A stretch of 57,181 nucleotides of DNA, counting the filler, from Sphacelaria rigidula (Eukaryota), in NCBI GenBank assembly GCA_964200075.2. It is 4 parts of 4 records of this genome, joined end to end, with 100 filler letters (N's around TTAATTAATTAA, not from the genome) between each part and the next. Parts side by side here need not be neighbours in the genome. Positions count along the whole stretch, not along the records: positions 28,644 to 42,864 come from CAXNAA020002374.1; 3 more parts are not named here. The stretch is one strand, 5' to 3'. The position numbers were made by a program, and so were the translations under genes. Positions within the stretch are counted from its first letter, which is position 1. Every line of letters starts with the position of its first letter. The notes beneath the pieces are model-generated. The model saw nothing but the letters and a program-made list of their open reading frames with translations. It made no database searches and had not been told where the DNA came from. Of this stretch, positions 1 to 57,181 are shown one piece after another.

Positions 1-99
1 CTGTGTTGACCTCCCTCCTGGGGGCCCCCGGCTGATGCGTCCACATATACCGAAAGGTGTAGACCGGCGTCCAGAATAGATGGGACGACGACACACACA
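1..99 (+). mobile_element. 3' part of tRNA-derived SINE (same family as 10638-10999)
   Basis: Matches the 3' ~100 nt of the copy at 10638-10999 (CCACATATACCGAAAGGTGTAGAC...CA-rich tail); truncated by the contig start. Confidence 0.8.
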
Positions 100-124
100 G
101 CAGAAAACTGACATGACCATTTGA

Positions 125-495
125 AGGGTGGATCAGGCAGAGTATGTGCTGTTAGGTACCCGGGATGATACCCGGGTGTTTACCCTACCCAATTTTTGGG
201 GTGAATTGGGTACGATCTCAGTACTCTACCTGAAAAATTGGTAGAGTTGGGTATGATGCCAATGCTCTACCCAATAATTGGATAGGTTATCTCAGAAATA
301 CCCAGGTATAGAGTGTTACTTGGGTATGACCCCAATACACTACCCGAAGTCTGGGTTGAATTAGGCACGATGTCAATACTCGACCCAAATATTGGGTAAT
401 CCGGGAATGATCCCAATACTCCACCCAATAATGGGTAGTACATTTCAGTAATCTTCGGGTGTGAAGTATCAGTTTGGTATAATCTCAGTAACACT
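125..495. repeat. MITE-like element made of degenerate ~40-bp subrepeats (CAATACTCTACCCAAA..TTGGGTA)
   Basis: Repeated TACCC/GGGTA motif units; begins with an AGGGTGG.. terminus like the 5048-5340 copy. Confidence 0.65.
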
Positions 496-703
496 GACCG
501 TTGGTGACGCCGTGACGTCACTTCACGGACTACCTTGACTGTGAGGATGGATTATGACAACCAGAAACGATGAAAGCGTGGAGTTAAATCGCCCCCTATC
601 AGTAAATGATAACAAATCGTGTCCAGATTTCCGTTCTCAGGGCCAAGCGATCACAACCTTCGGGTATTTGAGTAGACGGGTAGACGGGTAGATGGAGTAA
701 AAA

Positions 704-1051
704 ATGAGCGACAAATCAGACCCCGCGTCTGATTCCTCGATGGGAGAACCAGCGTTAGGAACAATAATGGTACATACGGACGTGCCACCATCCCGAGGGA
801 GAACAGCAGACGCGACCGATAACCCAACGGCAGACGAGTACGCGAGGGGGTCGGAATTGACAGACCTGACCCCAACACAGTCTGCCGTGATCCGATCTGT
901 GCGGCTCTTCTTTGCGGCTATCACGTGTCGTGGTGTCTACTTGGATCGCGAACTGAGTAGGATATCGATAGCGTATTACTTACACGTATCCAAAGTGATG
1001 TCATTTTGCCTTACAGCATTTGTATTGTGGTTGTACAACGATACACTATAG
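704..1051 (+). CDS. Possible short intronless ORF (115 aa) with hydrophobic C-terminus; unknown function
   Basis: ATG in AAAAATG context, acidic/Ser-rich N-terminus and TM-like C-terminus; no recognisable homology. Confidence 0.2.
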   Translation: MSDKSDPASDSSMGEPALGTIMVHTDVPPSRGRTADATDNPTADEYARGSELTDLTPTQSAVIRSVRLFFAAITCRGVYLDRELSRISIAYYLHVSKVMSFCLTAFVLWLYNDTL

Positions 1052-1111
1052 TCAAGTATGGACAATACAGTGATGTCCGTGCTCAAATACAGTAGTAAGG
1101 TCAATCTTACA

Positions 1112-1878
1112 AGGATGGGTCGGGTAAAGTATGTATTTTTGAGTATCAGGGTATAAAACCCAGGTATTTACTCTACCCTAGCTTTAGGCAAGTTAGCTCT
1201 TCTAACCAAATATTGGGTAGAATTATGTACGATGCAAATACTCTCCCCGAAACTTGTAGAGTCGGATATGGTGCTAACACTCTACCCAAATATTGGTTAC
1301 TTTGGGCACGATGTCAATACTCTATTCGAATATTGGGTGACTGCTGTCAGCAAAGTGCCCTCAGCAATACCCGGGTGAGTATCACCTGGATATGACCTCA
1401 ACAGTCTACCCAAACTTTGGGTAGACTTGGGTACAATCTCAATACTCCACCCAACTTTTGGGTGATTTGTGTGATGTCAAAATATGCGCGCAGTACGGGT
1501 GAGTAATCTCAGTATTCCTCGGGTATAGAGTACCACTTAGGTGTGGCCTCAACACTTAACCAACGAAGAGTTGGATATGATGTCAACACCCTACTAAAAC
1601 CAAGGGTGAGTAATCTCAGCCATACCCGGCTATAACGCATCACTTGGGTATGACCTCAACAGTCTATCCAAACTTTGGGTAGAGTTGGGTACAATCTCAA
1701 TAAAAGTTTGGGTATCTTGGGTATGATCTCAATGTTCTATCCGAATCACGGGTGAGTAATCTCAGCTATACTCGGCGATCGAGCATCACTTGGTTACGAT
1801 CTCAGTGTCCACCCAGCTGTTTGAGTACGAAAAGTACGATGTTTCAAAATACCCGCGTATAGGGTATACCCTACCCGC
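1112..1878. mobile_element. MITE-like non-autonomous element with ~40-bp internal subrepeats
   Basis: Imperfect inverted termini (GGGTCGGGTAAAGTA ... TATACCCTACCCGC) enclosing many ~40-bp CAATACTCTACCCAAACTTTGGGTAGA-type units. Confidence 0.7.
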
Positions 1879-1939
1879 TTGAAAAAACGAACGGACATGG
1901 AAAAGGGCTGCCGGCTAGGAGGGCTGATTGAGATGATCG

Positions 1940-3490
1940 TGAACGAAAGACATTTTGCAGTGGAGAGAATTTTCTCCGTCGCAAGCCACTATACATACAC
2001 TAAAACATCGACCGCAACACTCCATTATATTTGTGTGTGCCCAACCCACCATGCGCTCGAAGCAGCACAAGAGTCGCTCCACAATTCGAACTTACCACAT
2101 GATTTTCATCACACATCTCAACCGAGTGGACGTGACATATCGAACAGCTGACAGTAAGCCGTTTTATCAGTGTCACGGAATGGGCGATGGAATCATCTTC
2201 GACAACCATCCCTCACGGATACGACGTCAGGATTTGGCTCTTCAACTTCGTGTACCTCAAGAGATCGTGTGTTCCTTTCGAAATGAGCGCCTAATTATGG
2301 GTAGAAAGCTCGAAATCACACAAGTACGAAATCGCAGCAAGGAGGCACGCCATGCCTCACCTACACAGGGCAACGCTGTACCGAACCACGATCCAGCGGT
2401 TGAAGTAGCCTTGACCTACACTGAAGGCGAGAGCTGCAGTTGCACCACCGAGACATGCATGTACCAGTCAGCCCGTGGTGGAGGTCATGGGCCTAACAGT
2501 CCTCAGTACTTTTGTTGCACTATTTTCATATTTAGGTGGGCAAAACGGTGCTCAAACGGTTACAGATACACTGCGAATAACCACGTTTAGAATCACGTGA
2601 AATGCCGTCACTCTCCCTCAAGAATGAAAGACGACACGATTTATCGTCAAACAAGGCACGCAATGCCTGATACAAGAGTGACCAGGCGCCGACTTGTGTA
2701 ACGTGTCAGGGCGCTCTTCGAAGAATGAGGTATTTCCTTCTTTCGACGTGAACCAAAAGGTCAGCAAAGATACGTGTGGCTGATTTGAAATACTGGGATG
2801 GAGCACGTATGGGTAGTTGCCATGACAGAACCGCCATCAAGAGACACATCTGAACCATCTGTTCGGATATTTGACCAGCTCGAAGTAACCACAATTCGTT
2901 GATTGACTTTGGACGACTTTTACACCAATTGGCCTGAACGGTTCGAAGGCCAGAGCGGGCCATCTGGGTAATTAATGCATTCTGTTCAGGTGAAAACGAT
3001 GCCGATGCAATATCTCATCCATCAAGGTGGTAGAGAGGTATCAAAAGGATACCTGTACATTTTGACCGCCAGAGTGGATCATGAGTTAAATCGACATGAT
3101 TTTCGCCTGACAAAGGACTGTAACAATCAGATGGGCCACTCTGGCGATGAAACGGTTGAGGATGAACGACCGATTTATTCCCCGGTGACCCCACGTCGAG
3201 AGTAAAGAAATGTATATGAATATTGAATATATTTACCATGGGGCACAGGAGTTTTGCTCCACGTTGAGTGGACGTCATCATAGGCCGAAGGTTAGATCGG
3301 TGGACGCCATCATCTTGCTTTTGAGACGGAACAACGTCAGACCTGCCCCTGACATTCGGCACAAAACACACGTCCACCAATGCACACTTTGTCCTCCGAA
3401 CAATGCACTCACTACTGTCCGCTATGAGTGCTTTGAAGAGGCGCATCAAACCTTGTCGGTAGCCACATTAACGGACATGAAAACATTGGC
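1940..3490 (-). pseudogene. Decayed, apparently intronless coding relic of unknown origin
   Basis: Minus-strand protein-like frames broken by stops and frameshifts (ORFs 2000-2209, 2618-2806, 2706-2963, 3015-3449); no family recognised. Confidence 0.3.
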
Positions 3491-4537
3491 CTGAGAGGCA
3501 GCAGCCAACCCGCTCGCTATTTATTCCCCATGATTTGATGGCGGTATCGCCCCGCTTCGATCTGCCGCGAGAGCTAAACAACTGAAGACAAACATAGTCC
3601 CGCAAAACGATTTCCGCAGTAGGTTTATTGTACTCTTCACCGCCATAAAACATTCCCCGCGCACCCCCGCCATTCTCACGTTTCCATGTACTACCTCTCA
3701 AGGGGACTCCACCAGGAGAGCATGGTCCACGGGAATACTCTCGGACGACTCGACGACCAAAGAGGGCCCCTCGGTCGCGCCGTGCATCGCGGACATGCGA
3801 ACAAATGACACCCAAGAATCGCGATGTGTGTGTATGTGTGTGCGTGTGTATGTATAGATGTGCACGACACATGACATGTTGCAGAAATCGAGAAGCAAGG
3901 GCGGGGATAACAGCCAATCGAGTGATAAACGGGGTAGCGAGGCAAGAACGATTGGCGGGTAAACAACAGGCAGCATAGCCACACCAACCGCATTATCTAC
4001 TGCCGTGCGTCATTGCCACACAGCACCTTGTTGTGGTGCAATGGTCTGTTTCGTTTGCCGTGGGAATCATGCCGAGTGTGCGACAGGTATGGCTCTGTAC
4101 GGTGATCGAAACAGGAAGTGCGGTGACGGGCGGTAGCGTTACCCCCGAGAACCGACGACACTACGTTGAAGCAACTGCGAGAATCATCCACCGACGATGC
4201 GCGTAGGCGGGGCAACACACAGCGCGCATTTACGTCTGGTGACGCTTCCCGAGAAAGTGCTCAACCGGGCCGAGACCAAAGACAGCCAGGCCGACACGAT
4301 AAGACACATGCCTCGCGATCAAAAGGAAACCGAAACCTCCAGTGGTTCATTACTTCAAGTCGAGCACAGCCCATCTGACGTGTTGGCGTCAGTGAGGTGG
4401 TCATACGGGGGCACTGGTACGACAAGTGCAACGGCACTCGAACAAGGGAATGATTGGACTCGGCCGGGCAAGTACACCCCTGACTGACGGAGCCCTCCGC
4501 GTGCCGTCCTGTTCGTCATCATGACGGCAAGGTACGC

Positions 4538-4932
4538 TACACAGTGTAGTATTGACTCTTCACCTGATCCCAGTCTGGAGCTCTGCCTCCAGTTCAGCGC
4601 GCTGAACAATAGCCCGAGCCTCGTCCACGCTCTCTGCCGCGTAGCCCATCTCGTCAGTCTCGCCCAGCAGCGAAGCTACGGCGACGCGGTCATCACTGCT
4701 GGTGGCTTTCTTGAGCCCGGCCACACACTTATCCCGCACAACTGTTTGGCCGGGCTCAAGAAAGCCATCAGCAGTGATGACCGCGTCGCCGTAGCCTCGC
4801 TGCTGGGCGAGACTGACGAGATGGGCTACGCGGCAGAGAGCGTGGACGAGGCTCGGGCTATTGTTCAGCGCGCTGAACTGGAGGCAGAGGTCAAGACTGG
4901 GATCAGGTGAAGAGTCAATACTGCACCGTGTA
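4538..4932. repeat. Long near-perfect inverted repeat (fold-back, ~190-bp arms, ~10-nt loop) of an exon-like segment; hpRNA/miRNA precursor candidate
   Basis: 4538-4730 is the reverse complement of 4740-4932 with only a handful of mismatches. Confidence 0.9.
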
Positions 4933-5047
4933 TGGTATTCCCCAGGTTTTCACTTTGTCTGCTAAAGACAAGGCGTAATATTCAAAATAGAGAATACTGT
5001 AGAACTTTGATTTCGATTTATTTTCGATTTCGATTTCAAAAGTTTTG

Positions 5048-5340
5048 AGGGCGGGTCGGATAGGTTATACCCAATACTTGGTTTTTTCGAAAACTCTTGC
5101 TCTTGGTTTCCAAACATTTCGGTAGAGTATTGAAATCGTACTCGAAGTACCCAAGCTTTGGGTAGAGTATTGAGGTCATGCCCAAGTGATACTCTATACC
5201 CAGGTATTGCTGAACGTGCTAACCCAAAATTTGTGTAGAGTATTTGAGATCGTACCCAATCTACCCAAACGTTGGGTAGAGTGAATACCCGGGTATTTTA
5301 CCCGAGTTTTTCAGAGTATGTACCCTACCCGGCCTGCCCT
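5048..5340. mobile_element. MITE with TIRs AGGGCGGGTCGG...CCGGCCTGCCCT and ~40-bp subrepeats
   Basis: Clear imperfect terminal inverted repeats; internal units are the reverse complement of those at 1112-1878. Confidence 0.75.
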
Positions 5341-5699
5341 TGGCTTTTTTCATCGAAACATGCGGAGGCAAGGCTCAAACGGGCCCTTGACTCCTATCTT
5401 GCAGACCACCTCTCCAGATACCGCCCGTTCTTCATGGTAGGAATCGGCGACGGCATTGCGTGGTCGGATGGACGACCGACTTGCGTATACTCATGACGAG
5501 CAGTGCAGGCAGTACGAAGCTGCAAGTTATTCAAGTCTTTTTCACGTCGCACTGTTGGCAGAGAGTACAGATAGTCCTGCGCTGTCTGCACTGCACGTTG
5601 CTCCCTTCTCTTTCACATCCTTCTGTACGAAAACAAAAGGCACACACACACTCAGGCACACTGTATCAATACAGCGCAGAGTGTACCGTACTGTAGTGT

Positions 5700-5860
5700 A
5701 TACAAGCGAACCAGTGCCGCTTCACGAATTTCACTGTTTTTTTCGATCAAAAGCTTGCAGATTCGATTGAACCCAACTCGCGAAAAATGAACGAATTCGC
5801 TCAAATCAACATCACCGCACTTTTTTCACGATCGAAGAATGATGTGCCAACACACGGCCT
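5700..5860. repeat. Dispersed repeat fragment homologous (inverted) to 48270-48425
   Basis: Reverse complement shares AAAAAAGTGCGGTG..TTGATT..GAATTCG..AGTTGGGT with the insertion in Gypsy element 2. Confidence 0.6.
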
Positions 5861-6213
5861 TACCCAATATCTGCGTAGAGTATGGGAATCGTACCCGAAC
5901 TACCCAAAATTTGGGTAGAGTACTGAGCACATACCCAAGTGATACTCTATACCCAGGTATTGCTGAGAGTGCTTACCAAATATCTGGGTTAGGTATTTGA
6001 GATCGTACTCAGTCTATCCGAATATGGGTAGAGTATTTGATATAGTACCCAATCTACCCAAAATGTGGGTAGAGAATTCGAGATCGCATACAACATACCC
6101 AAAATTTGGGTAGAGTATTTGAGACCGTATCCAGTACACCCAAACCTTGGGTAGACAAAATACCCAGGAATCTTACCCAAGTATTCGAAAGTACATGTCC
6201 TACCATCTGCCCT
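5860..6213. mobile_element. MITE-like element, same ~40-bp subrepeat family
   Basis: TTTGGGTAGAGTATTGAGATCGTACCCAA-like units, ending in ..CTGCCCT like the 5340 terminus. Confidence 0.65.
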
Positions 6214-6397
6214 TGGATTTTTTCTTGCTAAGATATTTCACCCCTCGGGGACACGATCTGGTAGTTACGGTCTGTTCACAGGTTGAAACATAATTGGTAC
6301 CAAGCGCCCATGAATGTCCCCTAGACGAACACAGTCTCCCGATGACTTAACTCCACTCGACCATTGCTGAACTACGATGCCACCCATCTTTCACCAA

Positions 6398-9300
6398 GGA
6401 ACGACCTACGCGCTGCACGATGTGTGTGCGTGCCTTCTCGCCGCTGCATATCGGCCACAACAGGCGAGATCCATTTCATAGCATTTAGGCGTGTTTCTGT
6501 GGTCACGATTAACAAGAGCAGCTCCTAGATGCCTTGCGCAGCGGAAGCTCGCACCACGTGGACACTCCTTCACGCCTCACCAATGCTTGAGCTAGTCTGT
6601 TTGAGACACGCACACCGTCAGTCAGGCGCCTTACCTCGGCCTCAAAGTCTCTCATCTAACTTCTCGGCTTGCCGAGCAGCAACACGGGGGCGACGTGTTC
6701 AAGGGCATGCTCGAGGATACGGACAGGCATGGACGGGAGGAGATGGAGCGCTCCGCACCCATGTACGGCCGACTCCAGGCGGACACCCAGAGCGTGCTGA
6801 ACGAGCACACCACCAGGTCCAAGCATGTCGAGGAATCCATGCAGGCTTCGCTAGAGGAGGAACGACAGAGGGCATTGTACATTGAGACCAGGACGCGAGC
6901 AGCGCTAGAGACGGTCATCGAGCTAGAGGCGGACGTGGCGCAGCGAGGGCTAGCTCTGCACCCATGTACGACCGACTCCAGGCGGACACCCAGAGCGTGC
7001 TGAACGAGCACACCACCAGGTCCCAGCATGTCGAGGAATCCATGCAGGCTTCGCCAGAGGAGGAACGACAGAGGGCATTGGACGTTTAGACCAGGACGCG
7101 AGCAGCGCTAAAAAGGATCATCGACCCAGAGGCGGACGTGGCGCAGCGAGGGCCAGCTCTGCACCCATGTACGACCAACTCGAGGCGGACACCCAGAGCG
7201 TGCTGAACGAGCACACCACCAGGTCCAAGCATGTCAGGGAATCCATGCAGGCTTCGCCAGAGGAAGAACGACAGAGGGCATTGGACGTTTAGACCAGGAC
7301 GCGAGCAGCGCTAGAAAGGATCATCGACCCAGAGGCCGATACGGCGCAGCGAGAAGCGCGCACAACGCCAGGTCCAAGCATGTCAGGGAATCCATGCAGG
7401 CTTCGCTAGAGGAGGAACGGCAGAGGACGCATCGGACGCTGAGACCAGGACGCGAGCAGCGCTAGAAAGGATCTCCCTGCGCGACGTTGGCCTCTAGCCC
7501 GGTGATCATTTCTAGCGCTACGCCACGTCGGCCTCTAGCTCGATTATCCTTTCCGGTACTGCTCGCGTCCTGGCCTCAGCGTCCGATGTGCCCTCTGTCC
7601 TTCCTCCTCTAGCGAAGCCTGCATAAATTCCCCAACATGCTTGGACCTCACAGTGTGCTTGTTCAGCACGCTCTGAGTGTCCGTCTCGAGTTGGCCATAC
7701 ATGGGTGCGGAGCGCTCGACCTCTTCCCGTCTCCGTCTGTCCGCGTCCTACAGCATGCCCTCGAGCACGTTACTCCTGTGTTGCTACTCGGCAAGCCGAG
7801 AAGTAGTTAAGAGATTTCTCATACTTCAAATGCGACGGTACCAATCCCTCACCACAGAACGACCTACACGCTGCACGATGTGTGTGCGTGCCTTCTCGCC
7901 GCTGCATATCGGACACAACAAGCGAGATCCATTTCATAGCATTTAGGCGTGTTTTAGTCACGGTTAACAATAGCAGCTCCTAGATGCCTTGCGTAGCGAA
8001 AGTTCACACCACGTGGACACTCCTTCACGCCTCACCAATGCTTAAGCTAGTCTGCTTGGGACACACACCCTGTCAGTCAGGCGCCTTACCTCGGCCTCGA
8101 AGTCTCTCATCTAACTTCTCGGCTTGCCGAGCAGCGACATGGGGGCGATGTACCCGAGGGCATGCTAGAGGACGCGGAGAGACGGAGACGGGAGAAGATG
8201 GAGCACTCCTCACCCATGTACGGCCAACTGGAGGCGGACACTCGGAGGGTGCTGAACGAGCACATCGCCAGGCCCAAGTATGTCGAGGGATCCATGCAAG
8301 CTTCGCTAGAGGAGGAACGATAGGGGACATCGAACGCTGAGGCCAGGACGCGAACAGAACTAGAGAGGGTCTGTGACGGTTCAAGAGACAACCAACTAGA
8401 CTGACACGTCAGCGCTGACTGGTCAGTAGTCTAGTTGATTGTCTCTTAAACCGTCACAAAAGTTTCCGTCACAGGTCATCGAGCTGGAGGCGGACGTGAC
8501 GCAGCGAGAAGTACGCACACCGCCAGACCCAACCATATCGAGGAAGCCATGCAGGCTTCGCTAAAGGAGGAACGACGAAGGACATCGGACGCTGAGGCCA
8601 GGACGCAAGCGGCACTGAAGAAGATAACCGAGCTAGAGGTCAACGTGGCGCAGTGGAGGCCGCTGCCCCACGTTGGCCTCTACCTCGGTGATCCTCTCTA
8701 GTGCTGCTTGCGTCCTAGTCTCAGCGTGCCATGTCCTCTGTCGTTCAGACCGTGAAAGCTAGCGTGGAAATCGCCACGTTGGCCTCTAGCTCGGTGATAC
8801 TCTCTAGTGCTGCTAGCGCCCTGGCCTCAGCGTCCGATGTCCTCTGTCGTTCCTCCTCTAGCGAAGCCTGCATGGATTCTTCGACAGACTTGGGCCTGGC
8901 GATGTGCTCGATCAGCACGCTCTGAGTGTCCGCCTTGACTTGGCCGTACATGGGAGCGGAGCGCTCCATCTCCTCCCGCCTCCGTCTCTCCGCGTCCTAT
9001 AGCATGCCCTCGAGCACGTCGCTCCTGTGTTGCTGCTCGGCCAGCGGAGTTAGATGAGAGACTTCAAACGCGGCCTCCCGTGCGGCAGCCTCGGGACTGG
9101 CTTCCATTGCGTTTACACGAGCGGTTAGCGTCGCTTTGCAGGCCTCGGCGAAGCAACGTAATTGTTCCGTGAATCGAGACCTCGCAGTTTACTGTGCTCT
9201 GGCGAAAGCGAGCTGGCGGTGGGACGAGCCCTGCACTTGCCGAGAAGGTCAAGGGTTGCGGAGGTTTCGAATGCCGTCGACTTCCGCGCTTGCTTTCACG

Positions 9301-9411
9301 GTCTGCTGGGTATTTTTTGGTGTGAATCAAACCACGTATAACAACATCGACCATCAATAACACAATGGCGCAGAGGGCATAGATAACGTCAGAAAGACTG
9401 GCGTTGGTCAC
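6398..9411. repeat. Rearranged coiled-coil gene relic: tandem ~200-bp repeats in both orientations, whole unit duplicated (6398-7817, 7857-9065)
   Basis: Repeats encode EEMERSAPMYG..QADTQSVLNEH..HVEESMQASLEEERQR..AALE..IELEADVAQR; forward blocks at 6645-7475 and 8099-8660, reverse blocks at 7480-7817 and 8670-9065. Confidence 0.8.
8372..8473. mobile_element. 102-bp palindromic mini-transposon, TGTGACGG...CCGTCACA termini, 4-bp TSD GGTC
   Basis: Interrupts the repeat unit CTAGAGAxGGTC|ATCGAGCT; GGTC is duplicated at 8368-8371 and 8474-8477; 8372-8458 is an internal palindrome. Confidence 0.8.
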
Positions 9412-10637
9412 TCGATGGTCATGGGAGAACGTGGAGTGATCACACCAAAGATGTACGCATTACATGAGGCACACAACACGCAAACGCACTCTTCTTGATT
9501 TCTGAACCAACTCTTGAGGATACACAGAGGTCAGTCGTTTTCCTTACAAGGCAAAAGTGACGCGACGGTGTTCCTGCTGACAACCCGCGATGTTCATGTG
9601 CTTCTCAACAAATAGGAGAGAACGGCGCTTTCAACAGTCGCAAGATCCCGTGGAATTCAAGAAATGTGCTCCGTGTAAGGCGGCCACAAACGGCAACGAA
9701 GACATGTATTCGTGTAGGCCTTCACGTCCTCTAGAGATTCCGCCTTTTTCTTCAAACCTTGCCCATTTTGGCCAGCATGCGCACAAGTTTCAGTTGGTGG
9801 TATACTTGACAAGAATCGTTTTGAACGTGTACAGCACCGCTGACCATCGCACCTGACTTGAGAGCATTATAAACATAACGAGGTGGACTGTTTTCTCGGA
9901 CATCGCCCATCTCGTTGTGGACAGCATGCAAAGCTTCCGCACGGCTTTGACTAGAAAAGAAACGACCAGCTCCGAATAACCAGGAGACGGCGGAGAGGGA
10001 AGAAGGAGCGGGTTTGCAAGAAACGCCGACACAACTGGCGAGATGGGTTGCCCCAAACCTGGTGATCATCAACGTTCCCTCGTTCCAAGCATTCCACATT
10101 CGCACGTGCCACAAATACAGCTTGCCGGAGGTGAGCAGGAAGCAAATCTACGGCGGTACTATATTGGGTAAAGTGCGGTTGCGAAATTGAATCGTGTATG
10201 GTGATGGGCGCCTATTCGAAGAGAATCATGATCGAACGCAACGGGAGCATCTGAAGGAATCGATTGTGGCCGGTCCGGGCAGCTGCAAAGCTCTAGCGAA
10301 GCGTCAGGAGTAATGGAACCCAACGTCTCGAACTACAATATTTAAAACACGATGAATCTTATCTTTACAGGGTATGAACAGGAATGGCGGACCTTCATAC
10401 TTCGGGAATGTTCATCTTCCGACCACGAATCTGAACAAAAGGCTCACGCGAAGAGAAGACATGCTGACCTTCGCTTGATTGGGTCGACTGCGAATTAACT
10501 TTCCGACCGTGAATTTGCCACTCCTTGCTGACAGTGTATTTGTTTCGAAGTCTGTTCCTAAAATCGGAGAATAGTAGCCACCATACAAAGCAGGGTCCAG
10601 TTTGCAAGCCACAGAGACGCATAATCTGCTCGCCGCA

Positions 10638-10999
10638 GCCGGTCGCCCCGGTGGCTCAGTTGGTAACCTCGAATCCTCGTGACGGTTAGGTCTTATGGGT
10701 TCAAATCTCGGAGCGATCTGGGATTTCTTCTCACACCATGCCCAACAGTGGAGAGCGGCTATGTCGTGGGTACACAAAATTCAACTCAACGGTTGACGAG
10801 GGGAAGGGACTGCTGAAACCCTCTCGCGATAAAAACATGAAGCCAAGCACCGCAGAAGGAATGTAGGGTACTCAAGACAAATAAAAATAAAGAAACTGTG
10901 TTGATCTTCCTCCTGTGCGACCCCGACTGGTGCGCCCACATATACCGAAAGGTGTAGACTGGCGTCCAGAATGGATGAGACGACAACACACATACACAC
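10638..10999 (+). mobile_element. Full-length tRNA-derived SINE
   Basis: 5' head with Pol III A box (TGGCTCAGTTGG) and B box (GGTTCAAATCT), unique body, GAAA-loop hairpin and CA-rich tail; five copies in the window. Confidence 0.85.
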
Positions 11000-11549
11000 T
11001 TCTGATTTTCTATTACAAAGATACTCCGATCTAGACCTCTTTTCCCATTTTGCCCCGCCTCCGTCCCGTCTGCGGCGCTTTATTTCATTTGCTTTTGTCG
11101 GGGATGGTGGCTTGTTGGGGAGAGTCCATCGATGGGCCAGCTAAATCAGAGACGATCTCGTCGGACACGTGTGCGATTCGAGCGCTGTTTTTTGCGTTGT
11201 GTGCTTCAAACCACAATGCATGTTTCAATTACTTCGCTTTCCGGAAACGTTCCACGCTCGGCACACCAGGCGGCAAAAATATATATTTTTTGCAGAGCTA
11301 CAATGAACGCTTCAAGAGTTGAGAAGAAAGGAAATTACCTTGTAATGCGTGGCAGGGGTGCGGACGTGTATGCGGCGCCTGAACAGGGAGGGCGTCGCTT
11401 AGACGCACGATTTTCTCCTTCTATTGATGTTTTGTTTCATCAAGTGTATCCACATAGAACAAAGGAAACGAGGATGGGTTGCCTATGGTCGGTAAAATTT
11501 CGTCGAACGCCCTGACAAAAATCGGGGCTTACACCTAAGCGACCACTCT

Positions 11550-11946
11550 GATGCGAGGGTAAACGTCCACACAACTCAAGTGCGTGAACAGCAGTCAGCA
11601 CCTTGGTTCAGGTAGGTAGCAGTAGTCTTGACAGGTCTAGAACACGTTTCGATTATTTTACTTCACCCTGTTTACTCCTTCAGACTCCACTCAATCTCAT
11701 TCAGTCACACAATAACACACGTTCAACCTCTCCCACTCAATACCACACACACGGACTCACCACATACACTTATATGCAAACCGCCAGAGCAAGGCGGACA
11801 GGTGGAACCCAAAGCCAAGATGGACTGACGGACGTGGGCGATGCCTAGCTCGTTTGTCTGCGCGTGAAGTGAATTGTACTCGCATAACCCATGTCATCAG
11901 ACACTATTCCTCTGATTGGCCATAATGATGCTCCGTAACCTCAACA
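11550..11946 (+). mobile_element. Probable LTR fragment
   Basis: Ends GCTCCGTAACCTCAACA followed by TGG, similar to the end of the LTR at 13173-13624; 5' boundary uncertain. Confidence 0.35.
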
Positions 11947-13172
11947 TGGTTGATGCTACTTGTGCCGCGCTATCCTGTGTCAATCTCGTCCATGACAGAG
12001 CGTGAGCATATCCGATTAGCCCCCCTGTTCACGGCTCCGTCATGACTTGAAACCCTATACCGCTGAAAACCGGAATAGAAAAATAATAACCCGACACAAA
12101 AATGAAAACATCTCAAGCCATGCTGAAAGTCCACAAATATAAAATATCAAAAGCACAATTCACCCAGAAATAGTACCAACATTTTATGCCCCCCAAAACG
12201 TATATCACTTATTTCAAGTCATATTTACAATCCTAAAATGTAAATATAAAAACTGAATTTATCCAGGAAATAGTACCTTCAATATCTTATGCCCCCCAAA
12301 ACCTATATCACTCTCCCCTCCGCGGAAATATATTCCATGCAAAAAGGGCTCATCTCATCAAAAATCCCCGCCCCCCTTGCTTTCGTGGCCATAGCGCTTT
12401 TTTCAAAACATTTGCACTCTTTCCACAAATTGAATGCAGACAAAGAAATAAATCAAGCTACGTTGGCATCTCGGTGTTACTAGAAACTGAGGTTTATCCG
12501 ATCAAACTCGAACGGAACTACGAGTGAACATACGATACAGTTCAAAAGGATCTGGCCGCAAAACGAGGGTGGGTTGTATGTGGTCGATAAAATTTCGTCG
12601 AACGGCCTGACAAAAATCGGAGGTTTACACCTCCCCGATTCACATCCTTAACTGTAGCATTTTCAGTACGAGTACGTATCAACTGTTTCCCTCTGTATTG
12701 GACGCTGGCTTTATCCCCATCACCAGCAGTAGCCACGCGTGCGAGACACACCCGACGTGAACATCTCCCACAGAGAGATGCGCACAGCTATATCTCTCAG
12801 CACTTAGCCTAGTGGGGAAGCATGGACTCATCAGCGGGTAGTACGGACCAGCGCCTTCCAGCACGGTGGCTATCACGCGCAAGGTACGTGGGCGTTCTAG
12901 CACGATCGAAACGTGGACTGTCTCTCCCACGAGGAAAAACGGCAGCAGCAGCAGCAGCAGCAGCAGCAGTATCGACACCGGCTGATTCAGACCCACCCCC
13001 AGCCGCGTACATCTACTGGCAGTTAAGATGCTCCTGATACTGCTGTTATTGCTTCTCCTCCTTCTCGTGCGGAAGGCGGTTCGCGTTTCGACCTGCGACA
13101 ATACCCATACCCCCTTGCGCATGATCGCCGCCCTCCTTGAAGTCGCTGGTGTCGTGAGGACGAATCTTAGTC

Positions 13173-13624
13173 TGTTATCATGCCGCCTCAGACCCGTCGA
13201 TGAGTCGCTCTATATTTGCAATTGGGGTATCCTAAGACCCAAGACTACAGGTCTGTTCAGAGTTGGTCAGGTACGAGTATGAACTTGTATATGGTAGAGA
13301 TGGTGACAGCTTGATTTGCACGATAGCGAACCAAGCCCCACCCATCGCACTACAATCTACTGCCCTCTCTCAGCAAGAAGTCTACAACTGGTGAGACTGA
13401 TATACTGAGAGTGAGATTGGATTGGATTGAGTGGATACTGGAAGGTCGAGACCAAGCAATAATAAAGGAAGATACAACTTACGCGTGAAATACTTGTTAC
13501 TTGAACACGTCTGTGTGGCACGGTGCTTTGTTCTTTGGGCCTGGCTGTTCAGTTCTGAGGCCTGACCCCTTTGCCTTGCCTAGTGAGCCTGTGATTGCCA
13601 TAACAGCACCGTAACCTCATTACA
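13173..13624 (+). mobile_element. LTR (TGTTAT...ATTACA) followed by PBS-like TGGCGC; non-coding internal region follows
   Basis: TG..CA termini with imperfect inverted repeat, internal AATAAA, TTTGGCGCTTG immediately downstream. Confidence 0.5.
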
Positions 13625-14133
13625 TTTGGCGCTTGACTAAGGAGTCTCTTCTTTTGCAATTGCGTTTCCCTTCTTGACACCAATTTTCATCCCTGCTTGT
13701 CGAGCTGCACACGCGCAGCTCTTGTTGATCAATATCCCCCTCGTGGTTTTTGATTCAGGTAGTCAAACCGATCTCGTTGCACAAAGCCTGATAGTCAGTC
13801 CCTAGGTACGGTATAACGTTTCCCCTGTGTGTTGCACCGTGATAGTACTCGTGACTCGCGCCTCGTGCTGCTTGCTTCTTGCTGCAGCGCTTGACTGCAT
13901 ACCTTGTGCCACGCTGGGCCAACGCGCATCGCACGCCAGCTCCGCCTTGCGGTGTTTTTGTGTATTTTTGTGTCATACACACCTGCACGTTGCACTGTGG
14001 TACCTGCCGCCTGCACAATGTAACCCCCCCTGGCCGTTCAGTACAGCGCGGTCATACGCCCAGCCATCCCTGGCTCGCGTATTTGGTCTTGCTGCCCCCT
14101 ATTTTCTGACAGGACAAGGTTTCTAATACAGGT

Positions 14134-14222
14134 GAGTCATCCTACGATAGGGGGGGGGGGAGGATTTTGGGCCATTTGTTGCTCGAAATTTTGGGGCAGA
14201 ACGTCGTTGAAAGCAGCAACGG
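14134..14222 (+). mobile_element. End of a TIR DNA transposon (GAGTCATCCTACGATAGGGGG...)
   Basis: The same terminus occurs inverted at 28644-28711 and 42965-43034, always next to a contig end. Confidence 0.7.
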
Positions 14223-14322
14223 NNNNNNNNNNNNNNNNNNNNNNNNNNNNNNNNNNNNNNNNNNNNTTAATTAATTAANNNNNNNNNNNNNNNNNNNNNN
14301 NNNNNNNNNNNNNNNNNNNNNN
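14223..14322. other. Artificial contig linker (N44-TTAATTAATTAA-N44)
   Basis: Six-frame stop linker inside Ns. Confidence 0.97.
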
Positions 14323-15507
14323 CAATGCACGTACGTCACCTCGAAAAAATCGGGGGAGTCACGATCTCGGAACGGTTTTCCCCGATTTTTTCGGCCCCGA
14401 TGTGGCCCAAATCGGTGTCCGTAAAATGCGTTCCCCGATTTTTTTTCCCCCGATTTTGAAAAAATCAAGATTCGTGCTTGCCATAAAAGTGGGTCTTAGC
14501 TGGCAGATCACGACCCAACTCGTCTATGCCGATGAGATATTGCACTGAGAGCTTGAATCCGCGTCTCGGCCGGCCCAGCTTGTAGTGCGGCAGGTTTGAT
14601 ATCGACATGAGCTAGATTTGCTGCAAAATGCGGGGCAGCTGGCGGCGTACATGAACCGCGACAACCGTCACACTCTATTTGTTTTTGGTCTTGTATACGC
14701 TTTTTGTGAACGTGTGTGCATGCCTGTATGCTTGTTCGCGTGTTTTTTTAAGCATCATACGCGGGTGTTTCCTCGCGTCCAAATCATTGATTTGTCATTT
14801 ATTTGTTCATTTGCTTGCGGCTGTTTCCCCGTAACATGGATGTGATGCCCTTCTTGACTGCGAGGCTTGTGGAATTCCGCTGTATGAAAACCACTAGTCG
14901 GTCGTACATCGGAATCAACTCACGAAAACTCGCACGTTGGCCATCTCAGGACTTGATGTTACTTCTATCACTTCTACTCCTAAGTCTCCTGTCGCCACTG
15001 TTGCTTCTCGTGGAACGGTCTGCGCTCGTATACCGCCGTCATCACCGACCCGACCGGTCGTTGAGAATCGCAATGGTTATGCCGTCTAGAAGCTGTGTAT
15101 TTTTCCAGAAGGAAGGTGGCGTCTGATTTGAGTTGATTGGTTTGACTATTTCATTTGATTAGATTGTCGCACTTCTAACTGACCCGTCAGGAATCCATCC
15201 GCGGTGAGATGATGAACGTACTCAAGTGCGTCCGTCATCTGTTCGTAGATTACACGGGATGTTTGGCAGTGCATTGGGGTGAGAGGGTGTCATCGCCTTC
15301 TATTTCGGCAAGGAAGGCGCGTGAACATCATTTTATCACTATTTTCGCGTAAGCGAGGTTCGTACCTTACTTCGGGGTCCCCACACAAAGTCGAGTTTTG
15401 TTGTGCCCCCTACAGCAGTGCTGGATATTTTTGTACTGTTGGCTGTCCGTGTGCGTCTACTTGCCGCCGTCACACTGCTGCTGTTTTTGTTTCTTTTTTC
15501 TCGTCAG

Positions 15508-15659
15508 GATGTGAGCCGCAGAACTCCTACGGCGTTCAAGCTGGACGGCTTCGAACCGGGCAAGCGCATTGTCGTGAAGGTCAACGTGGGCGAGACCGAA
15601 CAGGAGAGGGAAGCCCGCTTCACCACGCCGTCCGACAAGACTGACTGGAAGATCGCCAC
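15508..15659 (+). CDS. PhoD-like exon (DVSRRTPTAFKLDG...WKIAT)
   Basis: Polypyrimidine tract and AG, GT donor, phase matches the next exon. Confidence 0.8.
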
Positions 15660-18600
15660 GTACGTTGTTTTGTCTTCGTTTTGGTCTTTGTTTTGTCTTC
15701 CTTTTTTTTTTTGCCTCGAGTTCTCCCATGACTTCACTCCCAGTCGTTTCAACATGACTAGTACAACAGTGCCTGGCGCCTGTTGAAGTAGCATGGAGAC
15801 GGAGACCCCACCGACATCACCCGCCACATTAAGATGGGGTGGCCGATACCTTGGTGAAAAATTGTAAGGGTTACGTACCTGTGGCCAACGAAAAATCGTT
15901 AATTTGTCGAATACAAGTGTGCGTTGCATGTCAACTCTTCTGTGGCGTATTTTCCAGTGAAGAGACAGAAGGCCAGGCGGACTTTTTTACGTTGGATCAT
16001 GGCATTCATCATCATATATGTACATCTGTTATGCCATTTTGAGCGTGCACGGTTTGACTTCAGCTCGAATGATGTAAGGGAGTTGTGCAATTCTTACCCC
16101 ACGTACCCTTGCAACTTGGCTACAGACTGGATGATATTTTTTTACAATCCTCATTTGCCGGAGTTTGCCGGAATCCTCATGGATATCTGAGGAAGTGATC
16201 TCGAGGTGACCTCATTCGCCCTGCCATCATCCCCGCAAAGGACGCTGAGGGAGGGCCGAAACATGCACTTGAAAAACGGTTCTTTTCCATGCCCCTAGGA
16301 GGTGGTTTGAGCATGGCGGTTGGACACTATCTGAAAATGTATCCGTATCCTCATTGCCATGGGACTCCCATGTCACTCGATGCTACTGTACTGCAGATCT
16401 ACCGCTGTATTGTACCAATCACTCGGAAACGTACAACGTGCTCTCACGATTTTTTGCTATCCCCTCCCACCCCCCTAGCACTTACAACGCAAGCGTATAT
16501 CTCGGAACACTTTCCCGAGCTTTTTGAAAATGATTCCACAAGCGGCAGCACCACGAGTCACCAAATATCTATCATTACTACGTGAAGACAATAAGATTGC
16601 CACTCAAGCTGCCGTTTTCTCCAAAATAAGTTCCGTGTTGAAGTCGGGACGAGAGATGTAACGCTTCTGAACGCAGGTCTTCGGGTGTTTTTGTCGCGTG
16701 TGAAATTAACATACGAGTAAGATGGGTTCTTGTCCTCGCTGGGGTGATGAAAAATGACACGTCTCAACAGTGGTTGTTACGAGTAGGTGGGTAACCGCTG
16801 ATATCGGTCGTCGGGCACGGAGAGCACGCATTTCGAGAAGAATAATCGTTTTCATGTTCCATGATCACTTCATTTATGTTATCGTTTGCGCATCAAGTGT
16901 ATCCTCGCATTTTCTTTCATGAGTAATTTTTTTCTCATCCTTCTTCGATGTGCTCCACTTATCTCAAATATTTTTTGTTTCATGTGTTGTCGTGATCGCG
17001 CACACAGCGTCAGCTGCAACTGCCACTCGAGGATGGAGCCCATCGCACTGTGGGAGAAGCTGGCCAAGGTGGTCGGAGACGTGGACTGCATCCTTCACAT
17101 GGGAGACCAGATCTACGCTGACATGGACCGCGTTACCAAGTATGAAAAATAGCCTTCATTGTACTGTGCTTTGCGTGTACCGCCCAATTGGTCGGCATTG
17201 GTGACAGCAGTGAGCCGTGGTCAGGGGTGAGAGTGTGCTGGAATGCCCGTTATACGTTTTTCTAGCACACGCTTGGAATGACGTGGGTGGGTCACGAACC
17301 AGGAGTCGACACTGGACAGTTGCGCACGACAAACTGTTTTTTGATTGCAAATTAGTTTTCGGTTAGGGTGTAACAATCTTTCTCGCACAAACAGACGCAG
17401 ACGCGAAGGTCTACCCAAACCATGAAATTCGTAGAAGAAGAAAAACGAGTTCCTAATGAACAAAATCTGTTGAAGGACACAACACGTGCAGTACACACAC
17501 AGGTACAGAACGAGCCGCGTGTGTGTTTTTTTTTGGAAAACAGGAGCTTTCTGTGATCGATGATGGACAAGGACATGATCTGTTTGACGGTGACTGATCT
17601 TTTGGTTTTCTTTTCTTCCATGTTTTTTTCACAGAAATGACTCTTCAGTCAACTCGGCGTGGGTGCAGAGCAACAGGTTTCTGGAAGAGCTGCCGGAGGA
17701 CGAGTGGGAAGGGGAGACCGGCAAGATCCTCGAGCAGTACCGCAGGGTCTACCGCGAGTGAGTTGCAGCGGTCTGGCGCCACGTGGCCAACCTACCCTTT
17801 GGCGATTATGTATGCCCACTTATTTTTTTCATTCTCCAAACTTGGCTAGACTTTCTTCATGGGCTGGGTCCTCGCTCGCAACTGAAAGATGCGGGTGTCC
17901 AGAATGGTTGACATCGCCCGATTAGTATTGAGCGCAGGTTCCTTCCGTCTGTACACAATACGACCATGTGCCTACGCCAGTTTTGTCTTCGACGTGGCTT
18001 CCTCATGTCATGGGTTCTTCCCACGTCTACAACAACTTTCCCGATTTTTTTCACCCGTTTCGCGCTTTGCGATTCTCCGTATTTCTTCATGTTTTGCAGC
18101 ACATGGAACTACCCGCCTCTCGCCCAGGTGCTGGCCAGCACGGCGAACTACATGATCTGCGACGACCATGAAGTGGTGGATGACCTGGGTGAGTTGGGTC
18201 TGGTTGGTATGTCTTGTGTTGCATGGGCATTGCTCTGTGCTGTACGTCATTCGTATTCACCGCATGTACCTTACCCACGTCATTTGCTGGAAAAATAGTG
18301 AAGGCATCGACTGGGGAGATGTGCTTCAAGTTGTGTCCATCCGTGCGCATCGAGGATTTTTTGTGTACCAGTGGTCGTACGGTGAAGATCCGCCCCTAAT
18401 AGTGTGGTGGTTACATGATCTGAAATGAGCATTCCAGTTGCCTATCCTGCCGACCCTTGCTAGAATCAGGGGTGCTAAGTACAGTACTCCATGCACACAA
18501 AAGCTTATCTTTTGGGTCGACGCTGCACGTTGTTGTTGTTGTTCGTGTTCGCGTGTAGATTGTTTTCTCCTCATGAAGATCGCCTGCCTGCATGCTTGCC

Positions 18601-21600
18601 CTCTGGCTCGCTCGCTTGCTTGCTTACTCCCTTGCTTGCTCGTGCGTTTGTTTATGTCTGCATTTATACTTGTGGACAACCGGACAGGTGACGAAGAGTC
18701 ACACGTGGATCACAGCACTAGGGAGTTCTTCGTAATCAAGCTGGCTTACCAGGTCTACCTCGAGTACCAGAAGCAGCTGTACTGCGACACGGACGGTGAG
18801 TCGTGAACGTGGATGATGACTCAACAACGAGTGGAGAATGACTATGGTACGGTCCTGTTGGTCAAGGATGGTACAAATGGCTTTTTATGGGTCATGCCTC
18901 TTCGTAGTGCGTGACTACCGTGCGCAGTAGTAGCAAAACCATTTTTTTCACACCATATGGTGATCAATCATGACGCATGACTGGGGACTTTGCAAAAGAC
19001 TGTGAATGTCTGCTGCGTTCTCCATCGTCCCAAACATGGGCGGGTTGACTGCAGGGTGAACGATGCCTTGCGAGGTGAGGGATGGTCGGGCAGACGCCAA
19101 CCCTCACTCTAAACCATGCGCCGACCTTTTTCACCCTGGGGTAACGAGGGTGTGAAGAATACTGTAGAAAAATTGGGGATTAACAAAGCCCGAAATGACG
19201 CCGTGTGGTGTCGCGAACACGAGCACTCGGCGCAGTCGGCAACCTTGCAACCTATTCACTTCAACGCGGTCAAGTTGAGTTACGACAGGCTACTGGGGAA
19301 GTTTCGTGACTCGACTTTCACGTGGAAAAGCTACGACAGTGACTATCCGCAATAACACCCCAGTCGACGCATGGATGAGTTACAAATTCTTGGCGTTCGA
19401 GTACACGGAGCGAACAGTAGACAAAAGCTATGGGAATATCCAGCAACGAACGCACATGGACCCCCATTAAGTAGTGCGTGAGATTGTTCACGACAGAGGG
19501 GCATCCTGTGGAGGAGAAACGTACAAAGACAACGTTTCAAAGATTGAACACACGCTGTATATCAAGCGCTTCAAGTGCGGGGTAGACAACCTCCAGAGCA
19601 TGCGTAGGGGTAGAGACGATGTTGATCACAGACTTCAGAGCCGTTTTTGTCGATGTATGGATGATGACACGCCCTGTCGTACCCGTGGCCTTGATGTGAT
19701 CCAGTGTATGACATGAGCAACAAGGTCTACTTTGCCCACAAGCTAAGCCCCAAGGTCGGCTTCTTCATGATGGACAACCGCGTCGAGAGGAGCATCCACA
19801 GGTGAGACAAACAGCGCAAGAGCAATAGTGGTACTGACGGGTGGGATTATTTTCACCAAGTTTGCGGCCTTGAGCACGAAATTGATTTGGACGATGAACA
19901 CCTTGCTTTTCATGATGGTGGGGAGCTGTCGATTCTATGGTTTCGGCTGCTGCTGGTGTTGCCTGGCTGTATCTTCACCTCAACTCGTCTCCAGGCTCTG
20001 TGGTTCACTAGCACGAAAGCCTTTACCGAACATTGAAAATGCGGTTTAGCCACAACCCAAACACATCTCCAAGTTGGACCAAGAACACTCCGACAAGGGG
20101 GTGTAGTGGAGAGTGCGTTTTGCAGAGGAGCTTGGATAGGCGCTGTAGGGATCAATTGGAGCAAAAATGTGCAAGGCTGTGTGCTGTACAGTAGAATACA
20201 CCCGGGAGTGAGGAGGGGGTTGGCACCCAACCGCTCCGAAGTGTCTCTTGAACACTGCAGTGTGGTCCGAAAGAGTAATTTCCGATAAAATATCTGTTTC
20301 AGACTTGCGTGAATGCCTCAAGTTCAGCGGATGTACCGTACACAAACGCGAGCCCGAAAATGTGTGCTAGGCACGCTAGCGAGCGCCTGAGACCGTCGGG
20401 AAACAAGTACAAATGGCATAAAATTGCTTCGATGGCATTTGACGATGACACGGGGTACCGCAAGCGCCCGAGCTTGTCGACCCTTTAACCGCTAGGGTGG
20501 GAGCATGGGTTTAACTGGCATATGCTTTTACGTGAAAGCATGAAGTACACGCCCCAGGTGACGCCATCCACCGTGGCGTTCAAATGACTGACATCTTGCC
20601 TGATGGCGTTGTTCTGTAATGTGATGATTATTGTGAGTGGCCCCTTTCTACATGTTGTGTTGCATGTTCGCGATTGGCTCTTGTTGTGTTGGCGCTTGTT
20701 TTCTTCTTTTGTCTCTCTTTTTTGTGACAGATCGGACCATGACGAGGAGGACTGGGAAAACAAGACGTTCCTAGGTCCCGATCAGTGGCGCTACATGAGG
20801 CGCGCTTTCAACCACCAGCTGGAGGACTGCGAGACGGTGCTTGTCGCATCTCCCACGCCCATCGTGTTCCTCAGCCAGGGGTCAGTGCAAGACGGACGGT
20901 AGCATTCTACTAATATAGAAACAGTGAAGATGATGGCCTTACGCGCAGGATTTTTCAGTCGGCATGTTTGTTCGTGTTCTACCGGGGGGGGGGGGGGGGA
21001 GACTTTGACCATACAAAAGCTTCAGGCTGAGGACTACGGCCGAGAAAATGGTTTATGGTCCTGTATGTATGACCCAGGGTTCAGGCTCGTCCGTGCTCAC
21101 TTGTCGTACATGACTACCGCCTGTATTGAACAAATGAGCACCTAAGAGGGGGTTGGGTGATTGAGTGGATCGTCCAGTAGTTTCAGCGAACAGCGTCTTG
21201 AAATGTCAACTTACCTCTACATACCTCGTGTTTCGCACAGAGTCTAACGGCGGTGAACCTTGCCCTCTTGTTTTTTGCGTTGTCGATGTCGTTGTCGTTG
21301 TCGCCATAGTCTGATGATGGTGAAATATTGTTCCGCGTGTACTGTCCAACCCATCACTTCGAAGTACATATATATATATATATGCCACTCTTTTGTTCGT
21401 CTTTTGTTTTTTTCAACACATGAACAGTGCCACCGGCTTGGCTTCAATGGTCATGGACGACGCCAGGGGAACTTGGGGACACAAGAATTTCGAGGAGTGA
21501 GTTTTTTTTCCCTCTGAGAGGCATACGTGTTTTTTGGAACGGTGAGGTAAATGTTGATCGATCTCTTCAATATTTGTCGAAACGTTTTCAAGTGGCGCGC

Positions 21601-24600
21601 TCCGGGTCTGGTTGTGTTGAAGTTTGGACATGCCTACATGACGTGTGGAGCAAGTGACGGGGAAAGAGAAGCTCCCACACGTGATAATAATGGGAGAAGA
21701 GGGTTACAAAAAATGGGTGAGAGTCGACCAAAGACATGCGCAGCGATGATTATGTGGAGGGTGACCCTTGTTCTGTACCTTGTGCACTTCATGTGACGTT
21801 ATTGCCGTGTGTGATTAATGCACGGTGTTCTTGGCGTCTTACCGTTTTGCTCCCCATTTTTTGCCTTTGTTGCGAAAAAAAAACTAATTTGCACCATCAC
21901 GTGCGTGTTGCGTGCTGTCCGAACGAGTTTTTGTCCATGCTGACACCTCAAAACCGTGATGTTTGGCGGTGTCATTTGGGGCGCGTTCAATGATGTTTTG
22001 GTGTGTTCCATGTCTGATCGATTATCACTGATTCTTGACAAACATTCACACCCTGGACAGCATTTGGTCAAAAATTGCATGCAGCTAGACAACCACTGTA
22101 CGGCGGGAAGTGTAGGCCTACTGCAATTTTGGGAACATGTAGCACCACTACAGTTCCTGGTTGCTGTATTTTGTGGTTGATCGATATGGTTATAATCCAT
22201 TGATGGCAAGCGATTTCGCACATGAAGCGCACATATTTCACAATGAGCATCTGTAGAGGTTTATAGTAGCCGTTTGTGCGTCGCTTCCGAACCACGGCTG
22301 TCTCCTCTTGTTTCATGTTTTTCTTTTCTTACCGTTCCAATGACTGCTGTTTCCTGGAATATCCTCCTGTGCTCTTGTGCTTCCGTTGCTCACAGGGAGC
22401 AAAAGGCAGTTTGCACCATGCTGAGCCACTGGCAACGCGACAGGCCTAACCGCGCCATCGTCACCCTTGGTGGGGACGTGCACGTCGGCGGCTTCACTGA
22501 CTCGAGGGTAAGACACTGAACACTTTGACCGTTCATGCACGACACTTTCGCTCGTTAGCTCGAATAAAACCCTTGAATGATCAATTCAACAATGTCTCCT
22601 CGTGGGCGGGCGGCAGGGGGGTACTCATGGTCATTACATGTCATAGCCACAAGACCATTGACCTCACATCCCTACAAAGGGGACGGAGCACGCCGGGTTT
22701 TCGCCGGACCAGGCTCGCACTCAAACCGCCACGCGCGAAGCGCCGTGGTGTGTTCGGCGAGTCGCATGAAGGATGAGCCGCATCCTGCTAAGATTGTTCG
22801 GCCCGATGCCTACTGATTATCTTGGCATTTAGATGACAGCCTGCAATTAGTTGCTTTATCGTTTGGTATCCCCACTTCCAGAGACAGCCACGACTTATAC
22901 GCTGCCTTATCGGTGTCTCACCATTCGAACACTGCGTGACTTGAGTATTGCTTCAGTTGGTCCCGTTTTATTTCTTCATTTTTTCATCGGTGGGCACTGA
23001 ACTGGCCTACCCCGGTCGCCGGTTCGCGTTGTGACTGTTGAACGGTATTCCATTCTTTGAACAATTGAACCACTCAACGTTTCCTCATCTTCTGCATGAT
23101 GACAGTGGCCGTGTGTCTTCACTGACTCGAAGAAGTCTGGCTAGAACACTTGTAAGTTTCCGAATTCGTCGAGTTTGACCGTGTTGGTGTTTCAGGTATC
23201 CGTTCGTCGGCAAAAAGGGAAAAGGGATCAGCGGTGCTCGTTTTCCCGTACGCCGTATTTGCTGTGTATGCCATTTTCTACATTCTGGATCAGGGTGAAT
23301 GCCTGTAGTTTGCTCCCCGCTAGATACAAACGCAACAATGACACTATGAACACATGTTTTGGATGATGATAATCCCCGCAAGAGGGCCAACCGTGTGACA
23401 ATGATCGCCACATATTTCCTTGCGTCCTTTGCCGTGTCACCAGTGGTGAAGAATATTTGATGATGACTTCTGGTAGCTATGAAACCTGGAAAATCGCTTT
23501 CAAATCGAAAATACCAAATGAGCCTTGTGTATCCATGTCTTGGATTTGACGTTCAGGCGTCATCTCGTGCTCCGCACGTCCTCATAAAAATGGCTTCTCA
23601 ACACCTCCCCTCATTTATCTTCTTTTGCCATGTTCCCTCTTTTGTGGTGCTGTGACTTCTCACCCGTATGTATCGACCGTCAGACGCGAAAATTTTGCGT
23701 TTTCCATCTAAAATTTCACGTGCTGAGAGACGAATCATGACTTGACTGACGCTTGTCTTCTGTTTTTTTTTTTCTTCAATTCTGTCGAATGTGTGTGTGC
23801 GTGTTCGGTTGGGTGCCGAATTGGGAACAGCACGAGGATCACGAGGCTCCCCTGCACCAGATGACTGCGTCAGCCATCGGCAACATCCCGGAGGGCAACA
23901 TCGACGGCGTCAAGGCGGCTATTGCGTCAGCGGCCTTCAACCTTGATTCTAGAGGCTTCAACTTCGAGGTGAGCTGTAATGTATTGCCATTTCCTATCGC
24001 GTATCCGCACACACGGAAATGGAGCACGTCTCTGTCCTCGGCACTTACTATCAACCCCGTCTCGCGAGGTTATCGCGAGGCCATTACTCGATCCCAAGGC
24101 AGCTATGGTGATTGAAGTAGCGGATATCGAATGTGGGGATCGGTGAGACTTGGCATTTTTTTTCACCATAATATCTCCTACGGTACGTTCCAACTTCTGC
24201 TGGCCACCCCCGCGCAGCTCCGAATGGATAGTGGATGCTGCTGCTGCTGATGGTTCATCTGTCTCCGTTTTTCATTTTGAATAATAATTTGTATAATTTT
24301 TTGTGTCGTTCATGGCTCTAGCGGTGCGTGTGCTAGGTCGTCGTCTACCGTTGCGCATGCATACGTACGTATGTGTGTACATACGTATAACTTGAGGAAA
24401 GTAACACGTATACTCGCTTGATCACGATTACTACTCCACTGACTTACAACGTAGAAGTGTCGGAAAACAATACTCCGTGCTCTTGTTCCCGATTGTCGGC
24501 CGTCGATGGGGGTAACGTCACTTCTGTCTGTGTGCAGGCCAAGCACCACAAGTGGATCTACACTCCTAACTTCGGCATGGTGGACGTCACCGTGGGCAAG

Positions 24601-25277
24601 GGAGAAGATGAGCGCCCCGACATCACATGTCAGTATAGACGCACTCACCGCACCTTGTCTCGAGCCGAACACACAAACGGGTTTTCGACTGTTGAACCTG
24701 ATACTCGCGGTAGGGTCGTTGCTCGGACAGAGGGTAGTGGTCACCAGCATCAACATGCCATATCCGCGTGACGTCCCTTCCTGATGTAGGTCAATTGTTT
24801 TTTGTCGTTCGCAGACGTGCGTCATCCCAGGCTCTCTCTGCTGGAAAGAAAACACGGGGGTCAAGCGTAGGAGGAGGATGGTGATACAAAGAAAGTATCG
24901 CTGTTGAGTAAGACGTCAAGCAACGTCACGTTAGCTGTCATCCTGAAAGTTTTTTCGTCGTGATGCTTATTTTTTTTTCAACATTAATTCGAAACCATAG
25001 ATGAAAAACTCCCAACTGACTTGTTTGCTGTTTTGATGACGTCGGCGTCCCTCGCCCCCGCAGCTTCGTTCTGACATATACATACCAATCCCTTTTCCTT
25101 TCATCCTCTGCGTACCGTGTCTTGTGTTTATACCGACCGACTACAGTGACACTCGTGCGGCAGGACGAGCCCATCATCCGCAACCTCACGTTTGGCAACG
25201 ACGACATCGAGGTCGAAAGCGCGGATCAGCACAACGCTGCCTCGAAGGCCCACGCCACGGCAAGCCAAATGGGCTAG
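15508..25277 (+). CDS. phoD: PhoD-like (alkaline phosphatase D family) metallophosphatase, 12 exons, 5'-incomplete, 463 aa reconstructed
   Basis: Exons 15508-15659, 17008-17139, 17635-17757, 18100-18188, 18688-18795, 19705-19801, 20731-20880, 21428-21496, 22396-22507, 23831-23968, 24538-24628, 25147-25277 all have GT-AG boundaries and consistent phases (1392 nt, ending TAG). Motifs VSCN, LHMGDQIYAD, DDHEV, MDNR, LGPDQW, GGDVH and NFG are typical of PhoD. Confidence 0.92.
17008..17139 (+). CDS. PhoD-like exon (VSCN...LHMGDQIYAD)
   Basis: Catalytic GDQIYAD motif; AG/GT boundaries. Confidence 0.9.
17635..17757 (+). CDS. PhoD-like exon (NDSSVNSAW...YRRVYR)
   Basis: AG/GTGAG boundaries, in phase. 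Confidence 0.88.
18100..18188 (+). CDS. PhoD-like exon (TWNYPP...DDHEVVDDL)
   Basis: DDHE metal-binding motif; AG/GTGAG boundaries. Confidence 0.9.
18688..18795 (+). CDS. PhoD-like exon (DEESHVD...YLEYQKQLYCDTD)
   Basis: AG/GTGAG boundaries, in phase. Confidence 0.88.
19705..19801 (+). CDS. PhoD-like exon (YDMSNKVYF...MMDNRVERSIH)
   Basis: DxR motif; AG/GTGAG boundaries. Confidence 0.88.
20731..20880 (+). CDS. PhoD-like exon (SDHDEED...LGPDQW...PTPIVFLSQ)
   Basis: LGxxQW motif; AG/GTCAG boundaries. Confidence 0.9.
21428..21496 (+). CDS. PhoD-like exon (ATGLASMVMDDARGTWGHKNFE)
   Basis: AG/GTGAG boundaries, in phase. Confidence 0.85.
22396..22507 (+). CDS. PhoD-like exon (EQKAVC...LGGDVHVGGFTDSR)
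   Basis: GDVH metal-binding motif; AG/GTAAG boundaries. Confidence 0.9.
23831..23968 (+). CDS. PhoD-like exon (HEDHEAPLHQMTASAIGN...FNFE)
   Basis: AG/GTGAG boundaries, in phase. Confidence 0.88.
24538..24628 (+). CDS. PhoD-like exon (AKHHKWIYTPNFGMVDV...)
   Basis: NFG motif; AG/GTCAG boundaries. Confidence 0.88.
25147..25277 (+). CDS. PhoD-like terminal exon (LTLVRQDEP...SQMG*)
   Basis: AG acceptor, in phase, ends in TAG. Confidence 0.82.
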
Positions 25278-26099
25278 TTGGTCAAGGAGTATTCCTACGC
25301 AAGACACGTCACCAATGGTCCTCACCTTGACTGCTGGGTGTGTTTTGGCTATTGGATTTTGAGCAGTAATGGTCCACAAGTAACGCATGGTTGACGTTTT
25401 CGTCGAGGCACATTTTGTACAGTTTTCAGTTCATAAAACACTGTTGAGCAAACGCTTAGTACCTAGATGGGTGCGTTTCCCTTGAGTTTTTTAGTCATTG
25501 TATGTTGTGGTAGTAGGTGTGCAGTCTACGAAATCCTGTAACGTCTCTGAAGCAATCCTTTTTGGTGGGCGCAGTAGCGATACTAATTACACGCTGCACC
25601 CAGGAGAGTGCAGTAAAAGTATACGTCCGAAACGGCAGTTTTGCGGTTTTCGGTGTTTTCCTCCCAGGGTACTGCTGTTCATTCAAGTCGTTGCGGTACA
25701 AATTTGCACGTCTTGGCTGTATGTATGCACATGCGCGTGACAGAAGTACCGGTCGGTGATGAGAGATCACGTCGTCGCCGCAGGGAAACATGGAGCCTCC
25801 CTCTTTGTTTCGTTCAGTGTGTGTGACCTAATTGCTGGGAGAAGAACTTCCTCTCAAAGGAAGAAAGCTGATCAGGGGGAAAGGCATTAGTTGTAGGAGA
25901 TTGGAGCCTCCCTTTTTTCCGTCCCTTGTGCACCGCGGGATAGCGTGTCGGCACCTCTTTGATTCTGATCATTTTTGGTTCATATGTCAATGTTCTTTGC
26001 ATGCACAAGTCCTAAATGAGCGTTGAGGTATCAAGGTTGAAGTGATGGACGTGTGAAAGTAGGCATGACGGAGCTTTCCATCGTCTTTTCTGGTTTGAT

Positions 26100-27060
26100 G
26101 TGATATGGACGCTCACTGGCGGAACTCTTGTCGAGGTATGTAATGCCTTCATTCTGCCCAAGAAATGTGACCTCAGTGGGGAAAGCATCAGGTGCCCTTG
26201 CTACAGTCCAGTCGTACTTGAATGACCTTCCCTACTATTGAACGGCCCGTTGACATTGATTGGCGTATATGCGGACGGACGTGTACGCACTAGTTGATGT
26301 GCTCCCAAGAAAACAAGCCGCAATAAAACGTTGCACACAGACGGGAGTCGTGCCGCGATGGTCCGCACCGCAACCAGTGCAGAAAATTTCACCCGAGAGC
26401 TGACCATATGTAGGGCATCAAGCAGGTTTAGGACTGCACATACTGCTTCATGTGACCGAAATACGCGAAAATTATCCCGAGCGTCGAAATTCCCAGCCTG
26501 CTTGTGCGCTCGCCTTCGTCATTTGACAAGGTAACTACCTGTACTGTATACCGACTATGCCGACTGCCCCTACAGGAGCCCCCACCCAATTTGACGGCAT
26601 TTGTCAATCGAAGAAATGAACCATGCAGAATATCCAGATGATGTCCGGTGATTCGAAAACACGGTTTTACTGGAAAGCACCGTGGAATGAGATGGCCTGC
26701 CCCCGCAGTATGCGTCACACTACACCAGTTACATTTTGGGCTCACCACTTCCTCAGGTCGGTCCATCGCATGGTTCCGATTCGAGTAGGCTCCCTCATGC
26801 GATTATTCTCACCATCAGACCGCCGCAGTGTGTTCCGCACACGGGTTGCATTCTGTTGAAAAACAAATATCTGGGACCCGGGGGTAGCATGCTATCGTCG
26901 CCGCAGATGAAAATTCCTCTACTTGCGCTCACAACGGACTACAAGAGTGGAAGCACGAAGTATCGCCAATTGGGCTCAAACTGCGATGTGGGGCATACCA
27001 TGAATCTTCCGTTCGGCCAGCAGACCGTCGCACTGTATTACATATGTTGATGGCACCGTG
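26100..27060 (-). pseudogene. Probable decayed Mutator-like (MULE) transposase fragment
   Basis: Minus-strand frame GQAISFHGAFQ*NRVFESPDIIWIFCMVHF (~26610-26705) resembles the MULE A...VF...CxxH signature; many stops. Confidence 0.35.
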
Positions 27061-27173
27061 TTAGAAAATAAATATTCATTGGGGGCCCGGGGGCAACATG
27101 ATATCGTCCTCGGGGTCATGTATACCTCGAATCCGGCGTAACTATATAACAAACGTCACTAAACTACGAGAGC

Positions 27174-27457
27174 GTGTGTTGTGTGTTGTCCCATTTGTTC
27201 TGGGCGCCAGTCTGCACCTTTCGGTATATTATGTGGACGCATCAGCCGGGGTCACACAGGAGGAAGGTAAACACAGGGGTTCAGCAGTCCCTTGCCCTCC
27301 TCGACCGTGAAGCTGAATTTGTGTACCCATGACATAGTCGCCCTCCACCGTTGGGCATGGTGCGAGAAGAGATCCTATATCGCTCCGGGAATTTAACCCC
27401 ACTACTCAGTCATCGCAAGGTTTCGAGGTGACCAACTGAGCCACCGGGGCGACCGGT
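27174..27457 (-). mobile_element. tRNA-derived SINE copy
   Basis: Reverse complement of the 10638-10999 family, including the head ACCGGTCGCCCCGGTGGCTCAGTTGG. Confidence 0.85.
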
Positions 27458-27644
27458 AACGAGTAGAAGTTCAAAATACCGCCAAAATAGGGTCACTACT
27501 CGATGCGGGGCATACAGTGGAACACGAACTTCTGCGCACGTTGGACAATAGTGCTAGGTGGGCTGAACACGCGACTTTATCGCCAGATCACAGTACGGCT
27601 TCACGTATGAAATCTATGCGTGTCAACCCCGGGGATCAACGGTG

Positions 27645-28049
27645 TGTTCAGGAAGCGAACAGTTTATCCATTGAACCAGTGAGCGCTCACTGATTCAATG
27701 GGTAAACTGTTCGCTTCCTGAACAAAAGATTTGCTGCGTGGTCCTTCCCGGCATGACACATCAGGGCTCCAGGACCTCTTGCCCGCCTCATTGTCCACAT
27801 TTCGAATTCCTTTCCTTCCACATTTAATCATGCTGAGTTTCCAACTCCATATCTTTTGTGCAGGAAGCGAACATTGGACCATTGAGGTACCAGTGAGCGC
27901 TCACTGGTTCGATGGGTAAACTGTTCGCTTCCTGAACAAAAAATATGCGGTTCGAATCCCGGCATGATCGATTGTGGAAGGAATGAGTTTGACATGTGGA
28001 CAGTGAGCGCTCACTGGTTCAAATGGGTAAACTGTTCGATTCCTGAACA
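27645..28049. mobile_element. 405-bp palindrome-built mini-element, TGTTCAGG...CCTGAACA termini, 5-bp TSD CGGTG
   Basis: TSD at 27640-27644 and 28050-28054; an ~80-bp palindrome centred on CAGTGAGCGCTCACTG occurs about 2.5 times. Confidence 0.8.
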
Positions 28050-28461
28050 CGGTGTTTTATCGTGATCGAAACGGTTCCCGGCTGTTAACATCAACGATTA
28101 ACCTAACCGTATAAGCACGAACGAGCCGCGCCTATAACTGCACAGCAGAAAAAGTGGTCGTTCCTCGAAACGCAAACAGGCAGCCACAGAAAAACCGCAG
28201 TCAAACGTTGAACACCATCAACAGTTGGTCATGTGCGGAAATGACGCTGTGGCGGATTTATGGGGTTACACCTCCCCCCTTCGGGGCATATGTAGCACCT
28301 TCGCGACAAACAAACAATCGCCACAACTATTTTGACACTCGAGGTCTGGCGAAGTATTCAACTATGGATTCAGCACGATGTTGCCGAGATTGACGAAAAA
28401 ACATCGCACATGATGGTGAGAGCTTGGGGTGGAATCCGACCTGAGCTGCTTTTTTTCCTGG

Positions 28462-28543
28462 AGTGTGTTGTGTGTGTGTGTGTGTGTTGTGTTGTCGTCC
28501 CATTTATTCTGGGCACCAGTCTACACCTTTCGGTGTATGTGGG
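28462..28543 (-). mobile_element. SINE tail, truncated by contig end
   Basis: GT-rich tail plus CCCATTTATTCTGGGCACCAGTCTACACCTTTCGG matching the SINE family. Confidence 0.75.
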
Positions 28544-28643
28544 NNNNNNNNNNNNNNNNNNNNNNNNNNNNNNNNNNNNNNNNNNNNTTAATTAATTAAN
28601 NNNNNNNNNNNNNNNNNNNNNNNNNNNNNNNNNNNNNNNNNNN
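28544..28643. other. Artificial contig linker
   Basis: N44-TTAATTAATTAA-N44. Confidence 0.97.
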
Positions 28644-28711
28644 ATCTGACTCGAAATTTGGAGCAACAAATGGCCCAAAATACCCCCCCCCCCCCTATCG
28701 TAGGATGACTC
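28644..28711 (-). mobile_element. TIR DNA transposon end (inverse of 14134-14222)
   Basis: CCCCCTATCGTAGGATGACTC terminus. Confidence 0.7.
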
Positions 28712-28719
28712 TAACCATT

Positions 28720-31700
28720 TCCACTTTTCATTCCTCGCGGGCTCTTGGTGTTGCTACGTCGGCGGTGGCGCCTCTCCGATAGACGGTTCTCAATGCGGCA
28801 GCCCCTCGTTTGTGGCGGAGACCCGATTGGAGTGTGTCTTTGTGTCGCCCCGCGTCCTCGAGCTCCTCTTACTTCTCATCGCCTCCAAAATTCCATTCGT
28901 GTGTGTTTTTCGCCGCAGTGATCCAATCGAGTGCGTCTTTCGCCTCCACTATGTAGACGAATCATTCCCATCGTTCCCTTTTGTGTGTAAGATACCCTCG
29001 CGAACATAGATTCTCCTGGAGGCGGTTTCTCCAGTGCTTGGAGCACCAGCCAGCTTTTGGAAGACGTGTCTCGTCCTCCTGGACAAGAACCTCTCGAACC
29101 ATAGTTGGCGCTTGCGGATGGTCGTGTTGATATGCTCGCAGTTGATCGTCTCCAGCACAGCTCTGTTGGAAAGAATTTCGTAACTAGTTCGCTCTCTCCT
29201 GGGGAATCCAACCACTCGCAGCAGAAGCTGATGGTGGGCAGTAGGCAAACTCGTGGAGCCCTCGGAACGCAGTGTCCATCTCGCACATCTGTACAGTACA
29301 GCTTCCACCTCCGCTTTAAGCAGCCAGGGTTTCAGAGGTAGCTGGGCGTCGAGCCGATCACAGAGTTGGAAGCTATACTTTCAGAAGCGTGCCCATGCAG
29401 TGGTGATGCGACAGTTGGTTTCGATGGAAATATCCGCAGCCGCGCTGATAACACCACCACGGTAGACACACGTGACCGTCTGCGTCTTTCGTTGGCGGGC
29501 CGCAGCAACTTGCTATACAGTCTCTGCGGAACTCGGTACTGACCACGGGCGCATAACCTCTGCATTGCTCTCCGGTACCGTTAATCCGAACTCCCGATCG
29601 GCCACTACTATCACTGTCATCATTCTAGCAAGCCCGTGTCTGTAGACCACGAGACTACGCGTGCGCCATACGCTTGGAACATTGCCCACAACGTGCTCCG
29701 TACCTTTTCCAGCGGTGTCTCTTCCAGTGGTTCACCATCGTCAACTTTTTGCGCAATCGTCTAGAAATACCAAACCTGAGACAATTGTCGAGTCTATCAC
29801 GAACCGCTGTACGATCACGTCGATCAAGGCTGCATCGAATGTGTTGAACAATACCCTGGAAGAAACGTATCCTGGCCTGAGTTTCCGGTAGACATGAAAC
29901 CACGCTGACATATCACCATCATCCAGCTGTACCTAAGCTCGTATGACACCGTGAGACATATGGATAACCTTTATTGTCCGCGGCGGGACAACGAACCGGG
30001 TAAGCACCTTCCACAGGAGCGTGCGGTCTACTGAGTCGAAGAGATTTTGCAGGACAATGAAACACATGTTTAGCGGGACATTGCTTGCCCGTCCCAACTC
30101 CTGTGGTCGGCGCACCATGAACTTCATGTGGGTGGTTGACTATTGACGCCGGAATCCACACTGTTCCGTCGGGAAAACCTCTCCCTCCTCGCAGCAGCTC
30201 CGGAGTCTGTCGGCTATGACTTTGGAGAGAACTTCGTCAGCATGTGCCACGAGGGAGACGCTCCTGTAGTTGCCACACTTGATTCAATCTTTGTTCTTGT
30301 GTGCCACTTCGATAGTGGCGTCGTACTACTCCTGCGACACCCACCAGGTGCCCAAATTGCAACGATGATGCTATGAGAGTGGCATACTACAGTATAGGAT
30401 CTCCGAAGGCTCCACGACCAACCCAAGCTTGAGGAAATCAGAAGGTATACCACGCGGGCGCGCCGTTTTCCCATGAGCCATACCTCTTCAGTTGGACTTG
30501 GCGGGTCTCCAAGTGACGACGCTGTCGATGGTTGCATAATGTTATCGATGACGGTTCGGCCCATGCCTACGGATGTAGCATTCAGCGGGGTGAAGAAGTA
30601 TCGTTCCTACCTCTCGCATATTGGACCTTTGTCTCGCGGTAGGTTGCCACCCTCGCCCTTGATACACTGCTCGCTCTCTACGTTTTGTCCGATCAGACTC
30701 CACCCTCCTTTCAGATGTCGGCACCATCTTCTCATGTACTGAATTCTAGTATGAACCGTCCGAAGCCCTTGCACACACATGCAGGGACTGTCCACCCCAG
30801 TGTGGAAAACGGTAACCTTTTCGACATTTCTGCACGCGATTCGCAAGGTGCGCCATGCGGGGTCATCTCTCGATCCCATTCGCAAAGTCAACCTCGCCCT
30901 GTCCCTCGTTCCCATGCCTTTTCGAACTCCGTTTGGAATGGAGCATCTTCGAGCCACGTCGGTATACGTGGCTTTCCGGTCTGACGGGGCACCACCTTCT
31001 CAGCGGAGCTCAGGAGTACATCGACGAGTTTCGCAACCGATGCACTGACTCTATCGCCAGTTCTGCTCTGCTTGAGCTCGCTGATGAGTTGGATGAGTTA
31101 CTCACGTCCATCGGTGTCAGATGTTATTGCCCGTCTGTCGATCGATTCGCACCCAGTGAGGTTCGTCATCGCCTGTTGAGTGCGATGCGACCAAGAAGCC
31201 GCACTGAGGCGCACAAGATGCTGTGATCAGAATCCGGGGCGCCGGGTGGTCGAAGGTGAACGGAGACATTGCGGGCGTGCCTAAGGCGATCTTGCCGTTC
31301 AAGGGTGTAGTCAATGCGTTTTTTGTCCGGGGAAACGGTTTGCAATGCCGATGAACGTCTGTGAAATACTTCTCGTGCCGGTGAAAAATAACCTGTTGAC
31401 CGGGGCAGGTCTGTTGCCATCCGCAATTTGTAGCAGAGAGGTGCCATTGTTGTCGTTCGCTCGAGAGTCCCGGCCGTACATCCCCACTACTTTACAGTCC
31501 TTCTCTCCTGCTCTTACCCCCGTCCTAGAGTTAGCGTCCATCAAAATAAAATCGGTTCCCAAACTTTGTGTCGAACTCGTTCTAGATCATGTCTCTCTCC
31601 TCTTGACTTCGACGTGTCGGTAGGGCCATAGGCCGACTACAAACCGGACGGCTCTCGATTCGCCTACAAGGTTGATCGTCATCGAGGTGAGGCGCTCGCA

Positions 31701-32400
31701 GGTGAGCGTAAGCCCTGAATCGATGTCGCCTCACAGACGATCGACTCCTTGACCGCCAACCCGACCCCATGCTATCTAGCCCTTCCCTTGCCACGCCAGC
31801 GAACCGCGCTCCGCCCGATTTCTTTTTCTCCTCCTACAATCCCAGAACGTCACAACCCACCATGTTACACGTTTGCGGAACCACTTCAGGGCGCCCAGCC
31901 CCGTTCTTGCCCGTGAGGGAGAGTCAAGGACGTTGCAGCTTGCCACTTTGAGCTTCCTCGTACATGACTTCGCTCTAGCCTCGTATAACTACACGCTCTA
32001 CTCTTTGTTGTGCCCTCATCTTCGGTTTGTTCCTCCTTCTAACCTCACGCGCGAAATTTCTGTTCCGGTTTTACCGTGTCACATCAATCATGGTACGCGC
32101 CTTGCGTTTTGGTCTCACGGAGATGGTGCAGCGGTCCTAGCCCGCGTTAATCGCTAGCTCCAGTCCGACGAATTTGGGAATCTTTGACAACAGATCCCAT
32201 CTCCATCGACGTGTTTTCCGTGACGGTTGCCTAACTTCGGGGTAAAACTCTGCAGCCGCGGGGTTGAGTTTGGGTTCCAGTATAGGGGAGAAGTGAGTAG
32301 CTGCAGGGTTGAGTCTGGAATTCAACACTGTTGGCATGGGTCACTGGCTAGCTTGTGTGTTGCATCACCACTGACACGATCACATTTTGTAGATCATGCT
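28720..32400 (-). mobile_element. Decayed non-LTR retrotransposon (LINE, RTE-like): APE endonuclease + reverse transcriptase
   Basis: EN motifs LKVASCNV, DVLGL*E, MDANSRTG, RIDYTL, SDHSIL; RT motif CFIVLQNLFDSVDRTLLWKVLTRFVVP; numerous frameshifts and stops. Confidence 0.88.
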
Positions 32401-32496
32401 GCCCTCTCCTACGCGTGGCTTTGTCGTTTGTTTGCTGGTTGGCGATTAGCTTTCCCCGACAAAACCATCGCCAGTCGGGCGACGGTCGGGTGGCAG

Positions 32497-32753
32497 GGTA
32501 TTCCTTGGCTCAGGCACAGGGTAATGGTTTCAAATCTTTTATTGAAGAGCACCCAAGTTCTACTATAACTTGGGAGAGTGCTGATGAGATGGTGGGTAGA
32601 TGAATGAGAATGATCAAGGGTGGCGGACTGCTCCGCTGCTCTCAGCCGTACTGTACCACAATTGCACACACTTGACTGTCGGTACTCGTACGTCACCCCG
32701 ACCCCCGGTTCTACCTAGATCCAGGATTACTGGGTATCTGAATCACTCGAACG
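32497..32753 (-). repeat. Copia 3' LTR
   Basis: Near-identical to 37826-38082. Confidence 0.9.
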
Positions 32754-35126
32754 CTCCCCCTGATCGGGTGCCTCAGCACTCAAAGCCCCCCCCCCCCCCA
32801 AAAAAAAGGGAGGAAATTCGGCCTCCCGAACAAAAAACCCTTATCACACAAACTCCACCGCTTGTGCTCAAAACAAACAGCCCTTTTTCGCGGACGCCCA
32901 GGCCAGGGCACCTGCACATAATAACGGGAAACGCCCTACAAACCAATGCCCCACAAAGTAGCGTGAGCAGCTTCACCCGATGTAAGCGCAGATGCATCAC
33001 GGAAGCCATTACCTGAAACATCTAGAACTGACAAATCGAAAGACACACACAAAACAAAAATATGTGTCTACTCGCTGTCCCCAGTTATCATCAAGGCGCG
33101 ACGGTGCCTGTTGAACAGCGTGTATGGGAGCGGCTTTGTAAAGATATCAGCGTGTTGCCATTCCGAATCCACATGTACAATCCTTACTGCTCCCGTCCTA
33201 ACCAAGTCCCTAATCAAATGCCACCTCACGTCGATATGCTTGCTACGACCTGAGCTGAGAGGGTTGTCGGCTAGAGCCTTAGCCCCCTCATTGTCCTCAT
33301 ATAGAACAATATCATACTCTACTTGTCGTCCCAACACAACCCTTGGTCATAGGACAGACAGTACCGACCTGACAAACATGCATTCCTTCGCCCCTTCAGC
33401 CACAGCTACGTACTCGGCTTCGGTAGTTGATAGGGTAACGCAGTGTTGCGTTCGACTAGTACTTGATACTGCTATCCCCCCGTACATGACCGCCACCCCG
33501 GAAACTGATCGCCGGTCTGTATCTTTCTTTGCGTAGTCAGCATCACAACAGACTGTGAGCCTACTTTCCCCTGAACTAAAAGTCAGACCATAATTTCTGG
33601 TCGTGTTGAGGTACGCCAAACCTTTCAACACTCCTCGGTAGTGTCTTTCACATGAGTCATGTGATTGTCGGGCCAGATCTCGGGTTGCATTTGCTATGAC
33701 AGGTCTGGTTACCATAGCCGACCACATCAACCCTCCCACGGCACTTCGGTATGGTCTATCTAAAACCTTGTCACCTTGCTTCACGGGTCCCAAGTCTGCA
33801 GATACTGATGCGGGAATATCAGAAAATCCCGTAACCTCGAAACAAACGCTTCAGCATGGTGTCGACAAAGGTCGTCTGATTCACGTACATGGTACCTCCT
33901 TTCCAATTCCTCTCTATGGCACCCCCCATATACCACTGAACTTCACCTAAGTTGTTCGTTGGGAATCTGTTATTCAGGATATTATATACTCTTTCCACTT
34001 TTTTCGTTTCTCCCCTTATTAGAATGTCGTCCACATGCACCACAATTATGGCACACACTTCTCCCCCTTCCTCGAGTTTGTATACACACGGGTCAGCCTT
34101 ACTTTGCGACATCCCTACATCCTCCATAGGTGTTTTGTTCAGGAGGAGGGACCATTATCTCCCTGCTTGTTTGACGCCAGATATAGATTTTTCTAGCCTA
34201 ACCGTGCTACCTGTCAATGGGTCACACCCTTCATGAACGCGTTCGTGTCCATTTTGGCTCGTACGAAAGCCTGGGTAACGTCGGAGTGATACAGTGGCCG
34301 TGCCCTCTGTACTGCCACGGCCATGACCAATTTTATTGATGTCATGGCCGGGGTGGCTGCAAACGTCTCAAAATAATCCACCGCGTATCTCTGCCCAAAC
34401 CCACGCGCCACTAAACTAGCCTTGGCTTTAATTATAGCACCATTAGCGTCGGTTTTCCAAGTGAACACCCATTTGGCTGTGATTATGTTTACTCCTTTTG
34501 AGAATGTACCTGCGGTTCATGTCCATTCAGTTCTGCACGCATGGCACTCGATCATATTTCCTTGTATTCCGACTTTTCTATGTCTTCTACTGTTACGCGG
34601 GGAGTTTCCACATCTCTCATGTGCAGACCGATGGGGGAACGCAAACCAAAACTGGGCTCCGCTTCTGTATCGTTTTCGGTCGAAAAAAATATATACTCCG
34701 CAAAAGTCTCCCCGATCAGCATGGTCGCGGTGCCTCCCACCTCTGGTCCGGCTGCTGCAGTGATCAGCTCCGTCACCCCGCACTTGTCCTCCGCTATTTC
34801 ATATAGTAAAGTTTCAGCGTGAGCCCTCGCCTGAGCCCTCGCCATCGCGCGGGAGAAAAAATCGTTTCTTTCCCACGCCAGAGTTTTCTCCAGTTCCTTT
34901 GCCGCCGATGCCAGCTCGTTCCGGTCGGCTGCCGCTCTCGTCGCACTGCGCGGGCGACCTGCCATTTGCGGAGGCAGCAACAATTCATCGTCGAGTGCAA
35001 GACGACGTAGCTCCGTCCTTGGGATTTCGGGAGCTCCACCGCCCCCCCCGTCGTTGCGCTCCGGGGTGTCTACGGTTGTCGGTGTTGTTGCTGTCAGCGT
35101 TGTCGGCGGCGTTGTTTCTGTCGGCG

Positions 35127-35325
35127 TTTGCGGCGGCGATGTTGCTGTCGGTGGCGATGTAGCTGTCGGCGGCGGTGTTGCTGTCGGCGGCGACGTGACT
35201 GTCGGCGGCGATGTGGCTGTCGGCGGCGACGTGACTGTTGGCGGCGACGTAGCTGTCGGCGGCGACGTGACTCTCGGCGGCGACGTAGCTGTCGGCGGCG
35301 ATGTGGCGGTCGGCGGCGATGTGGG
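35127..35325 (-). repeat. 18-bp coding minisatellite (PPTATS/PPTVTS)n inside Copia pol
   Basis: GGCGGCGATGTGGCTGTC-type tandem units. Confidence 0.85.
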
Positions 35326-37825
35326 GGGCGCTGATTCTCCGTCATCCATGAGATGTCGGACAGGGTTGCGTAAAATCCCGCGCCCCCCCACCGCTTCTGC
35401 AAGGAAGCGGCGAGGTCATCTCACCCCCCCCGTCAATAGCGGGGGTCTGTTGTGCCGCTTCTGCGTCCAGCTCTGGGTTGGGAAGCAAGAACGACACGTG
35501 CCGTGAACCGCGGGGTGAAGCATGCGCCACCGGAGTTTGCCGTTCCGCGGACTCGCTGCCGGTCGTCCCTCCCTCGGTCTTGTCATCCCTCGTTCCGTCG
35601 GGCGTCGGGATCGATTGTGTTCGTGTATGGGTCGATCTTGGGATGGGCTGCCGAAGTCCCTTTCCTTCCGAGCATCCTCGGCACGGTCTCAACTCGCCGC
35701 GCAGCTCCACTCCAAGCTGCTTTGCAGCCCGCCGGAGCAGGTTCTGAAGATGCGCGTGTTTGCAACGGAAATCATTCATGTCTTCAACTTGGGGGCTGGG
35801 AAGTTTCCCCGGGGCAATCACAGCGCATGCTGTCGCATTCTTGTCATGACCTTGTGGATAAATGCGTTGGGCGTACATTATCAACTGTCTGTGCTGACCG
35901 GGGATTTTCACGGTATTGCCTGACTTCAACTCGACCAGGAAGCCGTTACTAGACCCAATGTAGGTGTGACCCGCGTTGGATATCTTGGTCAGTGACAACA
36001 GATGGTGACGGACACAAGGTGTGTGGTCTACATTTCTCAAATGCAAGACTATATTGCGTCCATCAGATCGTAAAGATAGAGCCAAGTTTCCTCTTCCAAC
36101 GATCGGGTAGGTACCACCGCCCGCACACCGTAGTACCCTTCCACTGCATTTTCTATAATCCGTCATGATACTCGAATCAGGAGAAAAGTACGAAGTGGTT
36201 CCCGTGTCAAGTACCCACGGTTTGCCCCCATCTGACTGCTGTACATCCCCCTTCCCAGTTGCAAACGCATACTCGCCTGTGTTGACCTCATCTACCGTCA
36301 TGCGGAGGCTGGTGAAAGCTTCTGCATCAGCATCCGAACAGACGGAGTCGTCGTCCACCACGTGTTCCACCACGCCCATCATAACCGCCGCGTCCTCCAC
36401 AGTCACCGCGTCCTCCACAGTGCTCTGACAGTCAATCAAAGTATGTCCTCTCTTCCCGCACCTAACACAACACCTGTCTGGACAGTCTCTCGCCCGATGT
36501 GTGGTCATCTTCTGACGAACGTGGCACCTCCACGGCGTCGCAGCCCCCGACTGGCTCGTTGACGATGAAGCCGGTGACTGGTTGTTTTTGCCCTGCCCCG
36601 CATCACCTGCGCAGCCTGCGTTCTGGGTCTTTCCCGGTTTACCTTCCCGGTGTGAACCGTTAGGTTTGACGGGATGGCCCTTGACGGCAAGGGCCTGGTT
36701 GCCCGGGGAAGTCTTCTTCCCCTTGGCGAGTTCCTGCTTGAAAAAGTGCCGATTCGAAACGTTTTCGAACCGACGTCACTTCGACTTCCTTCGTGAGCGG
36801 ACCTTCGCGCTCCTCCAACTCCTGTTATTGGTAGTTATACTCGCAAGGAAGCGCACTGACAAATTTGAGGAGGGTTTGCGCCTCCGTCAGGATGATGTTG
36901 GTGCCGTGTGATTGTAACTCTCTCGCCACCTCTTCCACCTCGAATAGTTTTTGAACAGGATCATCGCGAACTCCAATCTTCACGAGATCATATTTTTCTA
37001 GAAGAGGAAATCTAGATCCGTTGGCCTTGGGGCCGTAGATATCATTTAACTCACGCCACATGGCTGCGGGAGACGGAATTCGGAACAAAACATCCCGGTC
37101 CCGCTTGTGTTCGAGACTCGCCACCAACATTTGCCTCGCTCTCACGTTTGCAGCTACAGTGCCCTTTCCGTGCCTTGCTTCAAGATAACTTAAGGATATC
37201 GCCTTGTTTCCCACCTCCACATCGTATGCCCTATCTTCTGACATAGTAAACACCCAATCAACTGCTTCGCTTCTGGCAAACATGATTAGTTCGTGACTGT
37301 AGTGGTTGAACTCTGAACTCTTCCCAGAGAACTTAGGTACAGTTGCCTTGAAAACCGGGACCCCGGAAATATTTTGGACACTTGGTCGATTGTGATCGAA
37401 CACTGCGGCGGACGCACTTGCGGGGTCTGCACCCTTTGCTCCGTCGCTTGCTGTCCTGTGGTCGCTCCCGCTTGGAGCTCCCCGCTCGCCCTCACGGTTG
37501 TGTCTTCGCCCGTGAGGTGTGCTGTGGCTGGCTGAGTTGTCAGCCTGGTGTTGTTGTGTTGCTTGATCTTCTTCCCTTTCGACGACGCCACTCCACGTCG
37601 CGCCTCCGGACTCACTATCTCCGATGCCATCTACTTTACCCTGTATTACAATTTGTGGCGATTCTACATCTCTAACCATATCTATCAATGTGCTAAACTG
37701 ACCACTGAACAGACTCATCATACTTTCATGCTGACTCGTGACTCGTGAGCCCGTCTAATCTTTCTTCTAAAGGCGGAGCGTTATCATCGTTCCTAGCCAT
37801 ACTTGCCCGATCGATTGACCACTAG

Positions 37826-38082
37826 TGTATTCCTTGGCTCAGGCACAGGGTAATGGTTTCAAATCTTTTATTGAAGAGCACCCAAGTTCTACTATAACTT
37901 GGGAGAGTGTTGATGAGATGGTGGGTAGATGAATGAGAATGATCAAGGGTGGCGGACTGCTCCGCTGCTCTCAGCCGCACTGTACCACATTTGCACGCAC
38001 TTGACTGTCGGTACTCGTACGCCACCCCGACCCCCGGTTCTACCTAGATCCAGGATTACTGGGTATCTGAATAACTCGAACA
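37826..38082 (-). repeat. Copia 5' LTR (TG...CA)
   Basis: 257 bp, TG..CA termini, adjacent PBS. Confidence 0.9.
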
Positions 38083-38459
38083 CAGGGGAGTTTATCACTA
38101 GACAACCCAGATCCATTACAGTATGTATGTTTCGTTTATGCTTGAAGATTCGTCTGTTTCTGCTCTCAGTAAAGGTACTGTAGAGAGCGAAGGATCGCGA
38201 TTTTGTCTCCATCAGTTGTATTTGGGGATACAGTGCTCGCTTGCAGCTTTGCAGAAAAAAACGCGCTCATGAAGCTTCGCTAATCGGCAAGAGTTGCGCC
38301 GCTTTCCATACATATCGTCCTCATCTGCAACTCACGTCCCGGGTCCCGAGTCTTATGCTTTCGCGATAACATCTGCTGCTGAAGTACGTCTGAGGCATAT
38401 ACTCTAACACGCTTGCATACCCTTATCGAGTATCGCATGGATCTTCCTGAACGTAGTAA

Positions 38460-39620
38460 GGGTGACGGCGGGGTATTTGCCAATGTTTTTTCAGTGTGCA
38501 GCCGTCGTCACTACGGTGTATGCACTTGTTATGCATGCCAACAGATCTCAGTATTTCATCATGCCTTTCCCGCAAGATGTGGCGCTCCCTGCTCACACAT
38601 GCAGCCTGGATTCGATGGCCAGGGCAATTCATGAATGGAGAGCAGTTTTGATTACCGTACTTCTCACTTCCGAAAATATCACTTTCTCGCATTCACTAGG
38701 TTCACGCTTTTGTAACATACAGTAGTGGTGTACCAGGTACTTCCTCTACTCGGTCACCAGAATCTCGCCGCGTGAAACCTCCAGCGGCGGGACATCCTGA
38801 CGCTTGTTCGCGTTTCCATGCTAGCATGCGAAATATCATTCATACAGATCAGCATCATCCGCGTACTCGAAACGGACGGAGTACTCGTACTTTCTATGTA
38901 TTTACAAAACTGTACTACTTGTAGGATAAAGTCGAAGAAGACATACAAAACCTATACACGACGACGTGATTTCTGCCCAAGCGATAAGGTGAGGATGGTA
39001 GTAACAAGGTGGTGCCATACGGTCACTGGAGATAAGTTCTGCACTCTCCATGGTCAGGAGGGGGTAGCCACAGTGCTACCAGATGACCAGATGGTATAGG
39101 TAGGGGGTAAGCCAGTGGACCTGGTCATGGGCCCAACCAGCGTGGGTAAGAGAGGCACTCCTGGTCAGCCCATGGAAGCCTGGGCGTTGCTGAGAGTGAT
39201 GGAGGAGAGTATGGATAGGCCAGTCGTGGACACTAGCTACGACGTAGCCACCTTGCCTAGGGGGCCAGTTAGTGCATTGATTCCCCGTGGTAGCAGCAGG
39301 TGGAACGGTGACGCCATGATCCAGTGCGACTACGGTGTTGTAACACTGATGTAATCGTGCCACAACATGTAGCTGAGACTGCGAGCACACTGTACCGACA
39401 TCATGGGTCATGCATACTCTGATCCACTAGACCGCCGCCTCGAGGCCTCTTTCGCACAGTACTGAACATTAAAGCACGCTGCGACAAAGAAGGGGCACAG
39501 ATCTTGCTTACTCTTCAGCCTCTGTTTCGCACGTGTGGTTTCGTGGTCGCCAGTGTTTTGAGCATGCAGTCCACTACCACGACGTTTAGAGTAAATGTGT
39601 ACACATTTCAGAGTGAGTGA
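38460..39620 (+). pseudogene. Pseudogenised divergent DNA-dependent RNA polymerase beta/RPB2-like subunit (no intron across the conserved segment)
   Basis: One frame over 39001-39465 reads TGDKFCTLHGQEGVATVLPDDQMV*VGGKPVDLVMGPTSVGKRGTPGQPMEA...CDYGVVTLM*SCHNM*, matching the RPB2 pattern GDKxxxRHGQKG..EDMP..PDIIxNP...RMTxGQLxE..GxxYxQRLxHM; outer boundaries uncertain. Confidence 0.75.
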
Positions 39621-40748
39621 GCTATTTGATGCCTGGGATGCTGGCGCGGGTCGGTGGGAAAGCCGGCGAGTTCGAAGGGTTCACGCGCACGTGGCGCGAC
39701 GTGAGCGCCCTGGACATGGAAGATGAGCTGAAGCAGGTGCGTTTTTACTGCACGATAGCACCCACGTACGCACCCTGGCGGGTGCTAATCACCTCACCGT
39801 CTAGTATAGCATTATACATCATGTACAATACCACCCCCGGTGACTTTTTCTTTCGAGACCAGCTCAATATACGTGTGTCGCCCAGTGAGCATGTTCAGCT
39901 GTTGCTTTAGACTGGAGAAATAGAATAGATCAGCAGACTGTGTTGCTTCTGGTAGCACTATTATTTATATGTACAGTTGATACCGGTTCATTTCGTTTAC
40001 GTAGGAATTGAACAGACGTGTTGGCGAACAACGCACCACCCCTGGCGGTACTGTCAATCGCAGGACGTCTCCGATCCGAGCTTCGTCCTGAGAAACTTGG
40101 ATCTGGCCAGCTCGTGCTGCGGCAGTCAATCGTCAAAAGTGGTACAAGGGTACCTGAAACGCAAACAAGCTCAGGTGAAATATCTTCGAAGGACTCTTTC
40201 AGCTCAGTACGATGCACCGTCGCGTTTGTCGCGCACGTCATCCTGCCTCATCGGCTTCGCGAATTCAAGATCGTTGACCTGAAAGTGGTTCCACGAAAAT
40301 GGTTTTTCAGCAGTTCCGTTCGCTTTTTACTCATTGGCTAGCTTTCATGCGATGAAACCGGAGTATGCGGAGATCGCACAGCTTCCCATTTTCGAACGCC
40401 TCATGACTGGGACCAGGATCATCATTTAGTGCGGGGGCATGAACTATCCGAGAATCGGACAACGTCTTGCCAGGTGTAAAAATATCGCAAGCTAGTCTCT
40501 ACTCAATGTCAGGGTTCTCCGCAAACACGGCCCGACCAGTTTGATCCTAGCCCGCGTGGTCCTAGCGGATGCGAAGGAGCAAAATGAAACTGCACTCGCA
40601 ATGCAATATGTCCTAAATAATTGGTCAGGGAAGTTTCTGCTGTGTCGGGTGACGATGATATTACTGGACTAAAGCCACCAGCTCGCACACCTCCGAGGCC
40701 CTAGAGGCAGGCATGCGTGGCCTGAGGTGTTCACCATGTCTAACGTGG

Positions 40749-41260
40749 TAAGGGTAGGGTACGTGCCCTAGGGTATCCTAGATTTTCAGGGTACTCGTAG
40801 TAACGAACACCTCAGGGTATGCACGGATATCGGCTATTGATAGACGCAATATTCCAGGATACCCAGGGTGAGATTCATCGAAAATACTCAGAATTCCAGG
40901 GTACCCAACATAGCGGCTACTAGCTGTCACCGATACTGAGTACCACAACAGTACCACGGGTATTCACCTGCAGATATTCCCGGTACCCGGAGTAGTGAGT
41001 AAAAGTAATGTGTACCTCAGGCACCTAGAGTACCGATTATCGAAAATAATGAGTATTCGATGGTACCTCGGGTACCCACCCCTCAAGATACCCAGTGTTG
41101 TATTGCTTAATATACTCCTTATTTCAGGGTGCATCGGGTGCCAATTGTCGTATGTAAGCAGTATTCCAGGGTACCCAATGTGTAGAGTACCGAATGTACT
41201 CAGAATTCCAGGGTACATACCCAGTACTGGGCATTTATCGTTACTGGAGAGCTAGGTAAC
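40749..41260. repeat. Degenerate ATTCCAGGGTACCC subrepeat array (MITE-like)
   Basis: Repeated GGGTACCC/ATTCCAGGG units; starts AGGGTAGGGTAC. Confidence 0.6.
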
Positions 41261-41627
41261 AATCCGGTATTGTGAACCTTCTTGGCTGCACAATAGCGAG
41301 TTACCCGGTTGTATGCTGAACTTGGCATTGTTGCCTGCATAACGTTCCAAGACGTATTTTAATCTATGCGGAGGACGAATGAATGTTTTTGGAAGTCACC
41401 ATTGCGCCGGGTGTATACCAATGCGCTGAATGCACGGTGTGTAAACGTATCAGTTCGTTGAACTTGGCTAAAGCGACGCTGCTATGTGTGAACTCAACGT
41501 ATGCGGGAAAAGCCGTACCGCGAATCACAATCAAGCATGCAAGCAGGGATCCGCATACCCCCCCCCCCCCTCCCCACCGCCCTCGCCCCTATCCACATTC
41601 ATGAACCTGTTTCGTACAGTACAGTGC

Positions 41628-41950
41628 TCCAGGGTACCTAGGATAGAGAACCCCGGAAATACCGAGTACGTAACGCCCCCCGACAATACCGAATACTGTA
41701 GGGTATATGGGGTATTGACTGCCAATATTACTGAATATCTCGAGATACCCCGGGTAACCGCCCGCCGAAATACCCGGTATATTACCCGAAATATTCCATC
41801 CACACACTGGATATTGGGGTACCCAGGGTAACGACGGCCGCAATAATGAGAATTTCCAGAGCATGCAGGGTGTTGACCGCTCGAAATACTCAGTATTCCG
41901 GAATAACCGGGGTATCGCCGCAAAAATTTGTACTCCATATTCCAAGGTAC
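41628..41950. repeat. Second degenerate GGGTACCC/AATACC subrepeat array
   Basis: Same motif family as 40749-41260. Confidence 0.55.
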
Positions 41951-42864
41951 GGTTGGTTATGAAAGCTAAAAACACCCAGCATCCTGGGGCATTCAGGGTA
42001 CGCATTGCTGCATGTCCGATACTCACATCGTCTCGTCCGCTGTCGCTGAGTAAAGCGGCCGAATGAAGACCTCTTTCTTTTGCTTGCCACTGTTGCTGTA
42101 GCACGGAGAGAATGTTCTCTACCTCGCAGTCGCTGCTATGTGCATCATGCTCACACTCGTTCTCTGCTGCAGTGCGTTGCTGGTGAGGCAGTCTAAAAAC
42201 ATTGCCGGGATGCTTTCGGAAACGACTATAGTGCGCAGTTTTTGTGGGCTCCCTGTCAAACATCAGAGGTGCTCGGTGTGCACTATTCAGATAATTGAAT
42301 CTTGCAAAAAGTTAAATTTCGCTAGCCCTTTTTCGTTCATCATAAGAGTAAGTCTAGTATACTTGCCCATCGGACAGTTTCGTGTGATACGATCGCGGGG
42401 TGGTATGTGCGGACCGGACAATTTAAGGGACAACCGCCCATGTGTCGTCGAATGAATGTTTTCATGTTCCGCCGTAGCTACTACTGAGTTAAGCTACGCC
42501 ATATCGTCCTTTTGACACCCAAACTGATGAATATATGATCTGGATCCTGCGTGATACGTCAAGTGTGGGCGTGTGTTGTATTCTGATGTATGGATCTTGA
42601 ATGATGGACGCATTTGTACATAGATTACTCCACCACTGTAAAAACTGGGCTTCGAACTTGTGAAGGGAGTTGTTGGTCATACCGGGGTACTTTTGGGACG
42701 TGATTATCCACGAGGCATAATCTGACGGACCGGGTGTGTTGGAAAATAGTTTATGTTGTCTCTTCCTCCCCCCCTCCCCCCCTACTCTATCGTTTATCTA
42801 TGATCAGTCTCGAAAGGGATGCGTGGTCGATGGTCAAACGGCTAAGGCAAGTAACAAATGAGTA

Positions 42865-42964
42865 NNNNNNNNNNNNNNNNNNNNNNNNNNNNNNNNNNNN
42901 NNNNNNNNTTAATTAATTAANNNNNNNNNNNNNNNNNNNNNNNNNNNNNNNNNNNNNNNNNNNN
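42865..42964. other. Artificial contig linker
   Basis: N44-TTAATTAATTAA-N44. Confidence 0.97.
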
Positions 42965-43034
42965 GATGTCTGACACACTTATGAGCCTCTTTTTTCGTGC
43001 AACCAAATACCCCCCCCCTATCGTAGGATGACTC
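42965..43034 (-). mobile_element. TIR DNA transposon end (GAGTCATCCTACGATAGGG family)
   Basis: CCCCCCTATCGTAGGATGACTC terminus. Confidence 0.65.
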
Positions 43035-46000
43035 GCCAAAACGACGAGAAAGTCACAATTGAACACCAAACTCACTCGTAATGCGAGCAGCGACGGCACG
43101 AGTCATGCGCAATGTACGCAACCCCTTCGTGAGAAATTCCGGAGCGGCCCCAAAAATATCCTTGAAAGGCTCCCACGTACGCTCCTCAACTTCGAAACCA
43201 GCCCAGTCGACCAACACGATCAACGAACGATCATCAGCTCCTGCCACTCGGATACTACCAGCAATCTGAAATTGCCCCTGATTGAAAGCGTGCAGGGACA
43301 CGTCCTTAACGTCAGCCGTAAGATTAAGCTGCGAGCATAAGCACAAAAACGAGCTACATGGGCGGTCTGAACACGACCCCAAACAATGTTCTGGATCTCA
43401 AACACGTGCGGATGGTTAGCACCAACCACTCTCCACGGACCAGTCCACGTCACCATCAACTTGAGCGTAACGCCCGGACGACGCACGTGTGCATACAAGA
43501 CATAGTCGCCTACCTCAAAACTTGGCAGTTCCAGCCCCGACGAGGACCCCTCACGTCTACGGTCACGTTCAGCGGCAACACGTTCCTGCACTTGAACGTC
43601 GAAACGTTCTTGCAAGTCCAAAACTCCTTGCAATGCACGCTTAATTTGACCATCATCCAGAACATCACAATTCCACTTCCCCGCCGATGAGGACGCCAAC
43701 ACCGAGAAAGACGTCCGAGGTGCACGACCAAACATCACGTGATACGGTGTACTATCGTACCGACGACGATACGCTGTATTAAGCACCTGTTGTTGCACCG
43801 CAGGCAACACGTCCACCCACTCGGAAACCGCTCTAGGCTGCTCGAGAAGAATAGAGCGAGGAGCACGAACTACTTCCTTGACCATGCGTCGCACGTGCCG
43901 TGAGACCACGGATAATAGGCCACCGCAAACTGGTGATCAACGTACGAAGCCTCTCGCAATCGGTCCAAGATCGCATTCTTGAAATGCGTGGCCGTATCAC
44001 TCACCCACACACGCGACACCCCCAAAGTTTTACACTAATTTAGCAAAGATGCAGCAGCCGATTCAGCAGTACACACTGCTACTGGTTCCAGAGACACGAG
44101 GTTGCTCAAATCATCCATGATTACCGAAATGTATCGAAACTCAGCATTCTCCGACAAACCTTGGGAAGCTAGCGGGCCAATCTCGCCCACGTACAAGAAG
44201 TCAAAATGAACGACTTCATTTGGCAGGGTCCCATGGACCGTTTCACCGAGCGGGCGGGGAACAACATCGCCCGCCCTCGAGTCAGCACAGTGAAGACACT
44301 GGCGGACAAATTCGCGCACATGAGTTTCTATCCCCTACCAGACACAAACCTTTTGTAAGAGTACGAGCGTCGCAGCCACACCACGATACCTGGCGTCGCG
44401 CATGTGCGCGTATATCATCAAACGTACCTGCAACTGCTTGTCAGAACTCGGAATCCACAACACGTTTCGGCCACGCACATGCACACGAAACAGATCTTCA
44501 TTGTCCAAGATAGCGGTACCAACGTCCAAATCGAAAGATTGCACATCCGCATCTTCGGCCCCAACGTCTTTTCGTTGCGCTCGGCGGACAACATTTGGAC
44601 GGCATGGAGTCATCAGGTTCACACGGACCATACACAGCCACAGCGCGCACGGACATAGCCGGAATATTAATCTAACGCGAAAGCAAGTCATCTCACGCGT
44701 TGCGGTCACCCGACATATGGAAAATCTAGTAAGGATATTGGCCAAAAACAGCTTTCCAACCCTCCAAACGTTGTGCCAACGCCTTCGACACAGACGTAAA
44801 TCACGCTTCCGGGTTGATATTATACACGAGATTCCGGTGACCCGTGAAAATGTGTACGCCATCCCACAAAATATGCTCCAAACGACAAAAAATGCTCACA
44901 ATAGTAAAACCTTCCTTATCAATTGTGGCCCCAACGCAACTGCGAACCCTTGAAACTACCACGTAGGAAAGCCAGCGGTTCATGCATCATCTTCTCGGCC
45001 GGTAAGCGTCGTTGCATCTCAACTTCAGGCACCTGCGTGACAAAACTACCCCAATGGCACTCAGATGCATCCGGAAACATCAGCACCTGACAATCAGGAC
45101 GAGGATGGAACAGCGTCACGGCATGAACCGCCAGATCCTTGGCTGCCGTGCACGGCGGCAACCTGCGCACCGTCCACGATGCAGGCGGAAGAGCTCGGTT
45201 TTCTGCCGCACGCCTCGTCCGCGTCGCAGCATCCACCATGCGTTTTTCGAGGAAACAATGCAAGGGAGCTACGATTTCTGCCCTACGCGGCAACGAGGTA
45301 CGCAGCCAACTCACGGCCTGAAGGAATTGCATGAGTTCTGCGGCCGTCTCCGGGTGTCGCATGTCAGACAAGCCTTGCAATCTGACAGGGTCATGAGATA
45401 CGCGTCCGTCTGAGTACACCTCCCTATACCACACGAGTTCACTAGCGAAAAAGGTACACTTGTGCGCAGCCGCAAACAAACCAACACTCTCTAAACGAGC
45501 CAAGATAGCATCAAGTGCATCTAAAAGTTCGTCTTCCGTGTCCGCGAAAAAAAAACAACCACCCATATCTTGCATTTTATGCCGGCGAGAAGTTATGTCA
45601 TGATGCCTTGGAAATTTGCCGTGGTTTTCAGCACTCCTTGCGGCACTCGCTTTGGGGTATACAAGCCAAACGGTCTCGTGATTGTGAAAACTTCCTACGC
45701 CTCCTCCGCCAACGGCATCTGCCAATAACCTTGGAGAAGGTCCAACTTGCCAAAAACGAGCACTCAACAGATCACGCATGTCCGACTCTTGGCTGAGCAT
45801 CACACTCGGCGACTTCTCAACCTGCTCATTCACGGCCTTGTAATCGATTACCAGGTAAAACGAGCCCTACTTCGGGACCGCCATAGCCGGACTGGGCCAC
45901 CCCGCCTGCAAGTTCCGGAACACCAAGCCGAGCGTCATAAGAGCCGCCATGCACGACGCCAACCAACTCGAACTCACTGGATCGTACCGCCGCGGCTTCG

Positions 46001-47355
46001 TCTCCACCGTGGACACCCCAGGTTTTAGCTGAACACGCATGGGCTTCACGGGCGCAGGGGGATCACCCCGCAGCGCACGACGAAACGCGTTGACGCGACG
46101 ATGCAAGATGCCGCGCAGGCGCTCCGCTTTTGAGACGCTGAGGCCTTTCGCCACGGCGTCCGTCACGCTCTCCTCCAGCGCGACCTTCCGAGCGGACTCC
46201 TCTTCCGTCGGGTCCATGAACATCTCCGGGCCGCGCTCCACCAAGCGTTCCACCGCCTCATCCAGCTCTTCGGTCACCTGCCCCCCAGCCTCCTGAAAAG
46301 CACCCACCGATGAACTCACGCGACGACTGCTCAGAAGGGCGGGCGTCTCCACGCGTGGACCAGGCGGAGACATCCGCGTCGTCTCGGAGTCCCACAATCG
46401 CGCATACGAGTCGACTCCAAAATCCGGAAGTGGCAACCCCAGAAGAATAACGCCATCCGACCCCACGATCGCAAACGAGATCGGAGACAACGGCACCGGT
46501 CCCCAGGAAGTCGTGAAAGCCAGTTGAAGCGGATCAGTACGCTGTGCGACGAAAGCATGCTGACCCGACGCGGTGACAGCCTGTTGCGCCCCGAGCGAAA
46601 ACGGGATGCGCAGCGACAAACCCGGGAGAAGACGCTCCAACATCTCTACAATCTGCACCGACAGAGTCACATGACTCGTGAATTGGACACCAGAATCTAA
46701 CACAGCCCGAACCGCAATGACTCCACGCTCCCATTGATTTGGAAGACACAACTCCGCAGGAACGTAGTTGTCCGCAGACTCCACTGGCACTTCATCCGCC
46801 GACCGATGCGCCGCTGGTCCACTTGACGCCACGACTGCGCAAGCTGTGCAAGCTGCGCAAGCTGTGCAAGCTGCGCAAGCTGCGCAAGCTGCGCAAACTG
46901 CGCAGGCGAAGACGCCCCGGCCAGCAGACCAAGAATTTGGCGAACCTCCGACCAGCGCGTCAGCAGGCGTCGCGGCTGGCGCTGCTGCCGGCGTCGCCAC
47001 CGGCGTCGCCACCGGGGCCGGTACACTGTTCGACACTGTAGAAGTCGGTCTCGCCTGGACCGCCCGTTGCGGAGCAGCAGCACTTACGGCGGCGCGGGAC
47101 CCAGAACTAGACCCATGCTGACGCCACTGCCCCGGCTGCTGCTGCTGCTGCTGAGAACTCGCCTGTGACCCTCCACCGCCGGAGGACCCGCCGCCACCAC
47201 CACGATTACCTCGTCCTTTGCCCTTGTGCTGATGATGCTGATGGCGCGCGGCATGAGACTACCCAGACTCTCCACCGGAAGACGTTGGGCACTCGCGCGC
47301 GTAATAGCCGACCTGACCAAAGCGGTGAAAGGTGATGGTCGCGGCGCGACCGGCC

Positions 47356-50300
47356 TGTGAAGCTGCCTGCAATCAGGACAAGGTTACAGTGCTGCTCCAG
47401 AGGCTTCCTCCCAGTCACGGGCTCCAGAGACTTCAAGACTTCAAGCAGTTATACAAACGGCAGTCTTCGTTAATCAGAAGTAAGCTTCACGGGCTTTCCT
47501 CACGAACACGATATGTTACGCATCCAATAGTCATCTTCCAAACAAGCAATCCAGGATCCGCTGTACATGTTGCATGGATACTGTAGGTGGACTACTCTAC
47601 AGCACCCTCCAAATCTTCGCACTACTCGAAGCAGAAAGCGAATTTGACAAAACAGTAGACGCCGGCAGTACCCTACGATGTCAACAAGAGACAAGCATTA
47701 TCAGACCGCATCAGATCAAATCACGATGCCTCCCCCAGTATAATCCTAACAAACCAGCACGAACTACTCCAACATTTTAGGCAAACAATAATCAAGCGGT
47801 ATACTCAACGTACACCAAATTGCATAGTAGAATCCATAAACTACGCCCACAACCAATCATAGCTTGAAACCCAACCAATCAGAGCTTGAGCCCATACTTA
47901 GCCAGCAAACGCGCCCGTACCTGCTTTGTTAGCCGCAATTTACGCAATTCCGAACGTACAAACCGCGGGGCTCTTTCCAAAATGGTTTCCAGAGGCTCCC
48001 ACGAGCTCTCGTCCTTGCCGAAACCTACCCATTCCACGTGTATAACGAACCCATCACCGTCTTGAGCCTCGGACAAGTCAACGATCGTCTCCATCTCGAA
48101 TTCTCCTTGCGCAAACGCATACTGGAACACTTCCTTCAGATTCGCAGTGACCGCCAGCTCCTTGTTCGCGTAGTACCGTAGTAGCTCTCTCTTCGGGCGA
48201 AAAACAACGGAGAAGGACCCGAAAGACAGTTCCCAACAGAATTTTTGAAAGGTTCCCAATAGATGCGGTCTTGAGGCGTATCTTCTTGCACATTCTTTTT
48301 CTATCGAAAAAAGTGCGGTGGATTTGATTCGACCGAATTCGCTCGTTTCCCGCCAGTTGGGTCGGAGCGAATTCGCGAGATTTCGATCTGAAAAAGACAA
48401 GGATTCGTGGAGTGGTACTTGTTGTGCATTTGTAATGCTGATGCTCCGCTGCCACGATCATCCACGGTCCTGTCCACGTACGTACGAGTTTTGGCGTTGT
48501 ACCTGAGCGCCTAACCCTCGCAGCCAACACATAGTCACCCACCATGAAATTTGGCAACTGTCCCTTACTAGCTACACGTCGTTACAGTTCACGAGTCTCC
48601 TCAACACGCTGCGCCACCTCCTTGTGCAATGCTTGCTGCGCCTCCACGACTGATGCCACATTCTCCCGCAGCATGTCCTCATTCAGCACATCAAGTCACC
48701 ACTTGCCGCAAGTCGACGATGCCAGGGTTGGAATACTTGTGCGCGGCGCCCGTCCAAACATCACATGGGATGGCGTACTGGCGTAGCGCTCGCGGAATGC
48801 CGTATTCAATGCCCACTGTACGGCAGGCACCAATCTCACCCAGTCACGAATGTCGCGCCTCTCTTCTTACAGCATGGCCTTCAAAGTACGGACAACCTCT
48901 CGCATCATCCTTTCACACGTACCATTTGACCACGGCGAGTTTGGAACCGCGAACCTCCTGTCCAGCTTCAGCGCCTTCTCCAATGCTCGCATCATATGGT
49001 TCTTGAAATGCGATGCGGTGTCACTAACCCAGACGTCCGGCGGGCCCAACGTTGCACCACGCCAGCAGATGCTGCACAGTTGCTGCAGCTGTACAAGACT
49101 CGGTGGGCTCCAACCACGCGAAATTGCACAGATCATCCATCATGAAAAGTATGTACTTGTACCCGTCGCCTTCATCCAGGCCGCTCTCGCCTGGCGGGTC
49201 ACTTTCACCAACGTACAGATAATCAAAATATATCACCTCACCGGGCCGTGTGCCATGCATTGTCTCCCCTAGTGGCCGCGGGACCATCTCACCCGCTTTC
49301 GAGTCCACACAATGCAAGCATTTTCTCACAAAATCCGTCACATGAGATTCCATCTAAAACCATCAGCAATATTCTTGCAGCCGCTGCAGTGTCGCCGCAA
49401 CACCCTGATGACCCGCCTCCTTCATGTGAGCAAACACCGTCAAGCGTGTTTGCAGCCCTTTTGCTTACGGCGGGATCCACAACACATTCGGCCCTGCTAC
49501 ATGCACGCGAAATAAACCCTCACCGTCTTTTGAAACTCGCCCAACAGCTGCTGCAAAAGTAGGGGCTCCAGCATCCATCATTCCGAACCCGGCTTGAGCC
49601 TGCTCTTGGGACTCACGAATTGCGTTATTTGACGGCAGCGTTTCATCAGGCTGACCGCTCGCAAACACGGCCGCAGCACGCACAAACACCGCCGGAACGT
49701 TTATCCACCTTGACAATAAATCTCCCCAGCAGTTCCGCTCACCAGCAATGTGCCTAATGGAGTAATCGTACTGCCCGAGCACAGCCTTTCATTGCTCGAG
49801 CCTCTGCGCAGCAGACTTAGACACGAATGCAACGCACGCCTCGGGGTTGAAAATGTATGCTAGGTTACGATGATCGGTGAAGATATGTACCCCACCCCAT
49901 AGAAGATATTCCAACCTACGGAAAGTACATACGATTGCATAGCCTTCCTTGTCCACCGTAGCTTACCGAACCTGCGCTCCACGAAACGTTCCGCTGAGAA
50001 ACCCCATCGGCTCATGGCTCATATCTTCCACCGCCAATGTACCACCCAGCTCATCCTCCGGCACCTCCGTAAGAAAACTTCCCCAGTGGAGATCCGATGC
50101 GTCAGGAAAACCTCATACCCCTGCTTGGGATATGATAAAGCGACTGCATGCGGTACCAAATCTTGCGCCTCGTGCCACGCCTGAGCACGCCTGGACGTCC
50201 ATGCCGACTCCTCGATTGTCCGGTTTGACGCCACTCGCTTGGTACGACGCACGTTCCCCTGCATGTGTTCCTTCAGGAATAACCACAGCGGCTCCACCAC

Positions 50301-53300
50301 CTCCGCCAGATGCGGCAGGGACGTTCTCAGCCAGTTTACCGCCTGCAGGAACTGCAGAAGCTCGCCTACTGTGCGCGGGCGCCTAAGATGCCAGCCCGCT
50401 CAGTCTCTCGCGGTCTTGAGCCACTTGACCGCCTGAAAAGACCTTTCCGCACTACGTGATCTGTGTGTCGTAGAACATGCACTTGTGCGCAGCCGCAAAA
50501 AAACCAGCATCCTCCAAACGGCCCAAAATCTCGTCCAGTGTACACAACAGATCATCCTCATCTTAACCTACCACAAGATATCATCCATCCATACTTTGCA
50601 CTGAAGTCCGGTCAATAACCCTGTCATGATGCCTTGGAAGTACCCCGTCGCATTCATCACCCCTTGCGGCACCCGTGTGGGGGTAAACAGACCTTCGGGA
50701 GTCGCGATCGTAAATATTTCTTGTGCATCAGCCGCCAACGGCATCTACCAGTACCCCTGCAGCACATCAATCTTGCCAAAACACGCAGCGCCTAGCAGGT
50801 CGATCATCTCCTCCTCGTGGTTAGGCATACCATTCGGAACCTTCTCAATCTGCTTGTTTACCGCGCGATAATCACTCACAAGTCGATAACCGCCTTTCTT
50901 TGGCGTCGCCATGGTCGCACTTGCCCACACCGCCTGTGAGCTGTGAAATACTAGCCCAAGCGCCACCAGCGTCGCCATACACCCTGCTAACCACGTTGCC
51001 TTTACAGGGGAATACACCCGCGGGCTCGCCTTGACTGCTCTAGCCCCAGGTTTGAATCTCATCTTCAATGGCTCTAGTCGAGCAGGCGGATCACCGCGCA
51101 GTGCTCGCCGAAAAGCGTTGACACGGCGCCCAACAACCTCCCGAAGCTTATCAACGCCGCTCGTCGACATACCCTTGTCCGCAGCCGCCTGTACTGCATG
51201 GTCCAGTGCGACACGACGCTCTGCCAGCTCCTCATCTAGAGTCATGTTCATCTCGGGACCACGCGACATCAATCGCTCGCCGGAGGGATCCACAGGCTCC
51301 TATTGTCCACCTGGATCCTGTAACGCCTTAATTGCAATGCTCACACGCCTACATTCTCGGAATTCAGGCGTATCTACACCTCTCACCAACGCGTGTCTTG
51401 AGGGTGCGCATGCGTCCAGCCCACTGTACACATCAATGCCCATGGCTTCCAGCGTACCGCTCCCGAGGATCACCACATCATCGGCACCTGGCATAACCGC
51501 ATAGTGACACAGATCCAACACGACCGGCCCCCAGCTGGTGTGCAGAGTGATGCGCACTAGGCACGTCTTCGACTGCATACTCCGTACACTACCATCAGCT
51601 AGTTTCATCGGGTGTGCACGAGCCATACTGGTGACAACTGACACATCAGGGAACACTGCTTTTGCAACTGGGCTGCCATTATTTCAGACATGATGGTGAT
51701 GTCAGCCCCCGAATCCAAAACTGCAGTACCAGGGCAAACGTTCTTGACTGTGGAGCCTGGAACGAACAAGTCTGCCGGCAGCATCGCTGCTTGCGGTCAA
51801 CTATTACACCCTCAGCCTGTAAGTCTGCGACCTCAGCGGTGTGCAGACCCCACCATACCGGCATTGTCTGAGACGTCCACTCCTGAGCCGGTCCCGCCGC
51901 CAGTTGGGTTTGAGCTGCAGGAGCCGGAGCGGAAGGCTGGCGCGGCACCATGCTATCCGCACTACTAGCACCCCCTTGCATTCCATCCCCTGGGAAAACA
52001 GCCCGTGTGGGAGCAGGACCTTTACCGCCCCCCCGCTGACCATGGACCTGTTGTTGTTGCTGCTGCTGCTGCGGCGGCGGCGACGACTTTGCTTGCCCAC
52101 CTGACGCACTCACCGCGGCCGCAGGTGTGCTCTGTTTGTTACAGTCCTTCTTGTAGTGGCCCTTATCGCCACACTCAAAACAACCTGCATAGCTCAGACC
52201 AGGTTTGTGGGGCTTTTTCGAGCTCTTACCGCCACTACCTGCTGCGGCGGCCGCAGCCGCTGCGCCGGCATTGGATGCCAGTTTTTTTTAGCCTTGTGAG
52301 CCGCTTTTTTGTCTAAGTTGCGGTTGCTGGTGGCGGCGTTTGTCAATCTCCTCAACAGCCTTCCATTTCTCCGCCAAGGCATGAGCTACCTCATAAACCA
52401 CTCTCGGGCTCTCTTTCCAGTCCCTTTTTATATAAAGTATATTTTGAACTTTATTCTTGAACTCAGGTGGGGTCAGGCCGGCGACCATAGTTCTGGTAAT
52501 AATGTGTGCTGGACCAGCCTTGAACGTACGGTCAGATTCAAGGAAGACGCACTCGGCACCTGCGTTTTCCGCAAAGTACTCCTGTAATAAACTCCATTGC
52601 CCTTCTACTCGACCCATTGCAGGTGGTTCAGACCGTGCGGCAAGGGCCTTTTTTACGCCTGCTGCAGCTTCGGAAGGATCAAGTTCCATATCGATCCAGC
52701 ATTTGGTATAGCGTGCAATCCCTTGCTGCAATTCGTCTTTGTCGAGTGGCGACCCGTCAAAGATGGTGTCAGACACGCACTTCTGGACGTGCCTTGGCAC
52801 CAACTCTTGCATGGTTAAGAGTGAGCACTTTACCGACCGGCCTTTGTTACTTTTCCCCACTGCCTCCTCATATTTGCGATTCCTTTGGTGAAAGCGTCTG
52901 GAAGCTTGCTCACTGAATTCTCGCCCATATTCGGGCACTTTCAAGGTTCCACCCAAGGTCAATTCAGTTACTGCAAACTTCACCTCATCAACCGTCTCGC
53001 TGGTGCCCCCTTTCCTTCGCGCTGCCATCCTTCCAACAGCCTCCTGTCACCGCAATCACCTTGGATTCGTGTGGCCTGCGCCTCTCTCTATGCCACTTCT
53101 CCCCCCCCCCTGCTATTCAACGTGAGCATCCTCACGCTCTACAAGCAGTCGGGTGCGACGTCCAGAACCCAATCCAGACACGACAAGTTTCCTGAATAAA
53201 CTTCTATTGTAAACCTGCCTGAAATCAGGACAAGGTTACAGTGCTGCTCCAGAGGCTTCCTCCCAGTCACGGGCTCCAGAGATTTCAAGACTTCAAGCAG

Positions 53301-53459
53301 TTATACAAACGGCAGTCTTTGTTAACCGGAAGTAAGCTTCACGGGCTTTCCTCACGAACACGATATGTTACGCATCCAATAGTCATCCTCCAAACAATCA
53401 ATCCAGGATCCGTTGCATATGTACATGTTGCATGGATACTGTAGGTGGACTACTCTACA
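47356..53459 (-). mobile_element. Ty3/Gypsy chromovirus element 2, nested in the gag of element 1
   Basis: LTRs 47356-47601 and 53208-53459 (TG..CA); gag 52288-53028; protease TAVLDSG ~51700; RT 50400-51293 (VWMDD); RNase H; integrase 48500-49500; chromodomain 47879-48180 (VEWVGF..SWEP); PPT GGAGGGTGC. Confidence 0.92.
48185..48430. repeat. Secondary insertion in Gypsy 2 pol (family shared with 5700-5860)
   Basis: AT-richer non-pol sequence interrupting the integrase-chromodomain linker. Confidence 0.6.
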
Positions 53460-54751
53460 GGGCGATCTCGAGCCGTGGTGCGCAAAGACTTCGGCGTGGA
53501 GGTGGACGACTCGCCGAACACCTCTATTTTCCGCCACTCCTTGGCTTCGGCCACGACGGTGTTCATTACCAGGTAAGGGTTGGCCTTCTAATTTGTTTCT
53601 TGCTGCAAAGTAACAAGCACGGCTTGCTCGAATGTTCCCGGGGCCAACCCCTCCACTGGAACCTTGATCATTACTGCAGCCGGGCCGGGAATAAACTCAC
53701 CATCGGGGGAACGATATACTAGTTCCACATTCGGATTTTATGAGAAGTACTTCCTCAGATTGGACAGGCTTGCCTCGTCCACCTGCTCTAGCACCGTCTT
53801 TCCCCGAGACTCCATAGCGACAGCTTTCGCCACGGCCGCGGACGCTTGGATCAACTCCAACTCGGCGCCCGCCGTATGTCCAGCATGCTTTTTGATCGCC
53901 GCAACCAATTGCGGCGGGGTTATTTGTGCTCTCATCATGTTCCACACGAGCAAACACTCTCTGCACATATGCGTCGGCACTTGTTGAGCCATCGACACTA
54001 CCTGATGTCGCACTGCACCCCCTGCGTTAGCGTGCTCCACACGCTTCCTGTACTCCAAGTACTTGGTGTAGAAAGTGCTAGATGCACTCTCGGAGTACCT
54101 ATCTCCGTATTGGGGAGGTCGCAACTGTTCCCGCATAACCACGGGTGTCACGCTGAACGCAGCACGCAAGCCGGTCGCCATAGCAGCAGCCGACTATCTG
54201 CGAACCTTTCGCAGGCCAGCGGACCGTCGTGAACTGCACACTTCATCCTTGCTTCGTCGCCGCACCACACAGTCGTAGGAGCTTTCAAACTCTCGCTACT
54301 CGCAGCTTCAGCGGGTCTCCAGTCTGGATCAATCACAGGCCAACCGCCTTTCTGTCGATCACCTCAGCTAGAACCCCCTCCACGTGTCTGTGGTGAATCA
54401 GGTTGTCCCCAGCTACCAGACTCTTCCGCCGAAGTTCCTCCAGCAGGTTCCGCTAGGTACTAGCTCTAGCACTAATATCGATATTGTGACGCCAGCCAGA
54501 AGAAGAACTGTTGGATCACTACTGTTGAGGGACTCCCCGGTCTCACTGGCCTCAGTTTCAGTTGTCAGCCTTTACAATACTTCATTATCTGGAGTGCCCT
54601 TGCAAACACAGCCTCATAGACCCTCAGGGTATCATCTCCGTGTCCCCGGTCATTATCCGGAATCCTCCCAGAACCCTCCAGAATCCCTGTGCCCCCGCTC
54701 ACTATCCAGGTCATCACTACCAACCCAACGTGACGGCGTAATTTCGTCACA

Positions 54752-54855
54752 GACTCGATTTTTGCGACTCAAGTTTTTGCGACTCGATCTTTGCGACAGG
54801 ATTTTTGCGACTTCATTTTTGCGACTCAGTATCTGCGACTCGTTTTTTGCTACAT
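54752..54855. repeat. Degenerate short tandem repeat (TTTTTGCGACTC units)
   Basis: Repeated TTTGCGAC motif at ~12-19-bp spacing. Confidence 0.7.
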
Positions 54856-55240
54856 TCTCCCACTCTAAAACCCCTATTGATTTCGGTTTTTTGGGGGGAA
54901 AACCTTGTCAACCAGAAGCCGAACGCATCTTGCTCCAAGGGGTACCAGGACACACAGCAGTTGCTGTTGCCTACCTAGTATCATCCTCAAAATCGAAGTC
55001 TCGAGTGAGAACGCCCGGCGTGTAGATGCTTGACGCGACCACTGCGTTCTGCGACGGACCCTTCCCCGCGTACCCGACAAGGGGGCAACATTCCCGTACA
55101 GACAGTAGCGATGTCAGCGGATCCTACGTTCTGACAGTCTGGCAGCCGGCAAGGTGGGTATGGTAGTGTCCTTCTAGCGATATCAACTTACAGTGCACTG
55201 GAGCAGAGATTGCACGTGAATATTTCGCGATTGACTCACC

Positions 55241-55354
55241 TGCACGAGTGGCCATTGGGGTGCCTGTAACCTCAGATTTGGACGTGACAGGCATTGTGCA
55301 ACGTCTGTAACGTCCGAATTTGAGGTTACAGGCACCCCAATGGCCACCCGTGCA
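55241..55354 (+). ncRNA. miRNA-precursor-like hairpin (114 nt)
   Basis: ~50-bp stem with 10-nt loop; several arm differences are G:U-compatible on the + strand. Confidence 0.45.
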
Positions 55355-55521
55355 CAGCTCGCCCAGATGTTGCGGATTTTTTCACGATCTCACTGAGTAA
55401 CAGTATTATTATTATACATGCGGAAATATACCAGACCCTGCATTATAAGTGGAAATGGACCAGACCCTGGACAAAACATTTTACAGTCAGTACGAACACG
55501 ATGTAAAAAGTGTACTGCGCA

Positions 55522-55770
55522 GAGTGTGTTGTGTGTGTTGTCGTCTCATCTATTCTGGACGCCGGTCTTTACCTTTCGGTATATGTAGGCGCACAAGCCG
55601 GGGTCACACTGTACGAAGGCCAACACGGGAGTTTCCTCTTTTTGGTTTGGTTTACATCTCCACCTTTCTTCTGCGGTGTTTGCCTTTATTGTTTATCGCA
55701 AGAGGGGTTCAGCAGTTTCATTCCCTCATCGATCGTTAGGTCAAATTTGTTCGGACAGTATGAAATACAT
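55522..55770 (-). mobile_element. 5'-truncated SINE copy
   Basis: GT-rich tail plus ATTCTGGACGCCGGTCTT(T)ACCTTTCGGTATATGT matching the SINE family. Confidence 0.8.
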
Positions 55771-57181
55771 TGCCGACTGTAATTTGTGTAAAAATCTCCA
55801 TGTTGTGGAATGTTACAGGTGGCTTTCGCGCCATAGCGGCTGTGTGACCATACACCTTCGCCCAAGATACGGGCAGCACTACAGCGGCGGAGGCGGCCTT
55901 TTACTCCTGCGTGCGCCACCTGGAGCAAACGCACGCCGTAGCTGCAATACGAGCAGCTTTACAAAATGTGGCGTAGCGGTATATAGCACGTAGCGAGGGG
56001 TGATATCCCGCGTACACGTTGGCCGCAGATACAAGCGGCTGCGTTCATTATATCTCGAACTGCATAGGAGAGCGCGGGTTCAATGCAGGACAGGGATAAG
56101 CTAAGGATACATTGCCCTGTGCTCAGGCCTACATTTTGGTTCGTCGAAGAGATAATGCGCGGACGAAGCTGACAAAAAGAAGGAAAATAAAATAACTTGT
56201 TTTCAATATCAACATTTCGTCGAAATATATCCTGTTTTGGCCCTTTTTGGTTTACTTGTACCCAATTATAGACCGAATTTTGACGTTTTTACGTCGAGCA
56301 CTAGCGATCACATGCTGGAAATTTGTCAGATGGAGCGTGGGTAGGTTAACGCCACGGAGATATCCAAATCAGTGGTGGTTTTGCGGTTTTCACACTTTTT
56401 TTCACAATGTTTCGAGATTTCCGGATCTCATACGGTTTACTGGGGAAAATAACGAAAAATGGCCACATGTTGACCGACCTACTTTTTCTTAGCCGCAAGG
56501 CTGCACAGGTCAAGCACCCACGTTGAAGAAAGGGTGCCATGTTAAGCTAGAAAAACGCCAACGAATGCCACCAAAAAATCGAAAATCAAATCGGACATCG
56601 TTGAGGGCTCGTACAAACATAACTGCATAGACTTATGGGACAGAGGAAGTACATGTATTAACCCTTGTGAGACCGTGCCTTTAGAACGACCGATAAGGTT
56701 TGTTAGTAACGACGTGTCTGGCGTCTGCACGAAACAGTGGCGTGTTGCTGAAAATCCGCATATGTAACCGCAGGGGTCTGAGAAAGAGCGAAAGTTGCAT
56801 CCAATCTGTTTTCAGGTGCAGGGTGCGCATTAGGTAATAATGTACATCTGATGTAGCAAGCAGTATGGGTCGCGGTAGAGAGCTTCCAACAGGATGCGGC
56901 GACCGGCGGGCCACCCGCCACTTGTGGCTTTGGATGGTATTATTGTCCCCATCACCTTGCCACACAGCCCATTGTGGTCGAGTTGGGCCGCCATTTCCCT
57001 CTTTGTTGCATGCGCCAAATTTTCCTCGAAGGGTATCAGCGTTGCGGCGCGCATACATCACGTACACTAGTGTACAGTACACTGCAGTACGCCTTTCTGA
57101 CTGCAGCAGCAGCTGCCGCTGCATACTCCCTTGCACGTTCTGGGCAATTCTCAGCTACCGAGATCAACTGCCTATATACCG

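Follow-up and report, generated by a model that had tools for sequence, protein, structure and literature searches.

Introduction

The described systems closest to the locus reported here are the polymerase of the yeast VLE pGKL2 (about 13.5 kb), the RPB2-type subunits of Nucleocytoviricota (Rpo132 in poxviruses), the LEF-8 proteins of baculoviruses and nudiviruses, and the Phaeovirus insertions of the EsV-1 type. LEF-8 proteins are about 850–1050 aa long, have arthropod hosts and carry the motif GxKx4HxxGxxG. The VLE polymerase (K2ORF6p/K2ORF7p) is a compact enzyme of multisubunit type that keeps the beta regions at shortened spacing and sits on a small self-transcribing DNA element of yeasts; in the available text of PMC6211774, the beta homologue makes up residues 1–693 of K2ORF6p, itself a beta-beta' fusion. 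For giant-virus insertions in brown algae, the available text of PMC11890097 and bioRxiv 10.1101/2025.02.06.636530 reports no RNA polymerase gene, and one of the two states that RNApolA and RNApolB are absent from an insertion, while in the other the term RNA polymerase does not occur.

Here we describe an RPB2-like gene fragment of Sphacelaria rigidula (GCA_964200075.2) and the protein family to which it leads. The window, that is, the whole stretch of DNA analysed (57,181 nt, filler included), consists of four unlinked contigs of ~14.2 kb each joined by N44-TTAATTAATTAA-N44 linkers. A sequence-only reading of this window had set an intron-rich host gene in the same stretch against the intron-free segment; since positions 28644–42864 are the sole part of the stretch physically linked to the fragment, that argument is unsafe.

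Results

The decayed fragment of a compact RPB2-like gene, about 146 codons in one frame, occupies positions 38971–39408 of the plus strand, and the family HMM, tblastn and Pfam Rpb2_6 all give matches there. Codon reading identifies GDKFCTLHGQEGV (39028–39066) as the GDKxxxxHGQKG polymerase motif with a change of Lys to Glu (GAG at 39058–39060), and it is followed in the same plus-strand frame by DQM (39085–39093), PVDLVMGP (39112–39135), KRGTPGQPMEA (39148–39180), YGVVTLM (39331–39351) and SCHNM (39355–39369). The sequence-only reading had likewise put these motifs in one frame broken by point stops, with the second catalytic Lys reading GAG, and we find just this: all the motifs lie on a single plus-strand frame (39028–39369), the codon after HGQ is GAG, and the frame is interrupted by TAG at 39097–39099, TAA at 39352–39354 and TAG at 39370–39372. 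In alignments, the first stop corresponds to Gln in the closest copy, P0002, the second to Gln in relatives (the ..IRLMQ.. motif) and the third to Phe or Tyr (the ..CHMT[FY].. motif); since Q, Q and F/Y predominate at the three places among aligned relatives, the stops are point changes. The mutated motif Lys is invariant in 21 of 21 near-full-length family members and is kept in P0002.

The span of 38460–40740 previously proposed for the fossil is some five times too wide, as homology is confined to 38971–39408. This interval corresponds to positions 519–686 of the 783-position family profile (21% of it by family HMM), which is the catalytic double-psi beta-barrel region; missing are the first two thirds, on the N-terminal side, and the GGxxLGEME/zinc-ribbon part at the C-terminus. 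With the family HMM, no trace of the N-terminal 520 positions or of the C-terminal GGxxLGEME/Cys-rich ribbon was detected in any frame of 37000–42864, and tblastn did not find the missing gene parts anywhere in the stretch. The contig of the fragment contains no inverted repeats of ≥40 nt. A working gene is not what these features describe: HGQEG stands for HGQKG, three stops lie in frame, and only 21% of the profile is present. Given the stops, the Lys-to-Glu change and the loss of both gene ends, the fragment is, as judged from its sequence, a dead fossil, a non-functional remnant of about one fifth of a beta/RPB2-type (second-largest) subunit gene.

The identity of that gene is well supported. 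Over profile positions 209–278 of 373, Pfam RNA_pol_Rpb2_6 matches the fragment at 29.3 bits (E = 6.4e-7), where the curated gathering score is 23.4, and it was recovered again in a six-frame scan at 25.9 bits, which places the fragment in the RNA polymerase beta/RPB2 superfamily and bears out the earlier assignment of the motif series. Against six-frame translations of 37000–42864, the only positive-scoring match of the family HMM was 38971–39408 (97.6 bits, E = 1.7e-31). Each of 12 family proteins had its sole significant tblastn match at 38977–39363 (E = 7e-53 to 3e-12). Among 1.84 billion representative proteins we obtained 87 matches at E≤1e-3, 18 of them at E≤1e-10, with E-values down to 1e-47, and identity between fragment and family members is 43–82%. 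Judged on these sequence comparisons, the homology to RNAP beta/RPB2 is far above chance.

Thirteen of the 87 matches were set aside as compositional, each consisting of 3–7 stretches that all fall within query residues 2–65; this part of the query is a TYKTYT-rich stretch upstream of the homology, and the three such matches inspected (P0010, P0028 and P0052) are TYTYTYA/KTVTLTG repeat proteins. Weak tblastn matches elsewhere were those of P0015 residues 76–140 to 18828–19037, on another unlinked contig (E = 0.004), and of a poly-Cys stretch of P0002 to simple repeats (E = 0.007–0.02). A search of phage DNA with 38700–39700 gave no match; by tblastn, P0091 matched only a Mollyvirus RPB2 among phage records (24.7% identity) and nothing in a plasmid collection. 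The ESM Atlas returned generic RPB2, giant-virus and LEF-8 clusters only, with no lead specific to the family, while the matches listed from JGI metagenomes include at least two short family loci, L081 (2325 nt, with an internal gap and a frame change) and L082 (1920 nt, truncated).

Resemblances to beta'/RPB1 at ~40195–40660, and with them a compact beta-beta' arrangement like that of pGKL2 ORF6, had also been suggested, and neither survives. No Rpb1 family was found in the six frames of 37000–41501 at E≤10, nothing more emerged with the family HMM, and Pfam six-frame searches, fusion proteins and the family HMM all failed to detect an Rpb1 domain or an in-frame NADFDGD-type motif at ~40195–40660. 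Four beta-beta' fusion proteins match the stretch with their beta part only (38968–39249). Among 2726 candidates there was no longer, fused form of the family, in itself weak evidence, and only four distant beta-beta' fusions with 24–33% identity. The GDDD tetrapeptide near 40647–40660 is isolated, in a frame with no other similarity.

The intact relatives of the fragment are proteins of 790–920 aa (P0015, P0091, P0220 and others), found in the transcriptome of a marine protist, in a diatom data set and as a Laminaria digitata protein (NCBI CAN0048122.1); with these and the source alga, the family is associated with ochrophyte algae. None of the 30 clusters looked up bears a specific name for it, and full-text literature searches returned no publication on it. 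The full-length members are predicted as single uninterrupted ORFs, many other relatives are short with damaged motifs, and identity to P0015 ranges from 21 to 47%. In 21 aligned near-full-length members, Pfam detects Rpb2_6 in all 21 and Rpb2_7, after which the proteins end, in 16; Rpb2_1–5 go undetected apart from Rpb2_3 in one member (E = 0.012), and neither LEF-8 (PF04941, even at E≤10) nor rpo132 is found in any. Intact members keep the GDKF..HGQKG catalytic barrel, the GGxxLGEME segment and the C-terminal Cys-rich ribbon, with the spacing between them shortened.

An AlphaFold2 model of P0015 (pLDDT 78.6, pTM 0.73) aligned in Foldseek with RPB2-type subunits over 700–770 columns at E = 1e-26 to 1e-28 and 13–17% identity. 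Intact family members are thus predicted to fold as a whole, shortened RPB2. A family profile built from 12 members for comparison with solved structures scored 89.8 bits on archaeal Rpo2, 85.8 on RPC2, 84.2 on vaccinia Rpo132, 74 on RPB2 and 58 on RPA2; beta subunits of bacteria and plastids gave 49–63, with 63 as the ceiling for bacterial ones. The profile is roughly equidistant from archaeal, eukaryotic, poxviral and bacterial subunits, and on every solved cellular or poxviral second subunit it scores only 48–90 bits.

For phylogenetic analysis we started from 86 family rows flagged by a score filter, dropped P0068 and P0077 (bacterial-type motifs) and nine duplicates or near-duplicates, and kept rows with ≥110 residues in the region; P0002, P0008, P0009 and the Laminaria piece were added manually. 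Reference rows were also chosen manually: 18 of the 80 IMG/VR loci, 9 of the 24 from prokaryotes, and 13 further proteins. In the resulting tree (97 rows, 231 columns), the 57 family rows fall on one side of a branch with SH-aLRT 97 and a stem of 0.70, and a second clade (support 100) unites the archaeal, RPA2-like and IMG/VR giant-virus rows, the 18 giant-virus rows grouping with archaeal rows away from the family. Next to the family stand two beta-beta' fusion proteins and three partial rows from bacteria, at open forks with support of only 84–89. The fragment clusters with P0002 (SH-aLRT 90), and both belong to a clade of 16 rows (97) in which CAN0048122.1 is also found. On sequence evidence, its profile match and its place inside the 57-row clade make the fragment a member of a family of compact RPB2-like proteins that is monophyletic and unnamed. 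The reference rows include no eukaryotic Pol II or Pol III, so that the position of the family outside host clades rests on the profile scores against solved structures and on one RPA2-like row. The low profile scores and the separate clade agree with the earlier view of a very divergent, intron-free RNAP beta-type fossil of neither host nuclear nor organellar origin. The similarity and tree results also led us to reject a processed pseudogene of host RPB2 and a plastid or mitochondrial origin.

Other copies were sought through public sequencing runs. A second copy, P0002, lies elsewhere in the same genome with unrelated flanks; it shares 91% identity with the fragment over 305 nt, and the gene sequence of both begins at roughly the same place. 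Differences between the copies amount to 27 of 305 nt and 18 of 102 residues, which by rough comparison of the sequences would be about what unconstrained change should produce. The flanks of the fragment stand at single-copy depth (69.3 in X1, 25.2 in X3 and 13.5–16.8 in X4), independent contigs extend out of a high-copy Copia LTR and across the fragment (X1 record 7, 37896–41500; X3 record 15, 37994–41500), and the stretch is present in five runs from two studies; together these observations argue that the fragment resides in the nucleus. No RNA runs are among the sequencing runs listed for the stretch, which have no bearing on expression.

Six full-length family members lie on contigs of 15207, 15286, 15311, 15332, 15533 and 16036 nt; the contigs of other full-length members (4.3–17.7 kb) are uninformative. 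The contigs encoding P0220, P0091, P0221 and P0093 measure 9261, 9502, 11005 and 17698 nt. From this nearly constant size, and from contig sizes alone, we infer that the 15.2–16.0 kb contigs may be complete small replicons, virus-like or linear-plasmid-like. The family is probably carried by small self-transcribing DNA elements, known here from the sizes of these contigs. For no family member did the analysis turn up a beta'-type partner, a DNA polymerase, a capsid gene or a terminal repeat.

Discussion

The yeast VLE polymerase offers the nearest parallel, being likewise compact, of multisubunit type and shortened between conserved beta regions (as far as PMC6211774 describes it), and borne on a small element, as the family appears to be from its ~15–16 kb contigs, known by size alone. 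K2ORF6p is a fusion, whereas family proteins stop after the RPB2 C-terminal ribbon, and their hosts are ochrophyte algae instead of yeasts. Nucleocytoviricota RPB2 and poxvirus Rpo132 share the fold of the family over almost all of the protein (716–763 aligned columns, Foldseek E ~1e-26 to 2e-27), and vaccinia Rpo132 scores 84 bits against its profile, but identity in the structural alignments is 12–15% and the family is 250–400 residues shorter, is without the Pfam Rpb2_1–5 (save the one Rpb2_3) and rpo132 signatures and forms a separate clade. LEF-8 resembles the family in size, in its motif and in the strong divergence of its N-terminal part, and Foldseek matches the family model to proteins of LbFV, hytrosavirus and NPV at E = 5e-13 to 3e-9; these fold matches nevertheless fall far short of the ones obtained with cellular and giant-virus RPB2, Pfam LEF-8 is absent from the 21 members, and the hosts differ. 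Phaeovirus insertions and the fragment are alike foreign DNA, integrated and decaying in a nuclear genome of brown-alga type; since the available text on brown-alga giant-virus insertions reports no RNA polymerase gene, the fragment would need a donor other than a phaeovirus.

We consider it probable, at roughly two chances in three, that the fragment is the relic of a gene of the compact RPB2-like family, brought into the nucleus on a piece of a small element, truncated, duplicated and neutrally decayed. An element, as opposed to a host gene, is suggested by the 15.2–16.0 kb contigs, the uninterrupted ORFs, the many decayed relatives and the two copies with unrelated flanks. An element origin had been proposed in the sequence-only reading as well: its small self-transcribing form fits the six contigs, albeit indirectly, but its giant-virus form, if of the ordinary kind, does not, since IMG/VR holds no close relative.

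Of the competing explanations, a cellular one fares best, if still improbable. The family could be a lineage-specific, fast-evolving ochrophyte paralogue of RPB2, for example in an extra nuclear polymerase, for which plants provide a precedent, and the fragment a piece of a duplicated host pseudogene. One member is a complete ORF in the transcriptome of a cultured marine protist, as a host gene would give, another comes from the diatom data set, a third is annotated as a L. digitata protein, and the PDB matches of the family profile include subunit 2 of Pol IV/V. Random nuclear fragments, however, would not be expected to put six full-length members on contigs of 15.2–16.0 kb, nor would a host gene readily explain uninterrupted ORFs predicted on short contigs; and 21–47% identity to P0015, many decayed copies and Pfam Rpb2_1–5 below detection, bar a single Rpb2_3, are unlike a conserved core enzyme.

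An endogenous RPB2 of the ordinary large-virus type, from a mirusvirus or from Nucleocytoviricota other than Phaeovirus, is unlikely. Many giant-virus insertions are described for brown algae in the available text of PMC11890097 and bioRxiv 10.1101/2025.02.06.636530, and the best viral Foldseek matches of the family model are giant-virus RPB2s (E = 2e-27). Yet the 118 relatives found in IMG/VR (156 matched stretches) include no family member among the 80 kept, whose best segments are 23–42% identical and which are all ordinary RPB2s of 1100–1700 aa, and the 18 placed in the tree sit with archaea. Family proteins, by comparison, have 790–920 aa, and six full-length ones lie on ~15–16 kb, not hundreds of kb. 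Tree, domain set and IMG/VR results thus all place the family outside Nucleocytoviricota RPB2.

An organellar or bacterial origin (a piece of plastid rpoB in the nucleus, or contamination), to which we give hardly any credence, is already contradicted: the best solved-structure matches of the fragment alone are bacterial-type beta subunits such as 8x6f_C, but these are weak (E = 2.9e-4, 24 bits) against E-values down to 1e-47 for family members, the family profile reaches 74–90 bits with the subunits of archaea, Pol II, Pol III and poxviruses but 49–63 with those of bacteria and plastids, Rpb2_7 occurs in 16 of 21 members and a Cys-rich C-terminus is common to those aligned, 24 relatives among 185,579 prokaryote species (one genome each; best segments 21–43% identical) include no family member, and independent assemblies join the fragment to a high-copy Copia LTR.

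If the fragment does derive from a small element, a piece of that element would have entered algal nuclear DNA and been truncated at both ends, and the inserted piece would then have been copied once to a second locus. Both copies would since have drifted neutrally, the one in our stretch gaining three stops and losing the conserved motif Lys. The fragment would do nothing now, and no beta' gene adjoins it. The intact protein, going by its predicted fold, may pair with a beta'-type partner and transcribe the element's own genes.

The fragment itself is inert, and its value is that of a pointer to shortened RPB2-type subunits that make up a monophyletic family, at least 57 distinct sequences of which are in the tree. 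It also indicates that genomes of the brown-alga type contain foreign DNA from donors besides phaeoviruses, which lack such a polymerase. More tentatively, and somewhat against the odds, it could be the footprint of undescribed self-transcribing elements of ~15–16 kb, virus-like or linear-plasmid-like, that inhabit ochrophytes, diatoms and brown algae among them, are equipped with their own polymerase, compact and of multisubunit type, and occasionally integrate into host nuclei; these would be the first small polymerase-bearing replicons outside the cytoplasmic plasmids of fungi. Should the 15–16 kb contigs prove to be complete genomes, ochrophyte algae would be hosts to tiny replicons with a polymerase of their own, which would bear on the minimum size of a self-transcribing eukaryotic element and on the way in which transcription genes came to be common to yeast killer plasmids, polinton-like elements and giant viruses.

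A decayed second-subunit fragment without a beta' part

The fragment scores 29.3 bits against RNA_pol_Rpb2_6 of Pfam, whose curated cut-off is 23.4 (E 6.4e-7), and no other family was detected in six read-through frames of 37000-41501 (E≤10). The beta-like signal of the sequence-only reading is thus real, and the motifs it quoted all lie where it placed them, in one plus-strand frame. The frame at 38971-39408 (+) translates as FCPSDKVRMVVTRWCHTVTGDKFCTLHGQEGVATVLPDDQMV*VGGKPVDLVMGPTSVGKRGTPGQPMEAW...DYGVVTLM*SCHNM* (asterisks denote stops). Aligned relatives mostly carry Q at the in-frame TAG at 39097 (+) and the TAA at 39352 (+), and mostly F or Y at the TAG at 39370 (+). The codon following HGQ is GAG in the fragment; the Lys of HGQKG is invariant in 21 of 21 aligned members of the family of compact, unnamed RPB2-like proteins to which the fragment is related.

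When 12 family proteins were compared with the window by tblastn, significant matches fell at 38977-39363 only. A profile of 21 members matched 38971-39408 (97.6 bits, E 1.7e-31, profile positions 519-686 of 783), with no other positive-scoring match in six frames across 37000-42864. The fragment therefore represents about one fifth of the gene, with both gene ends absent. The proposal that a beta'-like region follows, within a fossil spanning 38460-40740, did not hold: no Rpb1 domain was found in any of six frames (Pfam, 37000-41501, E≤10), and four beta-beta' fusion proteins match the window through their beta halves only, at 38968-39249. Intact family proteins terminate after the RPB2 C-terminal ribbon in the alignment. 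A search among proteins of 1608-4590 aa, which is weak evidence, found no fused family member and yielded only four distant beta-beta' fusions (24-33% identity). Downstream, a short open frame at 39617-39740 (+) (..MLARVGGKAGEFEGFTRTWRDVSALDMEDELKQ) ends just before GTGCGT, giving it the look of an exon with a splice donor; it has no Pfam match, and could belong to a host gene or have arisen by chance.

The genomic setting and a second copy

The window consists of four contigs of ~14.2 kb (14222, 14221, 14221, and 14217 nt) strung together by N44-TTAATTAATTAA-N44 linkers at 14223-14322, 28544-28643, and 42865-42964, so that neighborhood across the join points is artificial. Only 28644-42864 is linked to the fragment; a host gene elsewhere in the window, which the sequence-only reading had used as context, is therefore uninformative for this locus. 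The fragment starts ~900 nt past the LTR of a Copia-type retrotransposon (32495-38081, minus strand; gag, Pol_BBD, and RVT_2) whose LTRs (32495-32752 and 37824-38081) share 97% identity. Inside this element, a long minus-strand ORF (34552-35415) contains an 18-nt direct-repeat array (35077-35364; 12 overlapping 90-nt copies at 18-nt spacing) encoding PTATSPPTVTSP-type peptide repeats. To its left on the same contig is an RVT_1 reverse transcriptase of a type other than Copia's (~29750-30290, minus strand; Pfam E 2.7e-11). Short, degenerate repeats based on CCAGGGTAC/GGTACCC words occupy 40780-42000, including a 59-nt family at 40846, 41116, and 41158; run depth there rises to as much as double that of the flanks, and parts of the region are missing from several contigs, indicating a dispersed or variable repeat. 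On a different contig, long ORFs at 43220-53046 (minus strand) resemble, as judged by eye, Gypsy-type retrotransposon proteins (gag with zinc knuckle, reverse transcriptase, integrase, and chromodomain-like tails).

The stretch is present in five public runs from two studies, four of which were compared with 37000-41500. In these four runs, depth across 38208-40623 is single-copy, the Copia part is very high-copy (summed depth up to ~242,000 versus 69 in the flanks), and the LTR and the fragment are joined on independent contigs. The locus also occurs as a strain-level variant, with 18 differences in 3.5 kb. Similar depth is seen for another contig, of 1322-1337 nt, whose only match is to 38997-39301 (27 differences in 305 nt); its family homology begins almost where that of the window copy does along the gene. 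By its size, this contig may be the source of the protein P0002, which retains the HGQKG Lys and has Gln at the position of the window's first stop. P0002 and the window copy are sisters in our tree (SH-aLRT 90), within a 16-row clade (97) whose other rows include a Laminaria protein and, from further assemblies, ORFs of 781-793 aa without interruption. A single truncated insertion would have come first and later been copied to a second site, after which both copies would have drifted without constraint, as their differences, 27 at the nucleotide level and 18 in 102 residues at the protein level, suggest.

Relatives of the fragment and their distribution

We searched 1.84 billion representative proteins exhaustively with HMMER, using the read-through fragment as query: 87 matches reached E≤1e-3, of which 18 reached E≤1e-10 and 2 reached E≤1e-30. 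The best two are near-copies (P0003, 99% identity; P0002, 81%), and P0004-P0009 share 43-63% identity across 67-130 residues. We discarded 13 of the 87, which matched repeatedly and entirely within query residues 2-65, a TYKTYT-rich segment upstream of the homology; the three inspected are repeat proteins. Most remaining matches share the signature (V/T/N)GDKF(T/C)T.HGQKGV.T...D..MP ... (I/V)(I/M)GS(S/T)...KR.T.SQ..EA. Full-length members comprise 790-920 aa (P0015, P0023, P0035, P0036, P0051, P0098-P0102, and P0220) or 781 aa (P0221), and Pfam detects in them only Rpb2_6 and Rpb2_7, both in the last third. Among 21 aligned near-full-length members, all have Rpb2_6, 16 have Rpb2_7, and none has a LEF-8 or rpo132 match.

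None of the 30 family clusters looked up has a specific name: entries read "hypothetical protein" or, for P0042, "unnamed protein product, partial [Laminaria digitata]" (CAN0048122.1). P0051 derives from a transcript of a marine protist transcriptome project and P0104 from an Attheya sp. scaffold. No members were found in IMG/VR (among 80 kept matches), in one genome each of 185,579 prokaryote species, or in phage and plasmid collections. A metagenome collection holds at least two family loci among the matches listed, both short and damaged: L081 (2325 nt) lacks ~145 middle codons, where the frame changes, and the ORF of L082 (1920 nt) ends early. Six full-length members are encoded on contigs measuring 15207, 15286, 15311, 15332, 15533, and 16036 nt. 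Such uniform contig size among members with only 33-47% identity to P0015 suggests complete small replicons. A literature search over main texts found no paper on the family. In the parts consulted, two brown-alga papers describe giant-virus insertions without polymerase genes (PMC11890097; bioRxiv 10.1101/2025.02.06.636530).

Fold and phylogenetic position of the family

An AlphaFold2 model of P0015 built from a 21-sequence alignment is confident (pLDDT 78.6, pTM 0.73). With Foldseek, 700-770 of its 813 residues align to second-largest subunits (E 1e-26 to 3e-28, 13-17% identity), about equally to those of archaeal polymerase, Pol I, II, III, and IV/V, and poxvirus polymerase, which in the model makes the whole family protein a shortened RPB2. 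Giant-virus RPB2s align at up to E 2e-27, whereas LEF-8-type proteins match far more weakly (E 5e-13 to 3e-9). A 12-member profile scored archaeal Rpo2 at 89.8 bits, RPC2 at 85.8, vaccinia Rpo132 at 84.2, and RPB2 at 74, with lower scores for bacterial beta (≤63) and RPA2 (58); by this measure the family is about equally distant from every solved subunit type.

In a maximum-likelihood tree (97 rows, 231 columns, LG+G4, quick search, without Pol II or Pol III rows), a branch with SH-aLRT 97 and a long stem (0.70) separates the 57 family rows from all others. A separate clade (support 100) unites the archaeal rows, the giant-virus rows from IMG/VR, and one RPA2-like row. The apparent neighbors of the family, two beta-beta' fusions plus three partial bacterial rows, are placed with support of 84-89 on open forks, and we do not trust that placement. 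Both fusions belong to a set of distant matches (P0065, P0078, P0079, P0080, and P0237-P0239), unnamed polymerases of 1275-1782 aa that carry Rpb2_6 and then Rpb1_2 on a single chain, with an intein as well in P0080.

Origin of the relic

The fragment is a dead relic, itself without function, left by a polymerase gene of putative elements that form an unnamed lineage associated with ochrophyte algae. Conservation of the catalytic barrel, the GGxxLGEME segment, and the ribbon argues that the parent gene encoded a working second subunit, which would have to work with a beta'-type partner from another locus of the same element. The polymerase of yeast cytoplasmic virus-like elements (VLEs) is likewise shortened, yet has beta fused to beta' (PMC6211774). 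The parent element may have been a virus or a linear plasmid resembling the yeast VLEs, or of another kind altogether.
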